Below, one piece after another: positions 1-64,000 of a stretch of DNA of 64,000 bases. A model generated the notes under the pieces. It made no database searches. It was not told where the DNA came from and was given only the letters and a program-made list of their open reading frames with translations. The stretch comes from a virus: the IMG/VR virus record IMGVR_UViG_3300032132_000754, positions 72,117 to 136,116 of that record. The stretch is one strand, 5' to 3'. How positions within the stretch are numbered: the first letter of the stretch is position 1; each line of letters starts with the position of its first letter. A program made the translations under genes and the position numbers.

Positions 1-345
1 GACCGAATATGGACTTCAGGGCAAGCCAAAATTGAAATCATCGGAAGAAATGCCGCTGAAAGTGGACAAGAATTAGATTTTATGATATGGGGAAATCCAA
101 CAACGCCATATCGGGTCAGATTTTTCTATGATATCGGAGATGAAGTAGCTACTATACCAGCTACGTTACGAGCAGCGTCGTTAATAGGTGGCGGAGCAAT
201 CTTCGGCGCGGATAGTGAAAGCGATTATGTTGATATAATCGGCGCTGATGGATTGATGTTATATAGCATAATCTGGGAAACAGTGCTCGATAGCGTCCCC
301 AAAAATCAAATTGCTACATTAATGCCGTCTATAAAGGAAATATAA
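1..345 (+). CDS. partial (5'-truncated) virion structural protein, paralog of the next gene
   Basis: Frame open from base 1 (DRIWTSGQAKIEIIGRNAAESGQELDF...RVRFFYDIGDEVATIPA...LMPSIKEI). It aligns by eye with the C-terminus of 345..1877 (ERIWSPGQVNAEILSRAAADNGQAFNF...KIRFWFDTDEEAATTPA...LMPTLEE). Confidence 0.75.
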   Translation, partial: DRIWTSGQAKIEIIGRNAAESGQELDFMIWGNPTTPYRVRFFYDIGDEVATIPATLRAASLIGGGAIFGADSESDYVDIIGADGLMLYSIIWETVLDSVPKNQIATLMPSIKEI

Positions 346-1877
346 TGTCACAAGTTCCAACATTATTAGTAATGAAAACTAGAGGTGTTGCTGGAAACCC
401 ACAAGTATTCCGTTTACACGGCGGAACAACTCTTATTCCGGTCGGTCCACCACTACCTACTGTAGTAGAAACACCAAGTACCTTCCAATCATCATCTACT
501 AATCGGGTAATCCAATTTGGAAGATATATTTATGCTACAGTCAGAACTGGTATTTATAGGCTTGACGAAGGTAATCCAACAGAAGGTGATGAAGTATGGA
601 ATTTAGTCCATACAATAAATGTTAATTCAGGTACTGGATATTCTCAACAATCCGGAATTCACATAGTTAACGTCGGAAAAACTCCGACGTTAGTTGTTGC
701 TTATCAATCGACTACTGACGATAAAGTACATATGTCAACATCGGCAGACGGTTTGGCGTGGACAAATAGTGGTCCTATGAACACTGGTGGAATTACTAAT
801 ACTACAGGTTGGTATAAAACAATAGTTTTTAGAAACAAATTATATATCACAACCAACAATTCTAACGTAGTTTACGACGTAATTGAAATTGATGTAATCA
901 ATAAAATCGCAACTTATCATAATGCCACATGGATGGCGGCGGCATCTACAGCTGGTGACTTTTGCGCATTCGATAATAGGTTATGGTTTATCAATTGGAC
1001 TACTAGCAGCGCTAATTCAAGTGTTGCAATCGGTGAATTTACTGATGGAACAATAGTAAATCGAGGGACTGTAGTAGGCGGAGGTGGACTTCCAGATAAT
1101 TCAGGGCAACATCAAAACGCTGGTAGTATGCTACTGTTTACAGACGGAACCGACATGTTCGCCATCATCCCAGGTGACAATGGTAGCGACATTGGCGGAA
1201 GCTATGCCTTTAGGTTTACTTTATCAGCTGGGCCTGGCAGTACATTGTCTATAAACGAAATTACAAGTACAACAATACCAGTATCATTACGCGCTATCCC
1301 GTTCCCCAGCAGCTTTTCTGATTATGAAGTACACTGGTTTTCATTTTTAGACAATTCTAATCCAAGTAACCCATATATACATTTATGGCATATGACAACA
1401 CAAAATTTATCATATGGCAAAACCACTCATTATTTATGGAATGGTCCAAGCACTTTAATTGGGAACCCACCAGGAACTGGGCGTATTGCTTTTTCGGCAG
1501 GCATTGCATTAGTACACACCAAAAACGGCGGCGGAGAACGAATTTGGTCACCAGGCCAAGTAAATGCTGAAATCTTAAGCAGAGCAGCAGCCGATAACGG
1601 CCAAGCATTCAATTTCAAAGTTAACAGCGGTGCTGGATCATTAGATAAAAAAATTCGTTTTTGGTTTGATACAGATGAAGAAGCTGCAACAACACCAGCC
1701 AGTATTAGACCGGGGTCTATTTCAGGGGGCAATGCCACTTTTGGAACAGACAGCATTGGTGATTATATCAATGTCGAAGCAGACGATACAACCGTGTATT
1801 GTTTTATTTGGGATACAGAATTAGATAATGTCGCAGCGGCAGATTCAACCTTATTAATGCCAACGTTAGAAGAGTAA
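345..1877 (+). CDS. putative virion structural protein, beta-propeller-like
   Basis: 510-aa ORF rich in T/S/G/N, with propeller-like repeats (FGRYIYA, FRNKLYI, FDNRLWF) and an Asp-box-like STSADGLAW. TAATG overlap with the upstream gene. Confidence 0.7.
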   Translation: MSQVPTLLVMKTRGVAGNPQVFRLHGGTTLIPVGPPLPTVVETPSTFQSSSTNRVIQFGRYIYATVRTGIYRLDEGNPTEGDEVWNLVHTINVNSGTGYSQQSGIHIVNVGKTPTLVVAYQSTTDDKVHMSTSADGLAWTNSGPMNTGGITNTTGWYKTIVFRNKLYITTNNSNVVYDVIEIDVINKIATYHNATWMAAASTAGDFCAFDNRLWFINWTTSSANSSVAIGEFTDGTIVNRGTVVGGGGLPDNSGQHQNAGSMLLFTDGTDMFAIIPGDNGSDIGGSYAFRFTLSAGPGSTLSINEITSTTIPVSLRAIPFPSSFSDYEVHWFSFLDNSNPSNPYIHLWHMTTQNLSYGKTTHYLWNGPSTLIGNPPGTGRIAFSAGIALVHTKNGGGERIWSPGQVNAEILSRAAADNGQAFNFKVNSGAGSLDKKIRFWFDTDEEAATTPASIRPGSISGGNATFGTDSIGDYINVEADDTTVYCFIWDTELDNVAAADSTLLMPTLEE

Positions 1878-1878
1878 T

Positions 1879-2802
1879 ATGGGCTCTAATTTCACTCACG
1901 TAGTATTAACTTTAGATGAAAGAAAATCCGGAAACGGACCAAACTACCCACATTCTATAGACGTAGATTTTGAAAAAACAGGGTCAGGATCTAATTGGGT
2001 ACATATCATAGATATACTAGACGAGCGAAAAATTGGTCCAGGACCAAATTATCCACATATTATCGATACTTTAGAACTGAGAAAAATTGGTCCAGGACCA
2101 AATTATCCACATACTATCGATACGGGATTCGACAAAATAGGTGCCGGTGCTAATTTCGTCCACTTGGTTGACACTATTTCTGGTGCGGTTGCAGTAATAG
2201 AATTCGATACAACTGCAGAGTTAATGATAGATATCAACAGGACGTTCGATGCCAACGTCGAATTTGATGTAGAATCTACAGTAATAAAACAAATTCATGC
2301 AACAGCTGAGAACACCATTGAATTCGATTCAGAAGTCGAAAAATTGCAAGGATATGCAGTTGAAGCGGAAAACACCATCGAATTCGACAGCGAAGCGGAA
2401 CGAGCATCTGCAAGTTTTGTAAAAATTGTCGAAAATACCGTAGAATTCGGAGCATCATCAGAAAGTGTAAGAGTTTTCTGCAAAATAGCAGAAAACGTTA
2501 TTGAATTCGACTCCGAAGCTAGTACAGGACAGAAATTCCTAGTAGAAGCAATAAATTCAATTGCTTTTGATAGTGAAGGATTTAAAGCTAGAAGTCAAGC
2601 GGAGTTAATACGCACTAGACAGACTAGGCTTGTAAACATCAAAAATCTGAGCAGTTCAATCGTAACTCTAATTCTTGTAAAAAGTCGCGGTCAGCTGAAA
2701 ATAATTCCTGGTGAATCTGAGATTGTACCGCTAGATGAATTAGATTTTGGACAGGTTGCTCGTCTAAGAGGGAAATATATCATTTCCGTGGACAAAATTT
2801 AA
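1879..2802 (+). CDS. repeat-containing putative structural protein
   Basis: 307 aa with ~19-aa repeats (LDERKIGPGPNYPHIID) followed by ~21-aa repeats (AENTIEFDSE). Confidence 0.7.
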   Translation: MGSNFTHVVLTLDERKSGNGPNYPHSIDVDFEKTGSGSNWVHIIDILDERKIGPGPNYPHIIDTLELRKIGPGPNYPHTIDTGFDKIGAGANFVHLVDTISGAVAVIEFDTTAELMIDINRTFDANVEFDVESTVIKQIHATAENTIEFDSEVEKLQGYAVEAENTIEFDSEAERASASFVKIVENTVEFGASSESVRVFCKIAENVIEFDSEASTGQKFLVEAINSIAFDSEGFKARSQAELIRTRQTRLVNIKNLSSSIVTLILVKSRGQLKIIPGESEIVPLDELDFGQVARLRGKYIISVDKI

Positions 2803-2993
2803 CCAGACCATTCTGCGTCATCTAACGTATGCTTAGACCCACAAGCGCCACATTCGACATTTGTATAATTTGGAGCGGCAGCAGCCCATGCATCCCTGAA
2901 TGTGTCTTCATCAACGCCAGCAGTATTCTTAGCTTCGAACAGAACGTTGTTCGGAGGAGGGCAAGTCTTGCAACAAACAGTAAATTTAATCAT
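2799..2993 (-). CDS. small CxxC...CxxCG-x2-H zinc-finger protein
   Basis: 64 aa, CKTC...W...CGACGSKH. Resembles the N-terminus of 44697..45185. Confidence 0.65.
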   Translation of the reverse strand: MIKFTVCCKTCPPPNNVLFEAKNTAGVDEDTFRDAWAAAAPNYTNVECGACGSKHTLDDAEWSG

Positions 2994-2995
2994 AA

Positions 2996-4081
2996 TTATG
3001 CCTGAACTACAGAAGCAATACCAATTTCGCTAGCGCCGCCACCACCGCCAGTTCCGCCAGCCGACGCTCCACCCGCCGCTCCACCGCCTGCTCCCCCAAG
3101 GCCACTAGAGCCAGCATTAGCAGAAATAGTGCCATTATTTGTTAGTGTTCCACGATGTTGAACATAAATTCTGCCACCAGCGCCTGCTGTACCACCAGCA
3201 CCACCGCCCGCAGCGCCTTGTAAAGAAGCAGCACCCGCGCCGCCATTGCCACCGTTAGCAGAGATTCTAGCACCACCACCAACCAAGATATTTCCGCCAA
3301 CGAAAATGTCCATAGCGCCGCCACCAGCGCCGCCACCGCCGCCACCAGGACTACCAAATGCAGGATCTGGAACATGTGTTCCTGGAGATCCGTGACCTAC
3401 AGCAGCACCAGTTTGTGCTCCAGCAGCACCGCCTACACCAGCTATACCTCCTGGAGGACCAGAACCGCCACCGCCACCGCCAGGGCCACCAGCACCATAT
3501 GTATAAATAAGAGGTTCAACACCACCACCAAGAACTAACCTTCTTGGTGTGAAAAAAGTGGATGTACGCAATGCTGGATCTAATGGAGAAGCCGATGATC
3601 CAGCTCCACCCATGCCGCCGCCATCCAGAGCAGTTCCTCGATTTAAACCGCTCTGTCCAGCACCACCGGCATTTCCTGGCGGTGATCCGCCACCGCCGCC
3701 GACGCCACTTCCTCCGGAAGCAGTAACTCCAAAAGCAGAATCGCTCTGCCCAATAAATCCTGGAAAACCAACGCCGGAAACATTGCCATTTCCACCAGCG
3801 CCAGCAGCACCACCGCGACCATCAGCATGTAATGCACCATTTACGGTTAGGTCAACAATACAACGCACAATCAACAAATCTGTGGCAGTCGGCGCTAATA
3901 CGCCACCAACATCAATTATGAGACTATTATAATTCTGATCACCAGAAGTTTCAACAATAGAAGGGCTTGGGATCGTAACATCGCCTAGAACACCAGTGCC
4001 ATAGTCCGGGTTGGTAGAAGCAGAAGCATTGGCACTAATAGCGTCAACAATGCTTTGTCCTTTAACAATCGCTCTTGACAT
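2996..4081 (-). CDS. glycine-rich virion/fibre protein
   Basis: Long GGxGG runs. The ATG at 4081 is preceded by AGAGGA; the ORF-track GTG at 4111 lies inside the tRNA. Confidence 0.75.
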   Translation of the reverse strand: MSRAIVKGQSIVDAISANASASTNPDYGTGVLGDVTIPSPSIVETSGDQNYNSLIIDVGGVLAPTATDLLIVRCIVDLTVNGALHADGRGGAAGAGGNGNVSGVGFPGFIGQSDSAFGVTASGGSGVGGGGGSPPGNAGGAGQSGLNRGTALDGGGMGGAGSSASPLDPALRTSTFFTPRRLVLGGGVEPLIYTYGAGGPGGGGGGSGPPGGIAGVGGAAGAQTGAAVGHGSPGTHVPDPAFGSPGGGGGGAGGGAMDIFVGGNILVGGGARISANGGNGGAGAASLQGAAGGGAGGTAGAGGRIYVQHRGTLTNNGTISANAGSSGLGGAGGGAAGGASAGGTGGGGGASEIGIASVVQA

Positions 4082-4102
4082 GAGTCCTCTATGAGAATAT
4101 GA

Positions 4103-4175
4103 AGCGGACACCGGGAGTCGAACCCGGACCGTCAGATTGGAAATCTGTCATGCTGCCGTTAAACACCATGTCCGC
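4103..4175 (-). tRNA. tRNA-Gly (TCC)
   Basis: Reverse complement is GCGGACA-TG-GTGT TTAACGGC AGCAT...CAGA TT TCC AA TCTG...CCGGG TTCGACT CCCGG TGTCCGC T. It has acceptor stem, T-arm and U73 discriminator; CCA is not encoded. Confidence 0.92.
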
Positions 4176-4187
4176 AGGTTGGGGAAA

Positions 4188-4340
4188 TTATTCCCCAGTT
4201 TCAGTAGTAACCGGAGCTACTTCCTGTGTCTTAACAGTATCTTTTACTAACGTAACAACGTCAGCACCAAAAAAATAAGTCAGAGCGCTCAAAGCGAGAG
4301 CAACACCGACACCAACTAAAGTCTTCTTATCAAGTTTCAT
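4188..4340 (-). CDS. 50-aa single-pass membrane protein (not in ORF track)
   Basis: MKLDKKTLVGVGVALALSALTYFFGADVVTLVKDTVKTQEVAPVTTETGE*, with GGAGAG upstream. It fills the gap between the two tRNAs. Confidence 0.65.
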   Translation of the reverse strand: MKLDKKTLVGVGVALALSALTYFFGADVVTLVKDTVKTQEVAPVTTETGE

Positions 4341-4357
4341 AATAACTTAACTCTCCA

Positions 4358-4429
4358 AGCGGCACATGGGATTCGAACCCATAACCTTCACGTTGGCAAC
4401 GTGACGTTCTGCCATTGAACTAGTGCCGC
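4358..4429 (-). tRNA. tRNA-Gly (GCC)
   Basis: Reverse complement is GCGGCAC TA GTTC AATGGCA GAAC G TCACG TT GCC AA CGTGA AGGTT ATGGG TTCGAAT CCCAT GTGCCGC T. Clean cloverleaf; CCA is not encoded. Confidence 0.95.
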
Positions 4430-4514
4430 GCAAGTGTTTAAAGTCTCTCCAGACCTTTGGGGGCCGACAAATGCCGACGCCATCCACCAGTGTAAGTTTG
4501 AAACCATTCCAGGG

Positions 4515-4748
4515 TTATAGCATCCTTCTATTTTTCATCTTAGGAATCTTACCATGCATAAGCTCGGCATAACAATCCCTACAATGTTGCGCAAATTTCG
4601 GCTTCCCCGAATGATGTACGACTTTAGCAGGATCACCACATGAAATACACTTTGGGCGACCCGAACACTCATCTGGATCAAGATAGGCGTACTGGTCGGA
4701 TTCTTCATTTTTTGAAGTTTCCGGTTGAACAGGAGACGTCATAAACAT
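4515..4748 (-). CDS. hypothetical zinc-ribbon protein
   Basis: 77 aa with CISC...CRDC. Confidence 0.55.
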   Translation of the reverse strand: MFMTSPVQPETSKNEESDQYAYLDPDECSGRPKCISCGDPAKVVHHSGKPKFAQHCRDCYAELMHGKIPKMKNRRML

Positions 4749-4779
4749 CCTTCAGTATTTGAGAATTAGAGGACACCAT

Positions 4780-6441
4780 ATGTACGATCTGAACTTGCTT
4801 TCTGAACATTTTCCCTTCGAGGAATTCCGTCCTGGCCAACGAGAATGTATAGAGTCCATTCTTGAAGCCTTCGACAAAGGGAAAAGATTCGTGTTATTAG
4901 AAGCTCCTACCGGATCAGGAAAATCAGCAATCGGACTGACCGTTGCTAAGTACTTCGAAGACGCATATTATCTAACTATCCAAAAAATTCTGCAAGACCA
5001 ACTTGCCAACGAATTTGAAAACGATAAAATTAAATGCCTCAAAGGCAGAAACGCCTACCGTTGCAATTACTGGGAGACATATATGGAAAAATATATGTCT
5101 GATCCGGCTAAAATGAAACAAATGGAGGTCGACGCCAAAGATCCCGAAATCCACAAAACGATGGCCAACCCCCATTTGCCAGCCAGTGCTGGCGTATGCA
5201 TGGTAAAAGAACGTCGTAGCAAATCGGATCTCTGTTTTCCAAAAGGCAGTAGCGACTTAAAATCCAGCTTGTGCGACTATTGGAAAGCCGTTGGTCATTC
5301 AATGTCGTCGCACACCTGCATCATGAATTTCCACTCGTTCCTATATCAAACATCGGTGACTGATAGGTTCAAACCACGGAAAATGCTGATCATAGACGAA
5401 GCTCATAACTCAGAGCCTCAACTAATGGACTTCGTATCATTGACTCTAACAGACAGAGCCTTGCGAAAAGAAGGGGTTAAAATCCCAGAATTCGACACAG
5501 CAGAAGAATATGCCAAGTACTTTACTGATATTCGCCTGCCAGAAAAAATCGAAGACATGGTCCGATTGGCTCACGTCACAAGAGATTTTAAGAAAGCAGA
5601 AGAATGGAAGAAAGTTCTATTGCAATACAAAATTTTCCTCAATAACTTCGAATCCGGAGATTGGATCCCAAACTGGGAAGATAGAGGGTATTACCGGCGA
5701 GTGACTCTAAAGCCAATTTATGTAAACAAGCACGCTCAGTCCTATTTGTTCGGCTTCGGAGAAAAAGTTCTTATGATGAGCGCAACAGTGCTACAACCGA
5801 AAATTATCTATGATTCATTGGGAATCGACCCTAAAGAAGCTTTTGCTTATAGAATGAAAAACAGATTCCCAGCTGAAAACCGTCCGATCTATTTCCAACC
5901 AGCGGGTAGCATGGCATATCGGAATAAACGAGAGACGATGCCAAAACTTCTCGACTCGATCGAGTCGATCTGTGCTAACTATTCTGATAAAAAAGGAATT
6001 ATTCATACGCACAACTTCGAAATTTCGAAGTACATCATTCAAAACGGCAGTAAAGCACTAAAAAAGAGAATCTTCTTCCAAGAAAATTATTTCTCCAAGG
6101 AAGAAATGCTTAAAAAACACGCTAAATCAGAAGATGGTATCATTGTCGCACCAGCTATGCACGAAGGGCTTGATTTAAAAGATGATCTTTCCAGATTTCA
6201 GATCATCTGCAAAGTCCCATATCCATCGTTCCAAGACAACGAACAATTAAAAATTAGAATGCAGTTATCGCAAGATTATTATAATTGGTTGACTGCCCTA
6301 AAGATTGTACAATCATATGGCCGAAGCATTAGAAGTACAGAAGACTGGGCAGATACTTATATCTTAGACGAAGATTTTAGTCGTTTTAAGAGAAACTGCA
6401 TGAAACTTCTGCCAAAATGGTTCTTAGAAGTTATCCAGTAA
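4780..6441 (+). CDS. DinG/XPD(Rad3)-family SF2 helicase
   Basis: Q motif FRPGQ, Walker A EAPTGSGKS, LKGRNAY-C, DEAH, MSAT, EGLDL..D..RFQIICKVPYP, QSYGRSIRS.EDW. Four Cys lie in the Fe-S region. ATG 4780 follows AGAGGA. Confidence 0.92.
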   Translation: MYDLNLLSEHFPFEEFRPGQRECIESILEAFDKGKRFVLLEAPTGSGKSAIGLTVAKYFEDAYYLTIQKILQDQLANEFENDKIKCLKGRNAYRCNYWETYMEKYMSDPAKMKQMEVDAKDPEIHKTMANPHLPASAGVCMVKERRSKSDLCFPKGSSDLKSSLCDYWKAVGHSMSSHTCIMNFHSFLYQTSVTDRFKPRKMLIIDEAHNSEPQLMDFVSLTLTDRALRKEGVKIPEFDTAEEYAKYFTDIRLPEKIEDMVRLAHVTRDFKKAEEWKKVLLQYKIFLNNFESGDWIPNWEDRGYYRRVTLKPIYVNKHAQSYLFGFGEKVLMMSATVLQPKIIYDSLGIDPKEAFAYRMKNRFPAENRPIYFQPAGSMAYRNKRETMPKLLDSIESICANYSDKKGIIHTHNFEISKYIIQNGSKALKKRIFFQENYFSKEEMLKKHAKSEDGIIVAPAMHEGLDLKDDLSRFQIICKVPYPSFQDNEQLKIRMQLSQDYYNWLTALKIVQSYGRSIRSTEDWADTYILDEDFSRFKRNCMKLLPKWFLEVIQ

Positions 6442-6442
6442 T

Positions 6443-9400
6443 TTAATATGCAACACCCAGCGGTGCAGTGATATCAAATCCGTTGCCGAATTCCATAGTA
6501 AACGTACAAGTTCCAGTACCCACAACGCAGTTTGTAATGTCGACAGTGTGTGCTCCAGGGCCGATTGGTGTACCATCGCCCTGTCTTGTAATCATTAAGC
6601 CAACTGGAATGTTGAATCTAAGTCCAACCTCAGTACCATCAGAAGCCGTCCATGTAATGCCAGTTTCAGAAGCTAATGAGAATGCCGATCCATCGCCACC
6701 ACCAAATTCGAAGTTCATAACTGCATCATCTGGAATAGTGAAATCTGTGGTAAATGTGAACCGGAAAGATCCAACTGCTGGAGTATCTCCGGCAACTGCC
6801 GATACGGTGAATGTACCCTGAACGAAAGTAACTGATGCGTTGGCGGTTGGGGAAAACGTTCCGTTAGTAAAACCGTTGACAGTCTTAACGCCAGGAGTCT
6901 GCGAAACCATACCCAAAACAACTTGGCCTGAAGCGTTGGTGTTTTGAATACCAGACGGTGTGAACGTATTGTTTAGACCAGTCGAGAATGTATCGACCAG
7001 CATGTCCGGAGTTGGGTTGCCATTCGCATCGACCAAAGTAATAGTGACGGTCTTAGAATCGGTTTCATCTGTAATGACAGTCCCAGCGGGCGCGGCGACT
7101 GAAGAACCAGCATCGACAGGGGCACCAGCATGGAAATCGGCCATTGATACGTCTGTAACAGCACCAAACCCGCTAGTTACATTGGCCGAAAAAGTTCTTG
7201 TGACGGCGGCTCCACCTGGGGCAGAACCGGTCTGAGTTGTTGAGATAGTGAACGTTGCTTCCCCGGCAGCATTTGTTACTGCTGGTGCAGAAACAGTATC
7301 TGCGCCTACTGAAGAAGATAATGATACCGTTTCGCCAGCTACCGGATTACCATGAGTATCTCCGACAACAACAGTAACACTATGAGTCTGGACACCATCG
7401 GCTACAACGGCGACCATAACTCCGGAAGAAATATCTGGTTTAGCACCTGCACCACCAGCTTCCCAAGTAGCCATATCAGTAGAATCAACAGCAATCAACA
7501 TCTCGGGCAATCCAGCGCCATCAGGCGTGCCAAGATCAGAAATGATACCAGATGCTGTCGCTACCTTAGTACCATGACCACAACCTCCCGGAAGCGGATC
7601 TAGAACATTAGTACCATCTAAAAGATCTGTAGTACCATGCCAGTGATCAAAAGCACAAGCGTCTGGAGGAGAAATGCTCATAAATGGATTTCTACCTAAA
7701 TCAAATTCGCCATAATTGAATGGGGCGTAATTCCCGCCAATCTGAATAACCGGAACCAAAATGATACTTCCACCCGTGCTTGGAATTGCGGAGGTCACAG
7801 AAGTACCGCCATCAACAGCTACATCCGGCAACGAAGTCGGGCTAAAGGTATCGGATGTTGCACCACCAGAGACACTAGCCTCAATAGTAGGTTGGTTACT
7901 AACCAGATTGTCTAAAGTTAAGTTATTGGTAGCAATACTGGATCCGTTAGTAACGGAAGTTGCACTATCCAAAACAGCCACGCCGCCAGTTACAGCCCAA
8001 TCTACTGTTTCTCCAGAACCCACAGGGTTACCAAACTGGTCTGTAACAAAAACACCCATGGCTGATCCAAGAGCACCACCAACAACTGCTGATTGGCCAG
8101 TTCCACTACTAGTCGCGACATTATCCGGAACATCCGGTAGGGGAACTAGCGAGGTAAATTCGTAAGTACTAACGCCACCACTTACACTAGCCTCGACATC
8201 CGGCGCGTTACTAACCAAGTTATCTAAAGTTAAGTTATTTTCCGCGATTCCAAAAATGTCTGTGACCGATGTAGCACCGTCTAGAACAGCCGCACCATTC
8301 GTGACAGCCCAATCAACAGTATGCCCAGATCCAACAGCATTCATAAATTGGTCTCGAATAAACACTCTCATATCAGAGAAGAGAGCACCACCAACGGTAC
8401 CACCATTGCTATCTCCAGTTAGCAGCGCGACATTGACTGGAACATCTGGCGTTCCAGTAGCTGGGAAACCGACTGAGCCAGCAACTGGGAAGCCGCTAAC
8501 GGTAGCCTGTAAGAAGTTAGACCCTGTCACTGTACCCAATTGCCAATCAGCAATCGAGGCAATACCAAAACCATTAGTGAGGGAAGAAGCTGTTACACTA
8601 CCACCGCCCATGGTAACATTCCAAAGAACTGTAGCGCCAACAACGGGCAATAGCCCAGCATCAACAACAAGAACTTCTAACGCGATACCAGGAATTTGGT
8701 TAACCACCTGCATCTGACCACTGCCAGCAACAAGGCTGATATTATCAGGCGTTCCAGTCATGGGAGTTGCGGTCGCCGTAAAGCCAACATCTGGTAGCGC
8801 CCCGAAAGACGCTTCAGCAGTTCCAGGACCAACACCAGCACCCATAGTCCAAGTAGCAGAAGCTTCGCCCATCGAGTTTGTCAATGACGATGGCGTAATA
8901 CTACCAGCCCCACCACTTACTGCCCAATTAACAGATTCTCCAACATTATAGTTCCCAAAAGTATCCATCAATCGAACTACTAACGGGGATCCGAGGGCAA
9001 CAGAAACCTGTGCGGACTGCCCATCACCGCTGACCAAAACCATAGAAGTCGGAACGTCCGGATCTCCAGTGGCTGTGAAACCAACGGATCCAGATAGAGG
9101 GAAACCACTTACAGTAGCTTCCAAAGTGTTAGAACCAGAAGCAGTACCTAACTGCCAATCTGCAATCGAAGCGATTCCAAAACCATTGGTTAGGGAAGAA
9201 GCTGTAACGCTACCGCCACCGCCAGTTACGCCCCAAAGGACCGTAGCACCAACGACAGGGTTCAACGCACCATCGACTACAAGAACTTCTAACGCAGTGC
9301 CAGGAATCTGATTAACGGTCTGAGACTGCCCATCACCGCTAATGAGACTAATATCATCGGGAACACCGATCGCCGGGGTAGCAGTCGATGTGGCTTGAAT

Positions 9401-12400
9401 AGTAGGCACTCCAGAAACCACGATAGCTAATTGTTGAACCCCAACTGCCAAACCAGTAGTCCAAATTGTTTGAGCAAACCCGGAAGAGTTCGTGACGGCC
9501 ATAACAGGCGCTGCAGAACCAAAGTCTGGGATGAAGGTAACGTATTCTCCTTCTACTGGGTTGCCATATTGATCTGTGACCAAAACGACGATCGGAGATG
9601 GCAGCGGGTTCCCAGCGACACCAGATTGGCCGTTACCACCGGCAACACCACTTGTAGATGCAGGACCAGCCTCTGAGGTCGCCCCCGTTGAAATAGATGG
9701 ATTAGATCCGCCTACAACTTGGGCGTCGATTGACTGCCCACCGATGCCAGTTGGCAAAGTCCAGATGACAGAAATTTGTCCATTAACATCTGTGATGCCC
9801 ATGACTGGCGTTACTGTGCCTGATGACGGCACAAAAGTGACGGAAACTCCAGAAGCCGGAACTCCTTGACCATCTGTGACAAAATAAATGATAGCGTCAA
9901 GATCTTCACCAGCAACACCAGTTTGTCCACCACCACTAATGATAGAGATAAATTCTGGGAGACCGGCAAAACTTGGTGGATCCACGAGCTGAATTGGTGT
10001 ACATTCGTCAACAAATTCGCTGCCCATATAAATCATGGTCATGCAACCATAGCCAGCAGCGATGCCGCCTTCAGCAATAACCTGATTTACATCTTCTCCA
10101 AATTTCAATTCAGTAAGAAGAACTCCACCAGCAACACCACCACCTATCATGTTTTCAGCGAAAACACTATTGGCATTTTCACCAAAAGCACTAGCATTAA
10201 GTTCAGAAATGATATTGACAGGAAACAATTGACTTGGGACTGGATCGCCTAAGAACAAGTTTGTAGAATCTTGGTCGTCAATAATCACTAATCCAGGAGT
10301 TTCTGGGTCAGCAATGGAAGTTCCTGGACCGCCGACTACAGTTGTACCCGGATCTTCCGGGTCCAAGCGATTACTACGAGCAGAAACAGTTAATCTATAT
10401 CCACGGCAGTAATCAACACCAGTCATATTGACCATTGAAGTGATCTTAAACGTTGGAGTAGTTGTAATGCTAGGCGGAACTTCAGTAGGAGGAGTCATGC
10501 CTGGGATGTCTTCTGGGACTATCTCGATAGGAACTTCTTCAATTGGCGGAACGATCGACGGCGGCATCTCCTCTTCAGGAGGCACAGAAGAAATAGGAAT
10601 TCCTACATGAATAGTTGTACTAGACCATTCATCATCACGAACTTTAATTTTAGGAACCTGGCTACTAAAGCCTGTTGTAATATCATCGGCGAACGCATAA
10701 GTTCCTGGACCAAACGGACCATCTTCTTGCTCACCAGCAACCATAGTGTTGAACAACAATTGATTATTGCCAATTTCAACGCTTGTATTATTTTGTAGAG
10801 GATCGTGCACCAACGGAGCTTGAACATTTGTTGGAGATTTTAACAGAGATCCCGGCGCGGCATCGCCAAAACTGATAATAACTCGGCCATCGCCAACTGC
10901 ACTCAAAGTAACATTATCTAAGTTATACTTAATAGCATAACTTCCCTTACCCAAAGCACCATCACTAGTGATAGGATTGCCACCGACTACATCGACCATG
11001 GGAGCGAAAGACGGAGCTGGAGGAGGAAGAACAGCACATGGCGGATCTACCACATCTGGAATAGGCGGTTGAATAGGAACTACGACCTGTACAAAGTCAC
11101 TATCTCCTTCACCCCCACCGCCTTCGCCAACCGTTTCACCTGGTTGTGGAGCCGGTGGCTCACTCTCCAAAATAGTCAATTGAGAACCGACCTGAAAAGT
11201 GACAGATGTCGGAATTTCAGTAGTTTCAACAATATCAATGCTAGAGATCGTACCAGTACCATCCGGGTTTTCGATCATAAACGTCGCGCGGACCGCTTCA
11301 GCATCGACGAAAGCACATCCTTCACGCTCGAATATCGCACCACCACAAATATCAGGGTCGAAATCTAACGAAACCGTAATCTCACCATCGCCAGCTAATT
11401 TAACTTCTGCACAGAATTTGTTTTCACTCCCATCAACAACTGATTCTACAGTAGAAAGAGCCTCAGATTGAACTTCAGCATCGGGAATTCCACTTGACTC
11501 TTCTTGTGGCAGAGGTGGAACAAATTCACCTTCAGGGACATTATCATTAACTTCGATTCCCTCGCCAGCATCTACTTCGCCAGAATCATCAAACTGAGGG
11601 CCGATAGAAATGGCCGGATCAGAAAGATCAACTGCATTTTCAGGATCTGTTAAATCGATTGGAGGCATAAGGAAAATGCCATCTTTAACACCACTGAAGA
11701 TTAGATTGTCACATTCACATATACACGGAACGGGAAATGGGATTGGAGCCTTTGGAGACCCCGTAATGCCACATGGCTGATCGCCAACATTTGGGCAGAA
11801 AAAGAAATCTTCCTGGCAACACTGCTCAGGAGGTTTAGGAGTTGTAATGATAGAAAATAAATAATTCGGATCAGTCTGAGTGAACCAATTGAAACGGTAC
11901 TGAGACCATCTACGAGCCTGAACGCAATCCCCAGTAGGCGTCCATAACGGAATCTCTAATGGAGGAACGACATATTCTTTAGGTGCGAATTTGAAAAAAC
12001 CAATGTCTCTAGCATCAGAAATAGAAAATTTAGCGCCAACAAACTCATTAGTAATGATATTGTCGACAGTATCGCCATTAATAGCTGCTAAATTAGCGAC
12101 AGGAACTTCCTCAAATAAGGCATTCTCAAAGATTACAATGTCGTCATTAGCTGCTGCTTTTCGTAGTGATACCACAGCTTGAGTACTTCGGACAGATGGG
12201 TCCTCTAAAATCTGTTCAATTACTTCAACAAACCCTGAACCAGCAGAACCTTGATCACCCTTGGCCCCACGCTGACGTGCTTTATACCGCCAACCGGCCA
12301 GATCAGATCCTTCAATAGTTATAGAACCGAAGAAACGCTTGCTAGTAGACTCATAGTCAGATTCGAAAGTAGTGACTTCAACGTTCAAACTAGCGTCATT

Positions 12401-13285
12401 AATAATAATGGAAGGAGCAGACCCATCAATTGGATGCAGTATTTCTATTAGAATTGCGTCATCATCGTCTGGGCCAAAAAGTCTTAAGGAAATTGGCGTC
12501 TCGATTGGAGTCTCTACCGTAGCATCCCAAGAAAACGCACCGTCTGTAGTTCCAACAGGAAGTTGGAAAACTTCCGCCGCGCCTGGCATCCCCGAAGTAC
12601 CGGTATCACCGACTTCTCCAACAACACCTTTAGGGCCAACGCAGCAGTTACGAATTAACTTCTGGTAAAGACGACCCCTATCAATTTCAATTCGTAAACG
12701 AGTTTGGATTTTCTCCGGTTTGATGATCTTGCCGCGATCACCACCAAAAATGTTGATATTTTCTGATTTTACAATAAATGTTAATTGTGTATTAGAAACG
12801 ATCTCATAATTTCCATGAATCGTTTCTAGAAACAGCCCAGCCCATTCATCGATCTGAATCGGAACATTGATAGACATCGTGATTTTAGCAGTACCGTCAC
12901 CAAGATCAGCAATACGAGCAACAATAATAGATGCCCTGACTTCTTTAGGCTCAGAAGTCCGTTCCGGCGCGAATTTAATAAGATCGTCGCCGGAATGAAA
13001 CAAGTAATAATATGGGTCTTCTACGTCAGTAGCCAACTTGAACTTACTGAAATCGAAACCTTGTTCAATTAGCTCTTGTAGGAGAGCTAGCTTACGATAT
13101 AATTCTGGCGAAACCAAACCGTCTGTAGTAGGATCGACGATTTCTGGAACAGGTACAACACCAATGTTTACCCATTCTCTCTTTTCAGCGTTATATTCAT
13201 ATATGATACCACTGCTGGTGATAACTTGATCACCATCTTTGTTGCCAAATGAAGGCAGTTTTGGTTTGAATGTAGGGTCGGCCAT
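6443..13285 (-). CDS. giant (~2280 aa) putative tail/virion protein with tandem Big-1 (invasin-like Ig) domains
   Basis: About 8 repeats of SGxGQ...L.V.V.D..GNPV.G..V.F/W...T...G.A..W.LG in the C-terminal half. Short collagen stretches and Cys clusters lie in the N-terminal half. Confidence 0.8.
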   Translation of the reverse strand: MADPTFKPKLPSFGNKDGDQVITSSGIIYEYNAEKREWVNIGVVPVPEIVDPTTDGLVSPELYRKLALLQELIEQGFDFSKFKLATDVEDPYYYLFHSGDDLIKFAPERTSEPKEVRASIIVARIADLGDGTAKITMSINVPIQIDEWAGLFLETIHGNYEIVSNTQLTFIVKSENINIFGGDRGKIIKPEKIQTRLRIEIDRGRLYQKLIRNCCVGPKGVVGEVGDTGTSGMPGAAEVFQLPVGTTDGAFSWDATVETPIETPISLRLFGPDDDDAILIEILHPIDGSAPSIIINDASLNVEVTTFESDYESTSKRFFGSITIEGSDLAGWRYKARQRGAKGDQGSAGSGFVEVIEQILEDPSVRSTQAVVSLRKAAANDDIVIFENALFEEVPVANLAAINGDTVDNIITNEFVGAKFSISDARDIGFFKFAPKEYVVPPLEIPLWTPTGDCVQARRWSQYRFNWFTQTDPNYLFSIITTPKPPEQCCQEDFFFCPNVGDQPCGITGSPKAPIPFPVPCICECDNLIFSGVKDGIFLMPPIDLTDPENAVDLSDPAISIGPQFDDSGEVDAGEGIEVNDNVPEGEFVPPLPQEESSGIPDAEVQSEALSTVESVVDGSENKFCAEVKLAGDGEITVSLDFDPDICGGAIFEREGCAFVDAEAVRATFMIENPDGTGTISSIDIVETTEIPTSVTFQVGSQLTILESEPPAPQPGETVGEGGGGEGDSDFVQVVVPIQPPIPDVVDPPCAVLPPPAPSFAPMVDVVGGNPITSDGALGKGSYAIKYNLDNVTLSAVGDGRVIISFGDAAPGSLLKSPTNVQAPLVHDPLQNNTSVEIGNNQLLFNTMVAGEQEDGPFGPGTYAFADDITTGFSSQVPKIKVRDDEWSSTTIHVGIPISSVPPEEEMPPSIVPPIEEVPIEIVPEDIPGMTPPTEVPPSITTTPTFKITSMVNMTGVDYCRGYRLTVSARSNRLDPEDPGTTVVGGPGTSIADPETPGLVIIDDQDSTNLFLGDPVPSQLFPVNIISELNASAFGENANSVFAENMIGGGVAGGVLLTELKFGEDVNQVIAEGGIAAGYGCMTMIYMGSEFVDECTPIQLVDPPSFAGLPEFISIISGGGQTGVAGEDLDAIIYFVTDGQGVPASGVSVTFVPSSGTVTPVMGITDVNGQISVIWTLPTGIGGQSIDAQVVGGSNPSISTGATSEAGPASTSGVAGGNGQSGVAGNPLPSPIVVLVTDQYGNPVEGEYVTFIPDFGSAAPVMAVTNSSGFAQTIWTTGLAVGVQQLAIVVSGVPTIQATSTATPAIGVPDDISLISGDGQSQTVNQIPGTALEVLVVDGALNPVVGATVLWGVTGGGGSVTASSLTNGFGIASIADWQLGTASGSNTLEATVSGFPLSGSVGFTATGDPDVPTSMVLVSGDGQSAQVSVALGSPLVVRLMDTFGNYNVGESVNWAVSGGAGSITPSSLTNSMGEASATWTMGAGVGPGTAEASFGALPDVGFTATATPMTGTPDNISLVAGSGQMQVVNQIPGIALEVLVVDAGLLPVVGATVLWNVTMGGGSVTASSLTNGFGIASIADWQLGTVTGSNFLQATVSGFPVAGSVGFPATGTPDVPVNVALLTGDSNGGTVGGALFSDMRVFIRDQFMNAVGSGHTVDWAVTNGAAVLDGATSVTDIFGIAENNLTLDNLVSNAPDVEASVSGGVSTYEFTSLVPLPDVPDNVATSSGTGQSAVVGGALGSAMGVFVTDQFGNPVGSGETVDWAVTGGVAVLDSATSVTNGSSIATNNLTLDNLVSNQPTIEASVSGGATSDTFSPTSLPDVAVDGGTSVTSAIPSTGGSIILVPVIQIGGNYAPFNYGEFDLGRNPFMSISPPDACAFDHWHGTTDLLDGTNVLDPLPGGCGHGTKVATASGIISDLGTPDGAGLPEMLIAVDSTDMATWEAGGAGAKPDISSGVMVAVVADGVQTHSVTVVVGDTHGNPVAGETVSLSSSVGADTVSAPAVTNAAGEATFTISTTQTGSAPGGAAVTRTFSANVTSGFGAVTDVSMADFHAGAPVDAGSSVAAPAGTVITDETDSKTVTITLVDANGNPTPDMLVDTFSTGLNNTFTPSGIQNTNASGQVVLGMVSQTPGVKTVNGFTNGTFSPTANASVTFVQGTFTVSAVAGDTPAVGSFRFTFTTDFTIPDDAVMNFEFGGGDGSAFSLASETGITWTASDGTEVGLRFNIPVGLMITRQGDGTPIGPGAHTVDITNCVVGTGTCTFTMEFGNGFDITAPLGVAY
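7900..9320 (-). repeat. internally duplicated Ig-domain coding repeats
   Basis: ~8540-8705 vs ~9150-9315, and ~7900-8060 vs ~8200-8350, encode near-identical peptides with mostly synonymous differences. Confidence 0.8.
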
Positions 13286-13296
13286 CAACCTTATAT

Positions 13297-14358
13297 TTAC
13301 TTAAGGATATGTGCTGTGCCTTCACGTTGAGCAGAAGGGGTACGGCGTTCAACCCGCAACACATTATCCATACGCTTATTATGCAGATCTTCAATACTAC
13401 GAACTCCCATATCTTGAAAGGAGTATTGAAGAGCGCACTTAAGATAAAGCATTAAATCACCAACGTTGCCCGTAGGCTCTACAGTTGTGCTAACGCCCTG
13501 GGCCACTACTTGAGTTCCATATCGGCCATTGCCGCCGCTCGTTAGAACTTCTTTACTAGCCATTCCGCGATAAACTTTTCGATGATTTTCCCAACCAGGA
13601 GCCTCATTACAACCAGCCACCATACTGCCCATCATGACAGTACTAGCGCCAAGAAGTAAAGCTTTAGCGATATGACCAGAATTTTTAATGCCGCCATCAG
13701 CAATAACAGGGACCCCAGCCTCTCTGGCCACCCTAGCACAATGATGTACTGCAGTAGCTTGAGCACGACCAACGGCCATCATTTCCTGGGTAGTACAAAT
13801 GCTACCCGGACCCATTCCGACTCGAATTGCGTCAGCTCCGGCAGCGATTAAACCGCGTGTCTGATAACTAGTAACCACGTTACCAGCGATAACGTCAACG
13901 CCAGGGAAATTATCTTTGATATACTTAATGGTATTAAGCTGGAAGAGAGACCAACCATGAGCAGCATCGATAAGAACAACACGAGCCCCCGCATCAACCA
14001 CAAGCCCAATCCTATCACGATCATCCTCCCTAGTGCTAACAGCCGCTCCGACTAACAAACCACGACTTTTAGCCACAATAGAAACTTCTATAGCTTGCTC
14101 TTCAGCAGTCAAATTACTATGGATAATGCCAACACCACCAACTTCGCCCATACCAATACCCATACTAGCGTCGGTTACCGTATCCATAGGACTGCTAATG
14201 AAGGGAAGCTCGATCTCGATGTTTTTAGTTAGTTTGGTTTTGAAATGAACTTCTTCTCTAGGAAAATCGACAAAACCTGGAAGAACGATGAAATCGTCAT
14301 AGGTAAAACCAGGTGCTCCATTCTTAAAAAGTTCACTTATTGAGTTACCATCTTGCAT
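13297..14358 (-). CDS. guaB: IMP dehydrogenase (CBS-less, eukaryote-type signature)
   Basis: SSPMDTVT, AGNVVT, RVGMGPGSICTTQ (catalytic Cys), IADGGI, YRGMAS, VAQGVS. Start MQDG follows GGGAGG. Confidence 0.93.
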   Translation of the reverse strand: MQDGNSISELFKNGAPGFTYDDFIVLPGFVDFPREEVHFKTKLTKNIEIELPFISSPMDTVTDASMGIGMGEVGGVGIIHSNLTAEEQAIEVSIVAKSRGLLVGAAVSTREDDRDRIGLVVDAGARVVLIDAAHGWSLFQLNTIKYIKDNFPGVDVIAGNVVTSYQTRGLIAAGADAIRVGMGPGSICTTQEMMAVGRAQATAVHHCARVAREAGVPVIADGGIKNSGHIAKALLLGASTVMMGSMVAGCNEAPGWENHRKVYRGMASKEVLTSGGNGRYGTQVVAQGVSTTVEPTGNVGDLMLYLKCALQYSFQDMGVRSIEDLHNKRMDNVLRVERRTPSAQREGTAHILK

Positions 14359-14374
14359 ATCGCCCTCCCGCGCC

Positions 14375-14707
14375 CTAAATAGAAAAGCTAGTACCGCAAC
14401 CGCAAGTACCAGAACTGTTCGGGTTGTTAAATACCAAACGATGACCAAGATTCTCTTCTACTAAATCGACAGACATACCGTCTAAAAACATGAGAGATTT
14501 TTTATCAACAACTATTCTCACGCCTTCCGACAAGAAGACCTTATCATCCTTTTTAGGCAGTTCGAAAACGCGAGACGCATGTTCCATCTCTACCCCATAT
14601 TCGAACCCGGAACAACCACCACCAGTTACATTAAATCTCACCCCGCCGAGGGGGGAAAGTAGCTTGGCTTTAATGAAATTCGCTGCTGCTTCTGTAAGTG
14701 TTACCAT
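14375..14707 (-). CDS. iscA: A-type Fe-S cluster carrier (IscA/ErpA/HesB family)
   Basis: MVTLTEAAA, GGGCSGFEY, FNNPNSSGTCGCGTSF. Confidence 0.93.
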   Translation of the reverse strand: MVTLTEAAANFIKAKLLSPLGGVRFNVTGGGCSGFEYGVEMEHASRVFELPKKDDKVFLSEGVRIVVDKKSLMFLDGMSVDLVEENLGHRLVFNNPNSSGTCGCGTSFSI

Positions 14708-14712
14708 TTATG

Positions 14713-14744
14713 TTAGATACGGGGTGGGGAAAAGTCGTATCTAA
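14713..14744. promoter_or_regulatory. back-to-back GTATCTAA promoter-like motifs (divergent)
   Basis: GTTAGATACG-N14-CGTATCTAAC. The - copy is 13 nt before the iscA ATG; the + copy points into the 14750-15500 region. Confidence 0.6.
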
Positions 14745-14749
14745 CGTAT

Positions 14750-15500
14750 GTTGCGAGTGTCCAATATGCTCAGTGACATGAGAAATCCAAGTGGGATAGA
14801 GGCACCAGGTTCATTTTAAGGTTTTGGCCTGGCCAGTATACTGGTTTACCCAGTCATACCCAACCTCCATAGTGGAGGAAACTAAAGCAAAGAGCAATAG
14901 TTCATTTCTCGGTTTTATTACAACAAATCAACGGCTACGGCTGTTGGTGATCCCGACGTACTATGACAATTTTAAACTACAACAATAACATGAGCCAAAA
15001 AGCAATTAAAGCTAAAAATCAGCAAAAAGCAAAAGGTCCATATATCTATCAAAGTATCTGCGAATGTTATAAAAAGTCAAGAGTTAGCGCAAGCGTCAAT
15101 ATAAAATTGTTGGGATGTGTGATGAGAACAGAGATGGTGGGGGTCCAACACGGCAACGTGCTCTGGATAAGAACGTTACGAGCGTTCACGTCATTCTGCC
15201 TCCACTTGGTAGGACTGCCACATATAAAGGCAAGCCTAATGTGCGATAGTGATCAAGAATTCATAAACAGAAAAACGCTAGATGCTGTACGGTCTGAAAA
15301 GCCACTCGTCACTGCCCAAAAGGTAGTGGTGTCTAGTAGACCTGTGGATGGGATTCTTAACTCCATTAATTATAGAGGGAAGTCAGCTCGTGGTTTGGAC
15401 GCCATGGGGTTATTAACAGGTTCAGTACTTCGTTAATTCTGATTCTTCTTTTCTCTCTTATTTATTGGGGCGTCACTGGGGAAACCTTTGTATCCAAACA
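14750..15500 (+). ncRNA. candidate large structured RNA (unassigned family)
   Basis: Largest gap without a recognisable gene. It contains a cUACGg hairpin (14927-14948), GNRA hairpins (15149-15160, 15479-15486), further stems with G-U pairs valid on the + strand, and long-range helices. It lies directly downstream of a promoter-like motif. Confidence 0.4.
14963..15436 (+). CDS. doubtful 157-aa ORF overlapping the candidate structured RNA
   Basis: Open frame only; no recognisable motif or clear SD. Confidence 0.25.
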   Translation: MTILNYNNNMSQKAIKAKNQQKAKGPYIYQSICECYKKSRVSASVNIKLLGCVMRTEMVGVQHGNVLWIRTLRAFTSFCLHLVGLPHIKASLMCDSDQEFINRKTLDAVRSEKPLVTAQKVVVSSRPVDGILNSINYRGKSARGLDAMGLLTGSVLR

Positions 15501-15592
15501 ATAAACACAATTAATTATAATAACTTTCTCAATAAATACATAAATAACACTGAAAGGCATTTAGCCATTTCAAACGTATTACAGAGGTTGTT

Positions 15593-16972
15593 ATGGCAAG
15601 CGGATTATTCAACATCGTCAATGTTATTAATAATGGGGGATTGCCCTCAGCTTATACCCTAACGACATCATCCATAGCTGGGATCGCATTAAACGACCAC
15701 ATCGGAGCGCAGCTAGCAGGCGGAAGAGGATCAGTTTACAAGGTTAGTAGCATTATCGGGCCTACAACCATCATCGTAGAAGATCTCTTAACAGAAGGCA
15801 ACGACGGCAGCGCCGAGTTTGGCCCCCCAGCGCTCGGTCCCGCATCTTTTGAGACTCCGGAGCCTAACAAAGGTTTATCACAAATTCCGTTTGGGTCCCC
15901 AGGTTGGGACGCTGTAATTCGCAGAAATTACGCCGTGTTAGATGTCACTATTGGCACTACCGGCCCAGAAGGTCCGGCGGGCCCTGTAGGAGTTGGTAAC
16001 ACTGGCGGAACTGGAGTCGTTGGCCCTACTGGCAACTCTGGGACCACTGGACCTACTGGTGGCGGAATTACTGGTGGTACGGGCGGCACCGGAGGGACTG
16101 GAGGCACCGGAGGGACTGGAGCTGCTGGTACAAATGGGACGGATGGGACTACCGGACCAACGGGCGCTGGCGGAGATACTGGGCCGACAGGCGCTGGGCC
16201 TACAGGAGCTACTGGTCCCGCTGGCGCACCAACTGGCACGACAGGCCCAACTGGTGCAGATGGGACTACTGGACCAACAGGCGCAGATGGCATCACTGGC
16301 CCTACCGGAACTGTAGGTATCACCGGCCCGACAGGTGCAGATTCAACTGTCGTTGGTCCCACGGGCGCTGATGGCATCACTGGCCCTACCGGAGCAGATT
16401 CGACCGTTGTTGGTCCAACCGGAGCTACTGGAGCTGGTACTACAGGTCCTACTGGAGCAGATTCGACCGTTGTTGGCCCAACTGGACCAACTGGCGCACA
16501 AGGGACACAAGGCATCCAGGGAATTCAAGGCATCCAGGGAATCGTTGGTCCCACAGGATCAGGCGCTACATCTCTTAGCATCAGAATCATTACTGGCGAT
16601 ACTACATTGTTGTCTAGTGACGATGTCATTATTAATCATACTACGGCTGGTTTTAGTACAACTGTTACGCTTCCTAGGGCTAATACCATGCCGGTTAAGC
16701 AGTATTATTTTAAAAACGCGAATAACCAAATCAATCCTGCAACCACAACTCTATTGGGTCTGGTTGTTACAGCCGGTGATAGAATTGATACAACTAACCC
16801 ATTGTTGACAGCTTGTAGCTTAAGAACTGGAAGTGGTGGGGCTAATAACGGTACAGCAGGCGTCATTCTAATACCAGATGCTGCCAATAATAGATGGTTA
16901 ATCTTCGGCAATTACGATCCTAGGACCAACATCGGTACCGCTGGCGCACATGCTGGCGCTAACCTAAATTAA
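15593..16972 (+). CDS. collagen-like (G-P-T/G-A-T/G-I-Q) tail-fibre protein
   Basis: ~200 aa of interrupted G-X-Y repeats. The C-terminal TVTLP...YYFKN domain is typical of fibre proteins. AGAGG SD. Confidence 0.85.
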
Positions 16973-17008
16973 AACCGTACGTAGATATTACAAATCGAGG
17001 GTTTTAAC

Positions 17009-17383
17009 ATGAAAGTTACCACACGTCAAATTCTTAGCTCGGTCGAGCCCTTAAACAAGCTTATTAACGAAAAGCTTCCGGCTCGGGTTGCGTTTCGCGT
17101 AGCTCAAGTATCTCGTCAACTTGATAACCACCTTCAGGATTATAACAAGACGTTAGTTAAGTTGCAACAGGAGCATTGTTCTAAGGACCACGAAGGAAAT
17201 ATGGTCAAGGATGAACAAGGCATCATTAAATTTGATGATCGAGAAGCTTTCCAAAAGGAACACGAGGAGCTTCTCGAATGCAACGTAGAAGTTAATGGAA
17301 AGCCATTGAAGCTAGATCAGTTATCTTCTGTTAAGTTAGAACCTGTTATTTTCTATCATCTTGACTGGTTTGTACAGGAATAA
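17009..17383 (+). CDS. conserved phage hypothetical protein
   Basis: 124 aa, GAGG SD, GTAGATAT motif upstream. Confidence 0.7.
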   Translation: MKVTTRQILSSVEPLNKLINEKLPARVAFRVAQVSRQLDNHLQDYNKTLVKLQQEHCSKDHEGNMVKDEQGIIKFDDREAFQKEHEELLECNVEVNGKPLKLDQLSSVKLEPVIFYHLDWFVQE

Positions 17384-17433
17384 TGCGTTTCTCAAGTGCT
17401 CGGTATCTAAAAAATAAAGGAGCGGAGCACTTG

Positions 17434-17781
17434 ATGTCCAAAAAACGAGCGACTCACCTGAAAATCGATACTAATGATGCCCAGGTTGTAGCTAAGTGGT
17501 TCGAATTTCAAGAAAAAAATCATCCAGAAGACAAATCAACATCTATTAAAGACCAAGATATTGAGTTGTTAACTTCTATAAATAGATGCATTGACAGAAT
17601 CCAATCTGAGCCAGACAAATGGTCGGCCATTAAATTAACTCCGAAATATTGTCAGATCGCCTTGGATTGGTTCCAAAACATACCAGAGTGTGTAGCAGAC
17701 AAGCTTGATGCTGATATTCATGCTCAATTGGGGTTATTTTTAGATGAGTATTACTCTGGCCCAGACCAAATTGATCTCTAA
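17434..17781 (+). CDS. hypothetical protein with internal duplication
   Basis: Two similar halves (LKIDTNDAQVVAKWFEF / IKLTPKYCQIALDWFQN). GTATCTAA at 17403 and GGAG before the ATG. Confidence 0.6.
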   Translation: MSKKRATHLKIDTNDAQVVAKWFEFQEKNHPEDKSTSIKDQDIELLTSINRCIDRIQSEPDKWSAIKLTPKYCQIALDWFQNIPECVADKLDADIHAQLGLFLDEYYSGPDQIDL

Positions 17782-18034
17782 CGATGAAGCTGCAGAACTT
17801 TTAACTGAAGCTTTGGAGCAATTTAAAGACGATAATGGCAAAATTGATGTTGCCGTAGCAGCAGCTACGATATATGAAAATCCACTTATCCTCGAAAATC
17901 CCGGAACGTGGCGTTGGCAACTAAAAGTCATTGAAAACGCTATTTCATGCCCAACTGCGTGCCATCATCATTATCGTCTCTGGGAATGGCTCGGGTTTAA
18001 GAAAGTTTTGGCATTCGAGCAAATTGCTGATTAG
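17744..18034 (+). CDS. hypothetical protein
   Basis: 96-aa ORF in an operon-like arrangement. Confidence 0.55.
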   Translation: MSITLAQTKLISNDEAAELLTEALEQFKDDNGKIDVAVAAATIYENPLILENPGTWRWQLKVIENAISCPTACHHHYRLWEWLGFKKVLAFEQIAD

Positions 18035-18041
18035 TATCTAA
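18034..18041 (+). promoter_or_regulatory. GTATYTAA promoter-like motif (class 1 representative)
   Basis: The motif or a close variant begins exactly 13 nt before the ATG at 14720(-), 18034, 20494, 28867, 39020, 43898, 51129 and 52091. Confidence 0.65.
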
Positions 18042-18046
18042 ACGAT

Positions 18047-19597
18047 ATGTCTGAATCAGTAATTGAAACCGCAGTCAACATCACTGAGCGCGAACGGAAG
18101 GAAGCTAATGTATCCTTCCCCGGAGCTACAGAGTTTGTTCATCTACATAACCATACGCTTTTCAGCCCATTAGATGGGATTGCAACGCCGGACGAATATT
18201 TCAGTGCTTGCGCTCACCTTGGCAATCCAGCATTTAGTATTACAGACCACGGTAGCTTGGCTAACATTCCAGATGCTTATTGGGCTGGGAAAAAGCATGG
18301 AGTAAAATTCATTCCTGGATGTGAGATTTACTTCTCCCCAGCGTATCCAGAGCTTAAAAGATTGCAACAAGACCCAGCGTTCAAATTGGGCGCTCTAAGA
18401 CCGGATTATACAAAAACCGCTTTTACTGTTGAAGACCTCGATAGTGAGGAGAAGTACTCCGATTTCCGCCGCCAACGACACTTGTCCGTTTTAGCCATGA
18501 ACATGGTTGGTTATCGGAATCTGATCCAAATGACTACTGAAGCGTGGGCTGACGGATTCTATTATAAACCGAGAATTTGGTTTGAAAAAATCGAAAAGTA
18601 TCACGAAGGTCTAATTATTCTCTCCGGATGTCTAAATGGTCCGATTTCTCATGCTCTACGGCGGGCGGAGTTTTGGAAAAAAGTAGAAAACAAAGAAACT
18701 ACACAAATCACTCGGCATTTTAGAAAACAAAAGATGACGATCGATCTAAACATCACACCAGGTGAAGCCGCTATTAGGCGAAAGAAAAGCCAAAAAGAAG
18801 CTATAGACTGGGTTATTAAATTTCGTAATTTGATGGGTGACCGTTATTATTTAGAACTACAAATGCCTGGAGACGAGATTCCGTTCGGTAAGGAAGCCTT
18901 TAGACAGACAGCGCTAATTTCTAAAAAACTTAAAGTCCCGGCTGTAGTAACAAACGATTGCCACTACTTAGAAAGACCAGATTTTAAAGTCCAAAAATGC
19001 ATGATGGCAATTGACCAAGGTTTGTCGATTAATGACCCAAACTTATTTCATGTAAACTCGGACGAACAATTCTTCAAGAGCAGGGCTCAACTTAGAAAAA
19101 CTTATTTCGACGGTGGTTATAACAATTTTCAAGAACCACACTTATTTGAAGAAGCTTGTGATAACACTGTAGCTCTTGCGGAGCGTTGCTCTGGATTCAA
19201 GCCAGATCTCAACCCCAAATTGCCATCAGTCCCAGACGCCAATAACAAAATCCGCAAATTGGTTTATGACTCCCTTAAGAAGAGAGGGTTGTGGGACAAT
19301 CAAGATAAATTCGTTGTCGACGGTAAGTCAGTAACATATAAACAACAGGCTGATATTGAATTAGAACGTTATACCGAAAAAGGGTTCGCTTCTTATTTCT
19401 TAATCATTAGGGATTTGATTGCTCATTCTAAAAGTCAGGGATGGGATATTGGGCCTGGTCGAGGAAGCGCTGGAGGGTCTCTGGTGTGTTTCTTGCTTGA
19501 TATTCACTCGATCGACCCATTAGCGTGGGGTTTAAGTTCGGTAAGATTTATGGGCGACAGTCGCGGTGGACGATTACTAAATATCAAAATGGAGTAA
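18047..19597 (+). CDS. dnaE: DNA polymerase III alpha (DnaE), N-terminal part (PHP domain + first palm segment)
   Basis: FVHLHNHT..SPLDG, ITDHG, GCE, GFYYKPRI, LSGCLNG, TNDCHY, GFASYFLII.D, GPGRGSAGGSLVCFLL.I..IDPL..GL...RF. It ends before PDID. Confidence 0.92.
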   Translation: MSESVIETAVNITERERKEANVSFPGATEFVHLHNHTLFSPLDGIATPDEYFSACAHLGNPAFSITDHGSLANIPDAYWAGKKHGVKFIPGCEIYFSPAYPELKRLQQDPAFKLGALRPDYTKTAFTVEDLDSEEKYSDFRRQRHLSVLAMNMVGYRNLIQMTTEAWADGFYYKPRIWFEKIEKYHEGLIILSGCLNGPISHALRRAEFWKKVENKETTQITRHFRKQKMTIDLNITPGEAAIRRKKSQKEAIDWVIKFRNLMGDRYYLELQMPGDEIPFGKEAFRQTALISKKLKVPAVVTNDCHYLERPDFKVQKCMMAIDQGLSINDPNLFHVNSDEQFFKSRAQLRKTYFDGGYNNFQEPHLFEEACDNTVALAERCSGFKPDLNPKLPSVPDANNKIRKLVYDSLKKRGLWDNQDKFVVDGKSVTYKQQADIELERYTEKGFASYFLIIRDLIAHSKSQGWDIGPGRGSAGGSLVCFLLDIHSIDPLAWGLSSVRFMGDSRGGRLLNIKME

Positions 19598-20127
19598 TGA
19601 TGAGTATTGAATGTAGATTCTGTGGTAATAAGGTTCATGATAGTAACTGCCCAAAGGCGTTTAGTGCCAAAGACATAAAAGTTGTCACTACTGCAGAAAA
19701 AGTAACTGCTTTATTGGATCTGGTTAAAGAAGCTTTTCATTCTTATCAGATGTATTTGCAGCTTTCCGGCGTACTGTCTACGCCAGGCGCTAAATTAGCG
19801 TTATTAAAATGGCCAGATATTGCTCAGACAGCAGTGTTTTGTATTTCTAGTCCGACCATAGACAAACTGGCTATTTTAGAACAAGATTTATGTATTGCGA
19901 TCATTGCTCCTATTGAAAACATGTATGATTCAATGGTCGAACGTTTAGAGCAGTTGACTGGCAAGAAACCCGCTGGCGTCGAAGATTTTGGCAAACTAAT
20001 CGTAAATAAGGCGTTTAAAGATCCATGTGGTCTAAAAGGGGAAATGATTTCAGAGCTTAACAAGATGTTTGTTACTTTACAAACAATCACTGGAATCGAA
20101 TATCCCGAGATTAAAGGAAGAATATAA
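19597..20127 (+). CDS. hypothetical protein with N-terminal CxxC-H-C knuckle
   Basis: MMSIECRFCGNKVHDSNC; TAATG overlap with dnaE-N. Confidence 0.6.
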   Translation: MMSIECRFCGNKVHDSNCPKAFSAKDIKVVTTAEKVTALLDLVKEAFHSYQMYLQLSGVLSTPGAKLALLKWPDIAQTAVFCISSPTIDKLAILEQDLCIAIIAPIENMYDSMVERLEQLTGKKPAGVEDFGKLIVNKAFKDPCGLKGEMISELNKMFVTLQTITGIEYPEIKGRI

Positions 20128-20501
20128 TGGACGCTACAATTGTTGGATACGCACCTGTTGGTAAAACCGCTGCTTTCGCCGTCGACATCGATGGAAAACA
20201 CCAGAGGGTTGTTCCCCTAAACACTAAATCTAAACATCAGGCCGAATTAGCTGGCATTAAATATGTCTTCCAAGCCATTGTTGATAAGAATGTCGATCTT
20301 AACTTAAAGGTTACTGTCGCCCATATTCCAGGAATGTTTAAAAAAGATGAGGCTGGCCTCTTCTCTAAGAGGAAGAAGCCCAATAAGCTTGTGGATGAGG
20401 TGCGCGGTTTAAGCACTCAGTTTGCTTCTTTCTCGATCGAGAAAGCTTCTGCTGAGTCGATTGGTGTGCTTAAAGAAAAAGCTAAATCTGCCTGTATTTA
20501 A
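20127..20501 (+). CDS. degenerate RNase HI-fold protein
   Basis: SKHQAELAGI resembles TNNxAELxA, and LVDEVRGL..QF..FSIE resembles the RNase HI C-terminus. Catalytic Asp residues are not evident. Confidence 0.45.
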   Translation: MDATIVGYAPVGKTAAFAVDIDGKHQRVVPLNTKSKHQAELAGIKYVFQAIVDKNVDLNLKVTVAHIPGMFKKDEAGLFSKRKKPNKLVDEVRGLSTQFASFSIEKASAESIGVLKEKAKSACI

Positions 20502-20506
20502 GTGGT

Positions 20507-22975
20507 ATGGCTGTTAAAACATGGGCTGACCTCGCCAGAAAAGCGATTATTAGCTGTGCACAGAAAAAACTGGGCACAGAATATAAAGATCGACTAAAGC
20601 GAGAAATAAAAGAAATCACCAAACAAGGTGCTAACAATTATTGGGTTAGGCTCTACAACACCGGCCAAAAATTTGAGCACAACAAAAATGGTTTAGTTTT
20701 CCCTTATCTATTAGACATGACACCAGTAGACCCGGTCGAATCGGAAATCGCTCACATTACGCGATTGGATCCAGAATTCCCGGACATCGATATTGACCTA
20801 CTGCCGATCTCTAGAGATCCTATTAAAGCGTTCGCTGAAAAGAAGTACGGCACCGAACACGTTTGTAACGTAGGGTTGTGGCTTACTTATAAGGCTAGAT
20901 TAGCCATCCAAGATTCAGCGACAGTTCTTGGACATAACCGACACGAAGCGATCGCAGCCCTTAAAGATCTCCCGGCAGAATTCGACGACATGTCGTTCAA
21001 TGATGCTTACGATGAGTTCGAATCATTTAAAAAGTATTCAGATGATTATCCAGAGGTAGTCCACTTAGCTTATCGAATGAAAGGGAAAATTAAATCTCAA
21101 GGGAAGCACGCTGGTGGGCTAATTATCTCATCAGTTCCAATTAGAGACTTCGTCCCATTAACATTCATTGGAGCCAAAGGCAACAAGCAATGGACTTCGG
21201 CATGGACCGAAGGGATGGCTGCGTCTCAGTTGTCTAAGTTCGGGCTGGTAAAATTCGACTTACTTGGCCTACTAAACTTGGCCTATATTTATGACGCCAA
21301 AAAACTAATTGAAAAATCTAAAGGGATTAAAATTGATTTCGACGAAATCAATCCCCTGAAAGACTTGGCTGGCTGGATGACTCATTCAGATGGAAAAGTC
21401 GAGAAAATTCTTCTAAACGATCCTAAAGCTCTAAAACGAGCTAACGATGTAAAATTGGAATCAATTTTCCAATTCGATACTGACCTGCAAAAGAGCATTC
21501 TAGAAAAGGGCGGCACAAAGTCGTTCATGGATCTAGTCATTTATAACAGTCTTGGGCGTCCTGGGCCTTTGCCAATGGTCGATGTCTACATTAGCAATCG
21601 AGATAAAGACAATTCTTGGAAAAAACGCTTACACCCTAAGATGTTTGATATCTTGGAAGAGACAAAAGGCGTACTGACGTTCCAAGAACAGCTTCTGCGA
21701 ATTTGGGTCGAAGTGTGTGGATTCACCATGCCTGAGGCCGAAGCCGCCCAGAAAGCTGTCAAGAAAAAGAGAATGGAGATTCTAGACGAAATCGGTCCCC
21801 GAGTCATCGAAGGTGCCACAATTCTATTAGGGAAAGACGTAGCAGAAGAATTGTGGAGTAACATGGTGTCTTTTGGTCGTTACTGTTTCAATAAGAGCCA
21901 CGCCGTCGGATACACCTTAATCGCTTATCGGTGCTTGTGGCTTAAGACCCACTTTCCCGCTGAATGGTGGGCAGCAGTATTATCTAAGTGTCCCAACCAC
22001 AAGACTTTACAGTTCATGGGAGCTGCCAGAGCCGAAGGTATCAAATTTGGCTCTATTAACGTCAACCATCCGACAGCAGAATTCTCGGTAGAGGATGATA
22101 GGGTTATTCCTGGAATTCTTAGTGTTAAAGGAATCGGGAAGAAATTTGGTAAAAAGCTTGTAGACGAAGCTAAAAATGGCAAATTCAACAACTTTGATGA
22201 ATTCGTGGAGCGTGTTGGCAAAGACAAGACTGCAATCGAAAGATTGATCAAATTAGGTGGTTTCGATTCTTTCTATACAAATCGCAAGGCTCTTTGGATG
22301 TGGTATTATTACAAATATTGCAGTGGGTCCGACGTCACTAAGACTAAACGCCTCATCAATTTCTGTTATACTTGGCCTTCGGATATGATCCACGACGAAC
22401 GACGTCGACAGGCTAAAGAATACATGCTGGCATATCCGAAACGCAAGAAGATACCCCAGAAAATTACAAAGTGGGAACCATCGGCGCGTATAGATATTCC
22501 ACGCCCATTTAATTCGGAAATGCAGCTCGCAAAAGAGCAAATAAGATTGGCTAATAGGCTCGATCTAGATATCGACAATGTAATTGCATTATTTCCGAAA
22601 GATTTCACGCTATCCGAAATTCTAGATTTCGAAAAAGAATATTTGGGTTACTATTGGCACTCCCCAGTCGACGTCTTTGAGCATGAAGACGGATGTAAAA
22701 TCGAGGATGCTAAGAAAACTGGTATTCTAGAGTGTGTAATTGAAGACGTACAAAAACGGAAAGGCACAAGAGGGGAGTATTTGATCCTCAGTGTCACCGA
22801 CGGAATTAATTATGCTCGCATCAACGTCTGGACCGACGAGATGAATTTCAATGATGAAGAAGTCTTTGAATCAGGTGTCGGAGCAAGAATGAACGTGCGT
22901 TGGCAAGAACGTTGGAGAAGTTTTAGTCTTAAAAGGCGGTCATTCATTGTGCCGCTAATGCTCAAGGAAGATTAA
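20507..22975 (+). CDS. dnaE: DNA polymerase III alpha (DnaE), C-terminal catalytic part
   Basis: FPDIDID, GKHAGGLII, KFDLLGL, IFQF, FQEQ, YCFNKSHAVGY, HhH SVKGIG, EKEYLGYY, C-terminal OB fold. Confidence 0.93.
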   Translation: MAVKTWADLARKAIISCAQKKLGTEYKDRLKREIKEITKQGANNYWVRLYNTGQKFEHNKNGLVFPYLLDMTPVDPVESEIAHITRLDPEFPDIDIDLLPISRDPIKAFAEKKYGTEHVCNVGLWLTYKARLAIQDSATVLGHNRHEAIAALKDLPAEFDDMSFNDAYDEFESFKKYSDDYPEVVHLAYRMKGKIKSQGKHAGGLIISSVPIRDFVPLTFIGAKGNKQWTSAWTEGMAASQLSKFGLVKFDLLGLLNLAYIYDAKKLIEKSKGIKIDFDEINPLKDLAGWMTHSDGKVEKILLNDPKALKRANDVKLESIFQFDTDLQKSILEKGGTKSFMDLVIYNSLGRPGPLPMVDVYISNRDKDNSWKKRLHPKMFDILEETKGVLTFQEQLLRIWVEVCGFTMPEAEAAQKAVKKKRMEILDEIGPRVIEGATILLGKDVAEELWSNMVSFGRYCFNKSHAVGYTLIAYRCLWLKTHFPAEWWAAVLSKCPNHKTLQFMGAARAEGIKFGSINVNHPTAEFSVEDDRVIPGILSVKGIGKKFGKKLVDEAKNGKFNNFDEFVERVGKDKTAIERLIKLGGFDSFYTNRKALWMWYYYKYCSGSDVTKTKRLINFCYTWPSDMIHDERRRQAKEYMLAYPKRKKIPQKITKWEPSARIDIPRPFNSEMQLAKEQIRLANRLDLDIDNVIALFPKDFTLSEILDFEKEYLGYYWHSPVDVFEHEDGCKIEDAKKTGILECVIEDVQKRKGTRGEYLILSVTDGINYARINVWTDEMNFNDEEVFESGVGARMNVRWQERWRSFSLKRRSFIVPLMLKED

Positions 22976-23484
22976 TGGATTACAGATCTTGGCGTCTTAA
23001 AGGTGGAGCACCTATCCTCCCGGCTTGGGAGTTGGTGAATCAAGTTCCACAAACCAATTATATTGTTTGTACATCGGGTGGTTATGACCCAATTCATCCG
23101 GGGCATATTTCTTGTATGCTTCAGTCCAAATACTTTAACCCTATCTTAGCTGTTATTGTAAATGGCGATGCTTTCTTAAAATCCAAAAAGGGAAAAGCAT
23201 TCCAAGATTTGAAGACTAGGTGTCAAATTGTTTCTACGATCCGGGGCGTCGATTTTGTTATCCCGTATGAGACTAGCAATGATATGACTGTATGCGGGGC
23301 GCTTGACATTATCCGTCCAGGAGTTTTCACTAAAGGTGGAGATCGCGTCGATATTGACACTATTCCTGAATGGAATGTTTGTAAAAAGAACAAAACCCGT
23401 ATTGTAACGGGAGTTGGTCTTCCAAAGGATTGGAGCAGTTCCGATTTCTTAAAAGATTGGGCAAAACACAGCCGAAGGAGGTAA
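22975..23484 (+). CDS. HIGH-family cytidylyl/adenylyltransferase (RfaE-II/TagD-like)
   Basis: SGGYDPIHPGH, VNGDAFL..KKG, GVDFV, FTKGGDR, WSSS. Confidence 0.85.
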   Translation: MDYRSWRLKGGAPILPAWELVNQVPQTNYIVCTSGGYDPIHPGHISCMLQSKYFNPILAVIVNGDAFLKSKKGKAFQDLKTRCQIVSTIRGVDFVIPYETSNDMTVCGALDIIRPGVFTKGGDRVDIDTIPEWNVCKKNKTRIVTGVGLPKDWSSSDFLKDWAKHSRRR

Positions 23485-23499
23485 ATACTCTGAGGCTCT

Positions 23500-23946
23500 A
23501 TGTTGCTACCTGATAAAGATGGAATTGCCTGCGATTTTTGCGGTACATCATACAAAAACGATTTTAATTATTATTCTACAAAGGCCAGCAAATACCAAGT
23601 CGGCAAGCGTAATGGACAAATCGTCAAGTCCCCACCACAATCTGTCAGTTTTAACAACGATATGTGTGATGGATGTTATGATGAGCTTATCGACCAAGTA
23701 AAAGCCAACCTTGGCGACATTAAGAAAGGTTGCATTAAGTGCGACCTTTCTAAAACCTATAAATCTAATAATTTCGAGTATTACCTAGTAATTTTCGATC
23801 GAATAACAGTAGATCCAAAAGCGATCGACCATGTTTCGGTTGACCACGGTGTTATGGACCTAAATATCATCGTAGGTTTTGATAAGTTACTCGATAAACT
23901 GGAAGTAACTAAAAAGAAGATTCAAGATCAAGGTGTATGGACATGA
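23500..23946 (+). CDS. hypothetical Cys-rich protein
   Basis: CDFC...CDGC...CIKC; GAGG SD. Confidence 0.6.
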   Translation: MLLPDKDGIACDFCGTSYKNDFNYYSTKASKYQVGKRNGQIVKSPPQSVSFNNDMCDGCYDELIDQVKANLGDIKKGCIKCDLSKTYKSNNFEYYLVIFDRITVDPKAIDHVSVDHGVMDLNIIVGFDKLLDKLEVTKKKIQDQGVWT

Positions 23947-24404
23947 CCCAATGTTATCAATTAATCGATGTCGTTTGTAAAGGCCAACAACTACAAGCAC
24001 GACCAGTAGAATGGGACCGCGAGGACTACACTGGCTTCGGCAAGGACCGCAAAGGCACTGAGGTTAAAGCTGTGGGTTTCCACACTACTTGCCCTAACTG
24101 CGGCAATTTGATTGCCTTTAAATCTACCGAACTATATGTTGGTAAAAACAAATCAGAAAATAACGTGAAATGTGGACAATGCCACTATGGAACCGACAAA
24201 CAAGACGTCGTAAAAGAAGACAAGTCGGTTGTGCACAAAATCGCTAAATTAAAAGTGGAAGTCGTCGAACCCACCATCGAGCCTGTCGTAGCTGCTTTTA
24301 GAGATCCTATCGCAGACGGCTTATTCGATGAAGATGTAAATTTTGAACTCCTAAAGGAGTTAGACACAGCTCAGGGCCAACGTGACCATGGAATCGTTAG
24401 CTGA
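23937..24404 (+). CDS. hypothetical zinc-ribbon protein
   Basis: CPNCG...CGQC. Confidence 0.6.
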   Translation: MDMTQCYQLIDVVCKGQQLQARPVEWDREDYTGFGKDRKGTEVKAVGFHTTCPNCGNLIAFKSTELYVGKNKSENNVKCGQCHYGTDKQDVVKEDKSVVHKIAKLKVEVVEPTIEPVVAAFRDPIADGLFDEDVNFELLKELDTAQGQRDHGIVS

Positions 24405-24804
24405 AACGAGCCAGGCGATAGACTGTTGTTTTGGAACGTCGTTTCTTATCAAGAGTCCATTTATCTTCTGTGCGAAGGAATTTTCTAACTTGCATGGATA
24501 CTTTGTTAACATTTTGGGGCGTAAGTTCAATGCCGATAACTTCTAATAATTCGATACCAGTAACCCACCTGTCTGGGACACCAAACTGTTCTTCTAAAAA
24601 TCTAACGATTTGGGCAGTTCTGATGTCTCTGGCTTCGGCGGCTTGTTTGCGTTTATTAGTTTTCTGTAATTTCATCGCGTTTTCCTGGATTACTTTTTTG
24701 GTGTGTTCTAGCAATTCTGTGTTGATTGAATCGGTACAGTTTTTAATTTCTTCAGCGAGGTCAATGCCAAGCTCGATATCGATGATTTCGACTTTTTTAC
24801 CCAT
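24397..24804 (-). CDS. hypothetical protein, possible C-terminal winged helix
   Basis: Basic C-terminus (KKRRSKTTVYRL). A minus-strand GTATTTAA at 24864-24871 could drive it. Confidence 0.55.
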   Translation of the reverse strand: MGKKVEIIDIELGIDLAEEIKNCTDSINTELLEHTKKVIQENAMKLQKTNKRKQAAEARDIRTAQIVRFLEEQFGVPDRWVTGIELLEVIGIELTPQNVNKVSMQVRKFLRTEDKWTLDKKRRSKTTVYRLARFS

Positions 24805-24815
24805 GAGAGTTTCCA

Positions 24816-25676
24816 ATGCGTGATTTGAGCCATAAGTGCATTTTTAATGGCACTACTGAAAATTTAAATACTATCATGACGATCACCTATGAAGGTGAAA
24901 AGTACAAAATCGCTGTATGTGAAGAATGTGAAGATGATGCGTCTCCTGGCGCGATTAAAAAACTCATCCCAGACGCTTTGGCCGAAATCGATGCCGAAGA
25001 AGCAGATAAATTAAAAAAACTAGCACAATTACAAGCTTTAGCTAAAGAGTTAGGCGTTTCTATCGGGCCCGCCACGGCTGGCGGTTTAACAATGGCCACA
25101 TCTCTTGAATCCACTAAAACACCGGAAGTAGCACATCAACCTGCACGGCAATCAGCTCCTCCGGATCCCAATGCTTTGGATGACAAACCGACTGTTAACG
25201 TAGCCGGAAATCAATTCAAAATGCAGAAAAACACCAGACAAGGTGCCCATGGGATTGGATTGTCGGCGGAGGAGACAAAGGCAGCCTTAGAGGCTGCCAA
25301 AAGGCGGTCTGAATATCAAAAAGATGGGCCATCGGCGGGGGCTGAAGGAGCCAGGGTTCCTGCCTACAACCTACCGTCCCAAGCGTCAGACAAACAAGGG
25401 AACGTTTTGGATAGACCTGTCACTTTTGCTAAGCAGATGCAAACAATCAAAGGCCGCCAAGGCGTACCAGTCACTCTTCCACGACGTATTTCAGGATCTC
25501 ATGGAGAAACTATTATAACGATTAACCAAGATGTTGACGACAAAATGCTTAAAGAGCGCGGTCGTTCACTTGGGCAGATGGCTGACCGAGTTGCCGGTTG
25601 CCGTCCATGTCGTGGCGCTGGTGTGGTGAATAGGAAAAATTGCATTCACTGCAACGGTAAAGGAATTACCTTTTAG
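24816..25676 (+). CDS. hypothetical protein with N-terminal Cys motif and C-terminal DnaJ-type CxxCxGxG finger
   Basis: CRPCRGAG...CIHCNGKG. Confidence 0.7.
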   Translation: MRDLSHKCIFNGTTENLNTIMTITYEGEKYKIAVCEECEDDASPGAIKKLIPDALAEIDAEEADKLKKLAQLQALAKELGVSIGPATAGGLTMATSLESTKTPEVAHQPARQSAPPDPNALDDKPTVNVAGNQFKMQKNTRQGAHGIGLSAEETKAALEAAKRRSEYQKDGPSAGAEGARVPAYNLPSQASDKQGNVLDRPVTFAKQMQTIKGRQGVPVTLPRRISGSHGETIITINQDVDDKMLKERGRSLGQMADRVAGCRPCRGAGVVNRKNCIHCNGKGITF

Positions 25677-26149
25677 GGATTTCTACCGCCAGGATACCGA
25701 TTTCCGAAGCTAGTCCAAGTTTGTCTGCCAGGCGTTTCTGATGGGCCCTGCATACGTTGCGGTTTATGCTTTTCATCATTCTTGGAGATTTCTGCGTCAT
25801 CTCCTACAAGTGGTTCGACAAGACCGCGATCGAAAGGTTGGCCAAGATTTTTTAAACCAGTCGGATCTTCCATTTCCTCTGGTTTACCAGCTTTATTCGG
25901 TTCAGCGCGGATTCCTTTGGCCTGCGGTCTGCCTACTTTATCAGCTCTTGTGCCATGTGGGTTATCTGACTGCCCCATGAGTTTGCGGTGCTGCGGATTA
26001 GTTAATGGAGTTTCTAAATTTCCAGAGCGCTGTGGAAATTGCTTAGAGTGGTCGGCTTTAGTCGCACCAGACTTTTTAATCTCGCGCTGATCAGGTTTTG
26101 GAAGAAGGTTTAATTCTAACAGCAACCGTTGTTGAGGAGCTGTCCACAT
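25673..26149 (-). CDS. hypothetical low-complexity (P/K/G/Q-rich) protein
   Basis: 158-aa ORF following 26153..26707. Confidence 0.55.
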   Translation of the reverse strand: MWTAPQQRLLLELNLLPKPDQREIKKSGATKADHSKQFPQRSGNLETPLTNPQHRKLMGQSDNPHGTRADKVGRPQAKGIRAEPNKAGKPEEMEDPTGLKNLGQPFDRGLVEPLVGDDAEISKNDEKHKPQRMQGPSETPGRQTWTSFGNRYPGGRNP

Positions 26150-26152
26150 CGA

Positions 26153-26707
26153 TTAAAATCCTTCTAAGGAACCTTTGTCGTACTTGTCATTTTCTGGATA
26201 CATGCCGCCACCAGAATGAGGCATATCAGCACTGGGTTTGCGATTATCGGCGTTAGACGTAAGATCTACTAACGATTCTAAATCGGAGTTCCATCCAGAG
26301 TCTAGCTCTCCAGGGGATTTCGACAAATCGGCAATTAAAGAATCTACGTGCTGTAAAGCACCATTCAATTCTTCTGTAGGCACAGCGCGTGCATGCAATT
26401 CGCGTTCGAAAGAGAGTTTAAACGTTGGATTGTCTAGGTACTTGTACGTGTGAGTTTGGAAGAAGGCCGAAGTAATTGCATCTTCATGCGCCGAACCTGC
26501 AACTTTAAGTTTAAAGTTGTCGTCAATGCCTTCCCAGCGAAATTGGGATGTATGTGATGATTCATCAACATCATGTTGAACATCATCAAGCATCTTTTGC
26601 AGGGTAGTGCTTTCTTCGGGTATGATGCTTTCCTTCAAAGTGTGGCGGAAAGCTGTTACAATCTTCTTCTCCAGATCTGCTAGCTTATTCTGGGAAGTGT
26701 TTGACAT
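26153..26707 (-). CDS. hypothetical protein
   Basis: 184 aa; GGAG SD and TCAAAACTAT motif upstream. Confidence 0.65.
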   Translation of the reverse strand: MSNTSQNKLADLEKKIVTAFRHTLKESIIPEESTTLQKMLDDVQHDVDESSHTSQFRWEGIDDNFKLKVAGSAHEDAITSAFFQTHTYKYLDNPTFKLSFERELHARAVPTEELNGALQHVDSLIADLSKSPGELDSGWNSDLESLVDLTSNADNRKPSADMPHSGGGMYPENDKYDKGSLEGF

Positions 26708-26787
26708 TGTTTGACTCCATAAACTTTCAATATAGTTTTGATTGTGGTTCTATTTTCAAAGGGTTAGCTAAGTATTTTAATTTATAT

Positions 26788-27219
26788 ATGCTTAAGCAAT
26801 TTGATATCATCCAAATTATAACTACCAAGCGAATAAGGTATCTTTCCGCTCCGCCAGGGTCGGCATCTAGCCCTCAAGGTGATTGGAATGTAATTGGAAT
26901 GATAGGGCCAGAAGTCGTAGCAGCCAAAGACAGTACTCTAGTTAGAGTCCCACTACAAGATGTTCGAAAAGTTGGTAGTTATAACCTGCCAGAATTTCTA
27001 AAAGAGTTGTATGATGCTGGATATAAAACATCTCAATCATATAGCATGGCGGAGTCTATTTCCCAATTGTTAGAGATAGATATAGCAGAGGCTCGTCGAT
27101 TTCTCGTTGACCATACTCTGAAAACAACAGTCAAAACAACCTCAGAACGAGACCAAATAATTAGAAAGGCACTAGAATTGTGGCAAAAAAACCAGCAAAA
27201 GCAAAAAAACCAGAAGTAG
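26788..27219 (+). CDS. hypothetical protein
   Basis: Start MLKQF placed after GTATTTTA at 26772. Confidence 0.6.
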
Positions 27220-28241
27220 AGGGTTTGTCAGTAGACGAGCTAATGAACGTACTAAACCAGAAACACGGAGCAGGATCCGTGCGAATGGGAGAAACCGCCG
27301 AAAAGATTGATGCTATTTCAACTGGGGCGCTTACGTTAGACCTAGCTATCGGAGTTGGTGGCATCCCTCGTGGGCGTATCACAGAAATTTACGGGCCAGA
27401 ATCATCAGGTAAGACCACTCTTACTTTACAAGTAGCGGCCAATGCGCAAAAAGCAGGTGGTAGAGTCGCCTTTATTGATGTAGAACACGCTCTAGATCCA
27501 ACCTACGCCGCACAAATTGGCGTCAATATGGATACAATTCTAATTAGTCAACCGGATTCAGGCGAGCAAGCCTTGGACATTGTAGAAACATTGTGTGAAT
27601 CTGGGCAATTCGCTTTAGTAATCGTAGACTCAGTGGCTGCGTTAGTTCCTAAGGCTGAGCTTGAAGGAAATATGGGAGACCACCACGTTGGTGCTCAAGC
27701 CAGATTACTATCGCAAGGTTGCAGAAAACTCAAAGGAATTGTAAACACATCAAAAACGGCTCTGATTTTTATTAATCAATTGCGTGAAAAAATTGGTGTA
27801 ATGTTTGGTAATCCAGAAACGACAAGTGGTGGACGGGCATTGAAGTTCTATTCATCAGTTAGGATTGATATCCGCAGAGTAGCGACCATTAAAAAAGAAG
27901 AGTCTGGCGGGCTTGGAAACCACGTTCGCACCAAGATTGTTAAAAACAAGGTAGCTCCTCCGTTCCGTCAGGCCGAATTTGATATCATCTTTGGGAAGGG
28001 CATTAGTCGTGCAGGTTGCATCTTGGATAAGGGAGTAGAAGACAAATTGATTGGTAAAAACGGAAGTCACTTTACTTACAATAATATAAAACTTGGAAAC
28101 GGTCGCGTTAATGCGGTTGCTACGTTAGAGGCCAATCCAGAGATGATGGAAGAAATCGAAAACAAGGTGTTGAACAAAGACGTCTTATTCGATAGTAAAG
28201 AAGCAGAACTTGAGGAGGAAAATAAATTTAAGGACGAGTAA
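27180..28241 (+). CDS. recA: RecA recombinase
   Basis: [76 protein letters not shown]. Confidence 0.97.
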
Positions 28242-28867
28242 TGCCATCTGCCCCATTATACCGTAGAGGAGACACGGTTTATCTCCTAGAATCAGCTATC
28301 GTCGGAAAGTTAGATGCTTTCAAGATTACTTCGATTAAACAAGTCGTTGATGGTAGGTGGGTATACGAAATCAGCATTGGTAAGAAACCGCCTTCTCAGG
28401 GCCTAATTGGCGATACCTACGACGCAAGAATTTCGGAGTTGGCCATCGCATATTTAGAATCAGAATTGGTCGGAGTGTGCGAAGCTTTAAACATTATCGT
28501 TGTTAGATTGCAACGACAAGTTACTAATATTGAGAGTAAAATAGCTGGTTGTTGTCCAGACGATGATCCCCCTACTGCCCCAGGAGCATCCAGATGGGGC
28601 ATCGGTAGCTTAGTATACTTCGACGCATCGGCCAGGCTAGGTTTCTTCCAATGCGCCAGAGTCACTCAGATTCGGGAAATTGGGGTGCAGCCTGGATCTA
28701 GACAAACTAGATATGTGTATTCTACAGATCTTCGCAATGCGTGGGATAATCTTGTTTTCCGCGAGGATGAGTTGATTTCATTTTGTGAGTCTGCTACTAA
28801 AGTTCTTTCTAGTGTACAAAGAGACTTAACCAACGCGCAAGCGAAACAGGGCGACCTTTGTTCTTAG
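28241..28867 (+). CDS. hypothetical protein made of two tandem SH3/KOW-like + helix modules
   Basis: GDTVYLLESA..G...ESEL...CE vs GSLVYFDASA..G...EDEL...CE. Confidence 0.65.
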   Translation: MPSAPLYRRGDTVYLLESAIVGKLDAFKITSIKQVVDGRWVYEISIGKKPPSQGLIGDTYDARISELAIAYLESELVGVCEALNIIVVRLQRQVTNIESKIAGCCPDDDPPTAPGASRWGIGSLVYFDASARLGFFQCARVTQIREIGVQPGSRQTRYVYSTDLRNAWDNLVFREDELISFCESATKVLSSVQRDLTNAQAKQGDLCS

Positions 28868-28879
28868 TATTTTACCTTT

Positions 28880-30220
28880 ATGGTACAAGTTGCTGAAGTA
28901 GAACAAGTTGGGGAAACCACACCTTTTGGACCCAACACAGAAAAATCGATCATTGCGTTAGCGTTTGATAATCCAGAGTTTTTCTCTATCGTCGGGCGTT
29001 ATTTAACGCACAAATACTTTCGTCTTAGCGAAACCCAGTATGTCTATGCTATTATTGAAAAGTTGTTCGAAGATACAGAACACATTCCAACTAGAGATAT
29101 AGTAAGAGATGAAGCTCTTAAAAATCTAACCGTGGACGACGATTACGAACCAATTCTTGAAGTCATTGAGCGCGAAGCAGATCGTCGAGAGATTCCATTC
29201 ATTAAAAAAGAACTGCAGAGGTGGGCTCAAGAAGCCGCTTACGGACAACTTTATAGTGAAGAAGGAATCACCGCTTATGAACGAAACGACTATGAAGAAA
29301 TTGAAAGATTGTTTGAAGAAGCTAGGAAAATTACAGACGTAACAACAAACGGTTTAACATTTTTCGAAGACGTAGGGTTAATCTTTGAAAGAGATAGTCG
29401 AAGCACTCTGACTAGCGGATTTCCCAAGCTAGACCAATGCATTGAAGGTGGCGGGCCAGCTAAAGGGGAATGCTTCTGTTGGATGGCCCCTACAGGCGTT
29501 GGGAAGTCTATCCTCCTGCCTCACTCGGGCATCGCGTGTCTCAAAAGAGGTGCTAACGTCCTCCACGTCACTTTAGAGCTTTCGAAGGTCAAGACAGCCT
29601 TGCGCTACGCTGGAGCAATATCTAACGTAGAAATTCACAAAAGATTTGAACCTCAATACCGGCAGAAGATGGTAACGGCGCTAGACAAGGCTAGAAACAC
29701 TTATAGCGGCGACCTCAAAATCTTCGAATTTCCACCAGATGAAATTTCAGTCAACGAAATTTATCACTTAATCACACAATTGAGAAAACAGAAAAATTGG
29801 CATCCGGACGTTTTGGTAGTTGATTATCTAGAACTCATGATTTCTAGACGAAAAACGGACAACGATAAAGACTATACTAGGCAAAAGCAAGTTGCTACCC
29901 AATTACGTGGTGTTGCTAAAAATGAGGATATGTTGGTTTTTACTGCAACCCAAACCAACAGAGACGATCCAAAAAGCAAAAACCCAGGCCAAGTTTTAGG
30001 CGTTAATAAAGTTGCTGAATCTTATGGCAAGATGATGCCTATGGACTACGTAGTTAGTGCGAACCAAGACGCGGACGAGTATCAGGGAACAACACCGCAG
30101 TTGAGATTGTTCGTTGCTAAAAACCGTAATGGCAAGAAAAACGAAGTAGTTCGAATTAAGGTTAATTATCAGACCATGAGAATGGAAGAAATTAAAGTTA
30201 ATCGGCTGACCAAGAAATAA
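28880..30220 (+). CDS. dnaB: replicative DNA helicase (DnaB/T4 gp41-like, SF4)
   Basis: APTGVGKS, HVTLEL, VVDYLELM, TATQTNR, AESYGK, KNRNG. Confidence 0.9.
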   Translation: MVQVAEVEQVGETTPFGPNTEKSIIALAFDNPEFFSIVGRYLTHKYFRLSETQYVYAIIEKLFEDTEHIPTRDIVRDEALKNLTVDDDYEPILEVIEREADRREIPFIKKELQRWAQEAAYGQLYSEEGITAYERNDYEEIERLFEEARKITDVTTNGLTFFEDVGLIFERDSRSTLTSGFPKLDQCIEGGGPAKGECFCWMAPTGVGKSILLPHSGIACLKRGANVLHVTLELSKVKTALRYAGAISNVEIHKRFEPQYRQKMVTALDKARNTYSGDLKIFEFPPDEISVNEIYHLITQLRKQKNWHPDVLVVDYLELMISRRKTDNDKDYTRQKQVATQLRGVAKNEDMLVFTATQTNRDDPKSKNPGQVLGVNKVAESYGKMMPMDYVVSANQDADEYQGTTPQLRLFVAKNRNGKKNEVVRIKVNYQTMRMEEIKVNRLTKK

Positions 30221-30231
30221 GGAGAAATACT

Positions 30232-30678
30232 ATGCGATATTATTATAAATGTGACAAAACGGAGTGCTGCAAAATTTCTGGTTTGCCAGAGGAATTTTTC
30301 GAGACTGAAACATTCGAAAAAGCCGAAGTTGTGCCTATCCACCGCTTGACAAAAATGACAGAAGATGGTCTAATTGATAGTGACAACACTCCACTCGTGT
30401 GGGTTGTTGAGCACGCCATGGGCGACGATCCAGAGATCAAGTGCCCTATTTGCGAAGGTGAAGCTACTACAATCATTAACAAAGCCCCCAATTGGTATTG
30501 GAAAGGGGATTGTTACACCAATAAATCCGATTGTAATAGGCAAATGAACCTCCACAAATTAAGAACCAATGATCCGTATGGATACATGAGGCAACCGGGA
30601 GAAGTCGATGAGATGTCACACAACATCAAAAAGGGAAAAAAGGACAAGCCGAAACACTTCTATCGCAAACCAAAATAA
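30232..30678 (+). CDS. FmdB-like zinc-ribbon protein
   Basis: YYYKCDK..C...H.M...CPICEG...W..KG; AAGGAG SD. Confidence 0.65.
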   Translation: MRYYYKCDKTECCKISGLPEEFFETETFEKAEVVPIHRLTKMTEDGLIDSDNTPLVWVVEHAMGDDPEIKCPICEGEATTIINKAPNWYWKGDCYTNKSDCNRQMNLHKLRTNDPYGYMRQPGEVDEMSHNIKKGKKDKPKHFYRKPK

Positions 30679-31824
30679 GTGACGTACCTTTATTGTTATT
30701 TTGATTACCGAAGGGGGAAGTACTATCCTCAGTATGCTTGTTCTTACAACGATAAGAACAAGAAAGTGGAATTTTACCCACTTTATTACAGAGGTCACAA
30801 ACTTGCTCTGGAGGAAGCATATAAAAACGAACAGAAAATTAAAGCTCTGTTCGATGGCCCTCTTGTGTTGTCAGGATTCAAATCGTTTGTTAAAAGCTTC
30901 AAATTAGATCCGCTCAAAGAATATCAAGTCTACGATATTCCAACGGTTCTTGAGCCAACCCCTGACTTGTCAGACATCAAAAAGAGCCTAATTAAGAAAA
31001 TCTCCTTACTTAAAAAAGAGCCGGAATTATGGCAATCAACGTTAGCTAATGCTCAATTGGTTTACAACACATTAGAAGATAGAGGCTATTATTTAGGGGA
31101 TAGTAAGAAATATCCGATTTATGATTTTGTTTATACTGGGCGATCGAAATGCATCAAAAACAACATTCAAGGTTCTAGAGACATAGACGAAGTCTATCAT
31201 ATCAACCCAGATTTTGACGTGTTTATTCATTTCGACTGGGTTGCCGCCGATTTCAGGGCTGCAAGCTTAATCAGTGGCGACGAAAGCCTTGAAGAATCAT
31301 TCCTCACGTCCGATCCATACACCAGATTGTGCAAAGAATTGGACGATCCTGGAATTACAAGAGATCAATGTAAATTAGAGCTATTTAGAAGCTTTTACTC
31401 CATGAACGCGGATGCTGCCCCGTTGGAGTTTTATCCACAATTCGCAGAGTGGATGAGAGAAAGCTCTGCTAAGATTGAAAAGCAAGGATTTAGTGAGTCA
31501 TTATTAGGACGCAAGTTCGCCATTGGTGGAGAACGGACTGTTTTAAGCGCTTTTAACGCTCAAGTTCAGGGAACGGTAGCACATGCTATGCAGAACGCCA
31601 TCTGGCAAGTACATCAAAGGTATCCGGAAAACATCCTAACCGAAGTTCACGATGCGTTAATCTTGTGCTCGAAGCCAAAAGATGTTAAAGAAATAATTAA
31701 ACGAGTTGGCCAAATAATGCTGCACCCACTCGATGGTATTTCAGAGGAAAACGCTAGGTGGGCAGTAAAGGTCAGCCTAGGATCCAAGTGGAAGAAATGG
31801 AAGTTCTTTAAGGAATTTAGATGA
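30679..31824 (+). CDS. compact family A DNA polymerase-like protein
   Basis: TGR, motif A FDWVAADFR, motif B RDQCK...F...Y, LLGRK, FNAQVQGT.A, motif C EVHDALI. Confidence 0.8.
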   Translation: MTYLYCYFDYRRGKYYPQYACSYNDKNKKVEFYPLYYRGHKLALEEAYKNEQKIKALFDGPLVLSGFKSFVKSFKLDPLKEYQVYDIPTVLEPTPDLSDIKKSLIKKISLLKKEPELWQSTLANAQLVYNTLEDRGYYLGDSKKYPIYDFVYTGRSKCIKNNIQGSRDIDEVYHINPDFDVFIHFDWVAADFRAASLISGDESLEESFLTSDPYTRLCKELDDPGITRDQCKLELFRSFYSMNADAAPLEFYPQFAEWMRESSAKIEKQGFSESLLGRKFAIGGERTVLSAFNAQVQGTVAHAMQNAIWQVHQRYPENILTEVHDALILCSKPKDVKEIIKRVGQIMLHPLDGISEENARWAVKVSLGSKWKKWKFFKEFR

Positions 31825-32312
31825 GTAAAAAACGCCCGAAGAACATCATTAAAGACCTAGACGAAGACATTCGTAACACTTTATTCAAACTACGAGTGAA
31901 GCTTCCAGGCGGGAAATTGTTAGAGCATGATTTCTCTGGAGACTTCCGCCCAGATTATGAAACGTTAGAAGAACAGTTAGAAGAGACTCCGCAAATGTTG
32001 GCGTTTTTTGGCGCTGTTTTAAGTGAACAGAAGCATGCTTGTAATGTTTTAGAACTAAAAATCGCCCGCCGTAGAGCCGTCGTTTCTCAAAATTCTCGTG
32101 AAGAAGCGCAGAAAAACGATATGAAAATTGCCAAATACGTTTTGGATGAAATCGCTGACGGCGACAATGAGTTATTGAGGCTCCAAACCGAATTGTTGAT
32201 GCATCAACGGACTTTAGGTAAATTGTACCATTTCGTCGATTCGATTCGGTCTAAAGCCGATAACTTACGCTCCCTAGCAGGATTTAAGCGCCAAGAGATG
32301 CGCGATTCTTAA
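31821..32312 (+). CDS. putative UvsY-like recombination mediator (coiled coil)
   Basis: Helical 163-aa protein ending ...IRSKADNLRSLAGFKRQE, located in the replication/recombination cluster. Confidence 0.5.
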   Translation: MSKKRPKNIIKDLDEDIRNTLFKLRVKLPGGKLLEHDFSGDFRPDYETLEEQLEETPQMLAFFGAVLSEQKHACNVLELKIARRRAVVSQNSREEAQKNDMKIAKYVLDEIADGDNELLRLQTELLMHQRTLGKLYHFVDSIRSKADNLRSLAGFKRQEMRDS

Positions 32313-32632
32313 GCTAGAGAGGCTAAGGCAATGATGATGCCAAAGATCGTCTGGATAACAATAAATACTGTGGTGGCTTTCGCTCGAAAAGCTTTGTTAG
32401 CCTCGACTTGATCCTTCATCTCTTTTAGTTGACTTGGTGAGCAAACCTCTGAGATTTCTTTATGCCAAGATTTGAGATCTTCAACAGTGGATTGATCTGC
32501 TTTTAATTTAACGATTTCTTTGTGTACTTCAGAAATTTCGTCCCGCAAGCCTTCATAATTTCCATTTAGGCGAACGAGTTCTGTAAGAATGTGTTTGGAC
32601 CATTCATTCCAATTGTCGGCTGGTGCTGGCAT
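32309..32632 (-). CDS. coiled-coil protein with C-terminal TM helix (holin/XhlA-like)
   Basis: WNEWSKHILTELVRL, a coiled coil, and C-terminal VFIVIQTIFGIIIALASLA. Confidence 0.6.
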   Translation of the reverse strand: MPAPADNWNEWSKHILTELVRLNGNYEGLRDEISEVHKEIVKLKADQSTVEDLKSWHKEISEVCSPSQLKEMKDQVEANKAFRAKATTVFIVIQTIFGIIIALASLA

Positions 32633-33115
32633 TTATGCTTCCTCGTCGGTTATATCGATACAGACACCCGTCATACAAACGTTAGATCCGCATTCTTCTA
32701 GTTGTTCGGATGCTTTTTCGACCACTTGGCCCAAAGCTTTAATATGTTTTATTTGTCCTGTTGTTGGGCAGACTACCCTATACTTGCAATTAAAATAAGA
32801 TTGATCGTCAACACACTTTTCAATATATGACTTTACTCGTTCTCTATCATCCTCATGGATACACTCGATAAAAAGATCATATGTCCCGGTCCATTTGTTT
32901 GGATCTATACCATCATTTAACATGTCTGGTCTAAGCATTTCAAACATCCGTTTATCCCACAACAATGAATTACTCGTTAAACACCAATGCCACATACCGG
33001 CTTTTGCTGCTCCTAACGCCAATTTTAAACGGGTGGCGCTCTCTTTTAGTTCATTGTCTCTTTGTTGTAGTTTGTCAGTTAGAATTTGCAGCTGCGCTAA
33101 ACTTTTGGAGACCAT
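32633..33115 (-). CDS. stand-alone PAS (PAS_3/PAC) domain protein
   Basis: RLKLALGAAKAGMWHW...WDKRMFEM...IHEDDRERV...YRV...GQIKHI.A.G...MTGVCIDIT. Start MVSKS at 33115. Confidence 0.85.
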   Translation of the reverse strand: MVSKSLAQLQILTDKLQQRDNELKESATRLKLALGAAKAGMWHWCLTSNSLLWDKRMFEMLRPDMLNDGIDPNKWTGTYDLFIECIHEDDRERVKSYIEKCVDDQSYFNCKYRVVCPTTGQIKHIKALGQVVEKASEQLEECGSNVCMTGVCIDITDEEA

Positions 33116-33221
33116 CGATAAATCCCTTGGATACGGAGTTTTATAATGATATTTTTGAAAAAACACAGAAATGTATTTAATATAATAGCTACTAGAGCTA
33201 ACAAAGAAAGCAAAGTGAAAC

Positions 33222-34208
33222 ATGGCAACTAGCAAAGAAAAATTGGAACGACTCAAACGAGTCAGAGAAAAGATGCTCAGCAAGAAGGGCGGATTCCGTC
33301 GCGACCCAGACGAGTGGAAGCCACCGCAGGTAGCTGCAGGCGTACAATGGAAAGCCAAAGGCTATATCCTACCTCCTCTCAACAAAGGCGAAAAAGGAGC
33401 CGCAGGTGTGGCCGTCAAAGGGATGGATGATTTATTCTTCCTCCAAGTTGGCGATCACTGGGTAAACCGCAAGCGTTATCCCTGCCCACGAATCTACGAT
33501 GGTGATAGCTGTGTCTATTGCCAACTAGGATTCAATCTTCTTGGTGAAACTGACGAAAAGAAAGCCCGTCGAGAAATTAGTTCACAATACTTGCCGCGTA
33601 CGCAGTATGTTGTGAACCTATACTTCCCGAACATTTCAACTAACCCAGAAGAACTTCGTGGTAGAGTTGTTTTCTACGCGATGCCGAAGACCATCTTCGA
33701 TAAGCTTGACCAATGTCTAGCCCTCGACGACGGCGGTGACGATCCTGATAACCCACGTGCATGGGGTTTGTTCTACGATGAATCAGAAGCTTATCCTCTC
33801 ATCTTTGATATCACCAAAAAGGGTGATTACAACACTTATGATGAGTGCAAGCTATCCTTCCGAAGTGGACCAATCGCTCCATCAGACGATGAGATTGAAG
33901 CTATCCTAGTGAAGCGACATGATCTTCCGACCAAGTATCCTGATCGTACCCCAGAGAACCTCAAGACTCTTCAAGGTTTTGTTAACACTCTGTTGGATGG
34001 TGTCTCTGATGACGGCGATGGTTTTGATGCTGACGAATCTACTCCAGAGCCTACTCCGGAGCCGACCCCAGCCAAGAAGCCTGCCGCCAAAAAGAAAGCG
34101 CCAGCGAAGAAAAAAGCAGCAGAGCCTGCAGTGGAAGAGTCTGCTTCCACCGTTGAAGTCGACGATCCAGAGCTAGCAGCCCTGCTCGAAGACATTAAAA
34201 ACGACTAA
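33222..34208 (+). CDS. single-stranded DNA-binding protein, T4 gp32-like
   Basis: WKP...ILPP...HW...CP...C.YC...YVVN...YN.Y..., with an acidic tail ending DDPELAALLEDIKND. Confidence 0.75.
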   Translation: MATSKEKLERLKRVREKMLSKKGGFRRDPDEWKPPQVAAGVQWKAKGYILPPLNKGEKGAAGVAVKGMDDLFFLQVGDHWVNRKRYPCPRIYDGDSCVYCQLGFNLLGETDEKKARREISSQYLPRTQYVVNLYFPNISTNPEELRGRVVFYAMPKTIFDKLDQCLALDDGGDDPDNPRAWGLFYDESEAYPLIFDITKKGDYNTYDECKLSFRSGPIAPSDDEIEAILVKRHDLPTKYPDRTPENLKTLQGFVNTLLDGVSDDGDGFDADESTPEPTPEPTPAKKPAAKKKAPAKKKAAEPAVEESASTVEVDDPELAALLEDIKND

Positions 34209-34231
34209 ATTCAAATCGTCGTCTCCTCTTA

Positions 34232-34261
34232 CAGCAGGCCCGGATTCTTCCGGGCCTGCTG
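34232..34261 (+). terminator. 13-bp GC-rich hairpin after SSB (terminator or 3' stabiliser)
   Basis: CAGCAGGCCCGGA-TTCT-TCCGGGCCTGCTG; no U-tract. Confidence 0.55.
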
Positions 34262-34273
34262 AATATCGGACCA

Positions 34274-35182
34274 ATGAAAACAACTCACTTACTAGTTGAT
34301 GCGAAAAACATGCTTTATCGGGCGATTTATACTGCCCGAGGAGATGATTGGTTTAAAAAATCAGAGCATCACCCCATTACTATTGTAATACATATCCTAA
34401 CCCATTATTATGAAAAATTCGAAGCAGAGCAAGTCCATATGTTCTGGGACAGCCCAAGAACAGCTACATGGCGAAGAAAATTAAGCCCAACATACAAAGA
34501 CAATAGAAGTGGTCACGATGAAAAGATCGTGAACGGTCTGGCAAATCTGACCGAAGTTTGCACCATGTTGTTTAGCAAAATGGGAATTAGGCAATATTAT
34601 CGCCCCATGATGGAAGCTGACGATTTGATTTATGCTTTTTGTAAGATCAATAGGATAGATCCGATCATAATTTGCTCAAGCGATAGTGACCTAAAACAAA
34701 TTTCTTATAATTTCGATAACGTAAACATTCATCATCCGACATCGAGGAAGAAACTGGATGTCGAGCCAATACCAAGTGTTGACCCAGTCACGACTAAATG
34801 TTTAATGGGTGACAAGTCTGACAACATTGTTGGATACCATCGCGTCGGTAAAGTGACCGCAAAAAAATTGACAGATAGTGTCGATATTTTAAACGAATTT
34901 TTCCAAAGTGACAAAGCAGTTGTCATGGAGGGTGGCGTGCCAGCAATAGTTGGCATTAAACGGTTTTTGGAAAACCTAAGGCTAATTGACTTGTCACTTT
35001 GTCCAGAACTTTTGGAAAACATCGAATATGTCTTACAAAAACAATTCAAGCCAGTAAAGTACGATTTGAAAGCTATCGGAAACTTAATCAGCAAATATAA
35101 ACTTAGGGGAGTTACTGCGGACATCCCACGGTACATAACTCCGTTCAAAAAGTTGGTTAGGGAGCAATCATGCCAGTCGTAA
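34274..35182 (+). CDS. 5'-3' exonuclease/flap endonuclease (T4 RNase H-like)
   Basis: LLVDAKNMLYR, WR...PTYKDNR, EADDLI, SSDSDLKQ, LMGDKSDNI.G..RVGKVTA. Confidence 0.92.
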   Translation: MKTTHLLVDAKNMLYRAIYTARGDDWFKKSEHHPITIVIHILTHYYEKFEAEQVHMFWDSPRTATWRRKLSPTYKDNRSGHDEKIVNGLANLTEVCTMLFSKMGIRQYYRPMMEADDLIYAFCKINRIDPIIICSSDSDLKQISYNFDNVNIHHPTSRKKLDVEPIPSVDPVTTKCLMGDKSDNIVGYHRVGKVTAKKLTDSVDILNEFFQSDKAVVMEGGVPAIVGIKRFLENLRLIDLSLCPELLENIEYVLQKQFKPVKYDLKAIGNLISKYKLRGVTADIPRYITPFKKLVREQSCQS

Positions 35183-35445
35183 CACGTTTAGCAGTTATTG
35201 GGTTAGTTCACGTTACACCCGTAGGAACCGTCCTAGACGACAATGCTACTCTAGAGGAACGGGCATCATCATCCTCTGAATTCCGAGTTTTAGACAATGT
35301 TGATGGATCAGCTGAAGGTGGGAGCCCAGCCCCTAATAGCGCTGGACATCCGAAATTAGCCGCTTATCTAGAACTTGAAGCCGGAGACGGTTTTGCAGTT
35401 GCAGTTCTAGATCAGACATATATTATTACACATATGATTACGTAA
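35170..35445 (+). CDS. hypothetical protein
   Basis: 91 aa, GGAG SD. Confidence 0.6.
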   Translation: MPVVTRLAVIGLVHVTPVGTVLDDNATLEERASSSSEFRVLDNVDGSAEGGSPAPNSAGHPKLAAYLELEAGDGFAVAVLDQTYIITHMIT

Positions 35446-35473
35446 TTTTCTCTGTAAATAGAGAGGGTTACTT

Positions 35474-36049
35474 ATGGCTAAAACTGACTTTTCTAAAGTA
35501 GGAAAACGCTCTAAAAGACGCGGCAATACCTACGAACGTCGATGTTCCAAACTTCTTACCGAATTTACAGGAGTCGGATTCCGGCGAGTTCCGGCTTCTG
35601 GAGCTTTTAATAAACAGAGCAACACACTAATTCGCGAAGAATTGTTTTACGGCGATTGTATTTGTGATCGCCAAGATTTCATGTTCTGCATTGAAGCCAA
35701 AAACCAAAAAGCTTTTAATTTCCAAGCCATTTTGAAAAATCCAAATACGGCGGATTTTAGCTCTTGGTGGTGGCAATGCATTAGGGATGCAAAATCTGCT
35801 AAAAAGCTTCCGATGATGTTCTTTAAACCAGATAATCAAGCTGATTTCATTGCTTTAGAAGAAAGTTGGATTGATCTTGGTTGGTACACTGGGCCATCAT
35901 TTAAAATAGATTGTTATCGCAAACCCGTGACGATTAAATTGAAAAAAGAAGACCCGGTTACAATCGTGCTACCAACTCCATATGTCATTAATTGGAAAGA
36001 TTTTGTTCAAAACATAAAGCCAGGGATTTTATTTAGTAAGGATCTTTAA
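35474..36049 (+). CDS. PD-(D/E)xK Holliday-junction resolvase-like nuclease
   Basis: SKRRGNTYER...FRRVPASGA...GDCI...IEAKN...WWWQC.RDA...PMMFFK. Confidence 0.8.
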   Translation: MAKTDFSKVGKRSKRRGNTYERRCSKLLTEFTGVGFRRVPASGAFNKQSNTLIREELFYGDCICDRQDFMFCIEAKNQKAFNFQAILKNPNTADFSSWWWQCIRDAKSAKKLPMMFFKPDNQADFIALEESWIDLGWYTGPSFKIDCYRKPVTIKLKKEDPVTIVLPTPYVINWKDFVQNIKPGILFSKDL

Positions 36050-36228
36050 TGGCGTGCTGCGGACAAAAAACCAAACCAATGAGGACGAATGGCAAAATTT
36101 GCCCAAAATGTGGGTGGGTAATGCGACGTATACATAAATACGACGCGCAAAAGAAAAAAGTCAATAAATATTGGCAATGTTCTAATAAGACTATTGGCTG
36201 CAGATATACGGAGAATATCCATGATTGA
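36049..36228 (+). CDS. 59-aa C4 zinc-ribbon protein (not in ORF track)
   Basis: MACCGQKTKPMRTNGKICPKCGWVMRRIHKYDAQKKKVNKYWQCSNKTIGCRYTENIHD*; TAATG overlap upstream. Confidence 0.65.
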   Translation: MACCGQKTKPMRTNGKICPKCGWVMRRIHKYDAQKKKVNKYWQCSNKTIGCRYTENIHD

Positions 36229-36619
36229 ATTGCTAATTTTAGTATTATTTGTTGAAGCCGTAACTGAAATTTTAGTGTCAAGCGCTATTTTCCAAAAACC
36301 ACGTGAGTTTGTTTACACCAGAAATGGGTTTTTGGGCGAACTCGTAAACTGTGGTTATTGTACATCAGTTTGGGTTGCTGCGGCAGTAGCTTGGTTAGCT
36401 GTCTTACCAATTTGTCCATGGTTTGCAGTTAATTATGTTGTTACTACTTTTGTTATTCATAGATTGTCAAATTTGCTACATGAATTGAACAGCAAATGGT
36501 TAAGCCGCAGGCCGTTTTCCATGGCAGTACATAAAACGGAAACAGTAATTATCCCCGGAGATTACCATGGATCAACAGGACCAGTTCAAGGATCGCTTCA
36601 AGAAGAAGAAGAAGCTTAA
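36221..36619 (+). CDS. DUF1360-like membrane protein
   Basis: IFQKPRE...LGELVNCGYCTSVWVA with flanking TM segments. Confidence 0.75.
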   Translation: MIELLILVLFVEAVTEILVSSAIFQKPREFVYTRNGFLGELVNCGYCTSVWVAAAVAWLAVLPICPWFAVNYVVTTFVIHRLSNLLHELNSKWLSRRPFSMAVHKTETVIIPGDYHGSTGPVQGSLQEEEEA

Positions 36620-37193
36620 TATCGGAGCAGAAGAAGCTACGCGCCTTTTCCAAACTCCTAAAGATAAGGGGTCTTCTCCTTCTGATAGGAGTTTTTCGAA
36701 GTCTGAGCAACGCCCGAGTGGTATTGCACCACCAGAGCAAGTTCATATTAACAACTTGGCGGATTTGTACGAGCTTGTTAAAAAATTAAAGCCGTCTGAA
36801 AATTCTAGCAACGACGCCAAACCAATTATTTATAATACTAAGGGTACTAACTTCGCCAGCGAAAAATTTGCAGGTCATGTTACTATCCCACAATCTGGCG
36901 GAGATTCTACAGTAAGACAATCGATGATCGAAGGTTTTGAAATGATTCAAAATCATCATAGGTGTTATGAAGCTCAAAACATGGCTCATGATCGACCAGA
37001 TGATTTTGGCGGTTTTTTACCAGCTAAAGTTCCAAACCCTGATGAACAAATCACTTGGTTAGATGGGTTTATTAATCGACGTTTAGGCGGTAGTAGAAAT
37101 GGGTTATTTGTAGTTTGGGATTTGGTTGAAGGCCAGTACCAGATGAACCCGTGGACTTGTGAAATTAGCCCTGTGGCGGAGCCAGATGTTTAA
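36567..37193 (+). CDS. hypothetical protein
   Basis: 208 aa, GGAG SD. Confidence 0.6.
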   Translation: MDQQDQFKDRFKKKKKLNIGAEEATRLFQTPKDKGSSPSDRSFSKSEQRPSGIAPPEQVHINNLADLYELVKKLKPSENSSNDAKPIIYNTKGTNFASEKFAGHVTIPQSGGDSTVRQSMIEGFEMIQNHHRCYEAQNMAHDRPDDFGGFLPAKVPNPDEQITWLDGFINRRLGGSRNGLFVVWDLVEGQYQMNPWTCEISPVAEPDV

Positions 37194-37353
37194 TGCGGTA
37201 ATATATGGTGTTGCTTTAGCGTCATTGTGGTACTGGCTGTATTTAATTGTTAGAAAAGACTTTAGTTCTCAAACTCTCAAAAGGTGGGTTGCAGTTATCG
37301 TGCCACAAGGCGTTGTAGTTGCTATAGCTTTAGTCTTGCTTGGTATACTATGA
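37186..37353 (+). CDS. small two-TM membrane protein
   Basis: MFNAVIYGVALASLWYWLYLIV...VVVAIALVLLGIL. Confidence 0.55.
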   Translation: MFNAVIYGVALASLWYWLYLIVRKDFSSQTLKRWVAVIVPQGVVVAIALVLLGIL

Positions 37354-37658
37354 ATCAATCACAATCAGTAGATCTAGCACATTATCAACCATTGGTGAAA
37401 TGGAGTCCCCAAGTTGGGGATTGCGTTGTATGGCATGGTTGGTTTACACATTGGTTTGGTGTCGTATCAGCAGTTGTCCCAGAAGAAAACTGCGTTGAAA
37501 TTATTAAACGCGGGATGCCCGTGCTGTTACTAACTATGAGTCAGTCGGAATATAAAAAGAATACTACTAAAGTAGATATAGGCGATATAAAAGGAAGTAC
37601 GGGCGGTCGTTATGCAACAATCAGAGCACAAGGAAACTCCATCATCTGGTACGTCTAA
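37350..37658 (+). CDS. hypothetical SH3-like protein
   Basis: WSPQVGDCVVW...FGVV; ATGA overlap. Confidence 0.6.
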   Translation: MNQSQSVDLAHYQPLVKWSPQVGDCVVWHGWFTHWFGVVSAVVPEENCVEIIKRGMPVLLLTMSQSEYKKNTTKVDIGDIKGSTGGRYATIRAQGNSIIWYV

Positions 37659-38229
37659 CGTCCCTGGCCTCTTGGCTTATCCTAGAACTTTAAGCTTGAA
37701 AGAGCTTCCCGAAATTAAAGATGAATTTGTATATGTAATCAAAGGTTACATTGAGCAAGGTCTTACGATAATGATTTATCGTGAGGTAGATTCAGGCGAC
37801 GTTTATTTGGGATTCGGAGATTTTGATGCGAATCCCATCAATATGGCTGATGAAAAACACCCGTTGCAGAGGTTAGCTTTGGAGTTCGCGTCAGATGACG
37901 CTCCAAGAGTTATCAGTTTGATGAAGGTTGCTCGAATTCCACAACTCATAATGTATTTGTCCTTAAATGATGGCAAACTGTCTTTAGTAGACTTGCGCAC
38001 ATCATTGAATAAGTTTTATGGTCCTGGAATGATTCGAGATTTATTCAGCAAGGTTTACCCGACGCAAGAGGTGTTGAAGTTGGTCACTTTAGACCAAAAT
38101 ACTATTGAAGCAATAGGACGAGGAAAAGGATCTTATAAAGGGGATTTAATTCTAAAGACGAGTGCGTTCAAGACTGTCAAGCGAGGTAATGATATGTTAC
38201 CAATGTACGCAAGAATAGAACGAAAGTGA
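37612..38229 (+). CDS. hypothetical protein
   Basis: 205-aa ORF. Confidence 0.6.
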   Translation: MQQSEHKETPSSGTSNVPGLLAYPRTLSLKELPEIKDEFVYVIKGYIEQGLTIMIYREVDSGDVYLGFGDFDANPINMADEKHPLQRLALEFASDDAPRVISLMKVARIPQLIMYLSLNDGKLSLVDLRTSLNKFYGPGMIRDLFSKVYPTQEVLKLVTLDQNTIEAIGRGKGSYKGDLILKTSAFKTVKRGNDMLPMYARIERK

Positions 38230-38233
38230 TGAA

Positions 38234-38809
38234 ATGAAGCATACGCTAATTCTTAATAAAAACTGGGTTGCAATCAACGTAACGACCGTAGAACGCGCAT
38301 TTATCCTAATGTGCCGTGACTCGGCCCGCGCGCTATGCCCGGTTTCTTATGAGACATTTTTAATCGACCGTTGGATCGAAAGGTCTATAGAACGTTCTGA
38401 CGAACTAACAGCAGAAGAAGTGATTAGAACTCCAAATATCGCCATTGAAGTGCCCGAGGTAGTAATTTTATCTGAGTACGGTGGCGTTCCATTTACTGAA
38501 GTTAATTGGTCTAGGCGCAATCTATACAAACGTGATTCTTATACTTGTCAGTATTGCAATACTCCTGGATCGCCAGGAGATTTAACTATCGACCACATCA
38601 AGCCAAGGTCTAGAGGCGGTCGAAACGGATGGACAAATTGTGTCACTTCGTGCTTAAGTTGTAATACTTTCAAAGCCGACAAACCTCTAAGAGAAACCGG
38701 CATGAAGTTAATTAAGGAACCTAAGACTCCTAAATGGCAGCCTATTGCTGGAATGATCCCTAAAGAACATCCAGAAAGCTGGAGCAAGTTCCTTAAACAT
38801 AAGATATGA
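38234..38809 (+). CDS. HNH endonuclease (McrA-like)
   Basis: LILNKNW...SRRNLYKRD.YTCQYC...LTIDHIKPRSRGG...WTNCVTSC..CN..K. Confidence 0.92.
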   Translation: MKHTLILNKNWVAINVTTVERAFILMCRDSARALCPVSYETFLIDRWIERSIERSDELTAEEVIRTPNIAIEVPEVVILSEYGGVPFTEVNWSRRNLYKRDSYTCQYCNTPGSPGDLTIDHIKPRSRGGRNGWTNCVTSCLSCNTFKADKPLRETGMKLIKEPKTPKWQPIAGMIPKEHPESWSKFLKHKI

Positions 38810-39012
38810 AATTAACGATCGTACAACGTCGTATCTTAGCCGAGGACGGCGTCCTCGATTATAAAGGCCCAGCCGCTACTAAAGCAACCCCCGATGCTGT
38901 TCCAGAAGGCACTTTTCAAGGAACTTCAGAGGGGGAGCAGCCTGTAAGCATGTCTTTAAAAGATAGAATTGAACTATTGCTTAAAAAACGGTTAGCTAAT
39001 AAAAAGCAATAG
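38806..39012 (+). CDS. hypothetical protein
   Basis: 68 aa, ATGA overlap. Confidence 0.5.
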   Translation: MKLTIVQRRILAEDGVLDYKGPAATKATPDAVPEGTFQGTSEGEQPVSMSLKDRIELLLKKRLANKKQ

Positions 39013-39032
39013 TTCGATGGTATTTAAGATAT

Positions 39033-39569
39033 ATGATCTTATTCACCAGCGGCTTCCCATATGCGGGCAAAACAGAATTAGTAAGTAGACTTTGTGAGCA
39101 ATTAGATCACAAAAATCTCATTCATATCAACCCACGAGATTTATATCCAGAAGATTTCGCAGACCTGCCTAATAGTGAGCAACAAGCTAACGGCATAGTC
39201 GCATGGGAAATGTCTTACGAAAAAGCTCGTGAGTGCATCACTAAATTACCAAATAAAGTGTTGATCGTTTTCGACACTTGTTGTAGAGATGCGCTTCAAG
39301 TAAATCAGCTTTTTGGTGATGCTAAAACGAGAGGACATAAAATCTTATTTGCTTATGTGAATGCATCAACTGACCGTCGCCAGGAATACGCGGAAGATAA
39401 AGATATTAGTAAATTCGAGGAACGCTATTCTTCGAGCTTTCAGCAAAATTTACCAAAATTCAAATCGATGTCAGATCAATTTCTAGTCATAAATAATAAC
39501 AAGAGTTTGTTAGAGTTAGACGAACGAGCTGTCGAGTTGGCTGAAAAAGTTATTGAACTAAGAAGTTAA
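39033..39569 (+). CDS. P-loop kinase (AAA_33/polynucleotide-kinase-like)
   Basis: SGFPYAGKT Walker A; LIVFDT. Confidence 0.75.
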   Translation: MILFTSGFPYAGKTELVSRLCEQLDHKNLIHINPRDLYPEDFADLPNSEQQANGIVAWEMSYEKARECITKLPNKVLIVFDTCCRDALQVNQLFGDAKTRGHKILFAYVNASTDRRQEYAEDKDISKFEERYSSSFQQNLPKFKSMSDQFLVINNNKSLLELDERAVELAEKVIELRS

Positions 39570-39571
39570 TT

Positions 39572-41491
39572 ATGTCTAAGATGGTTGAATATATAAACCC
39601 GCAAGGTCATGCTATACAGCTATCATCCCCGGACAAGGGGATTATTAAAGTTGCACCGCATAGCAGAATGGTCTTGTCAGACTGGTACATGAGATATTGT
39701 CCAAAATATCTCAGAGTTGTACGAATCGTAGAAACCACCAACAAATCCATTAAACCAAAAAACGTTAATGAGGTAAAACACGCCCCTGGGGCTCGAAAAG
39801 CCATTATTAAGCCAGGCCAAAAGCACAAAGTAATACAAAACAAAGCTGGTAAAGTTAGGTCAAAAACTCAACCTAAGAGGGCGGGAAAAACTGGTATTAA
39901 CTCGCAATCAGTGCCAAAATCTAAAAACCAACGCCCAGTGGTCGGTAGAGCACTTAGAGAAAACAAAAAACTATTTGTTAACTCTTGCCAGAAAAACGAC
40001 TGGACAGTTTCTAATAACATTGGAATCGGAATTTTAAGCTATAATAGGCTAAGGTCAATCCAGCGCCTCATTTCGTCTATTCGAAGTCATACCGACCTTA
40101 AAAAGACAACTGTTTTTGTTAGCGACGAATCGACAAACGAAGATGTTAAAACCTGGCTTAATAAACAAACCGACATCGTTGTTTTAACAAATCAGAGAAG
40201 GCTAGGCGTTGCCGGAAATAGCAACAGATTATTACGGTGCCTAGAGCGTTTTAGATTTAAATTTTTGTTGAACGATGACGTAGAAATTCTTCAACGTGGT
40301 TGGGAACAGTTTTACATTACTGCGTCCCAAAAATCTAAATTTCAACATTTCTGTTACCATCAGCACGGCGTATACGGTGCTAAACGCAATAATCCAAATT
40401 CAAGGCATGGTGGATTAGGCATCACCACGATTACCGAAAAACCTCATGGCGCTTTGATGTTTTTCACAGACAATGTGTTCCAAAAAGTCGGGTTTTTCGA
40501 CGAAAAATTTGGGACTTATGGTATCGAGCACGTGGATTGGTCAGAACGAGTATCAATGTCTAATATCCAACCAAAAGGATATCACGATGTTCAAGGATCA
40601 GACAGGTTTTTTAAAATTCATAAAGACGCTAGCTCTGTCCCTCAGCGATCACAGTCTCTTAAACAAGCTAGAGAAATCTACAAAAAGATAAAATCCCCTA
40701 ACAGAATTAGGGTTGAAGCAACAGAATATACCAAAGTCCCATCTGTTTCTGTAATCATTCCTATTAAGAACATCGGTCGGCAAGATGCTACGGAAACAAT
40801 AGTCAATTCAATCAGATCACAATTATTTCCAAACATTGAAATTATCATCTCTGAGCAAGATCAGACATCTAGATTTAATACTGAGCCAGTAAAACCATGC
40901 AAGTATCTGTTTGCAAAAAACAGACATAAAGATCAGCCATTTACAAAAGCAATGGCTTTTAATCTCGGCGTTATTAACGCAACCTATCCAAAAATTATCT
41001 TACAAGACGCCGACATCATTTGTCCATCTAACTATGTTAAGAAAATTAGTGAATTGCTCGATACTCATGCGGGAGTTCACATCGGATCCAAAGTCCTCTA
41101 TATGAATCAGAAATCATCAAGAGAGATTACATCCACAAGAGTGATTAACGCTAAAAAGGATTGCGAGCGGGCCGTCGGTTATTTCGAAGGCGGATCTTTA
41201 GCTTGCACCAAGAAAGCATACTTCAAGTGTGGCGGATTCAATGAAGTTTTCGAAGGTTACGGAATTGAAGATTGTGATTTCTTCGAAAGACTGAAATATG
41301 CCGTTAAATTCTATAATGTTAGAACCGAAGATTTTGTTCACCTATGGCATGGTAGAACATCAGGTTGGAATGTACATCACCAGCGCAACAAGAAGATTTA
41401 TTCACAACTGAAGAAGCAATATAACATGGTTTCATATATTGCTTCTCTAATTAAGAAATTAAGAGCCACTTATCCTGGCATTAAGGTGTAA
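39572..41491 (+). CDS. tandem GT-A fold glycosyltransferase (GT2 + GT2/GT7-like)
   Basis: GILSYNR...LLNDDV...GFFDEKFG.YG.EH.D, then VSVIIP...F.KA.AFNLG...LQDADI...GGFNE.FEGYG.ED.DF...HLWH. Basic N-terminal extension. Confidence 0.88.
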   Translation: MSKMVEYINPQGHAIQLSSPDKGIIKVAPHSRMVLSDWYMRYCPKYLRVVRIVETTNKSIKPKNVNEVKHAPGARKAIIKPGQKHKVIQNKAGKVRSKTQPKRAGKTGINSQSVPKSKNQRPVVGRALRENKKLFVNSCQKNDWTVSNNIGIGILSYNRLRSIQRLISSIRSHTDLKKTTVFVSDESTNEDVKTWLNKQTDIVVLTNQRRLGVAGNSNRLLRCLERFRFKFLLNDDVEILQRGWEQFYITASQKSKFQHFCYHQHGVYGAKRNNPNSRHGGLGITTITEKPHGALMFFTDNVFQKVGFFDEKFGTYGIEHVDWSERVSMSNIQPKGYHDVQGSDRFFKIHKDASSVPQRSQSLKQAREIYKKIKSPNRIRVEATEYTKVPSVSVIIPIKNIGRQDATETIVNSIRSQLFPNIEIIISEQDQTSRFNTEPVKPCKYLFAKNRHKDQPFTKAMAFNLGVINATYPKIILQDADIICPSNYVKKISELLDTHAGVHIGSKVLYMNQKSSREITSTRVINAKKDCERAVGYFEGGSLACTKKAYFKCGGFNEVFEGYGIEDCDFFERLKYAVKFYNVRTEDFVHLWHGRTSGWNVHHQRNKKIYSQLKKQYNMVSYIASLIKKLRATYPGIKV

Positions 41492-41492
41492 C

Positions 41493-41858
41493 ATGACATT
41501 GATTTGTCGCGAATGCGGAAGCAACATTGAAGAAGAAGGTTTTTGCGGAATTTGTGATCATCATGTCAGAACGCCAAGTTTCTCCGTAAACGATAAATTA
41601 AACAATCATCTAGAAGGACTATATCGCCAGCAGAATTGGTCAGCATTAGATGGCATTATGGCTTTTATTTGGTCAGATATCGAAAGATTCGAATCCGATA
41701 TTATATTAGCTGTTCTATATTATGCTAAATTAGCTGAAGAGAATTTAACTCAACTAGTTCCTCTATATGCGGCAGCGCTAAATAGATTTAAGAAGGCTTT
41801 TCCGTTTTCTTATAATCATATGCTATGCGATTTGGAACCAAAATGTCAGATAAATTAA
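41493..41858 (+). CDS. hypothetical protein with N-terminal zinc ribbon
   Basis: CRECG...CGIC. Confidence 0.6.
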   Translation: MTLICRECGSNIEEEGFCGICDHHVRTPSFSVNDKLNNHLEGLYRQQNWSALDGIMAFIWSDIERFESDIILAVLYYAKLAEENLTQLVPLYAAALNRFKKAFPFSYNHMLCDLEPKCQIN

Positions 41859-42865
41859 ACATTTTATGTTGTAAGCCCGACGGCGGTGCTTTTTATTACA
41901 TCACTAAAGGTTGGGAAGACGCTTTCAAAGCGCTAGGCCATAAGTTCGAACGTTGGGATGGCACTCCAGCACATCTAAAAAAGTACAAGCCTAATTTATA
42001 CCTTGGTTGCTCTGGATGGAGACAAGATTTTCCACAATGGGCAAAAGATGCGTTTGGAACTAAAGTCGCTATCCATGTTAATCCGTGGGGATCAACCAAA
42101 CTAACTCCAAAACCGCGTGAGCCTAATATTAACGAACCTACTCATGCTATTAAATGGGTAGAACAGCAAAATCCGGACTTCTTATTTTGTTATGCTATCC
42201 AAGCAGATATCGACGTTATGTGGAATAACTGGGAAAACAAAATTGCCCCAGTCATCCCGATGCCATGTGGTGGGAACTCAATCGCTCATGTCCCTGTAGC
42301 CAAAGACCAACGATATACATGCGATGTCGGATTTGTAGGTGGCAGATGGCCATATAAGGGTATTAACATTGATAAATTATTAATGCCAGTTATTAAATCT
42401 TGTAGCTCTCAAGTCTTTGGATGGGGCGGGTGGCCTAAAGGGCCTAAATTCAAGGGCCCAGCGAACGACGGCATGATTAACAAGCTCTTTTCGTCAGCTA
42501 AAATTTGTCCTTCGATAGTAGAACCACATACTTCACGATATGGAATTGATATTCCGGAAAGAATGTTCAAGGTTCCGCTTGGCGGAGGATTCACAATATG
42601 CGATCCGTGTAAAGGAATCGGTAGGTATGTTGACACTAAAATTTTTCCACTTGCTAAAAACGCTAAGAATTATTTAGACTTAGTCAAGCACTATTTAAAA
42701 CATGACGCTGAACGAGAAAAACTTCGCATACTTCAACGTAAAGCAATTCTAAAAGATCACACGTATTTTAGTCGTATACAAGGTTTCCTGAGGTTTTCTG
42801 GGCATGATCGCGAAGCAGAAGAGGCTCAGAAAAAAGTGGAGCAATTATTAAATGCAGTGGTATGA
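41843..42865 (+). CDS. CgeB-like GT-B glycosyltransferase
   Basis: DVGFVG, FG.GGW, LFSSAKIC, PERMFKV...GGF.I.D, YL....ER.......R..IL.DHTY..R. Confidence 0.82.
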   Translation: MSDKLNILCCKPDGGAFYYITKGWEDAFKALGHKFERWDGTPAHLKKYKPNLYLGCSGWRQDFPQWAKDAFGTKVAIHVNPWGSTKLTPKPREPNINEPTHAIKWVEQQNPDFLFCYAIQADIDVMWNNWENKIAPVIPMPCGGNSIAHVPVAKDQRYTCDVGFVGGRWPYKGINIDKLLMPVIKSCSSQVFGWGGWPKGPKFKGPANDGMINKLFSSAKICPSIVEPHTSRYGIDIPERMFKVPLGGGFTICDPCKGIGRYVDTKIFPLAKNAKNYLDLVKHYLKHDAEREKLRILQRKAILKDHTYFSRIQGFLRFSGHDREAEEAQKKVEQLLNAVV

Positions 42866-43166
42866 AAACACAGTTAATATAAACGGGACTGAGGTTTATG
42901 TCGAAGGAGTCTATAGGTCAGATGACGCCATGTTATTGATCCTTTATGAATTCGATCTAGACGAAACCGAACGTGGCCACTATTGTGCATGGAGTAAACC
43001 AGTAAATATGTGGTCTCACCAGGAGATCCTTGCAGAAGATGTTCGTTCCAAATACTTAGGGAAAGTTAAGAAGATTGAACAGAATTTGCATGCTCTGTTA
43101 GAAAAAAGGAAAACGGAGCAAAATGTATTTAAATTATCAGACCGAAAGGCTGACAACAAGGAGTAA
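42852..43166 (+). CDS. hypothetical protein
   Basis: 104-aa ORF. Confidence 0.55.
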   Translation: MQWYENTVNINGTEVYVEGVYRSDDAMLLILYEFDLDETERGHYCAWSKPVNMWSHQEILAEDVRSKYLGKVKKIEQNLHALLEKRKTEQNVFKLSDRKADNKE

Positions 43167-43170
43167 CAAA

Positions 43171-43860
43171 ATGACAACCTTAGCAGTTGAAGCAACACCG
43201 CAAACTAATACAAAAGAAATCGAATTATCACCCAAGGCAACCGCATGGTGCCGCAAAGTAGCAGGAATCGCCATTAGGCGAGCTTTCCGAGTTAAGTCTT
43301 TAGAAGGACTTCGGAATTCATTGAACGCAGACAGCCTTCGATTCTTACTACTTCCGAAGATCTACCACCGAAAGCGAATCAGCCATACTGATCGCGAGTC
43401 CAAGGTCTTCCTCCACCCCGATTTTTTCGATGAGAAGGGCAACATCCGCCGTAAGCTACCTAAGCCAATGCGAGAAGAATTGAAGGCAGCTATCTATAAA
43501 GAAGTTGTGCATTTCGCTTTTAGTAGGACCAACACTGATTTCTACAAGGCTATGGTCCGCTGTTCATGGCGTGGGCAACGTGTCGATGGTGCTCTAGGAT
43601 CTTCAACCGAGGCCCGCACTGTGCTAGCTGAGAAGAAGCGAAAGAAATTGGCCCGACGACGTAAGGTCGTTGAAGTCCCCACTGGTCTTACCGAAGACGT
43701 CGAGATGTGGGATTTAGTAGAGGGCAAGAACGTTGTCGTCAAGGGCGCTAAGATTTTCCTAGCCGACGGCAAGATCAAGATCGCTCGTGGCGAACACAAT
43801 GGCAAGAAACTCCGTAAGATGCTTCCGGGCGGTGCGGAACTTGCAAAGCAATTAGCTTAA
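43171..43860 (+). CDS. basic hypothetical protein with degenerate zincin-like motif
   Basis: AAGGAG SD, own promoter motif (43125) and terminator; IYKEVVHFAF...TDFY. Confidence 0.7.
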   Translation: MTTLAVEATPQTNTKEIELSPKATAWCRKVAGIAIRRAFRVKSLEGLRNSLNADSLRFLLLPKIYHRKRISHTDRESKVFLHPDFFDEKGNIRRKLPKPMREELKAAIYKEVVHFAFSRTNTDFYKAMVRCSWRGQRVDGALGSSTEARTVLAEKKRKKLARRRKVVEVPTGLTEDVEMWDLVEGKNVVVKGAKIFLADGKIKIARGEHNGKKLRKMLPGGAELAKQLA

Positions 43861-43866
43861 TATACT

Positions 43867-43897
43867 AGGGCGTCGAGGCTTTCTCGGCGCTCTTTTT
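43867..43897 (+). terminator. intrinsic terminator
   Basis: AGGGCGTCGAG-GCTTT-CTCGGCGCTCT-TTTT. Confidence 0.75.
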
Positions 43898-43910
43898 GTA
43901 TTTAAAAATC

Positions 43911-44288
43911 ATGGCTAAAATTACGATAAAATGCGTCGACTGTAAGTGCCCAAGAGAAATCCAATTTGCTCACCGAGCTTTGATTAAGCGTTGCAAAGAT
44001 TGTCAAGTAGAATTCAATCGAAATCAAGCCCGAGATAGGTATAGAAAAAAGAACGGCATCCCGTTAGATGCTCCGCTCATTACCCCAAGGCCGAAACGTA
44101 AAAAGAAGAAAAAAGAAGTTGACGACTTTCTAGACGAAGCAGTAGTCACTGACGCCTGGGGCAACATTGTAGAAAAAACTGAAAAAGTTGTAAGAAATGT
44201 GACTCCTGAAGAAGAAGAACGTCGCAATAAAGCCCTACAAAAACTTTTCAATATGATCGATGACGATTCTACAACGGACGATTGGTAG
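43911..44288 (+). CDS. hypothetical zinc-finger protein
   Basis: CVDC...RCKDCQ; GTATTTAA 13 nt upstream. Confidence 0.65.
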   Translation: MAKITIKCVDCKCPREIQFAHRALIKRCKDCQVEFNRNQARDRYRKKNGIPLDAPLITPRPKRKKKKKEVDDFLDEAVVTDAWGNIVEKTEKVVRNVTPEEEERRNKALQKLFNMIDDDSTTDDW

Positions 44289-44289
44289 C

Positions 44290-44697
44290 CTAAGATAAGC
44301 CAGATGCTGACTTCTTAAGAATCCTAAGGACGTCCGGATAAATGTCTTTAAGACCCCAGGCATCTAACGGTGTAAACCATTCTAATTCAGAAAATTCGCT
44401 ATTAGGATTAGCTTCGCCGCCGATTTTCCGACATACAACATAAGTAATGCCGGAACGCCACTCACAAGGTTGGCTCCATCCATCGGCTTTTACTTTAAAC
44501 CCAGTCTCTTCAAAAGTCTCACGAACAGCAGTAGCTCCAGGACATTCGCCGTCTTCGGCGTGTCCTGCTGGCATACACCATTTACCTTTACGGTCATCCG
44601 TGTTTGTAGCTTTTCCAAGAAGAATGCGGCCTGCGTCGTCGTATACTACCGCGACTGAAGCGATATGTTGTTCTTCAGACAGTAAAGACAATTTCAT
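44290..44697 (-). CDS. NUDIX hydrolase
   Basis: WCMPAGHAEDGE...AVRETFEETG Nudix box. Confidence 0.9.
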   Translation of the reverse strand: MKLSLLSEEQHIASVAVVYDDAGRILLGKATNTDDRKGKWCMPAGHAEDGECPGATAVRETFEETGFKVKADGWSQPCEWRSGITYVVCRKIGGEANPNSEFSELEWFTPLDAWGLKDIYPDVLRILKKSASGLS

Positions 44698-45185
44698 CAG
44701 TTATAAGTGAATCCAGCTACTAGCGTGTCAGCAGTAGGTCTTACGTCATTTTGTACAGTGACGTCTAACGTAGTTCCAGAAGTTCCAGAAGGAATAACGA
44801 TTCTAGCTGCTGTTTTTGTTCTAGCTTGGATAATGGCAACTTTGTCACCAATCTTGATAGTTAAATTTCCAACTTCTAAAAAGTCTCCGGCTATAATTGC
44901 GATATCCCCGGCATCTCCGAAGCTTGGATTTAAATCGGATATTGTTGGTTGGCTGACATTTAATGTATCCAAACCACCACCAGAAGAAGCCGGGATTCCA
45001 TCGTCTGCAAAATCATGTAGAGCACCGCACATCATGCATTGCATGTCCGAGTTCTGTCCTGGACCGTTGTCTTTCCACCATTGACGCCATACTTCCTCTG
45101 GGAAAGCTTCGTTATGAATGACTTGTGGGCCGACCGGTTGTGATGGTCCGCAATAAGCGCAATGAAATTTTAATTCTGCTGGCAT
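44697..45185 (-). CDS. zinc-finger + IPT/TIG (Ig-like) domain protein
   Basis: CAYC...W...CMMCGALH, then PTISDLNPSFG..G....I.G..L.....V.IG...IP...V.V.N...FTY. Confidence 0.75.
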   Translation of the reverse strand: MPAELKFHCAYCGPSQPVGPQVIHNEAFPEEVWRQWWKDNGPGQNSDMQCMMCGALHDFADDGIPASSGGGLDTLNVSQPTISDLNPSFGDAGDIAIIAGDFLEVGNLTIKIGDKVAIIQARTKTAARIVIPSGTSGTTLDVTVQNDVRPTADTLVAGFTYN

Positions 45186-45193
45186 GTTTTATC

Positions 45194-46150
45194 CTAACCT
45201 GGGACCGGAATTCTTCGGATTAACCCAATTTCGCCTGGGCCGCCGAGCGCACCGTTGCCTGTTCCCGCCGCCCCGCCAGGGGATCCACCGGCCACAGTAA
45301 CTGTGCCAGTGACTATCATTCCAGTAAAAAGAGCCAATAACATGCCGCCGCCTCCGCCGCCTCCGCCGCCTCCGTCGCCGCCTCCTTGATCAATGGCGGG
45401 GGTACCATTTGTGGCGTCTAAACTGATTGTGCCTTCCGCAATGTCTCCATTTACTTCTATAACTACTAATCCGCCGCCCCTACCACCGTTGCCAGCAGTG
45501 GCATTGACTCCGTCATCTCCAGCACCACCACCACCTCCAGGCGCAGCTATAATGCCATGTGGATGAATATCGGTCACCCAGCCTGGACGCCCGAGTGACT
45601 TCTGAGGAGGAAAATCGTTGGTGGTCGTTGATGCTGGATTGCCAATTCGGCCACCTCCAAACATGAAGCCCCTTCTAGTGCCTCGACCGCCAGCGCTATT
45701 GGCTGTAGTTCCTCCGCCATCACCGCCAGAAGATGAAGCGCCGCCATGGTACAAAGCATCTTGTATGCTTTGTGTGCCCTGTGCATTAGTGCCGCCTTGG
45801 ATTCCAGACCCAACGCCATTGATCGTGCCACCATTAACAAAATTGCCATTGCTACATTGAAAATGTACAGCTCGTATCGGAGCGCCCGTCCCTAAATTTA
45901 GAATTACGCCGCCGTTTATTGTGATGGATGTTGCTGGCACAAGATTGTTAATCCCTTGAGTGCTGGAATATACAACTGCCCCGGCAATCCCAGTTCCACC
46001 AGTAATGCGACCGACGCCAGTTAAACCAGAGTGATCGACGTTTCCGTGTTCATTTGGACTCAATACGCCATCTATAGTTTCGTGATCGATAGATGCGTGC
46101 GTCATGGCATCTAACTTATTTTGCACTAGTCTGTCTACATTAATTGTCAT
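45194..46150 (-). CDS. glycine-rich virion/fibre protein
   Basis: GGGGG runs; N-terminal H-x3-DH repeats. Confidence 0.72.
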   Translation of the reverse strand: MTINVDRLVQNKLDAMTHASIDHETIDGVLSPNEHGNVDHSGLTGVGRITGGTGIAGAVVYSSTQGINNLVPATSITINGGVILNLGTGAPIRAVHFQCSNGNFVNGGTINGVGSGIQGGTNAQGTQSIQDALYHGGASSSGGDGGGTTANSAGGRGTRRGFMFGGGRIGNPASTTTNDFPPQKSLGRPGWVTDIHPHGIIAAPGGGGGAGDDGVNATAGNGGRGGGLVVIEVNGDIAEGTISLDATNGTPAIDQGGGDGGGGGGGGGGMLLALFTGMIVTGTVTVAGGSPGGAAGTGNGALGGPGEIGLIRRIPVPG

Positions 46151-47715
46151 TAGTCATGCCCCACATATGGTAAGCCAACAAAAACGTCTTCACCGGGGTC
46201 TAAAGTTGCTTCTATAACTACAAAATAGCGTTTTTCAGATCCTGGTTGAGCAGACAAGTTAGCATCTGTTAGGTTGACCACATTTCTTGATGCTGGCGCG
46301 CTGGCTAAGCCACTTTCGAAGACTGGATTAGATGTTGTTGCATCTTCTACATAGATTTTAATGTTGTATTGTCCAGTTCCTTTAATAGGAATGTCAATAG
46401 AACTAATCTGAGTGTCGTCTGGAGAAACTCGCCCTTCATAGGAAACGTGGATTTCTGAAGCGCCAGGGCTAGCGTTAGAAAGTCGATCCCACGATTGGAA
46501 GTCTCCCAGTAAAGTAGGGGCGTCAGTGTCACCACTTGCTAATCCACTTACAATATCGTAAACTCCGGTAGCCAGGTGAGAATATGTAGTAGTTGCTGAT
46601 GCACCAGATCCTGGATTAGTCTGAGTCAAGACCATGGTGACATTGACTAAACGGAAATCTCCTGTATGGTTCCCAGTACCTCCGGTACGCCTCGCGAGCT
46701 TCAAAGCAACTACGTCGCCCGGATGGAGGCTCGCCGCTGGAAGAGTTCGGAAGGACACAGAGCGCTGTGGGCCAGTTGTATTACTCGGAACTAATCCAAA
46801 AGAAGAAACACCAACTATATCGACTGTGTTATCTACAATATTGGCAATTTCACCTTCAGTGTCTAGCTGAATTTCTCCACCAGCTTCAGCTACACTAGTG
46901 AAATAAGTTGCTGTGAAATGAACGTCCGAAGTGCCATCCCATTCTTCTGGGATAGTAAAAATTGTTTTTTGTTCAACATCCGAGCCAGTTGGATAGTCAG
47001 TGACTGGAATCTCACCAACAAAACCGTTGGTTGGTATTGGCTCGTCTGTCATTAGAAAAACGTCGGCAACTACGGATCCTGCAGCCGCCGGGGTTCGACC
47101 AGTGTAACGATAACTCCAACGAAGAACCTCGAAGTCTCCTGTGTGCAAGTCGGTTGTTGGTGAAGACGCGCCCAAGCGAGTAATATTAACTACAATGACG
47201 TTTCCGGCAGCAACATTTGCTGAATCGATGGTCAGCAGAATAGCGCGTTGTACATCAGTTGAATTTGCTGGCATGAAGCTAGCGATTGTTGGGCCGGTGT
47301 TGACGATTGTCATTCCAGTAACGATTTCGACGATAGAAATGTCTACTTGAACGGTTAGGTCAGCAACTTCGGCTGTACTCATTCGATGTGTTACTAAAAG
47401 TTCTACATCGCCACTATCATAATCGTCTGGGATTGAAAATTCTAATTTTTCACCTTGATCTGCCCCATCTTGATAGACAGAAGTGTTGAATTCGCCGAAT
47501 ACGCCAGCTGGTGGAAGTGAAGTGCCGGAGACTTCTTGTGTAAAAACAATGTCTCTAGACAAGGCTGTAGTAGCAGAAACCAACCCGGTCCCGCCGCCAG
47601 GCCCTCCTTGCGCGTCTTCAAAAGATGCGAAAGAGAATCCAGCAGTTAATACTTGGTCTGGATTAGCCCCAATGATAGAAATCTGATCGGCTCTTGGCCC
47701 TATTCTAGCTGGCAT
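46150..47715 (-). CDS. putative structural protein with two repeated beta-sandwich domains
   Basis: FSIPDDYDSG...ITRLG...HTGDF occurs twice. The C-terminal domain is paralogous to 47705..48211. Confidence 0.7.
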   Translation of the reverse strand: MPARIGPRADQISIIGANPDQVLTAGFSFASFEDAQGGPGGGTGLVSATTALSRDIVFTQEVSGTSLPPAGVFGEFNTSVYQDGADQGEKLEFSIPDDYDSGDVELLVTHRMSTAEVADLTVQVDISIVEIVTGMTIVNTGPTIASFMPANSTDVQRAILLTIDSANVAAGNVIVVNITRLGASSPTTDLHTGDFEVLRWSYRYTGRTPAAAGSVVADVFLMTDEPIPTNGFVGEIPVTDYPTGSDVEQKTIFTIPEEWDGTSDVHFTATYFTSVAEAGGEIQLDTEGEIANIVDNTVDIVGVSSFGLVPSNTTGPQRSVSFRTLPAASLHPGDVVALKLARRTGGTGNHTGDFRLVNVTMVLTQTNPGSGASATTTYSHLATGVYDIVSGLASGDTDAPTLLGDFQSWDRLSNASPGASEIHVSYEGRVSPDDTQISSIDIPIKGTGQYNIKIYVEDATTSNPVFESGLASAPASRNVVNLTDANLSAQPGSEKRYFVVIEATLDPGEDVFVGLPYVGHD

Positions 47716-48211
47716 TTGATTGTCTCGCAAACGGTCGAGTGCAACGCACGAAATCGTTTAAATCAACGAAAGCACGTAGAACTAGGAAATATTTTCCATC
47801 GCCAGTTGGTTGGTCTAAAAAGTCCACGCCAGAAGTTAGGGTGGTTTCGGACAGTGTTAAAGTTGGGGCTAAAACACCGCTGTCATAGACGGGGTTAGCC
47901 GTAATGGCACCTTCCATATAAAGAAGGAGTTGATATGTTGTACCAGCGGTGCCTTTAATTTGAATCTTGATTTCCTCGACTTTTGTCTCAGTCTCGGCCA
48001 ATCGTCCTTGATAGGCGATGTCTAGAGACTGAGTATTGTCTAAACCTTCAACTTCATCGAGTGATTCAAAGTCTCCGACAAAGTCTGGATATTCAGTATC
48101 GCCACGAACCTTAGCTGGATCGCTGGGATTTCCGAAGACACCTTGGTTAAGGTAAGCTTTCCGGAAGAATCTTAACTGTTTATTTCTTGGTCCAAATGGG
48201 TCGTTAGGCAT
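47705..48211 (-). CDS. putative structural protein
   Basis: GDFESLD...YQGRL...IKGT...NPVYDSG...QP...YF matches the C-terminus of the downstream gene. Confidence 0.7.
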   Translation of the reverse strand: MPNDPFGPRNKQLRFFRKAYLNQGVFGNPSDPAKVRGDTEYPDFVGDFESLDEVEGLDNTQSLDIAYQGRLAETETKVEEIKIQIKGTAGTTYQLLLYMEGAITANPVYDSGVLAPTLTLSETTLTSGVDFLDQPTGDGKYFLVLRAFVDLNDFVRCTRPFARQSNAS

Positions 48212-48238
48212 GATGTATCCATTTATATATTTGATGTT

Positions 48239-48898
48239 TTAGTTAGACGTTGATGAAAAGTCTGTTTTCGAACAAGTCATTGCTAACTTCGTTCTGGCTT
48301 CTATCGTTGGGTCATTGGTAGGACTAAAAAACATAACCATGAACAATCTGCCAGTATTAGGCCCACGACCGAAATATCTCATGCTACGATGAAACTGATC
48401 ACCTTTATAAATGACCAACCGATTGTATTGATTGCTAATGCAATCTAATAATTCCCATTTAGTTTCATCATATGCGTCTTGTACGCATTCATTATAATCT
48501 TCTTGAGATAAACCGATTGTGCTCTTAGCGCCAGTCGCTTTATGGCGGAATAATCCAGTTCCAGAATTTGACGGTGCATCTGGAGTTAACGGCAAAACAA
48601 CAGCCCATTCATCTAGATCTGCATGGATCCAACTAACGTGATATGACCATGCTAGTTGGAAATAAAATGAAAGTTTAGCTTTGGGATTAGGAGAGCCAGT
48701 AATCTGCCCAAGTGAAGATTTTAATAATTCAGTCCAGGATTCTCGATCTTCTGGTAGCATTTCTGCTCGAACACCTGGGAAAATTCCAAAATTTCCTCCG
48801 CCCTCTTGATATTCTAATCCTAGAGCATATTGTCTAGTTAAATCAGGATTGGAAAGAAAATTATCAACCGTTATTAGCTTCGTTTGGGCCACTGACAT
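48239..48898 (-). CDS. 2OG-Fe(II) oxygenase-like protein (DUF6445-like)
   Basis: VDNFLSNPD..R..AL, FPGVR, WIHAD, LTPDAP..SGT, NRLVIY....FHRS..YFG....GRL. Confidence 0.8.
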   Translation of the reverse strand: MSVAQTKLITVDNFLSNPDLTRQYALGLEYQEGGGNFGIFPGVRAEMLPEDRESWTELLKSSLGQITGSPNPKAKLSFYFQLAWSYHVSWIHADLDEWAVVLPLTPDAPSNSGTGLFRHKATGAKSTIGLSQEDYNECVQDAYDETKWELLDCISNQYNRLVIYKGDQFHRSMRYFGRGPNTGRLFMVMFFSPTNDPTIEARTKLAMTCSKTDFSSTSN

Positions 48899-49544
48899 CC
48901 TCCGAGTACACCATAAAAGTAGTTACGATTAACTTCGGGTTACTAATAGGCGTTTTGCCTTCGTGCGGATGAGTAAAACCTGCTGGAAACCAAACGACTT
49001 TACCCATTTCTGGTTTCACTTTGGCGTTCTGAATTGGGAAGCAAGTTTCACCACCCTCTTCAACATCATTTAAGTAGATAATTACAGCCAATTCTCTATT
49101 GCTTGAGCCGATGGAATTGCGGTCAACGTGTGGCTTAAAACCATCTTGGCCATTATTTAAGTAATACTGTATCTGAAAACCCGTGTTTTCGAGTCCAGAA
49201 TCTGCGCATACGTAGTAAAGCGGCACAACATGTTGAACATAAAGAGGTCCAGTTTTACCAATAGCTTCTTTAAATGCTGTAGCTATTTTAATCCATCTAG
49301 GATCTTTGGCTACTTCACTACAAACATCCAGGTCTAGCGATGACTTTGAACCTTTGTTTACAGAGCCTGTTGCGTAGTTTGTTCCAGTCATTCCTTCGAA
49401 TTTGTTTGGAGAATCCATAAATAAAGCATATGCTTCTCTACATATTTCTTCAGAAACAACATTGCGGTATTCTTTAATAAAAGTTTCGCCCACAGTTGGC
49501 CAATCCATAGTTGGCTCTGGAATTGTATAATTTACAACGCCCAT
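48864..49544 (-). CDS. 2OG-Fe(II) oxygenase (prolyl 4-hydroxylase-like)
   Basis: FKPHVD, R.L.VIIYLNDVEEGGET.F, GKVVWFP..FTHPHEG..P.S..K. Confidence 0.88.
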   Translation of the reverse strand: MGVVNYTIPEPTMDWPTVGETFIKEYRNVVSEEICREAYALFMDSPNKFEGMTGTNYATGSVNKGSKSSLDLDVCSEVAKDPRWIKIATAFKEAIGKTGPLYVQHVVPLYYVCADSGLENTGFQIQYYLNNGQDGFKPHVDRNSIGSSNRELAVIIYLNDVEEGGETCFPIQNAKVKPEMGKVVWFPAGFTHPHEGKTPISNPKLIVTTFMVYSEDVSGPNEANNG

Positions 49545-50110
49545 TAAGTTCCCCTAATACAAACTAACGCTACATGGGCTATAGGGATCATGACGCAAAT
49601 ACGACCTTTTAATCCCATGACTGGAACAGTCAAATTAATTTGCTCGGTTTCTCCAGAAGTGAAAGTCAACGTTCTTGGCGAAGGTGTGTCCAACATCGGA
49701 GCACCATCGTAGTCTTGCAATTCTACTTCTAAACCGTCTGGTGCCTCAGCACAAGTCAATTTATATGTCACTGTTGCGTCAGCAGTTTTATCTAAATCAG
49801 CCATATGTGGAACAGGGGTTCCATCGACAACAGCTGTTAAGACATATTTTAATTGCAATCCTGTTCCTGACCAGAAATAGTCTTCGATATGTAGTACAGC
49901 ACAATCACAAGTATAGTCGTAAGCAAGACAATCACAGTCATATGGAATACATTCCACAAACCCGTCGTCATTTATAAAAGCATCGCGCAATTCTTGCATG
50001 CTTTGATCTGGCACGTCTGGGTCGGACAAATCTTTACCAATCCAAGCACCAGGGTGGTCTAAAGAAGCTCCAAGCCTACCCGTTAGATCATACCAAATGT
50101 AATGTCTCAT
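49544..50110 (-). CDS. hypothetical protein (possible fibre accessory/chaperone)
   Basis: 188 aa with CDC...CDC; lies directly downstream of the duplicated collagen genes. Confidence 0.6.
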   Translation of the reverse strand: MRHYIWYDLTGRLGASLDHPGAWIGKDLSDPDVPDQSMQELRDAFINDDGFVECIPYDCDCLAYDYTCDCAVLHIEDYFWSGTGLQLKYVLTAVVDGTPVPHMADLDKTADATVTYKLTCAEAPDGLEVELQDYDGAPMLDTPSPRTLTFTSGETEQINLTVPVMGLKGRICVMIPIAHVALVCIRGT

Positions 50111-50112
50111 AT

Positions 50113-50604
50113 TTATCCTGCAGCTTCAAAGCTTACACCAGCTTGGCCATTTACCGCACCGCCCCAGTAAACAACTCTCACAGTCACTGTATTACTACCT
50201 ACGCCCTGCACATTGTTCACACTTGTTCCGGCAGTATCAGGCTGTGTATTACGTTGACTCGATGCTCCAGCGGCCATTCTCCAAACAAAACCTGGACCAA
50301 AATTGAATGAAACAACATTAGGCCCGCCAGTATTAATAGTACCAGTGGCACTGCCAGCATTAAATGAATTAAATCCTGCCCCTTGCGCGCCTGTATTGCC
50401 CTGGTTGCCTTGATTGCCTTGGCCACCTTGTGCTCCCTGTGGACCTTGTGCTCCCTGTGGGCCTACAGCGGAAACTGTAACCTGGCCAGGAGCAGTTTGA
50501 GACACACCGCCAGACGGAAACTCTAAAGATCTTAAATTAGTAGTGTTCTGAGGAACACCACCGATGGTGATTTGTCCAATACTTGGTGGGAATGATCTTG
50601 GCAT
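50113..50604 (-). CDS. short collagen-like (G-x-Q) fibre protein, copy A
   Basis: GPQGAQGPQGAQGGQGNQGNQG; near-identical to 50620..51111. Confidence 0.82.
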   Translation of the reverse strand: MPRSFPPSIGQITIGGVPQNTTNLRSLEFPSGGVSQTAPGQVTVSAVGPQGAQGPQGAQGGQGNQGNQGNTGAQGAGFNSFNAGSATGTINTGGPNVVSFNFGPGFVWRMAAGASSQRNTQPDTAGTSVNNVQGVGSNTVTVRVVYWGGAVNGQAGVSFEAAG

Positions 50605-50607
50605 AAC

Positions 50608-50617
50608 TTATTTTTGT
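50608..50617 (-). promoter_or_regulatory. WCAAANNTAW promoter-like motif (class 2 representative)
   Basis: Also at 15570(+), 26741(-), 33158(-), 48234(-), 51124(-) and 62460(-), mostly ahead of structural-type genes. Confidence 0.5.
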
Positions 50618-50619
50618 AC

Positions 50620-51111
50620 TTATCCTGAAGCTTCGAAATTTACACCAGCTTGGCCATTTACAAAACCACCAAGGTAAACAACTCTAACAGTTACTGTGCT
50701 AGTACCAACGCCCTGGACATTTTGCACGCTTGTTCCGGCAGTATCAGGCTGTGTATTGCGCTGGCTGGATGCGCCATGTGCCATCCTCCATATAAAACCT
50801 GTACCGAAGTTGAATGAAACAATATTAGGGCCGCCAGTATTAATTGTGCCAACGCCACTGCCAGCTGTAAATGATGAGTATCCTGCACCGACTAATCCTG
50901 TATTGCCTGCATTTCCTTGGTTGCCTTGGTTGCCTTGTGCTCCCTGTGGTCCCTGTGCCCCTTGAGCACCTGGAACTGAAACAGTAACCTGACCAGGAGC
51001 AGTTTGAGACACACCGCCAGACGGAAACTCTAAAGATCTAATGTTAGTATTGTTCTGTGGAACACCACCGATAGTTATTTGTCCAATACTTGGTGGGAAT
51101 GATCTTGGCAT
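50620..51111 (-). CDS. short collagen-like (G-x-Q) fibre protein, copy B
   Basis: Same length and architecture as copy A. Confidence 0.82.
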   Translation of the reverse strand: MPRSFPPSIGQITIGGVPQNNTNIRSLEFPSGGVSQTAPGQVTVSVPGAQGAQGPQGAQGNQGNQGNAGNTGLVGAGYSSFTAGSGVGTINTGGPNIVSFNFGTGFIWRMAHGASSQRNTQPDTAGTSVQNVQGVGTSTVTVRVVYLGGFVNGQAGVNFEASG

Positions 51112-51141
51112 AGCTTATTTTTGTACTAGTAGATATTCCAA

Positions 51142-51780
51142 ATGAATATTAGAGTCGAACAATCTTTTGTCTTATATGCTCATTGTGAAGTGCACTATGA
51201 AGGTCGTGCTAGGTCTTACTTAAACCCAGGAAATTACTTGATCACTCATAAGAATGACGGAACTCTGAAAATAGATGGTGGGTCGTTGTGTAATCCGTTA
51301 AACTATCAACCGCCTGGAGCAATCCTATATAAGCAAGGCAATCACTTGCTATCGATTAGAAAAGGCGAGAAGATCCTAATAAAGATTTTCGACATTCATT
51401 ATTATCAAGAACTTAAAGAATGGTCTACTAACAAAATCGAGATTACTAAAACCGAAGCACAATTAAGAGACAAATTGATGGAAAATGTCGAAGACGTTCT
51501 TGGCATTAAAGCTAGAGAAATTTTCAAAGAGTTCAAGACACCAGTCGGGCTAGTCGATCTTCTTGTGATCGACGAATACGACACTTATCATGTCATTGAA
51601 GTTAAACGCGGGAAAGCCAACCTAGCAACTTGTAGTCAATTAGAACGTTACGCTTATTACTTCATCTCAATTATGAAAAATGTTAGAGACTACATAGCTA
51701 GTCCAGATATTAGCGATAACGCACTCAGATTTTCTAAAGAAAACTTCCAAAGTTATCTAAAAGTCGAACATGTGTCGTAG
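51142..51780 (+). CDS. nucS: NucS/EndoMS-family endonuclease
   Basis: CEVHYEGRARSYL..G..L...K.DGTL.I......PLNYQPPG, TEAQLRD, KEFKTPVG.VDLL..D...VIEVKR...QLERY. Confidence 0.9.
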   Translation: MNIRVEQSFVLYAHCEVHYEGRARSYLNPGNYLITHKNDGTLKIDGGSLCNPLNYQPPGAILYKQGNHLLSIRKGEKILIKIFDIHYYQELKEWSTNKIEITKTEAQLRDKLMENVEDVLGIKAREIFKEFKTPVGLVDLLVIDEYDTYHVIEVKRGKANLATCSQLERYAYYFISIMKNVRDYIASPDISDNALRFSKENFQSYLKVEHVS

Positions 51781-51788
51781 GAAACAAA

Positions 51789-52091
51789 ATGAACGAAAAA
51801 ATTAAACAATTACTAACGCAATATGACGATGAACTTTCAAAAATGAGAGTTAAACCAAGAATCGTTAAAGATTATTGCGGCGATATTGGCGTTAAAGGTC
51901 TTCAAGACGACATGAATCAGATGGCGCATCTTCGTTATATGATGTCTCAAATGTTAGATGATGAAGAAACTGAATGGAGCGATACAAAGACTAATCGTTG
52001 GCTCGGATTTGTTCAAGGCGTGCTCTGGTGCAACAAATTAAGAGGAATCTTAGAATTACGCGATGAAAGCCGTAATCTTTACGAAGAATAG
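51789..52091 (+). CDS. conserved phage hypothetical protein
   Basis: HL.YM...K.NRWLGFVQGVLW motif. Confidence 0.7.
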   Translation: MNEKIKQLLTQYDDELSKMRVKPRIVKDYCGDIGVKGLQDDMNQMAHLRYMMSQMLDDEETEWSDTKTNRWLGFVQGVLWCNKLRGILELRDESRNLYEE

Positions 52092-52103
52092 TATTTAAAC
52101 GTT

Positions 52104-52598
52104 ATGAACAAGCCAAAGTACCGTAAATGCCCAAAATGTGGCAAGAAGATGGCCCTACGAAAGTCCCACACTAAAGGGACCAAATTCTGGGGCTGCATGG
52201 CATTCCGAGATGACGGATGCGATGGTACCGCTCCATATCACGGCACAGGAGCCAGAGCAGGGCTGGACTTAGATATTCGAGAGATTGAAAACGGATATAT
52301 CGTAACCCCGTCTCGAAAATATTGCGACAATGTTGAGGATGAAGAATCCCCAGAAAGTTATTGTGGCACCAAAGAAGAACTGCAAGTTTTTCTAGAGACT
52401 TTCCTTAAAGACCAGATCAGTTCGCTTCTTGAACAGATTGAAACTTCTACAGAATTTGTAGATGAAATTGATGAGCAAATCGTCAAAGACGTTAAGGTAA
52501 AAGTGAAACGCCAGGGAACAGCCAAAGGCGATGTCAGCGCATTGTTAGCGAAGATGGCAGCAGCCAAAAAGAAAGCTGAAGCTGGGCAAGAAGCTTAA
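52104..52598 (+). CDS. topoisomerase-type C4 zinc-ribbon protein
   Basis: CPKCGKKMALR...KFWGC..F...C.GT. Confidence 0.75.
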   Translation: MNKPKYRKCPKCGKKMALRKSHTKGTKFWGCMAFRDDGCDGTAPYHGTGARAGLDLDIREIENGYIVTPSRKYCDNVEDEESPESYCGTKEELQVFLETFLKDQISSLLEQIETSTEFVDEIDEQIVKDVKVKVKRQGTAKGDVSALLAKMAAAKKKAEAGQEA

Positions 52599-53161
52599 GC
52601 CAATCGAACCCAAACATCCGCATGACAGATAGGAGATTCACTTCCAGTAGCGCTAATATATCGGAACCCAATCAAATTTCCAGCCGAAAATGCTACTGGT
52701 GGACTTATAGTAAACGGACTGGTAAGAGGGAACCCGGCACTGTCGACCGCTAATGGTGCACCAATAACAGTGCCGTTCACAGTAACTTCATAAGTAGTAA
52801 CACCGATTGCGCCGTCGTTGTTTATAATGACAAATTCAATTTGCCCATCTACTGGAACAGTATATCCCAGTGTTGGGAATGTACCTAGAGGGATAGCTGG
52901 CAAAATATCTATAGGCCCAGGGCCTGAAATACTAGTATCTGAAAAAGTAAGTTTAGTTAAACCGCTGGTTCCTGTGATTCCTAAATGGTCTTCTGAGCTA
53001 TGGGCTGTCGCGTCGAATGCTTCTGCTGCAGGCACCCCTGTAAATCCAGCATGGTCTATTCCAGAGTGAGCCGCCGTCGTAAGATCGCCAACGCCGGGAA
53101 TCCCAGTGTGGCTAACTCCAGAGTGAGCATTAGTATTAAATGGGTTTCGTCCTTGATACAT
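52595..53161 (-). CDS. putative fibre/virion protein with His repeats
   Basis: AHSGVSHTGIPGV, AHSGIDHAGFTGV, AHSSEDHLGITG. ATG at 53161 overlaps the upstream stop. Confidence 0.65.
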   Translation of the reverse strand: MYQGRNPFNTNAHSGVSHTGIPGVGDLTTAAHSGIDHAGFTGVPAAEAFDATAHSSEDHLGITGTSGLTKLTFSDTSISGPGPIDILPAIPLGTFPTLGYTVPVDGQIEFVIINNDGAIGVTTYEVTVNGTVIGAPLAVDSAGFPLTSPFTISPPVAFSAGNLIGFRYISATGSESPICHADVWVRLA

Positions 53162-55686
53162 TAGAAGATTCTCCATCCGCCAAACGCGAACATTAACACA
53201 AAAGCTTGTTCATCGATATTTACGACAAATTGACTAGTAATGTCCCCATCAATCGCATTGCCGTTACCATCGACCATAACATTATTTGTCGAAGCGTTCA
53301 TGTCTTCGTCTTTAAACCAAATACGATCCCCTTCAACCGGGGTTGGAGGCAATGTCACAGTAAAGCTTGGGTTAGAAGTTTGTAATCCCACATAACGATC
53401 AGTGGTTTGTGCCAAAGTCGTATTAGAAGAAACTTGTGTTAATAACGGCGAACTACTAATTCCAGTTTGACCAGTAGCTCCATCTGGACCAGTAGCTCCA
53501 TCTGGACCAGTAGGTCCGGTTAAGACTCCGCCGCCTGGGCCGATAGTGCTTGGATTGAACCCAAAAACATAAACGTCAAAATCAGCAACAGATCCAACCA
53601 ATAACTCCTGAGCAACATCTAGAGTTAAATTGTCAGCACAGATACTCTTGTCTTTTAAGGTTAGAGAGAAAACGTCCCCGGTTGTGAAAAATCCAGGCAG
53701 TGTTTTAGTAAAAACAATATTGTCTAATCCAGTATCATCGCTGGTTCCTAGACTAATAGACATTGGTGCGCCGCTGGCATCGCCGTTTGTCATTTTCAAA
53801 ACAACCCTAGCGATTATGTGGTCATTGCCGGAATCTAAGAAAACTTGTGTAGAGCCGGGAGTTAAACCATCAAGGCCAACTGCGCTACTCAACATAGTTT
53901 CGGCACTATTAACTAAAGATATGCCAGTTAAACCAGTTGCTCCGATTGGGCCGGTGGGTCCTGTAGCCCCTGGAGCTACAGATGAACCACTTGTGATTTC
54001 ATCCGGATCAAATCCGAAAATATAAACATCAAAAGTGCCAGGGTCAGTACCGCCGAAAGCTTCGTCGATTTCCAGGATTAAATTATCTGTGACGCAAACG
54101 CTCTTGTCTTGCAAGACTAATTGATAAACGTCGTCTGTGTTTTTAAAACCGGAAAGTACTTGATTTGTTACAACGTTATCGAGCCCGGTATCGCCAAGCA
54201 CGCCGATATTAATTTTTAGAGACGAAGCTCCGATATCAACACTGCCACTAGTCATCTTGAAAAGAAGGCGAGTAACAACTTTAGCCCCACTTGTTCCAAT
54301 GCTTAGGATCGAATTGACCCCACCTATTGTTCCATCAATAGAAATCGGAGGCGTTAGTAAAATATCAGAGTTTGCTAACCCTGTGCCAACGTCGCCGGTT
54401 GGACCAACGTCGCCTGTGGGGCCAGTTGAGCCAATGTCGCCGGTCGGGCCAGTAGAACCAGTAACGCCGTCAGGGCCAGTCGGGCCGGTAGCTCCAATTG
54501 TAGAATCACTATCAATAGCGAATACAGCGATTAATTCGTCGTCGGCCATCAGCGGAGCAGCAGAGCCCGTTCCTGTAGGACCTGTTGGTTGCCAAATGAT
54601 TTGTTGGAAATTCGGCCCGGTTAGTTGATAATCTCGGCCAACACCCTGAACCTGGAACATCTTGTTTTGGAACAATCGGACAGCAGTAGGATTGTTGATT
54701 TGAGCTGTAATTGTATCGCTAAGAATCGTATCACCGTCTGATAGAGTGACTTCTTCAGGAACAAGTTCTTGTTGGATTGGAACGATCGGCAAAATGGCTG
54801 AATCTTCGATATAAACCGCGACAAGCTTGTCTTCTGGATCTAATTCTACGCCATGGTTATCGATCAACCAAACGATTTGATTGTTTTCTGGGCCAGTTAG
54901 CGAATAATCTACACCCTGCTCTAAGAACAATCTGTTCAAGAACAAACGGAAAGCTTGTGGGTTGGCTACTTGGAAGGTAACCGACCCAATATTTGTATTT
55001 CCGTCACTAGGGCCGACTCCACCAGTTGGGATAGCGACTTGCTCTTGATGAGGAATGGTGAAAAGATCGCCAGACGGACCAGTAGGCCCGTCAACGCCCG
55101 TTAGACCAGTGGCCCCAGTGGCCCCAGTCATGCCATTTGGTCCGGTTGGCCCAGTATTTCCTAGAGCACCGAATGTGCCAATGTAACGGTAGACGGTGAT
55201 TTTGAGAGGAGTTAATAGACCTAGATCGGATGGTGTAAAACCTTCATCGAACCTAACAATGCCGTTCTTACTATCAACTTGATAGCGTCCATCTGTTAGG
55301 TTGATTACAGTGTTATCGTTTTCGAACAGCGTAAAGAAGTAACCAGCACCGAAAATCTGTGGAGTAATCCATTCTCGTAGTTGCGGGGTAGTTGGGTTTC
55401 CTGGAGTCTGATAAAGAGTCCAAGCTTGCCCGTTAGATAGCGGAACTTCAGTTAGGACTGACAGGGTTAGTTTGTCTACTACTGGGTCTGTAGCGGCTGC
55501 TGCGGCATCGGCTGCTCCTGGCGTTGCAGCGGCTGGGACTGGCTCGGCATAAATATCAGTTAGACGAACCGTAGGCAGCCACGGTAAGCCTTCCTCGAAG
55601 TAATTCTTGTTTGTATTGGTAGATGCTACACCTAGAGATAGCTTATTTGCAATATCTAGTGTTGCTTCGTCGCCAAGCTTAGCCAT
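53161..55686 (-). CDS. collagen-interrupted tail-fibre protein
   Basis: Four GPT/GAT collagen segments separate two pairs of duplicated domains. C-terminal TVTLPPTPVEGD..WFKDE...ASTNN...DGNG is a fibre motif. Confidence 0.8.
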   Translation of the reverse strand: MAKLGDEATLDIANKLSLGVASTNTNKNYFEEGLPWLPTVRLTDIYAEPVPAAATPGAADAAAAATDPVVDKLTLSVLTEVPLSNGQAWTLYQTPGNPTTPQLREWITPQIFGAGYFFTLFENDNTVINLTDGRYQVDSKNGIVRFDEGFTPSDLGLLTPLKITVYRYIGTFGALGNTGPTGPNGMTGATGATGLTGVDGPTGPSGDLFTIPHQEQVAIPTGGVGPSDGNTNIGSVTFQVANPQAFRLFLNRLFLEQGVDYSLTGPENNQIVWLIDNHGVELDPEDKLVAVYIEDSAILPIVPIQQELVPEEVTLSDGDTILSDTITAQINNPTAVRLFQNKMFQVQGVGRDYQLTGPNFQQIIWQPTGPTGTGSAAPLMADDELIAVFAIDSDSTIGATGPTGPDGVTGSTGPTGDIGSTGPTGDVGPTGDVGTGLANSDILLTPPISIDGTIGGVNSILSIGTSGAKVVTRLLFKMTSGSVDIGASSLKINIGVLGDTGLDNVVTNQVLSGFKNTDDVYQLVLQDKSVCVTDNLILEIDEAFGGTDPGTFDVYIFGFDPDEITSGSSVAPGATGPTGPIGATGLTGISLVNSAETMLSSAVGLDGLTPGSTQVFLDSGNDHIIARVVLKMTNGDASGAPMSISLGTSDDTGLDNIVFTKTLPGFFTTGDVFSLTLKDKSICADNLTLDVAQELLVGSVADFDVYVFGFNPSTIGPGGGVLTGPTGPDGATGPDGATGQTGISSSPLLTQVSSNTTLAQTTDRYVGLQTSNPSFTVTLPPTPVEGDRIWFKDEDMNASTNNVMVDGNGNAIDGDITSQFVVNIDEQAFVLMFAFGGWRIF

Positions 55687-55689
55687 ATG

Positions 55690-55959
55690 TTATACACCCA
55701 TCAACTGAATTCGAAGTTCGACTAGTTTTCGTTCATTAACGTAATAAACTTGTGAACAGCGATCAGAGACCTGAAGTTTCAGTTTGAAAGTTCCACCACT
55801 TCTAGATATATGTTCGTTGTCAGACCCATCTAGAGCTGCTTCGACACAGCTAAGCAGATCAGCGCACTCTGAAGCAGATAATTGATGCACAGACTCACCT
55901 CGGCTGTCTCCAGCTTTCAGAAAAATCTCGTTACCTTGTCGTTCTGCTACAAATTTCAT
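55690..55959 (-). CDS. hypothetical protein
   Basis: 89-aa ORF between structural genes. Confidence 0.55.
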   Translation of the reverse strand: MKFVAERQGNEIFLKAGDSRGESVHQLSASECADLLSCVEAALDGSDNEHISRSGGTFKLKLQVSDRCSQVYYVNERKLVELRIQLMGV

Positions 55960-55962
55960 ATT

Positions 55963-58206
55963 TTACCAGTTTATTGACAATCCTGACCCTGTGCCTACAA
56001 TTTCCGTAGCCGCCGCATCAGCATACGTAATTTCGACAATGATTTGAAAATCAGATCCCGCATCAGTACCAATAGCGCCGAGACTAAATTCAATAGCACC
56101 ATTAATACTAGGACTATTAACACCAGAATTGATCCGACAACCTTCACCATCAGCGCCACCAATCAGAGGAGCACCTGTAGGGAAAGTGCCAGCACTAAAA
56201 GCAATTAAAGCGTCTAACCACACCGTCTTTCCAGGAACCTTAAGGCGAATAGAAACATCACCCGGACCCAAATCAGCGTCAGCAAGACCAGGCAAAGTAA
56301 TAATTCCATTAGTTTGTGATCCAGTCCCAGATCTGAAAACTCGATAATAAGTCCTGTTACCAGGGCTCAAACCAGAATAATCCGGGTTTGGCTGTGGTTC
56401 AAAAGCAGACGTATAATCTGTTTGAGGATAAGCTAAACGATTAGATGGAACGACTTCGGCGCGATATACCTGAAGACTGCCCCCAGCTGCCGTGCCAGTA
56501 AGGTCATCGGCAGAATTCCAAAGGCTAGGATTTAACGCACCAGGGAGAGCTGTTCCGGCGATCGGAGTGTCGAAATCGGTTGAATCAGGTAGACGATAAC
56601 GTTCGTCCACGAATCTATCTAATGTATCTGTGCTATTTGGGCTTACACTCATAATGGCGAAATTACCGCTTGCAGTTGCTAAAGTATAGTTACCATATGG
56701 ATCTCGTGGAGTAATATCAGCATCTGGTTGGAAAATTTGTACCCCACCGCCTGCCGCAACACTAAACGCAGTTACGGCCATCGTTTCACCACGATCTGGT
56801 GGAGTCGAAACACCAGCGACTGCTGGGTCTGTAATTGCGATTCCAGTTGTTGCATCTCCAAAATCGGAAACATCTAAAACATCAGGTATGTTAGTCTGGT
56901 GATAAACATTGTTAAATGGGCGTAGCAATGAAAAATCTAGATCGAACGTCGATCCGGCGTCGTAGTAGGTAATACCGCTTAATTGTTTTGTTACTGGAGT
57001 GTTTTCGACAATGGTTTGCCCAGAAACTGCAGGGTTTGTTGGAACCGTAGGCAGGTCGGCATCATAAAACCATTCCAACAAGTTACTAGTATTAGTAATA
57101 CCGGTAACGTGACGCAGTTGTGCTGAATTGTATCCGTCTACCATCCCAGCAGTGTTTAGAGTGATCCTAGACATGCCTTGTTGGAAAATATCGATTGAAA
57201 CGACACCTGACGGCGCGACAGTTAGAATTTCCAGGGTACCGCCTACAAAAGTGACGACTCCGGAAACCATAGGATCACCAGCGCCCGTAGTGTTATAATC
57301 AGCGGCTACGTTTTGTCCGGCTACACGGTTTAGTTCTACGAAGTTGGCAGCCAAGTCTAATGTGGCTACGTCAACACCGTTAATAGCTAGGATTAAAACT
57401 CCTAAACTTGCAGAACCAAATTGAGCTGCATTAGTGTTGAAGATATAAGATGTGTTTTGTGTGATGTTGTTATATAGGTCGCCTGCGACGGTAGCTGGTG
57501 GATAAACTGCAGCGTTCTGTGAAAGACGGCCAGCGACGAGGGCTGGGAGGCCAGCGATGAGGCTCAAAGCGGGTGGTGGGGCTCCCGCACCTATATACAC
57601 TACTCCAGGTGCTACTTCGGTAGCTACGTGGTCTTGTCCGACCCCTGAATCAGAAATGAATCTAAGCTCTGTGACTTCCGTAGCGATCTGTTCGTTGCCG
57701 CCACCTGGAGTATCAGACGCGACAGTGATGCTAGTTAATTCTGGGCTCCATTCGCCGCTACGGAAGACAAGTCCTTGCCCGTCCACGGCTCCAGTAGTAT
57801 CGACATCTAATAGATCGCCAAGATTGGCGGCTACTGCGGCAGGACCCCAAATGGTGCCATCGAAAGTAAGAACATCTCCAGCGTCTGGAGTTTGTGTACC
57901 GTCTGTATCGACATCTGTTAATGCGTTGAGGGTTAGGTCTCCAGGTACCCAATCTGGCCCTGAGAATTGTAGAACTTGTCCAATGGATGGAGCTGGAGCT
58001 ACGACATCTCCTAAGTCATTGAGATCATTGTTGGTCTCAATGATTGTTAAACGTTCTTCTACTGACCCGCCTGTGAAGTCGTAATTGCCAATTGCGTCCG
58101 TTAGACACTCAAGTTGGGTTTCCTGCTTGTTGTGGTCCGCTGCAGGGATGACTTCGCCATTTTCGCGAATAGTCTTAGAATATGGGAATTGTAGATTGCT
58201 GGCCAT
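55963..58206 (-). CDS. putative virion structural/fibre protein
   Basis: Three L.DL.DV...GQ.L.F.G..W.P repeats, then a T/G/S-rich beta region. Confidence 0.75.
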   Translation of the reverse strand: MASNLQFPYSKTIRENGEVIPAADHNKQETQLECLTDAIGNYDFTGGSVEERLTIIETNNDLNDLGDVVAPAPSIGQVLQFSGPDWVPGDLTLNALTDVDTDGTQTPDAGDVLTFDGTIWGPAAVAANLGDLLDVDTTGAVDGQGLVFRSGEWSPELTSITVASDTPGGGNEQIATEVTELRFISDSGVGQDHVATEVAPGVVYIGAGAPPPALSLIAGLPALVAGRLSQNAAVYPPATVAGDLYNNITQNTSYIFNTNAAQFGSASLGVLILAINGVDVATLDLAANFVELNRVAGQNVAADYNTTGAGDPMVSGVVTFVGGTLEILTVAPSGVVSIDIFQQGMSRITLNTAGMVDGYNSAQLRHVTGITNTSNLLEWFYDADLPTVPTNPAVSGQTIVENTPVTKQLSGITYYDAGSTFDLDFSLLRPFNNVYHQTNIPDVLDVSDFGDATTGIAITDPAVAGVSTPPDRGETMAVTAFSVAAGGGVQIFQPDADITPRDPYGNYTLATASGNFAIMSVSPNSTDTLDRFVDERYRLPDSTDFDTPIAGTALPGALNPSLWNSADDLTGTAAGGSLQVYRAEVVPSNRLAYPQTDYTSAFEPQPNPDYSGLSPGNRTYYRVFRSGTGSQTNGIITLPGLADADLGPGDVSIRLKVPGKTVWLDALIAFSAGTFPTGAPLIGGADGEGCRINSGVNSPSINGAIEFSLGAIGTDAGSDFQIIVEITYADAAATEIVGTGSGLSINW

Positions 58207-58226
58207 TTATACTACCCGTTTTATAT

Positions 58227-58370
58227 TTAACCAGCATTCTGTTCAGCTAAAGTTTCCCCTTTATAGAACGAATCAGGACGAAAGGCGAGCGGTACTGACT
58301 CTACAGGCTCATCTATAGCTGTGCCAAATTTAGTTGTTATAAATTTAGGTTGAACGGTTTGGGTGCCCAT
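58227..58370 (-). CDS. possible 47-aa protein (not in ORF track)
   Basis: MGTQTVQPKFITTKFGTAIDEPVESVPLAFRPDSFYKGETLAEQNAG* fills the gap. Confidence 0.35.
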   Translation of the reverse strand: MGTQTVQPKFITTKFGTAIDEPVESVPLAFRPDSFYKGETLAEQNAG

Positions 58371-59128
58371 GTGCCATCTCGCATTTCGGTTAATGTTTTA
58401 ATTCGATTGGCACATCCTTCGATCATTATCTCTAGTTGTGCAGAAATAGCTTCATTATCAGTGCTTTCCATAGCATCTAGATAACCTCTTACCGCTTCCT
58501 TTTCAAGTTCGATGCAATCATCGACTTTTTGCGGTAGTTCTTCTGTGTCGTTGGCCTCTGATTCAACACCATTTCGTGTGAATAAGATATCTGGCTCTTT
58601 AAAGCTTAAGTCCATCATCTCTTGAATAGAACTGTCAAGCCTATTTTGGAACGTTCCTTCCTCGAAGGTATCGTTTTCTTTCTTCTTTTTCTTTTTCTTT
58701 TTCTTCTTACCACCCTCGCCGTCACCTTCATAGGTAAAAGCAGTCTTGTTACGTCTAAAAGAACTAGGGTGTTGGGACTGGGATCTGGCCAACTTATTGG
58801 TTGGGCCTTTAAATTGGTCTTCTTGCATTTCTTCCTCTTCTTGGATGGACAAAATAGTAAACTTGAACAAAGGATTATAAGTAGAGACGTTAAAATCATT
58901 CTCTTTTAAATCATTATAATTTACTGAGCTACCGTTATAGCTTAATTCGACTTGTCTATCCTTTACAAAGTTGCTCATATGGCGCAAAGTGTTTACAATG
59001 TCTTTGCTATCTAAAAGTCGATATCCTTGTACGTTGTAATAATCTGCATCGATACTGTAATCAATATTATTGATACGACAATGCTGGTCAAATTCGTCAT
59101 AGACTTCTTTTAACCGATCATGAATCAT
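58337..59128 (-). CDS. hypothetical protein with poly-Lys tract and C-terminal ferritin-like helices
   Basis: KKKKKKKKKK; IELEKEAVRGY...LEIMIE...RIKTL. Confidence 0.6.
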   Translation of the reverse strand: MIHDRLKEVYDEFDQHCRINNIDYSIDADYYNVQGYRLLDSKDIVNTLRHMSNFVKDRQVELSYNGSSVNYNDLKENDFNVSTYNPLFKFTILSIQEEEEMQEDQFKGPTNKLARSQSQHPSSFRRNKTAFTYEGDGEGGKKKKKKKKKKENDTFEEGTFQNRLDSSIQEMMDLSFKEPDILFTRNGVESEANDTEELPQKVDDCIELEKEAVRGYLDAMESTDNEAISAQLEIMIEGCANRIKTLTEMRDGTWAPKPFNLNL

Positions 59129-59556
59129 CTTAAAGACTTATACCTACTAAAATATTTTACCATAGCGTCAACTAAAGGATCGACTTGATTGCTAAGATTT
59201 AGAGCGTGACCATTATTTCGCATGAAACGGCGTCCGTGTTGGTTGCCGTCGAAGACCCACATAGCTTTTTCTAAATCTGGTTTGCAACTCAAGTTCGTTG
59301 AACGATAACCAGCCGACATTCTACCATCACCAAGATTAACCATTAACTGAGGCAAGCGCTTACGCAGACCTTTAGCTAATTCAATGTTATACTCTTCAGT
59401 TGCATGACGAACATGCATCTCAAGTTCAGTGACTCGATCTTTAGCGTCTTGAAGCTCTTTGGAAAGTTCGATAATTAGATCGTACTTTCCTTTAGCATCG
59501 CCAGGACCATTGAAACTATCAAGTTGCTCGTTTAAAGCATCGCCAAATTCTTTCAT
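59125..59556 (-). CDS. hypothetical protein
   Basis: 143 aa; TAATG overlap. Confidence 0.6.
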   Translation of the reverse strand: MKEFGDALNEQLDSFNGPGDAKGKYDLIIELSKELQDAKDRVTELEMHVRHATEEYNIELAKGLRKRLPQLMVNLGDGRMSAGYRSTNLSCKPDLEKAMWVFDGNQHGRRFMRNNGHALNLSNQVDPLVDAMVKYFSRYKSLR

Positions 59557-62423
59557 TATGTTCCTACCGCGTTAAGCTGGAGCTGTCCATAGACGAACTC
59601 ATTGAAGGTTATTAATTGATCGCGGACTTCAACGTCTCTAAGGATCGCCCCAGGCCATAGACGGAATCCAACCTTGCCAACCTCAGTTAGAGGAGCGACA
59701 GGGAAATATGGGGTCGTGATTGTCTGAGGGCTCGGAAGGGCAGCCGAAAGTTGAGCATCAGGTGGTACTAACAACTTGTTCCACCATACCCAAAGTTGAC
59801 CGTCTCGATACATGATCTCAAGTTCGTTCCATTGTTCTGTTTCCCCTTCAAGAGGAACAGGTAGGAAACCACCATCGACAACCTTAAACCCAAGCGGATC
59901 AACAGTCGGTGTTTCATTACCAGCAACGATGAACCCGCTCTGAGTCATGATTCGACTAACGGCCTTAGTACCAGGTAGGAAATCGCGGACGAAATCGTCT
60001 GAGAAATCATTTTCGATGTTTAACCCATACGGAGTTGACATGTCTAGGATGCCAGCTGAAGCCTGAAATTGGATCGCTTCGGCCCCAGTGTTATCATTGA
60101 TTGAGAATTCTAGTCTCAATGCCGGTGCTGAGTAATCTTCGTGGATCACTTGAACAACAGTAGTCTCAGCAGGACTAGTAGTAGCAGCTGCGTTTTCCAG
60201 CTCTGTCAAGTTAGTAGCATCAGGACCAGTAAGATCAGTAGCTCCAGTACCTTGTAGTTCTGGAACGAAATCTTCATTCAATGGGAACGGGTCAGAAAAG
60301 CCAATTAGCATTACTGCACTATCGTCTAAGCGATCGAAAGCTGCTTTATATTGATAGCCCCAAGTTTGGTTTCTCCACTTGCCATTCATGATACGAAGCA
60401 TGCCAGATGGAGGAAGTTGTTTCCATCCAATGCCAGCACCCTTTAGAACAACGAATGAGTTACCTTGGAAGGCTCCAGTCTCAATTGTTCCACGACGCAC
60501 AACCTTCAAATAGATGTCATCAAGACTATCGATCGGAGCACGTAGCAAAATGTCCAATGGAGGGAAACGACTTGCGTCCGGGCGGCCTACGAGAGCTTTA
60601 ATGTAGACGTTACGGTGATTTACTCGGTGCCAGAGGAAGACAGGACGTTCCTGGTCCGACATTGGCGGAGTTTCACTGACGATAAGCCCAGGAATTGATG
60701 GGTCTACATCAGCGACATATTGGTTATTGATTGCGATGCCTGATGGCTCGTCTGTAGTATCCTTAATGAAGACATCGAAAGTATCAGTTACCGCTAAATC
60801 TGCGACTCGCCCATCTGGGTCGAATAGGGTGATTTGGCTAGCGCTATTCTCAACTACTCTGAATTCTACATCGATCAATAAGCCGCTGCGGAATACAAGC
60901 ACTCTATCGACCAGCTCGTTAACTCCAAAAGTGGCTCCGCCAAGAGCGGCTGTTGCTACGATTTTGAAATTCGGAGTGGGGTTGTTGAAATCGGAAGCAG
61001 GGTCGATCGCCTGGACCGAATCAGACAGTATGATTTGTACGTCTGTGCCAGCGGCAACCTCACCATCGTCAGCAAGATATAAACGATCTTCGAATCCAGT
61101 AATACCCCACTGGGTACGCTCAAATAGACGGATATCGCTAACTGAAGACTTGGCTGAAGTCAATTCGGTGGGAACGACCCCAGGAACTTCATCGCGAGCA
61201 TGTAACAAGTCACCAAATCTGATACTGCCAGTAGCGGCCCACAGAGTGCCAGGATTTAACTTAGGCTCTTTGCTAAAGTAACGACGGACTTGGCGAGCAC
61301 CATTAATTGTTCCAATCTGGAATTCCCAAATTTGTACTAATTGCCCGATTGGCAGAAGATTTCTAGTAGCGTCAAGGAGTAGAGTCCTAGGGGCTTGTAG
61401 ATCAGTTGGAAGGTTCTCAGGGTTTTCATAGCTCCACACATTAGTGGCTGTAAATTCGTCACCAATTGGAGCAGCGGTATCAACTGACCAAAATCTGAGA
61501 TTATAACGGTTGTCTGTAAGAACAGTGGATGTTAATCCAGTTACTACAGCCATTTGGCGGGTAAGAGTGTGGCCTTTATAAAGTAGAGAACCAAGTAGGT
61601 TAGGTTCCCTCTCGATATTCATATCAAAACGGATTTGGTTTCCGTCATTGTCCAAGCCCATAAACCAAACATTCTGAGGAATGCCGGTAGCACCAGGAGT
61701 GAAAGCCCAACCAATATTAGTGGTCTTGTTAGAATTACGAGCTAGAATGAGTTCAAATTCTGCTTGTCCTGGAGTGATAGTATCGTCGGCGCGTTTGAAA
61801 ATTAAAGCTGGATAACTACCTTTCTGGTTTAGAGCAGCGGTTGGAGAAGATGGGTTTACGATCGTGCTTTCTGGGAGCTGATAGACTTTAAGTTCTCCAT
61901 AAACGTTGACGTCCGGTATTTTACCGCCGCATGATGGCGGGCGAATTGCGGAAATGTCAGTTTCGTCTTGAATCCAGAAAATTTGGGCGCATTCCTCACA
62001 TCCACAGTTTAAGGGGATGGGGGCGTCTACGGTAAACCGTACTACGTTTCCAATTCTTTCAATGCTTAGAAATTCACTGCCAGAAGCTAGGATGACATCA
62101 CCTTGTAGATAACCGCCATCATCTGGGAATCCAGCCCCAGCGAAACCAAGAATGCCTAGTCTCAATTGAGTTATGGCGTCTAATTTGGCCTTATCATCGG
62201 CGGACATGTGACCTTGAGTGTCCGTGGTGGCGATGGGTACTGGATCTTCTGCGACGTGGGATACGCCGTGAAATGGTGGGATGATGATGTCTGACTCTTT
62301 TGCATACAGTGTACGAGTCTGAGCGTCATATCGATAGCTTATAGTAAGGCCGTCAGGACCAGCGAGGTTTACAAACTGCTGATCTACTAACGTTGTGCTT
62401 GGTGGGATTTTCGAATTTGCCAC
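59556..62423 (-). CDS. large putative virion structural protein
   Basis: 955 aa with ATTDTQGHMSADDKAKLD (a fibre-type motif). The N-terminus resembles that of the 2281-aa protein. GGAG SD and TCAAAGATAA upstream. Confidence 0.72.
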   Translation of the reverse strand: MANSKIPPSTTLVDQQFVNLAGPDGLTISYRYDAQTRTLYAKESDIIIPPFHGVSHVAEDPVPIATTDTQGHMSADDKAKLDAITQLRLGILGFAGAGFPDDGGYLQGDVILASGSEFLSIERIGNVVRFTVDAPIPLNCGCEECAQIFWIQDETDISAIRPPSCGGKIPDVNVYGELKVYQLPESTIVNPSSPTAALNQKGSYPALIFKRADDTITPGQAEFELILARNSNKTTNIGWAFTPGATGIPQNVWFMGLDNDGNQIRFDMNIEREPNLLGSLLYKGHTLTRQMAVVTGLTSTVLTDNRYNLRFWSVDTAAPIGDEFTATNVWSYENPENLPTDLQAPRTLLLDATRNLLPIGQLVQIWEFQIGTINGARQVRRYFSKEPKLNPGTLWAATGSIRFGDLLHARDEVPGVVPTELTSAKSSVSDIRLFERTQWGITGFEDRLYLADDGEVAAGTDVQIILSDSVQAIDPASDFNNPTPNFKIVATAALGGATFGVNELVDRVLVFRSGLLIDVEFRVVENSASQITLFDPDGRVADLAVTDTFDVFIKDTTDEPSGIAINNQYVADVDPSIPGLIVSETPPMSDQERPVFLWHRVNHRNVYIKALVGRPDASRFPPLDILLRAPIDSLDDIYLKVVRRGTIETGAFQGNSFVVLKGAGIGWKQLPPSGMLRIMNGKWRNQTWGYQYKAAFDRLDDSAVMLIGFSDPFPLNEDFVPELQGTGATDLTGPDATNLTELENAAATTSPAETTVVQVIHEDYSAPALRLEFSINDNTGAEAIQFQASAGILDMSTPYGLNIENDFSDDFVRDFLPGTKAVSRIMTQSGFIVAGNETPTVDPLGFKVVDGGFLPVPLEGETEQWNELEIMYRDGQLWVWWNKLLVPPDAQLSAALPSPQTITTPYFPVAPLTEVGKVGFRLWPGAILRDVEVRDQLITFNEFVYGQLQLNAVGT

Positions 62424-62532
62424 AATAACTCCGCCGTATGTTTTGTCTATTTATCTTTGAGCCCTAAACATTATGGCATACCGTAGAAGAAGTAGCATAT
62501 CGTATATAAAACACAACAGCCAGGGGCCACAA

Positions 62533-63519
62533 ATGTCAGACATCAAAAGCATTCCAAAGATTGAATTGCATCAGCATACTGATGGATCAATACCTGTATC
62601 TACCACCTGGCAATTAATGGTAGAAAACAAGCTGGCACCTGTAGACACTATCGAAGAAATGGAAAAACTTCTAGTGGTTCAGCCAGAAGATGAAGGCAAG
62701 GGCCTATTAGAATATCTCAAGAAATTCCATTATCCGTTGTGGATCACACAATTCTATGATAATTTGGAAAAAGTCACCTACGATATCGCCGCAGACGCTT
62801 ATAACAATCATAATGTAAGACTGTTAGAATTGAGATATTCTCCAACGATCCATACGTTCGCGGGCTTGACCCCCAGACAAGCAGTTGGTTCAGTATTATC
62901 GGGATTGAATAATGCCAAAGAAGACTTCCCAGATTTAGAGACAGGCATGATCGTTATCGCGATGCGTCATATGGGTGGCCATATCGCTAAAATCCTAGCA
63001 CGGTTAGCTGTTTCTGAAAGTCAAGATTTGCATAGTCGATCTGGCGTTATCGGATTTGACATTGCTGGGGCCGAAAGGGGTAATCCACCACGTTTGTTTA
63101 AGGAAGCATACCGCATAGCTGCACAAGGCGGATTAGGACTTACAGCGCATGCTGGGGAAGATGATTCTTCTAAAGTGATCTGGGAAGCGATCGACGAATT
63201 AGGTTGTACCAGAATTGGTCATGGGTGTGCAGCGGTAGAAGATAAGGATTTATTGAGGCGACTTGCAAGAGACCAGATTCTAATGGAAATCTGCCAAACT
63301 TCTAACTGGCAAACAGGTGCTTGGCCAAAAGACAAGAAGCACCCATTATACACTTTCTTAGATTATGGCATCCCAATCGCCATTTGTACAGACAATACGA
63401 CAGTTAGTAATACAAACCAAACCGTGGAAAATGACTTACTGGATTTAACGGTGGAAGAAATCGAAAACATTCACTTCCGTGCGCAATCCCATTCATTTAT
63501 TAAAACTGCACATGAATAA
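62533..63519 (+). CDS. add: adenosine deaminase
   Basis: PKIELHQHTDGS, ELRYSP, GFDIAGAE, TAHAGE, RIGHG, EIC.TSN, ICTDN. Confidence 0.92.
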   Translation: MSDIKSIPKIELHQHTDGSIPVSTTWQLMVENKLAPVDTIEEMEKLLVVQPEDEGKGLLEYLKKFHYPLWITQFYDNLEKVTYDIAADAYNNHNVRLLELRYSPTIHTFAGLTPRQAVGSVLSGLNNAKEDFPDLETGMIVIAMRHMGGHIAKILARLAVSESQDLHSRSGVIGFDIAGAERGNPPRLFKEAYRIAAQGGLGLTAHAGEDDSSKVIWEAIDELGCTRIGHGCAAVEDKDLLRRLARDQILMEICQTSNWQTGAWPKDKKHPLYTFLDYGIPIAICTDNTTVSNTNQTVENDLLDLTVEEIENIHFRAQSHSFIKTAHE

Positions 63520-64000
63520 ACCAAGAAAACAAGAAGAAAAACTCAAAATCCAAATTCCTAAAAATGCTTCTAAGGAAGAAATCGAGGAATTTATCAGAGA
63601 GTTGCAAAACGCTAAAACACAAGCTCCTATCGTTGGAAAAACGAAAGAGATCATTATTACTGCAGAACATCAGGACAAAATGAGGGCTGCTTGTGCCTTT
63701 AATGCCGATCTTATGGATTATGTCAGACTTATGATGAATCCTGGTATGGTTTTAGAAGAAATCGATTCTAGAATTGATTATTTCACCAGAGAACACGGGC
63801 ATATCCCAGCTTGCAAAGGTTATTTAGGATATCCTAAATCTTCTTGCATTAGCGTTAACAATGTCATCTGTCATGGAATCCCAGATTCGTATGTCCTTAA
63901 AGAGGGTGATATCGCAAATGTGGATTTGACTACTATCGTAGACGGTTGGCATGGAGATCAGTCTGAGACTTTTATCATTGGTGAAGTACCAGATTATGTT
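63512..64000 (+). CDS. map: methionine aminopeptidase type I (3'-truncated; not in ORF track)
   Basis: Manual translation gives ...MRAACAFNADLMDY...HGHIPACKGYLGYPKSSCISVNNVICHGIPDSYVLKEGDIANVDLTTIVDGWHGDQSETF. Confidence 0.92.
   Translation, partial: MNKPRKQEEKLKIQIPKNASKEEIEEFIRELQNAKTQAPIVGKTKEIIITAEHQDKMRAACAFNADLMDYVRLMMNPGMVLEEIDSRIDYFTREHGHIPACKGYLGYPKSSCISVNNVICHGIPDSYVLKEGDIANVDLTTIVDGWHGDQSETFIIGEVPDYV

Follow-up and report, generated by a model that had tools for sequence, protein, structure and literature searches.

Positions 14750 to 15488 of the window, the 64,000-nucleotide stretch of phage DNA analyzed here, almost certainly encode a real RNA structure. The RNA belongs to a genuine, uncatalogued family of knotted RNAs in T4-like large phages, of which five covarying homologues were identified. 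A promoter-like motif lies upstream of every member and none matches an Rfam family. These findings support the original prediction of a large, structured, and previously undescribed phage RNA that has a promoter of its own, here a predicted one, and a 5' end near 14750. No description of the family was found in a search of the openly accessible literature. In size, context, and architecture the RNA is a large ornate phage RNA like GOLLD and ROOL, and it is a member of neither family. The reading that we prefer, with about even confidence, is that the locus is the gene for a stand-alone knotted RNA of about 740 bases that acts in trans as a structural scaffold, and that its A-rich loop probably loads ribosomes. 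The coordinates of the features are collected in Table 1.

Table 1. Features of the RNA locus and its surroundings, in window coordinates
Feature	Position	Strand	Remarks
iscA-like gene	14375-14707	-	neighbor only
Mirrored promoter motif of the iscA-like gene	14713..14720	-	neighbor only
Promoter-like motif GTATCTAA (general form GTATNTAA)	14737..14744	+	predicted +1 at about 14750
Predicted RNA, ~739 nt	14750..15488	+	runs from the predicted +1 through the last base of the pseudoknot strand; both ends predicted
Conserved AAA and 5' strand of helix Pa	14783..14804	+	CCAAGTG 14787-93, purine bulge GGATA, GAGGCA 14799-804
Hairpin Pb	14805..14832	+	loop AAGGTTTT 14818-25 supplies the 5' strand of the long-range pseudoknot
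Linker with small hairpin Pd (14841-53)	14833..14863	+	pairs just before the 3' tail (Pc/Pe)
Variable expansion domain	14864..15135	+	hairpin 14864-78, UACG hairpin 14927-48, stem enclosing the A-rich loop
157-codon open frame overlapping the RNA	14963..15436	+	kept open in one relative; no family-wide protein
Weakly structured, A-rich loop (48% A) containing AUG 14990 and AAAGCAAA	14975..15101	+	likely ribosome entry site (proposed role)
GNRA (GCAA) tetraloop hairpin	15144..15167	+	at the corresponding place in all members
Hairpin between the GNRA stem and the Pa 3' strand	15171..15187	+	pair probability 0.99
Helix Pa 3' strand TGCCTCCACTTGG	15197..15209	+	pair probability 0.97 in the window
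Second variable domain with several multi-stem arms	15210..15464	+	length strongly member-dependent
3' tail	15465..15488	+	GGGGCG..ACTGG (Pe/Pc partners), then GAAACCTT 15481-88, the pseudoknot 3' strand
Collagen-like gene	15593..16972	+	Pfam Collagen; downstream neighbor; possible target if the RNA were a cis-acting leader

Genomic Setting and Promoter Motif

The source record is 185 kb long and encodes T4-like capsid, portal, terminase, sheath, and baseplate genes, together with a dnaE split in two pieces, RecA, DnaB, and gp32. The virus is an uncultured large bacteriophage, probably marine: a sequencing run from a marine metagenome matches it letter for letter and may be its source. A search of GenBank phages yielded no close relative. 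The gap between the iscA-like and the collagen-like gene measures 849 nt and, if the 157-codon frame is ignored, is the largest in the window, the runner-up being 404 nt. The pairing with iscA in the original prediction proved incidental, since an iscA homologue lies beside the RNA in none of the five relatives' loci compared. The N-terminal domain of the window's collagen-like gene is also found downstream of the RNA in L060.

The two motif copies noted earlier, GTATCTAA on the plus strand and its mirror image on the minus strand, are present as described, and the exact octamer has only four copies in the window. Across the genome the general form GTATNTAA occurs at 36 sites, 29 of them outside ORF cores, a fraction that makes up 17.5% of the genome (binomial, 2.6e-16). 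In the related record G002, 33 of 42 sites are outside ORF cores, compared with 22.9% of the sequence. At 10 of the 36 sites an ATG follows exactly 5 nt after the motif, which suggests a -10-type promoter element with leaderless messages and would put the start of the RNA near 14750. Upstream of the family members the motif reads GTATNTAA in five of six and GTATATAG in the sixth. A scan for sigma-70 promoters gave only chance-level hits.

Intergenic GTATNTAA sites head the tRNA region, both parts of dnaE, and gp32. None was found at genome positions 1-17,200 and 17,500-48,800, the part of the genome occupied by the genes for capsid, portal, terminase, baseplate, and sheath. From this distribution we infer that GTATNTAA probably marks a non-structural (early or middle) promoter class.

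Homologues and Distribution of the Family

The search for homologues that the original prediction had proposed yielded L002, L060, L254, L261, and L262, all from related T4-like phages, which together with the window make six members. Their lengths are 739 (window), 1044, 965, 504 (L254), 1139, and 433 nt (L262). All six are situated within 10 kb upstream of dnaE-N; three face dnaE and three face away from it.

L002 was located by synteny. A dnaE search led to three related records, one of which covers the locus, and in the corresponding place there is a gene-poor stretch with short motifs in common with the window. A DNA search of three related records missed this homologue, and L004, which is identical to L002, was left out of the counts. 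A 15-nt pattern scan returned 84 loci, of which two were real and one, L060, was new; further pattern scans, with 1 of 20 and 2 of 32 loci real, added nothing, so that L060 is the sole new member from all scans. When the window RNA, L060, and L002 were compared by BLAST with GenBank phages, nothing but chance pieces of 3-6% appeared, and neither single-protein locus searches (collagen N terminus; IscA) nor a protein search (collagen N terminus) returned anything.

The remaining three members come from a covariance model, R1, with which 40 dnaE-related records were searched; seven matched and three were accepted (L254, L261, and L262). R1 consists of the 5' 87 nt only, so that these three can be checked independently by the Pa partner, the GNRA hairpin, the tail pairing, the promoter, and synteny. 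The promoter motif, the GNRA hairpin, the tail pairing, and the position near dnaE are present in each of them, and the Pa partner is complete (10 of 10) in L254 and L261. A second model, R2, matched 9 of 31 records. Four of these were known members, and the extra hits fell in G002 (in the portal gene), G003, G016, G017, G031, and G032. Twelve loci from these searches were rejected for lack of the core motif or of a full Pa partner, most of them inside long reading frames, and the locus L119 was rejected by eye. A relaxed Pa pattern, applied to 13 records, gave 14 loci, none with seven of seven partner pairs.

The family is patchy. A detectable copy exists in only 3 of 14 second-tier relatives, and none was detected in two records of 98-100% completeness.

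A Double-pseudoknot Core Supported by Covariation

The motif AAA.C.{6}.GA.AGAG is present in all six members. Helix Pa (14787-93 with 15203-09) forms 35 of 35 pairs in five members, with a two-sided change in three of its seven columns; in L262, six of seven pairs form, and these need a different register. Past the purine bulge Pa continues as an invariant GAG/CTC (15 of 15), and invariant bases concentrate at unpaired or bulged positions beside the helix. In hairpin Pb all 30 cells are paired, four of five columns change on both sides, and 0 of 500 shuffles equal this, although the covariation in L254, L261, and L262 was in part selected by the search model.

The loop of Pb pairs with the 3' tail through 7, 8, 7, 8, 5, and 10 Watson-Crick pairs in the six members. 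Four different sequence pairs make this pseudoknot: an AAGGTTT-type pair in three members, AGAGTCTA/TAGACTCT, GTCTC/GAGAC, and TACACTGTCT/AGACAGTGTA. Compared with random 50-nt windows, the P values per member are 0.11, 0.031, 0.12, 0.009, 0.54, and 0.0003, which combine to 2.9e-5 by Fisher's method, with the reservation that they are not fully independent because three members have one common sequence. The linker helices Pc and Pe are clear, at 5-7 bp, in L002, L060, and L254 and weak in L261 and L262. In the window Pe is ambiguous, with several alternative 6-bp options, and the 3' segment can pair otherwise. Since the Pb loop and the linker are located inside Pa yet have their pairing partners outside it, the core forms a double pseudoknot.

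The GNRA loops of the six members read GCAA, GTAA, GCGA, GCGA, GCGA, and GTAA and lie 37-62 nt 5' of the Pa 3' strand. The hairpin at 15171..15187 has counterparts of different sequence in the homologue folds. Insertions of very different size occur at three places (the 5' end, within Pa, and following Pa), with an overall range of 433-1139 nt. Inspection by eye for covariation between the GNRA loop and a receptor found nothing consistent. A palindromic-loop scan of the members found no conserved self-complementary loop, so that the formation of oligomers is suggested by analogy only.

Folding of the Window RNA

The plus strand of the window RNA folds with a z-score of -3.33 and the minus strand with +0.83 (20 shuffles each); the sense strands of four homologues, L261 having been left out, give -3.70, -2.36, -5.95, and -3.35. 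The shuffled-energy check named in the original prediction thus holds for the whole plus strand, but local scores are unremarkable: three pieces of 340 nt give -1.1, +0.4, and -2.3, while among 52 control strand-windows 5 score -2.3 or lower. The evidence from folding energy by itself is weak, and the covariation in the homologues is decisive.

All but a few of the helices proposed earlier reappear in the predicted fold. Six hairpins (14864-78, 14927-48, 15149-60, 15171-87, 15310-28, and 15387-408) are found where they had been placed, with mean pair probabilities of 0.94-0.99. The ATCCC long-range helix also forms (probability 0.96), but the adjoining ACAATTTTA helix does not in the register given for it (0.01). 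A long-range helix GAGAAAT/ATTTCTC has a pair probability of 0.00, and a 2-bp GG-GAAA-CC hairpin one of 0.07; the bases of the latter are the 3' strand of the conserved pseudoknot. The minimum-energy fold further contains a helix closing the 5' and 3' ends (14770/15479), which was set aside because the homologues use those 3' bases otherwise. The helix 14787/15209 and the loop-tail pseudoknot 14818/15488, which form the conserved core, were absent from the earlier list.

The strand specificity of folding bears on a reading in which the region works as DNA, for example as an origin of replication that might also make a primer RNA. Its position would suit such an element: the locus lies between a helicase gene and dnaE, where the coding strand switches, and the cumulative GC skew has a local minimum within ~10 kb. 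However, GNRA loops and long-range covariation are features of single-stranded RNA, a search of the genome for repeats of the region found none, and related near-complete phages have no detectable copy of the element. We regard an origin as extremely improbable.

Comparison with Known Structured RNAs

At the gathering score, Rfam 15 matched only two tRNAs in the window. At E values up to 10, the window, L060, and L002 gave chance-level matches only; at E values up to 3, nothing was matched on L254 and L261, and a single chance match in L262 fell outside the RNA. The Rfam search that had been proposed therefore assigns none of the six members to a family, GOLLD, ROOL, and OLE included.

The likeness to the large ornate RNAs rests on their size, context, and architecture as described in PMC5737381 and PMC10383478. 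Like GOLLD, the present RNA is large, phage-borne, and pseudoknotted, its function is unknown, it occurs in genomes with tRNA arrays, and it combines a conserved core with variable parts. In contrast to GOLLD, whose core is in the 3' domain, its core is split between a 5' part and the extreme 3' tail, and its insertion carries an A-rich open frame. An abundant discrete transcript and a protein-free homo-oligomeric cage characterize the GOLLD and ROOL class. Some GOLLD linkers carry a tRNA as cargo in the variable parts (PMC12990946). In the three records covered, the tRNA nearest to the present RNA is ~10 kb (G000), 9 kb (G002), and 5 kb (G005) away, outside the array.

ROOL RNAs average 581 nt and have six multistem junctions along with three pseudoknots, according to PMC5737381. 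The present family shares with them the size range, the small number of invariant bases, several junctions and pseudoknots, the phage context, and a stand-alone nature. It differs in the lack of an Rfam match, in the order of helices, in its 2.6-fold length variation, and in being confined so far to one clade of T4-like large phages. A covarying, multi-stem, pseudoknotted structure of the GOLLD and ROOL kind is thus present in the window family.

In tmRNA, an A-rich, frame-bearing segment lies inside a long-range helix among pseudoknots. The present RNA resembles this layout in having an A-rich, weakly paired segment that bears a frame; such a frame is present in three of six members, but it is long, bears an AUG, and in two of them runs on through the core. 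Unlike the tmRNA frame, these frames have their own AUG and run for 87-300 codons, and the other three members do not have one. Identity with tmRNA was rejected: ARAGORN detected none in the six members at thresholds of 95, 90, and 80, the T-loop motif was found in none of the six, and no tRNA-like domain, standard or permuted, and no CCA end was found. Huge phages carry tmRNA and SmpB (PMC7162821). SmpB was found in none of three phage records, one of them complete, by a search that was positive in 10 of 14 control genomes; the host may encode one.

RNase P RNA resembles the core in the order of its nested and pseudoknotted helices (a helix, a hairpin, and a helix reaching the 3' end) and in a GNRA hairpin, as judged by eye. 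It was rejected because, of the conserved regions I and V that form helix P4, the consensus motif of region V is found in none of the six members and that of region I in one, at the 3' end, which is the wrong one, and because no Rfam match exists. A group I intron was likewise rejected (P7 pair in one of six members; no Rfam match; a locus between intact genes), as were canonical and circularly permuted group II introns, since a domain-5-like hairpin occurs in none of the six and GTGYG is scattered and missing from L254. Circularly permuted group II introns are described in PMC8637638 as having a domain 5 with an AGC triad and an AY bulge, and GUGYG or GGGCG opening domain 1. They share with the present family the nature of a large stand-alone structured RNA, and GGGCG, which resembles their 5' splice-site motif, occurs near the 3' end in three of six members. 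Here, however, ~20 nt follow GGGCG with no domain 1, and GGGCG pairs as a covarying helix (GATGC in L254). The failure to match tmRNA, RNase P, and group I or II introns, reported with the original prediction, is accordingly upheld by searches with consensus motifs, by ARAGORN, and by Rfam.

A related reading is a catalytic RNA, RNase P-like or intron-derived, that has diverged strongly and would process phage tRNA precursors or itself. It would account for invariant bases left unpaired or bulged beside Pa; large ribozymes likewise combine a double pseudoknot with a fixed GNRA loop and with expansion segments, and related records carry 42 and 34 tRNAs. Diverged RNase P RNAs can drop below model thresholds, as described in PMC8172020. 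Against this reading stand the Rfam result, null for ribozymes at E values up to 10 (window, L002, and L060) or 3 (L254, L261, and L262), the RNase P, group I P7, and domain-5 motifs, each found in one member at most, and the fact that the RNA interrupts no gene. On balance a ribozyme of these kinds seems distinctly unlikely.

The A-rich Loop and Its Reading Frames

The loop enclosed by the expansion stem has an A content of 48% in the window, 47% in L002, and 57% in L060. The three A-rich members contain 2, 2, and 4 copies of AAAGCAAA, and each of the other three contains none. No Shine-Dalgarno-like run is evident before the AUGs of the loop. Stop-free sense frames in the A-rich members extend over 161, at least 296, and 124 codons, lengths reached in 0 of 1000, 0 of 1000, and 27 of 1000 shuffles (P 0.027 for the 124 codons), and local shuffling gives a similar outcome. 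In L254, L261, and L262 no frame exceeds chance (P 0.10, 0.65, and 0.38). The description of the RNA as non-coding has to be qualified, since in the window, L002, and L060 a long sense frame is present beyond chance. Since half of the members are without a long frame, loading ribosomes cannot be the core function of the family.

The long frames of two A-rich members run on through the core. Across the core the three frames are in different phases or end before it, and as proteins they are mutually unrelated. The frame of the L002 loop has no protein relative besides itself. For the 157-codon product of the window no Pfam family was found, and its Atlas model has a pLDDT of 0.32. Its only close relative is P0133, which is 73% identical over 148 amino acids, starts and ends alike, and differs by frame-keeping indels only; the ISKK stretch of P0133 corresponds to the window's +1 frame. 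The 157-residue ORF singled out in the original prediction is thus longer than chance and open in one relative, but it does not represent a protein conserved across the family. The combination of a conserved protein with no covariation is not what was found: covariation is present, and the frames are unrelated.

The changes between P0133 and the window frame can be read at both the protein and the RNA level. At the amino-acid level the outcome is borderline: the single-base changes have milder effects than random ones (P 0.008-0.066), and the frame acquired no stop, an outcome to which chance alone gives a probability of 0.08-0.16. At the RNA level, P0133 implies a change of the GNRA loop from GCAA to GCGA and forces a G-C to A-U exchange at 15257/15356. 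Its changes keep 10 of 17 paired sites, compared with 15-38% expected (P under 0.001 to 0.07), a tally in which the 15257/15356 pair is counted twice, 11 further changes are unpaired, and one ambiguous change is left out. Where both partners are visible, 5 of 10 are kept (P 0.01-0.32), a result short of significance at the higher null values. The protein database shows only relatives with an open frame, so that P0133 overstates conservation by some amount.

These data could be taken to mean that in the window the selected product is the 157-residue protein, with the fold of the RNA either left over from an ancestor or added as a second layer. The length of the frame and the mild, frame-keeping divergence of P0133 are what such a protein would leave behind. 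They have to be weighed against a product with one relative and no recognizable family, against frames in other members that are dissimilar, out of phase, or missing altogether, and against the RNA features that P0133 itself retains, namely the GNRA loop, the two-sided pair, and the paired sites. We consider selection for the protein very unlikely.

Proposed Role of the RNA

In the preferred reading, of a trans-acting structural scaffold, the transcript would be made from the phage's own predicted promoter, whose class would place it in the phase of replication and translation take-over. The RNA would fold into a compact, perhaps multimeric particle. The tail pseudoknot may close the RNA unit, locking and shielding the 3' end, and the GNRA loop may dock on a helix of its own copy or of another one, as happens in GOLLD and ROOL assemblies. 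GOLLD and ROOL RNAs fold into compact multimeric assemblies, as reported from cryo-EM (bioRxiv 10.1101/2024.12.08.627333). In the A-rich members, ribosomes would be able to enter at an AUG in or near the loop and to pass along a long frame free of stops; what is selected would then be translatability, and the peptide sequence would not be. An insert that loads ribosomes fits a phage invested in translation control, since the record encodes 42 tRNAs, an RF-1-domain protein, and a peptide deformylase.

The close spacing of the RNA and the next gene raises the question of a cis-acting function. The RNA could be a very long 5' leader, an antiterminator or a translational gate, of the next virion-type gene, in which ribosomes crossing the frame refold the RNA or exclude Rho. 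No intrinsic terminator was found in 14650-15700, and the 3' end of the RNA is for this reason one that we infer. The next gene starts ~45-105 nt past the tail in the window, L002, L060, L254, and L261; in the window, L002, and L254 it is collagen-like or of a large Ig-repeat type, and the 3' segment of the RNA in the window has alternative pairings open to it. However, the downstream genes are non-homologous across the members, and the orientation of the RNA toward dnaE flips, a variation that fits a free-standing unit. The tail pseudoknot also closes the unit ahead of the start of the next gene, and 433-1139 nt would be an extreme size for a leader. We judge a leader function unlikely and retain the stand-alone scaffold.

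A more far-reaching version of the scaffold is improbable in our estimate. The RNA would then represent a new functional class in which a knotted core carries a swappable, A-rich, mRNA-like insert, amounting to a tmRNA reduced to its message half, and during infection would capture or hold host ribosomes, working with the tRNA array and the RF-1-domain rescue factor; or else the minimal core of 430 nt would be a new ribozyme.

Few large structured RNAs without an assigned function have been published. With the frames of the A-rich members, open yet not conserved, it can be tested sharply whether RNAs of this kind engage ribosomes. The family also provides a natural deletion series, from 433 to 1139 nt, around a small covarying core, and its minimal member is suited to probing, cryo-EM, and activity tests. 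L254 and L262 are compact members without an expansion domain of the 14864..15135 type.

Candidate Promoter Motif and Split Polymerase Gene

In the phage record, an ATG lies exactly 5 nucleotides past the GTATNTAA motif at 10 of 36 sites counted genome-wide, and in the related record G002 an ATG is found 5 or 6 nucleotides past the motif at 9 of 42 sites. This spacing suggests that GTATNTAA marks a phage promoter class that would give rise to leaderless mRNAs and serve replication genes.

DNA polymerase III alpha is encoded by two separate genes with unrelated open reading frames between them. The identical split is present at loci L001, L002, and L003, in the related record G005, and in second-tier relatives.

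Features of the window
Feature	Position	Strand	Content
GTATNTAA motif, example site	14713	-	
GTATNTAA motif, example site	18034	+	
GTATNTAA motif, example site	20494	+	
DNA polymerase III alpha, first gene	18047–19597		PHP and start of polymerase domain
DNA polymerase III alpha, second gene	20507–22975		Remainder of protein
Run 3' of pseudoknot strand	15489–15500		TATATTGA or TATCCA(A/G)AC-like
Collagen-like gene, N-terminal domain	15593–15952		About 120 residues, no Pfam family
Folding control	35501–35840	+	Within PD-(D/E)XK endonuclease gene

The 3' End and Individual Members of the RNA Family

On the 3' side of the pseudoknot strand, five members of the predicted RNA family carry a TATATTGA or TATCCA(A/G)AC-like run at corresponding positions. 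The run could be a promoter for the next gene, or it could belong to the end of the RNA.

The longest member, L261, contains a near-exact internal duplication of about 50 nucleotides (about 2026–2075 and 2120–2170) in its second expansion domain, where purine-rich runs also occur. L002 is the sole member that matches the 11-nucleotide tetraloop-receptor motif, near its 3' end (about 6550–6582). The folding control gave a z score of -5.2, a value derived from 12 shuffles only.

Neighboring and Related Protein Genes

The N-terminal domain of the collagen-like gene product has 130 representatives at E values up to 0.001, in proteins of 68–3153 residues. The contigs of L118 and L119 encode homologues of the large Ig-repeat protein of the phage, and L119 adds homologues of several further genes of this phage. 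Both are placed in a genome bin titled Promethearchaeota and are probably phage contigs that were swept into it; no copy of the RNA was found when they were searched.

Neither tmRNA nor SmpB was found in the phage record, which is half-complete. Its tRNA array holds a stand-alone RF-1-domain protein of 153 residues (L276, 8628–9086; about 64.8–65.3 kb of the record), and a peptide deformylase gene is located elsewhere in the record, away from this array.
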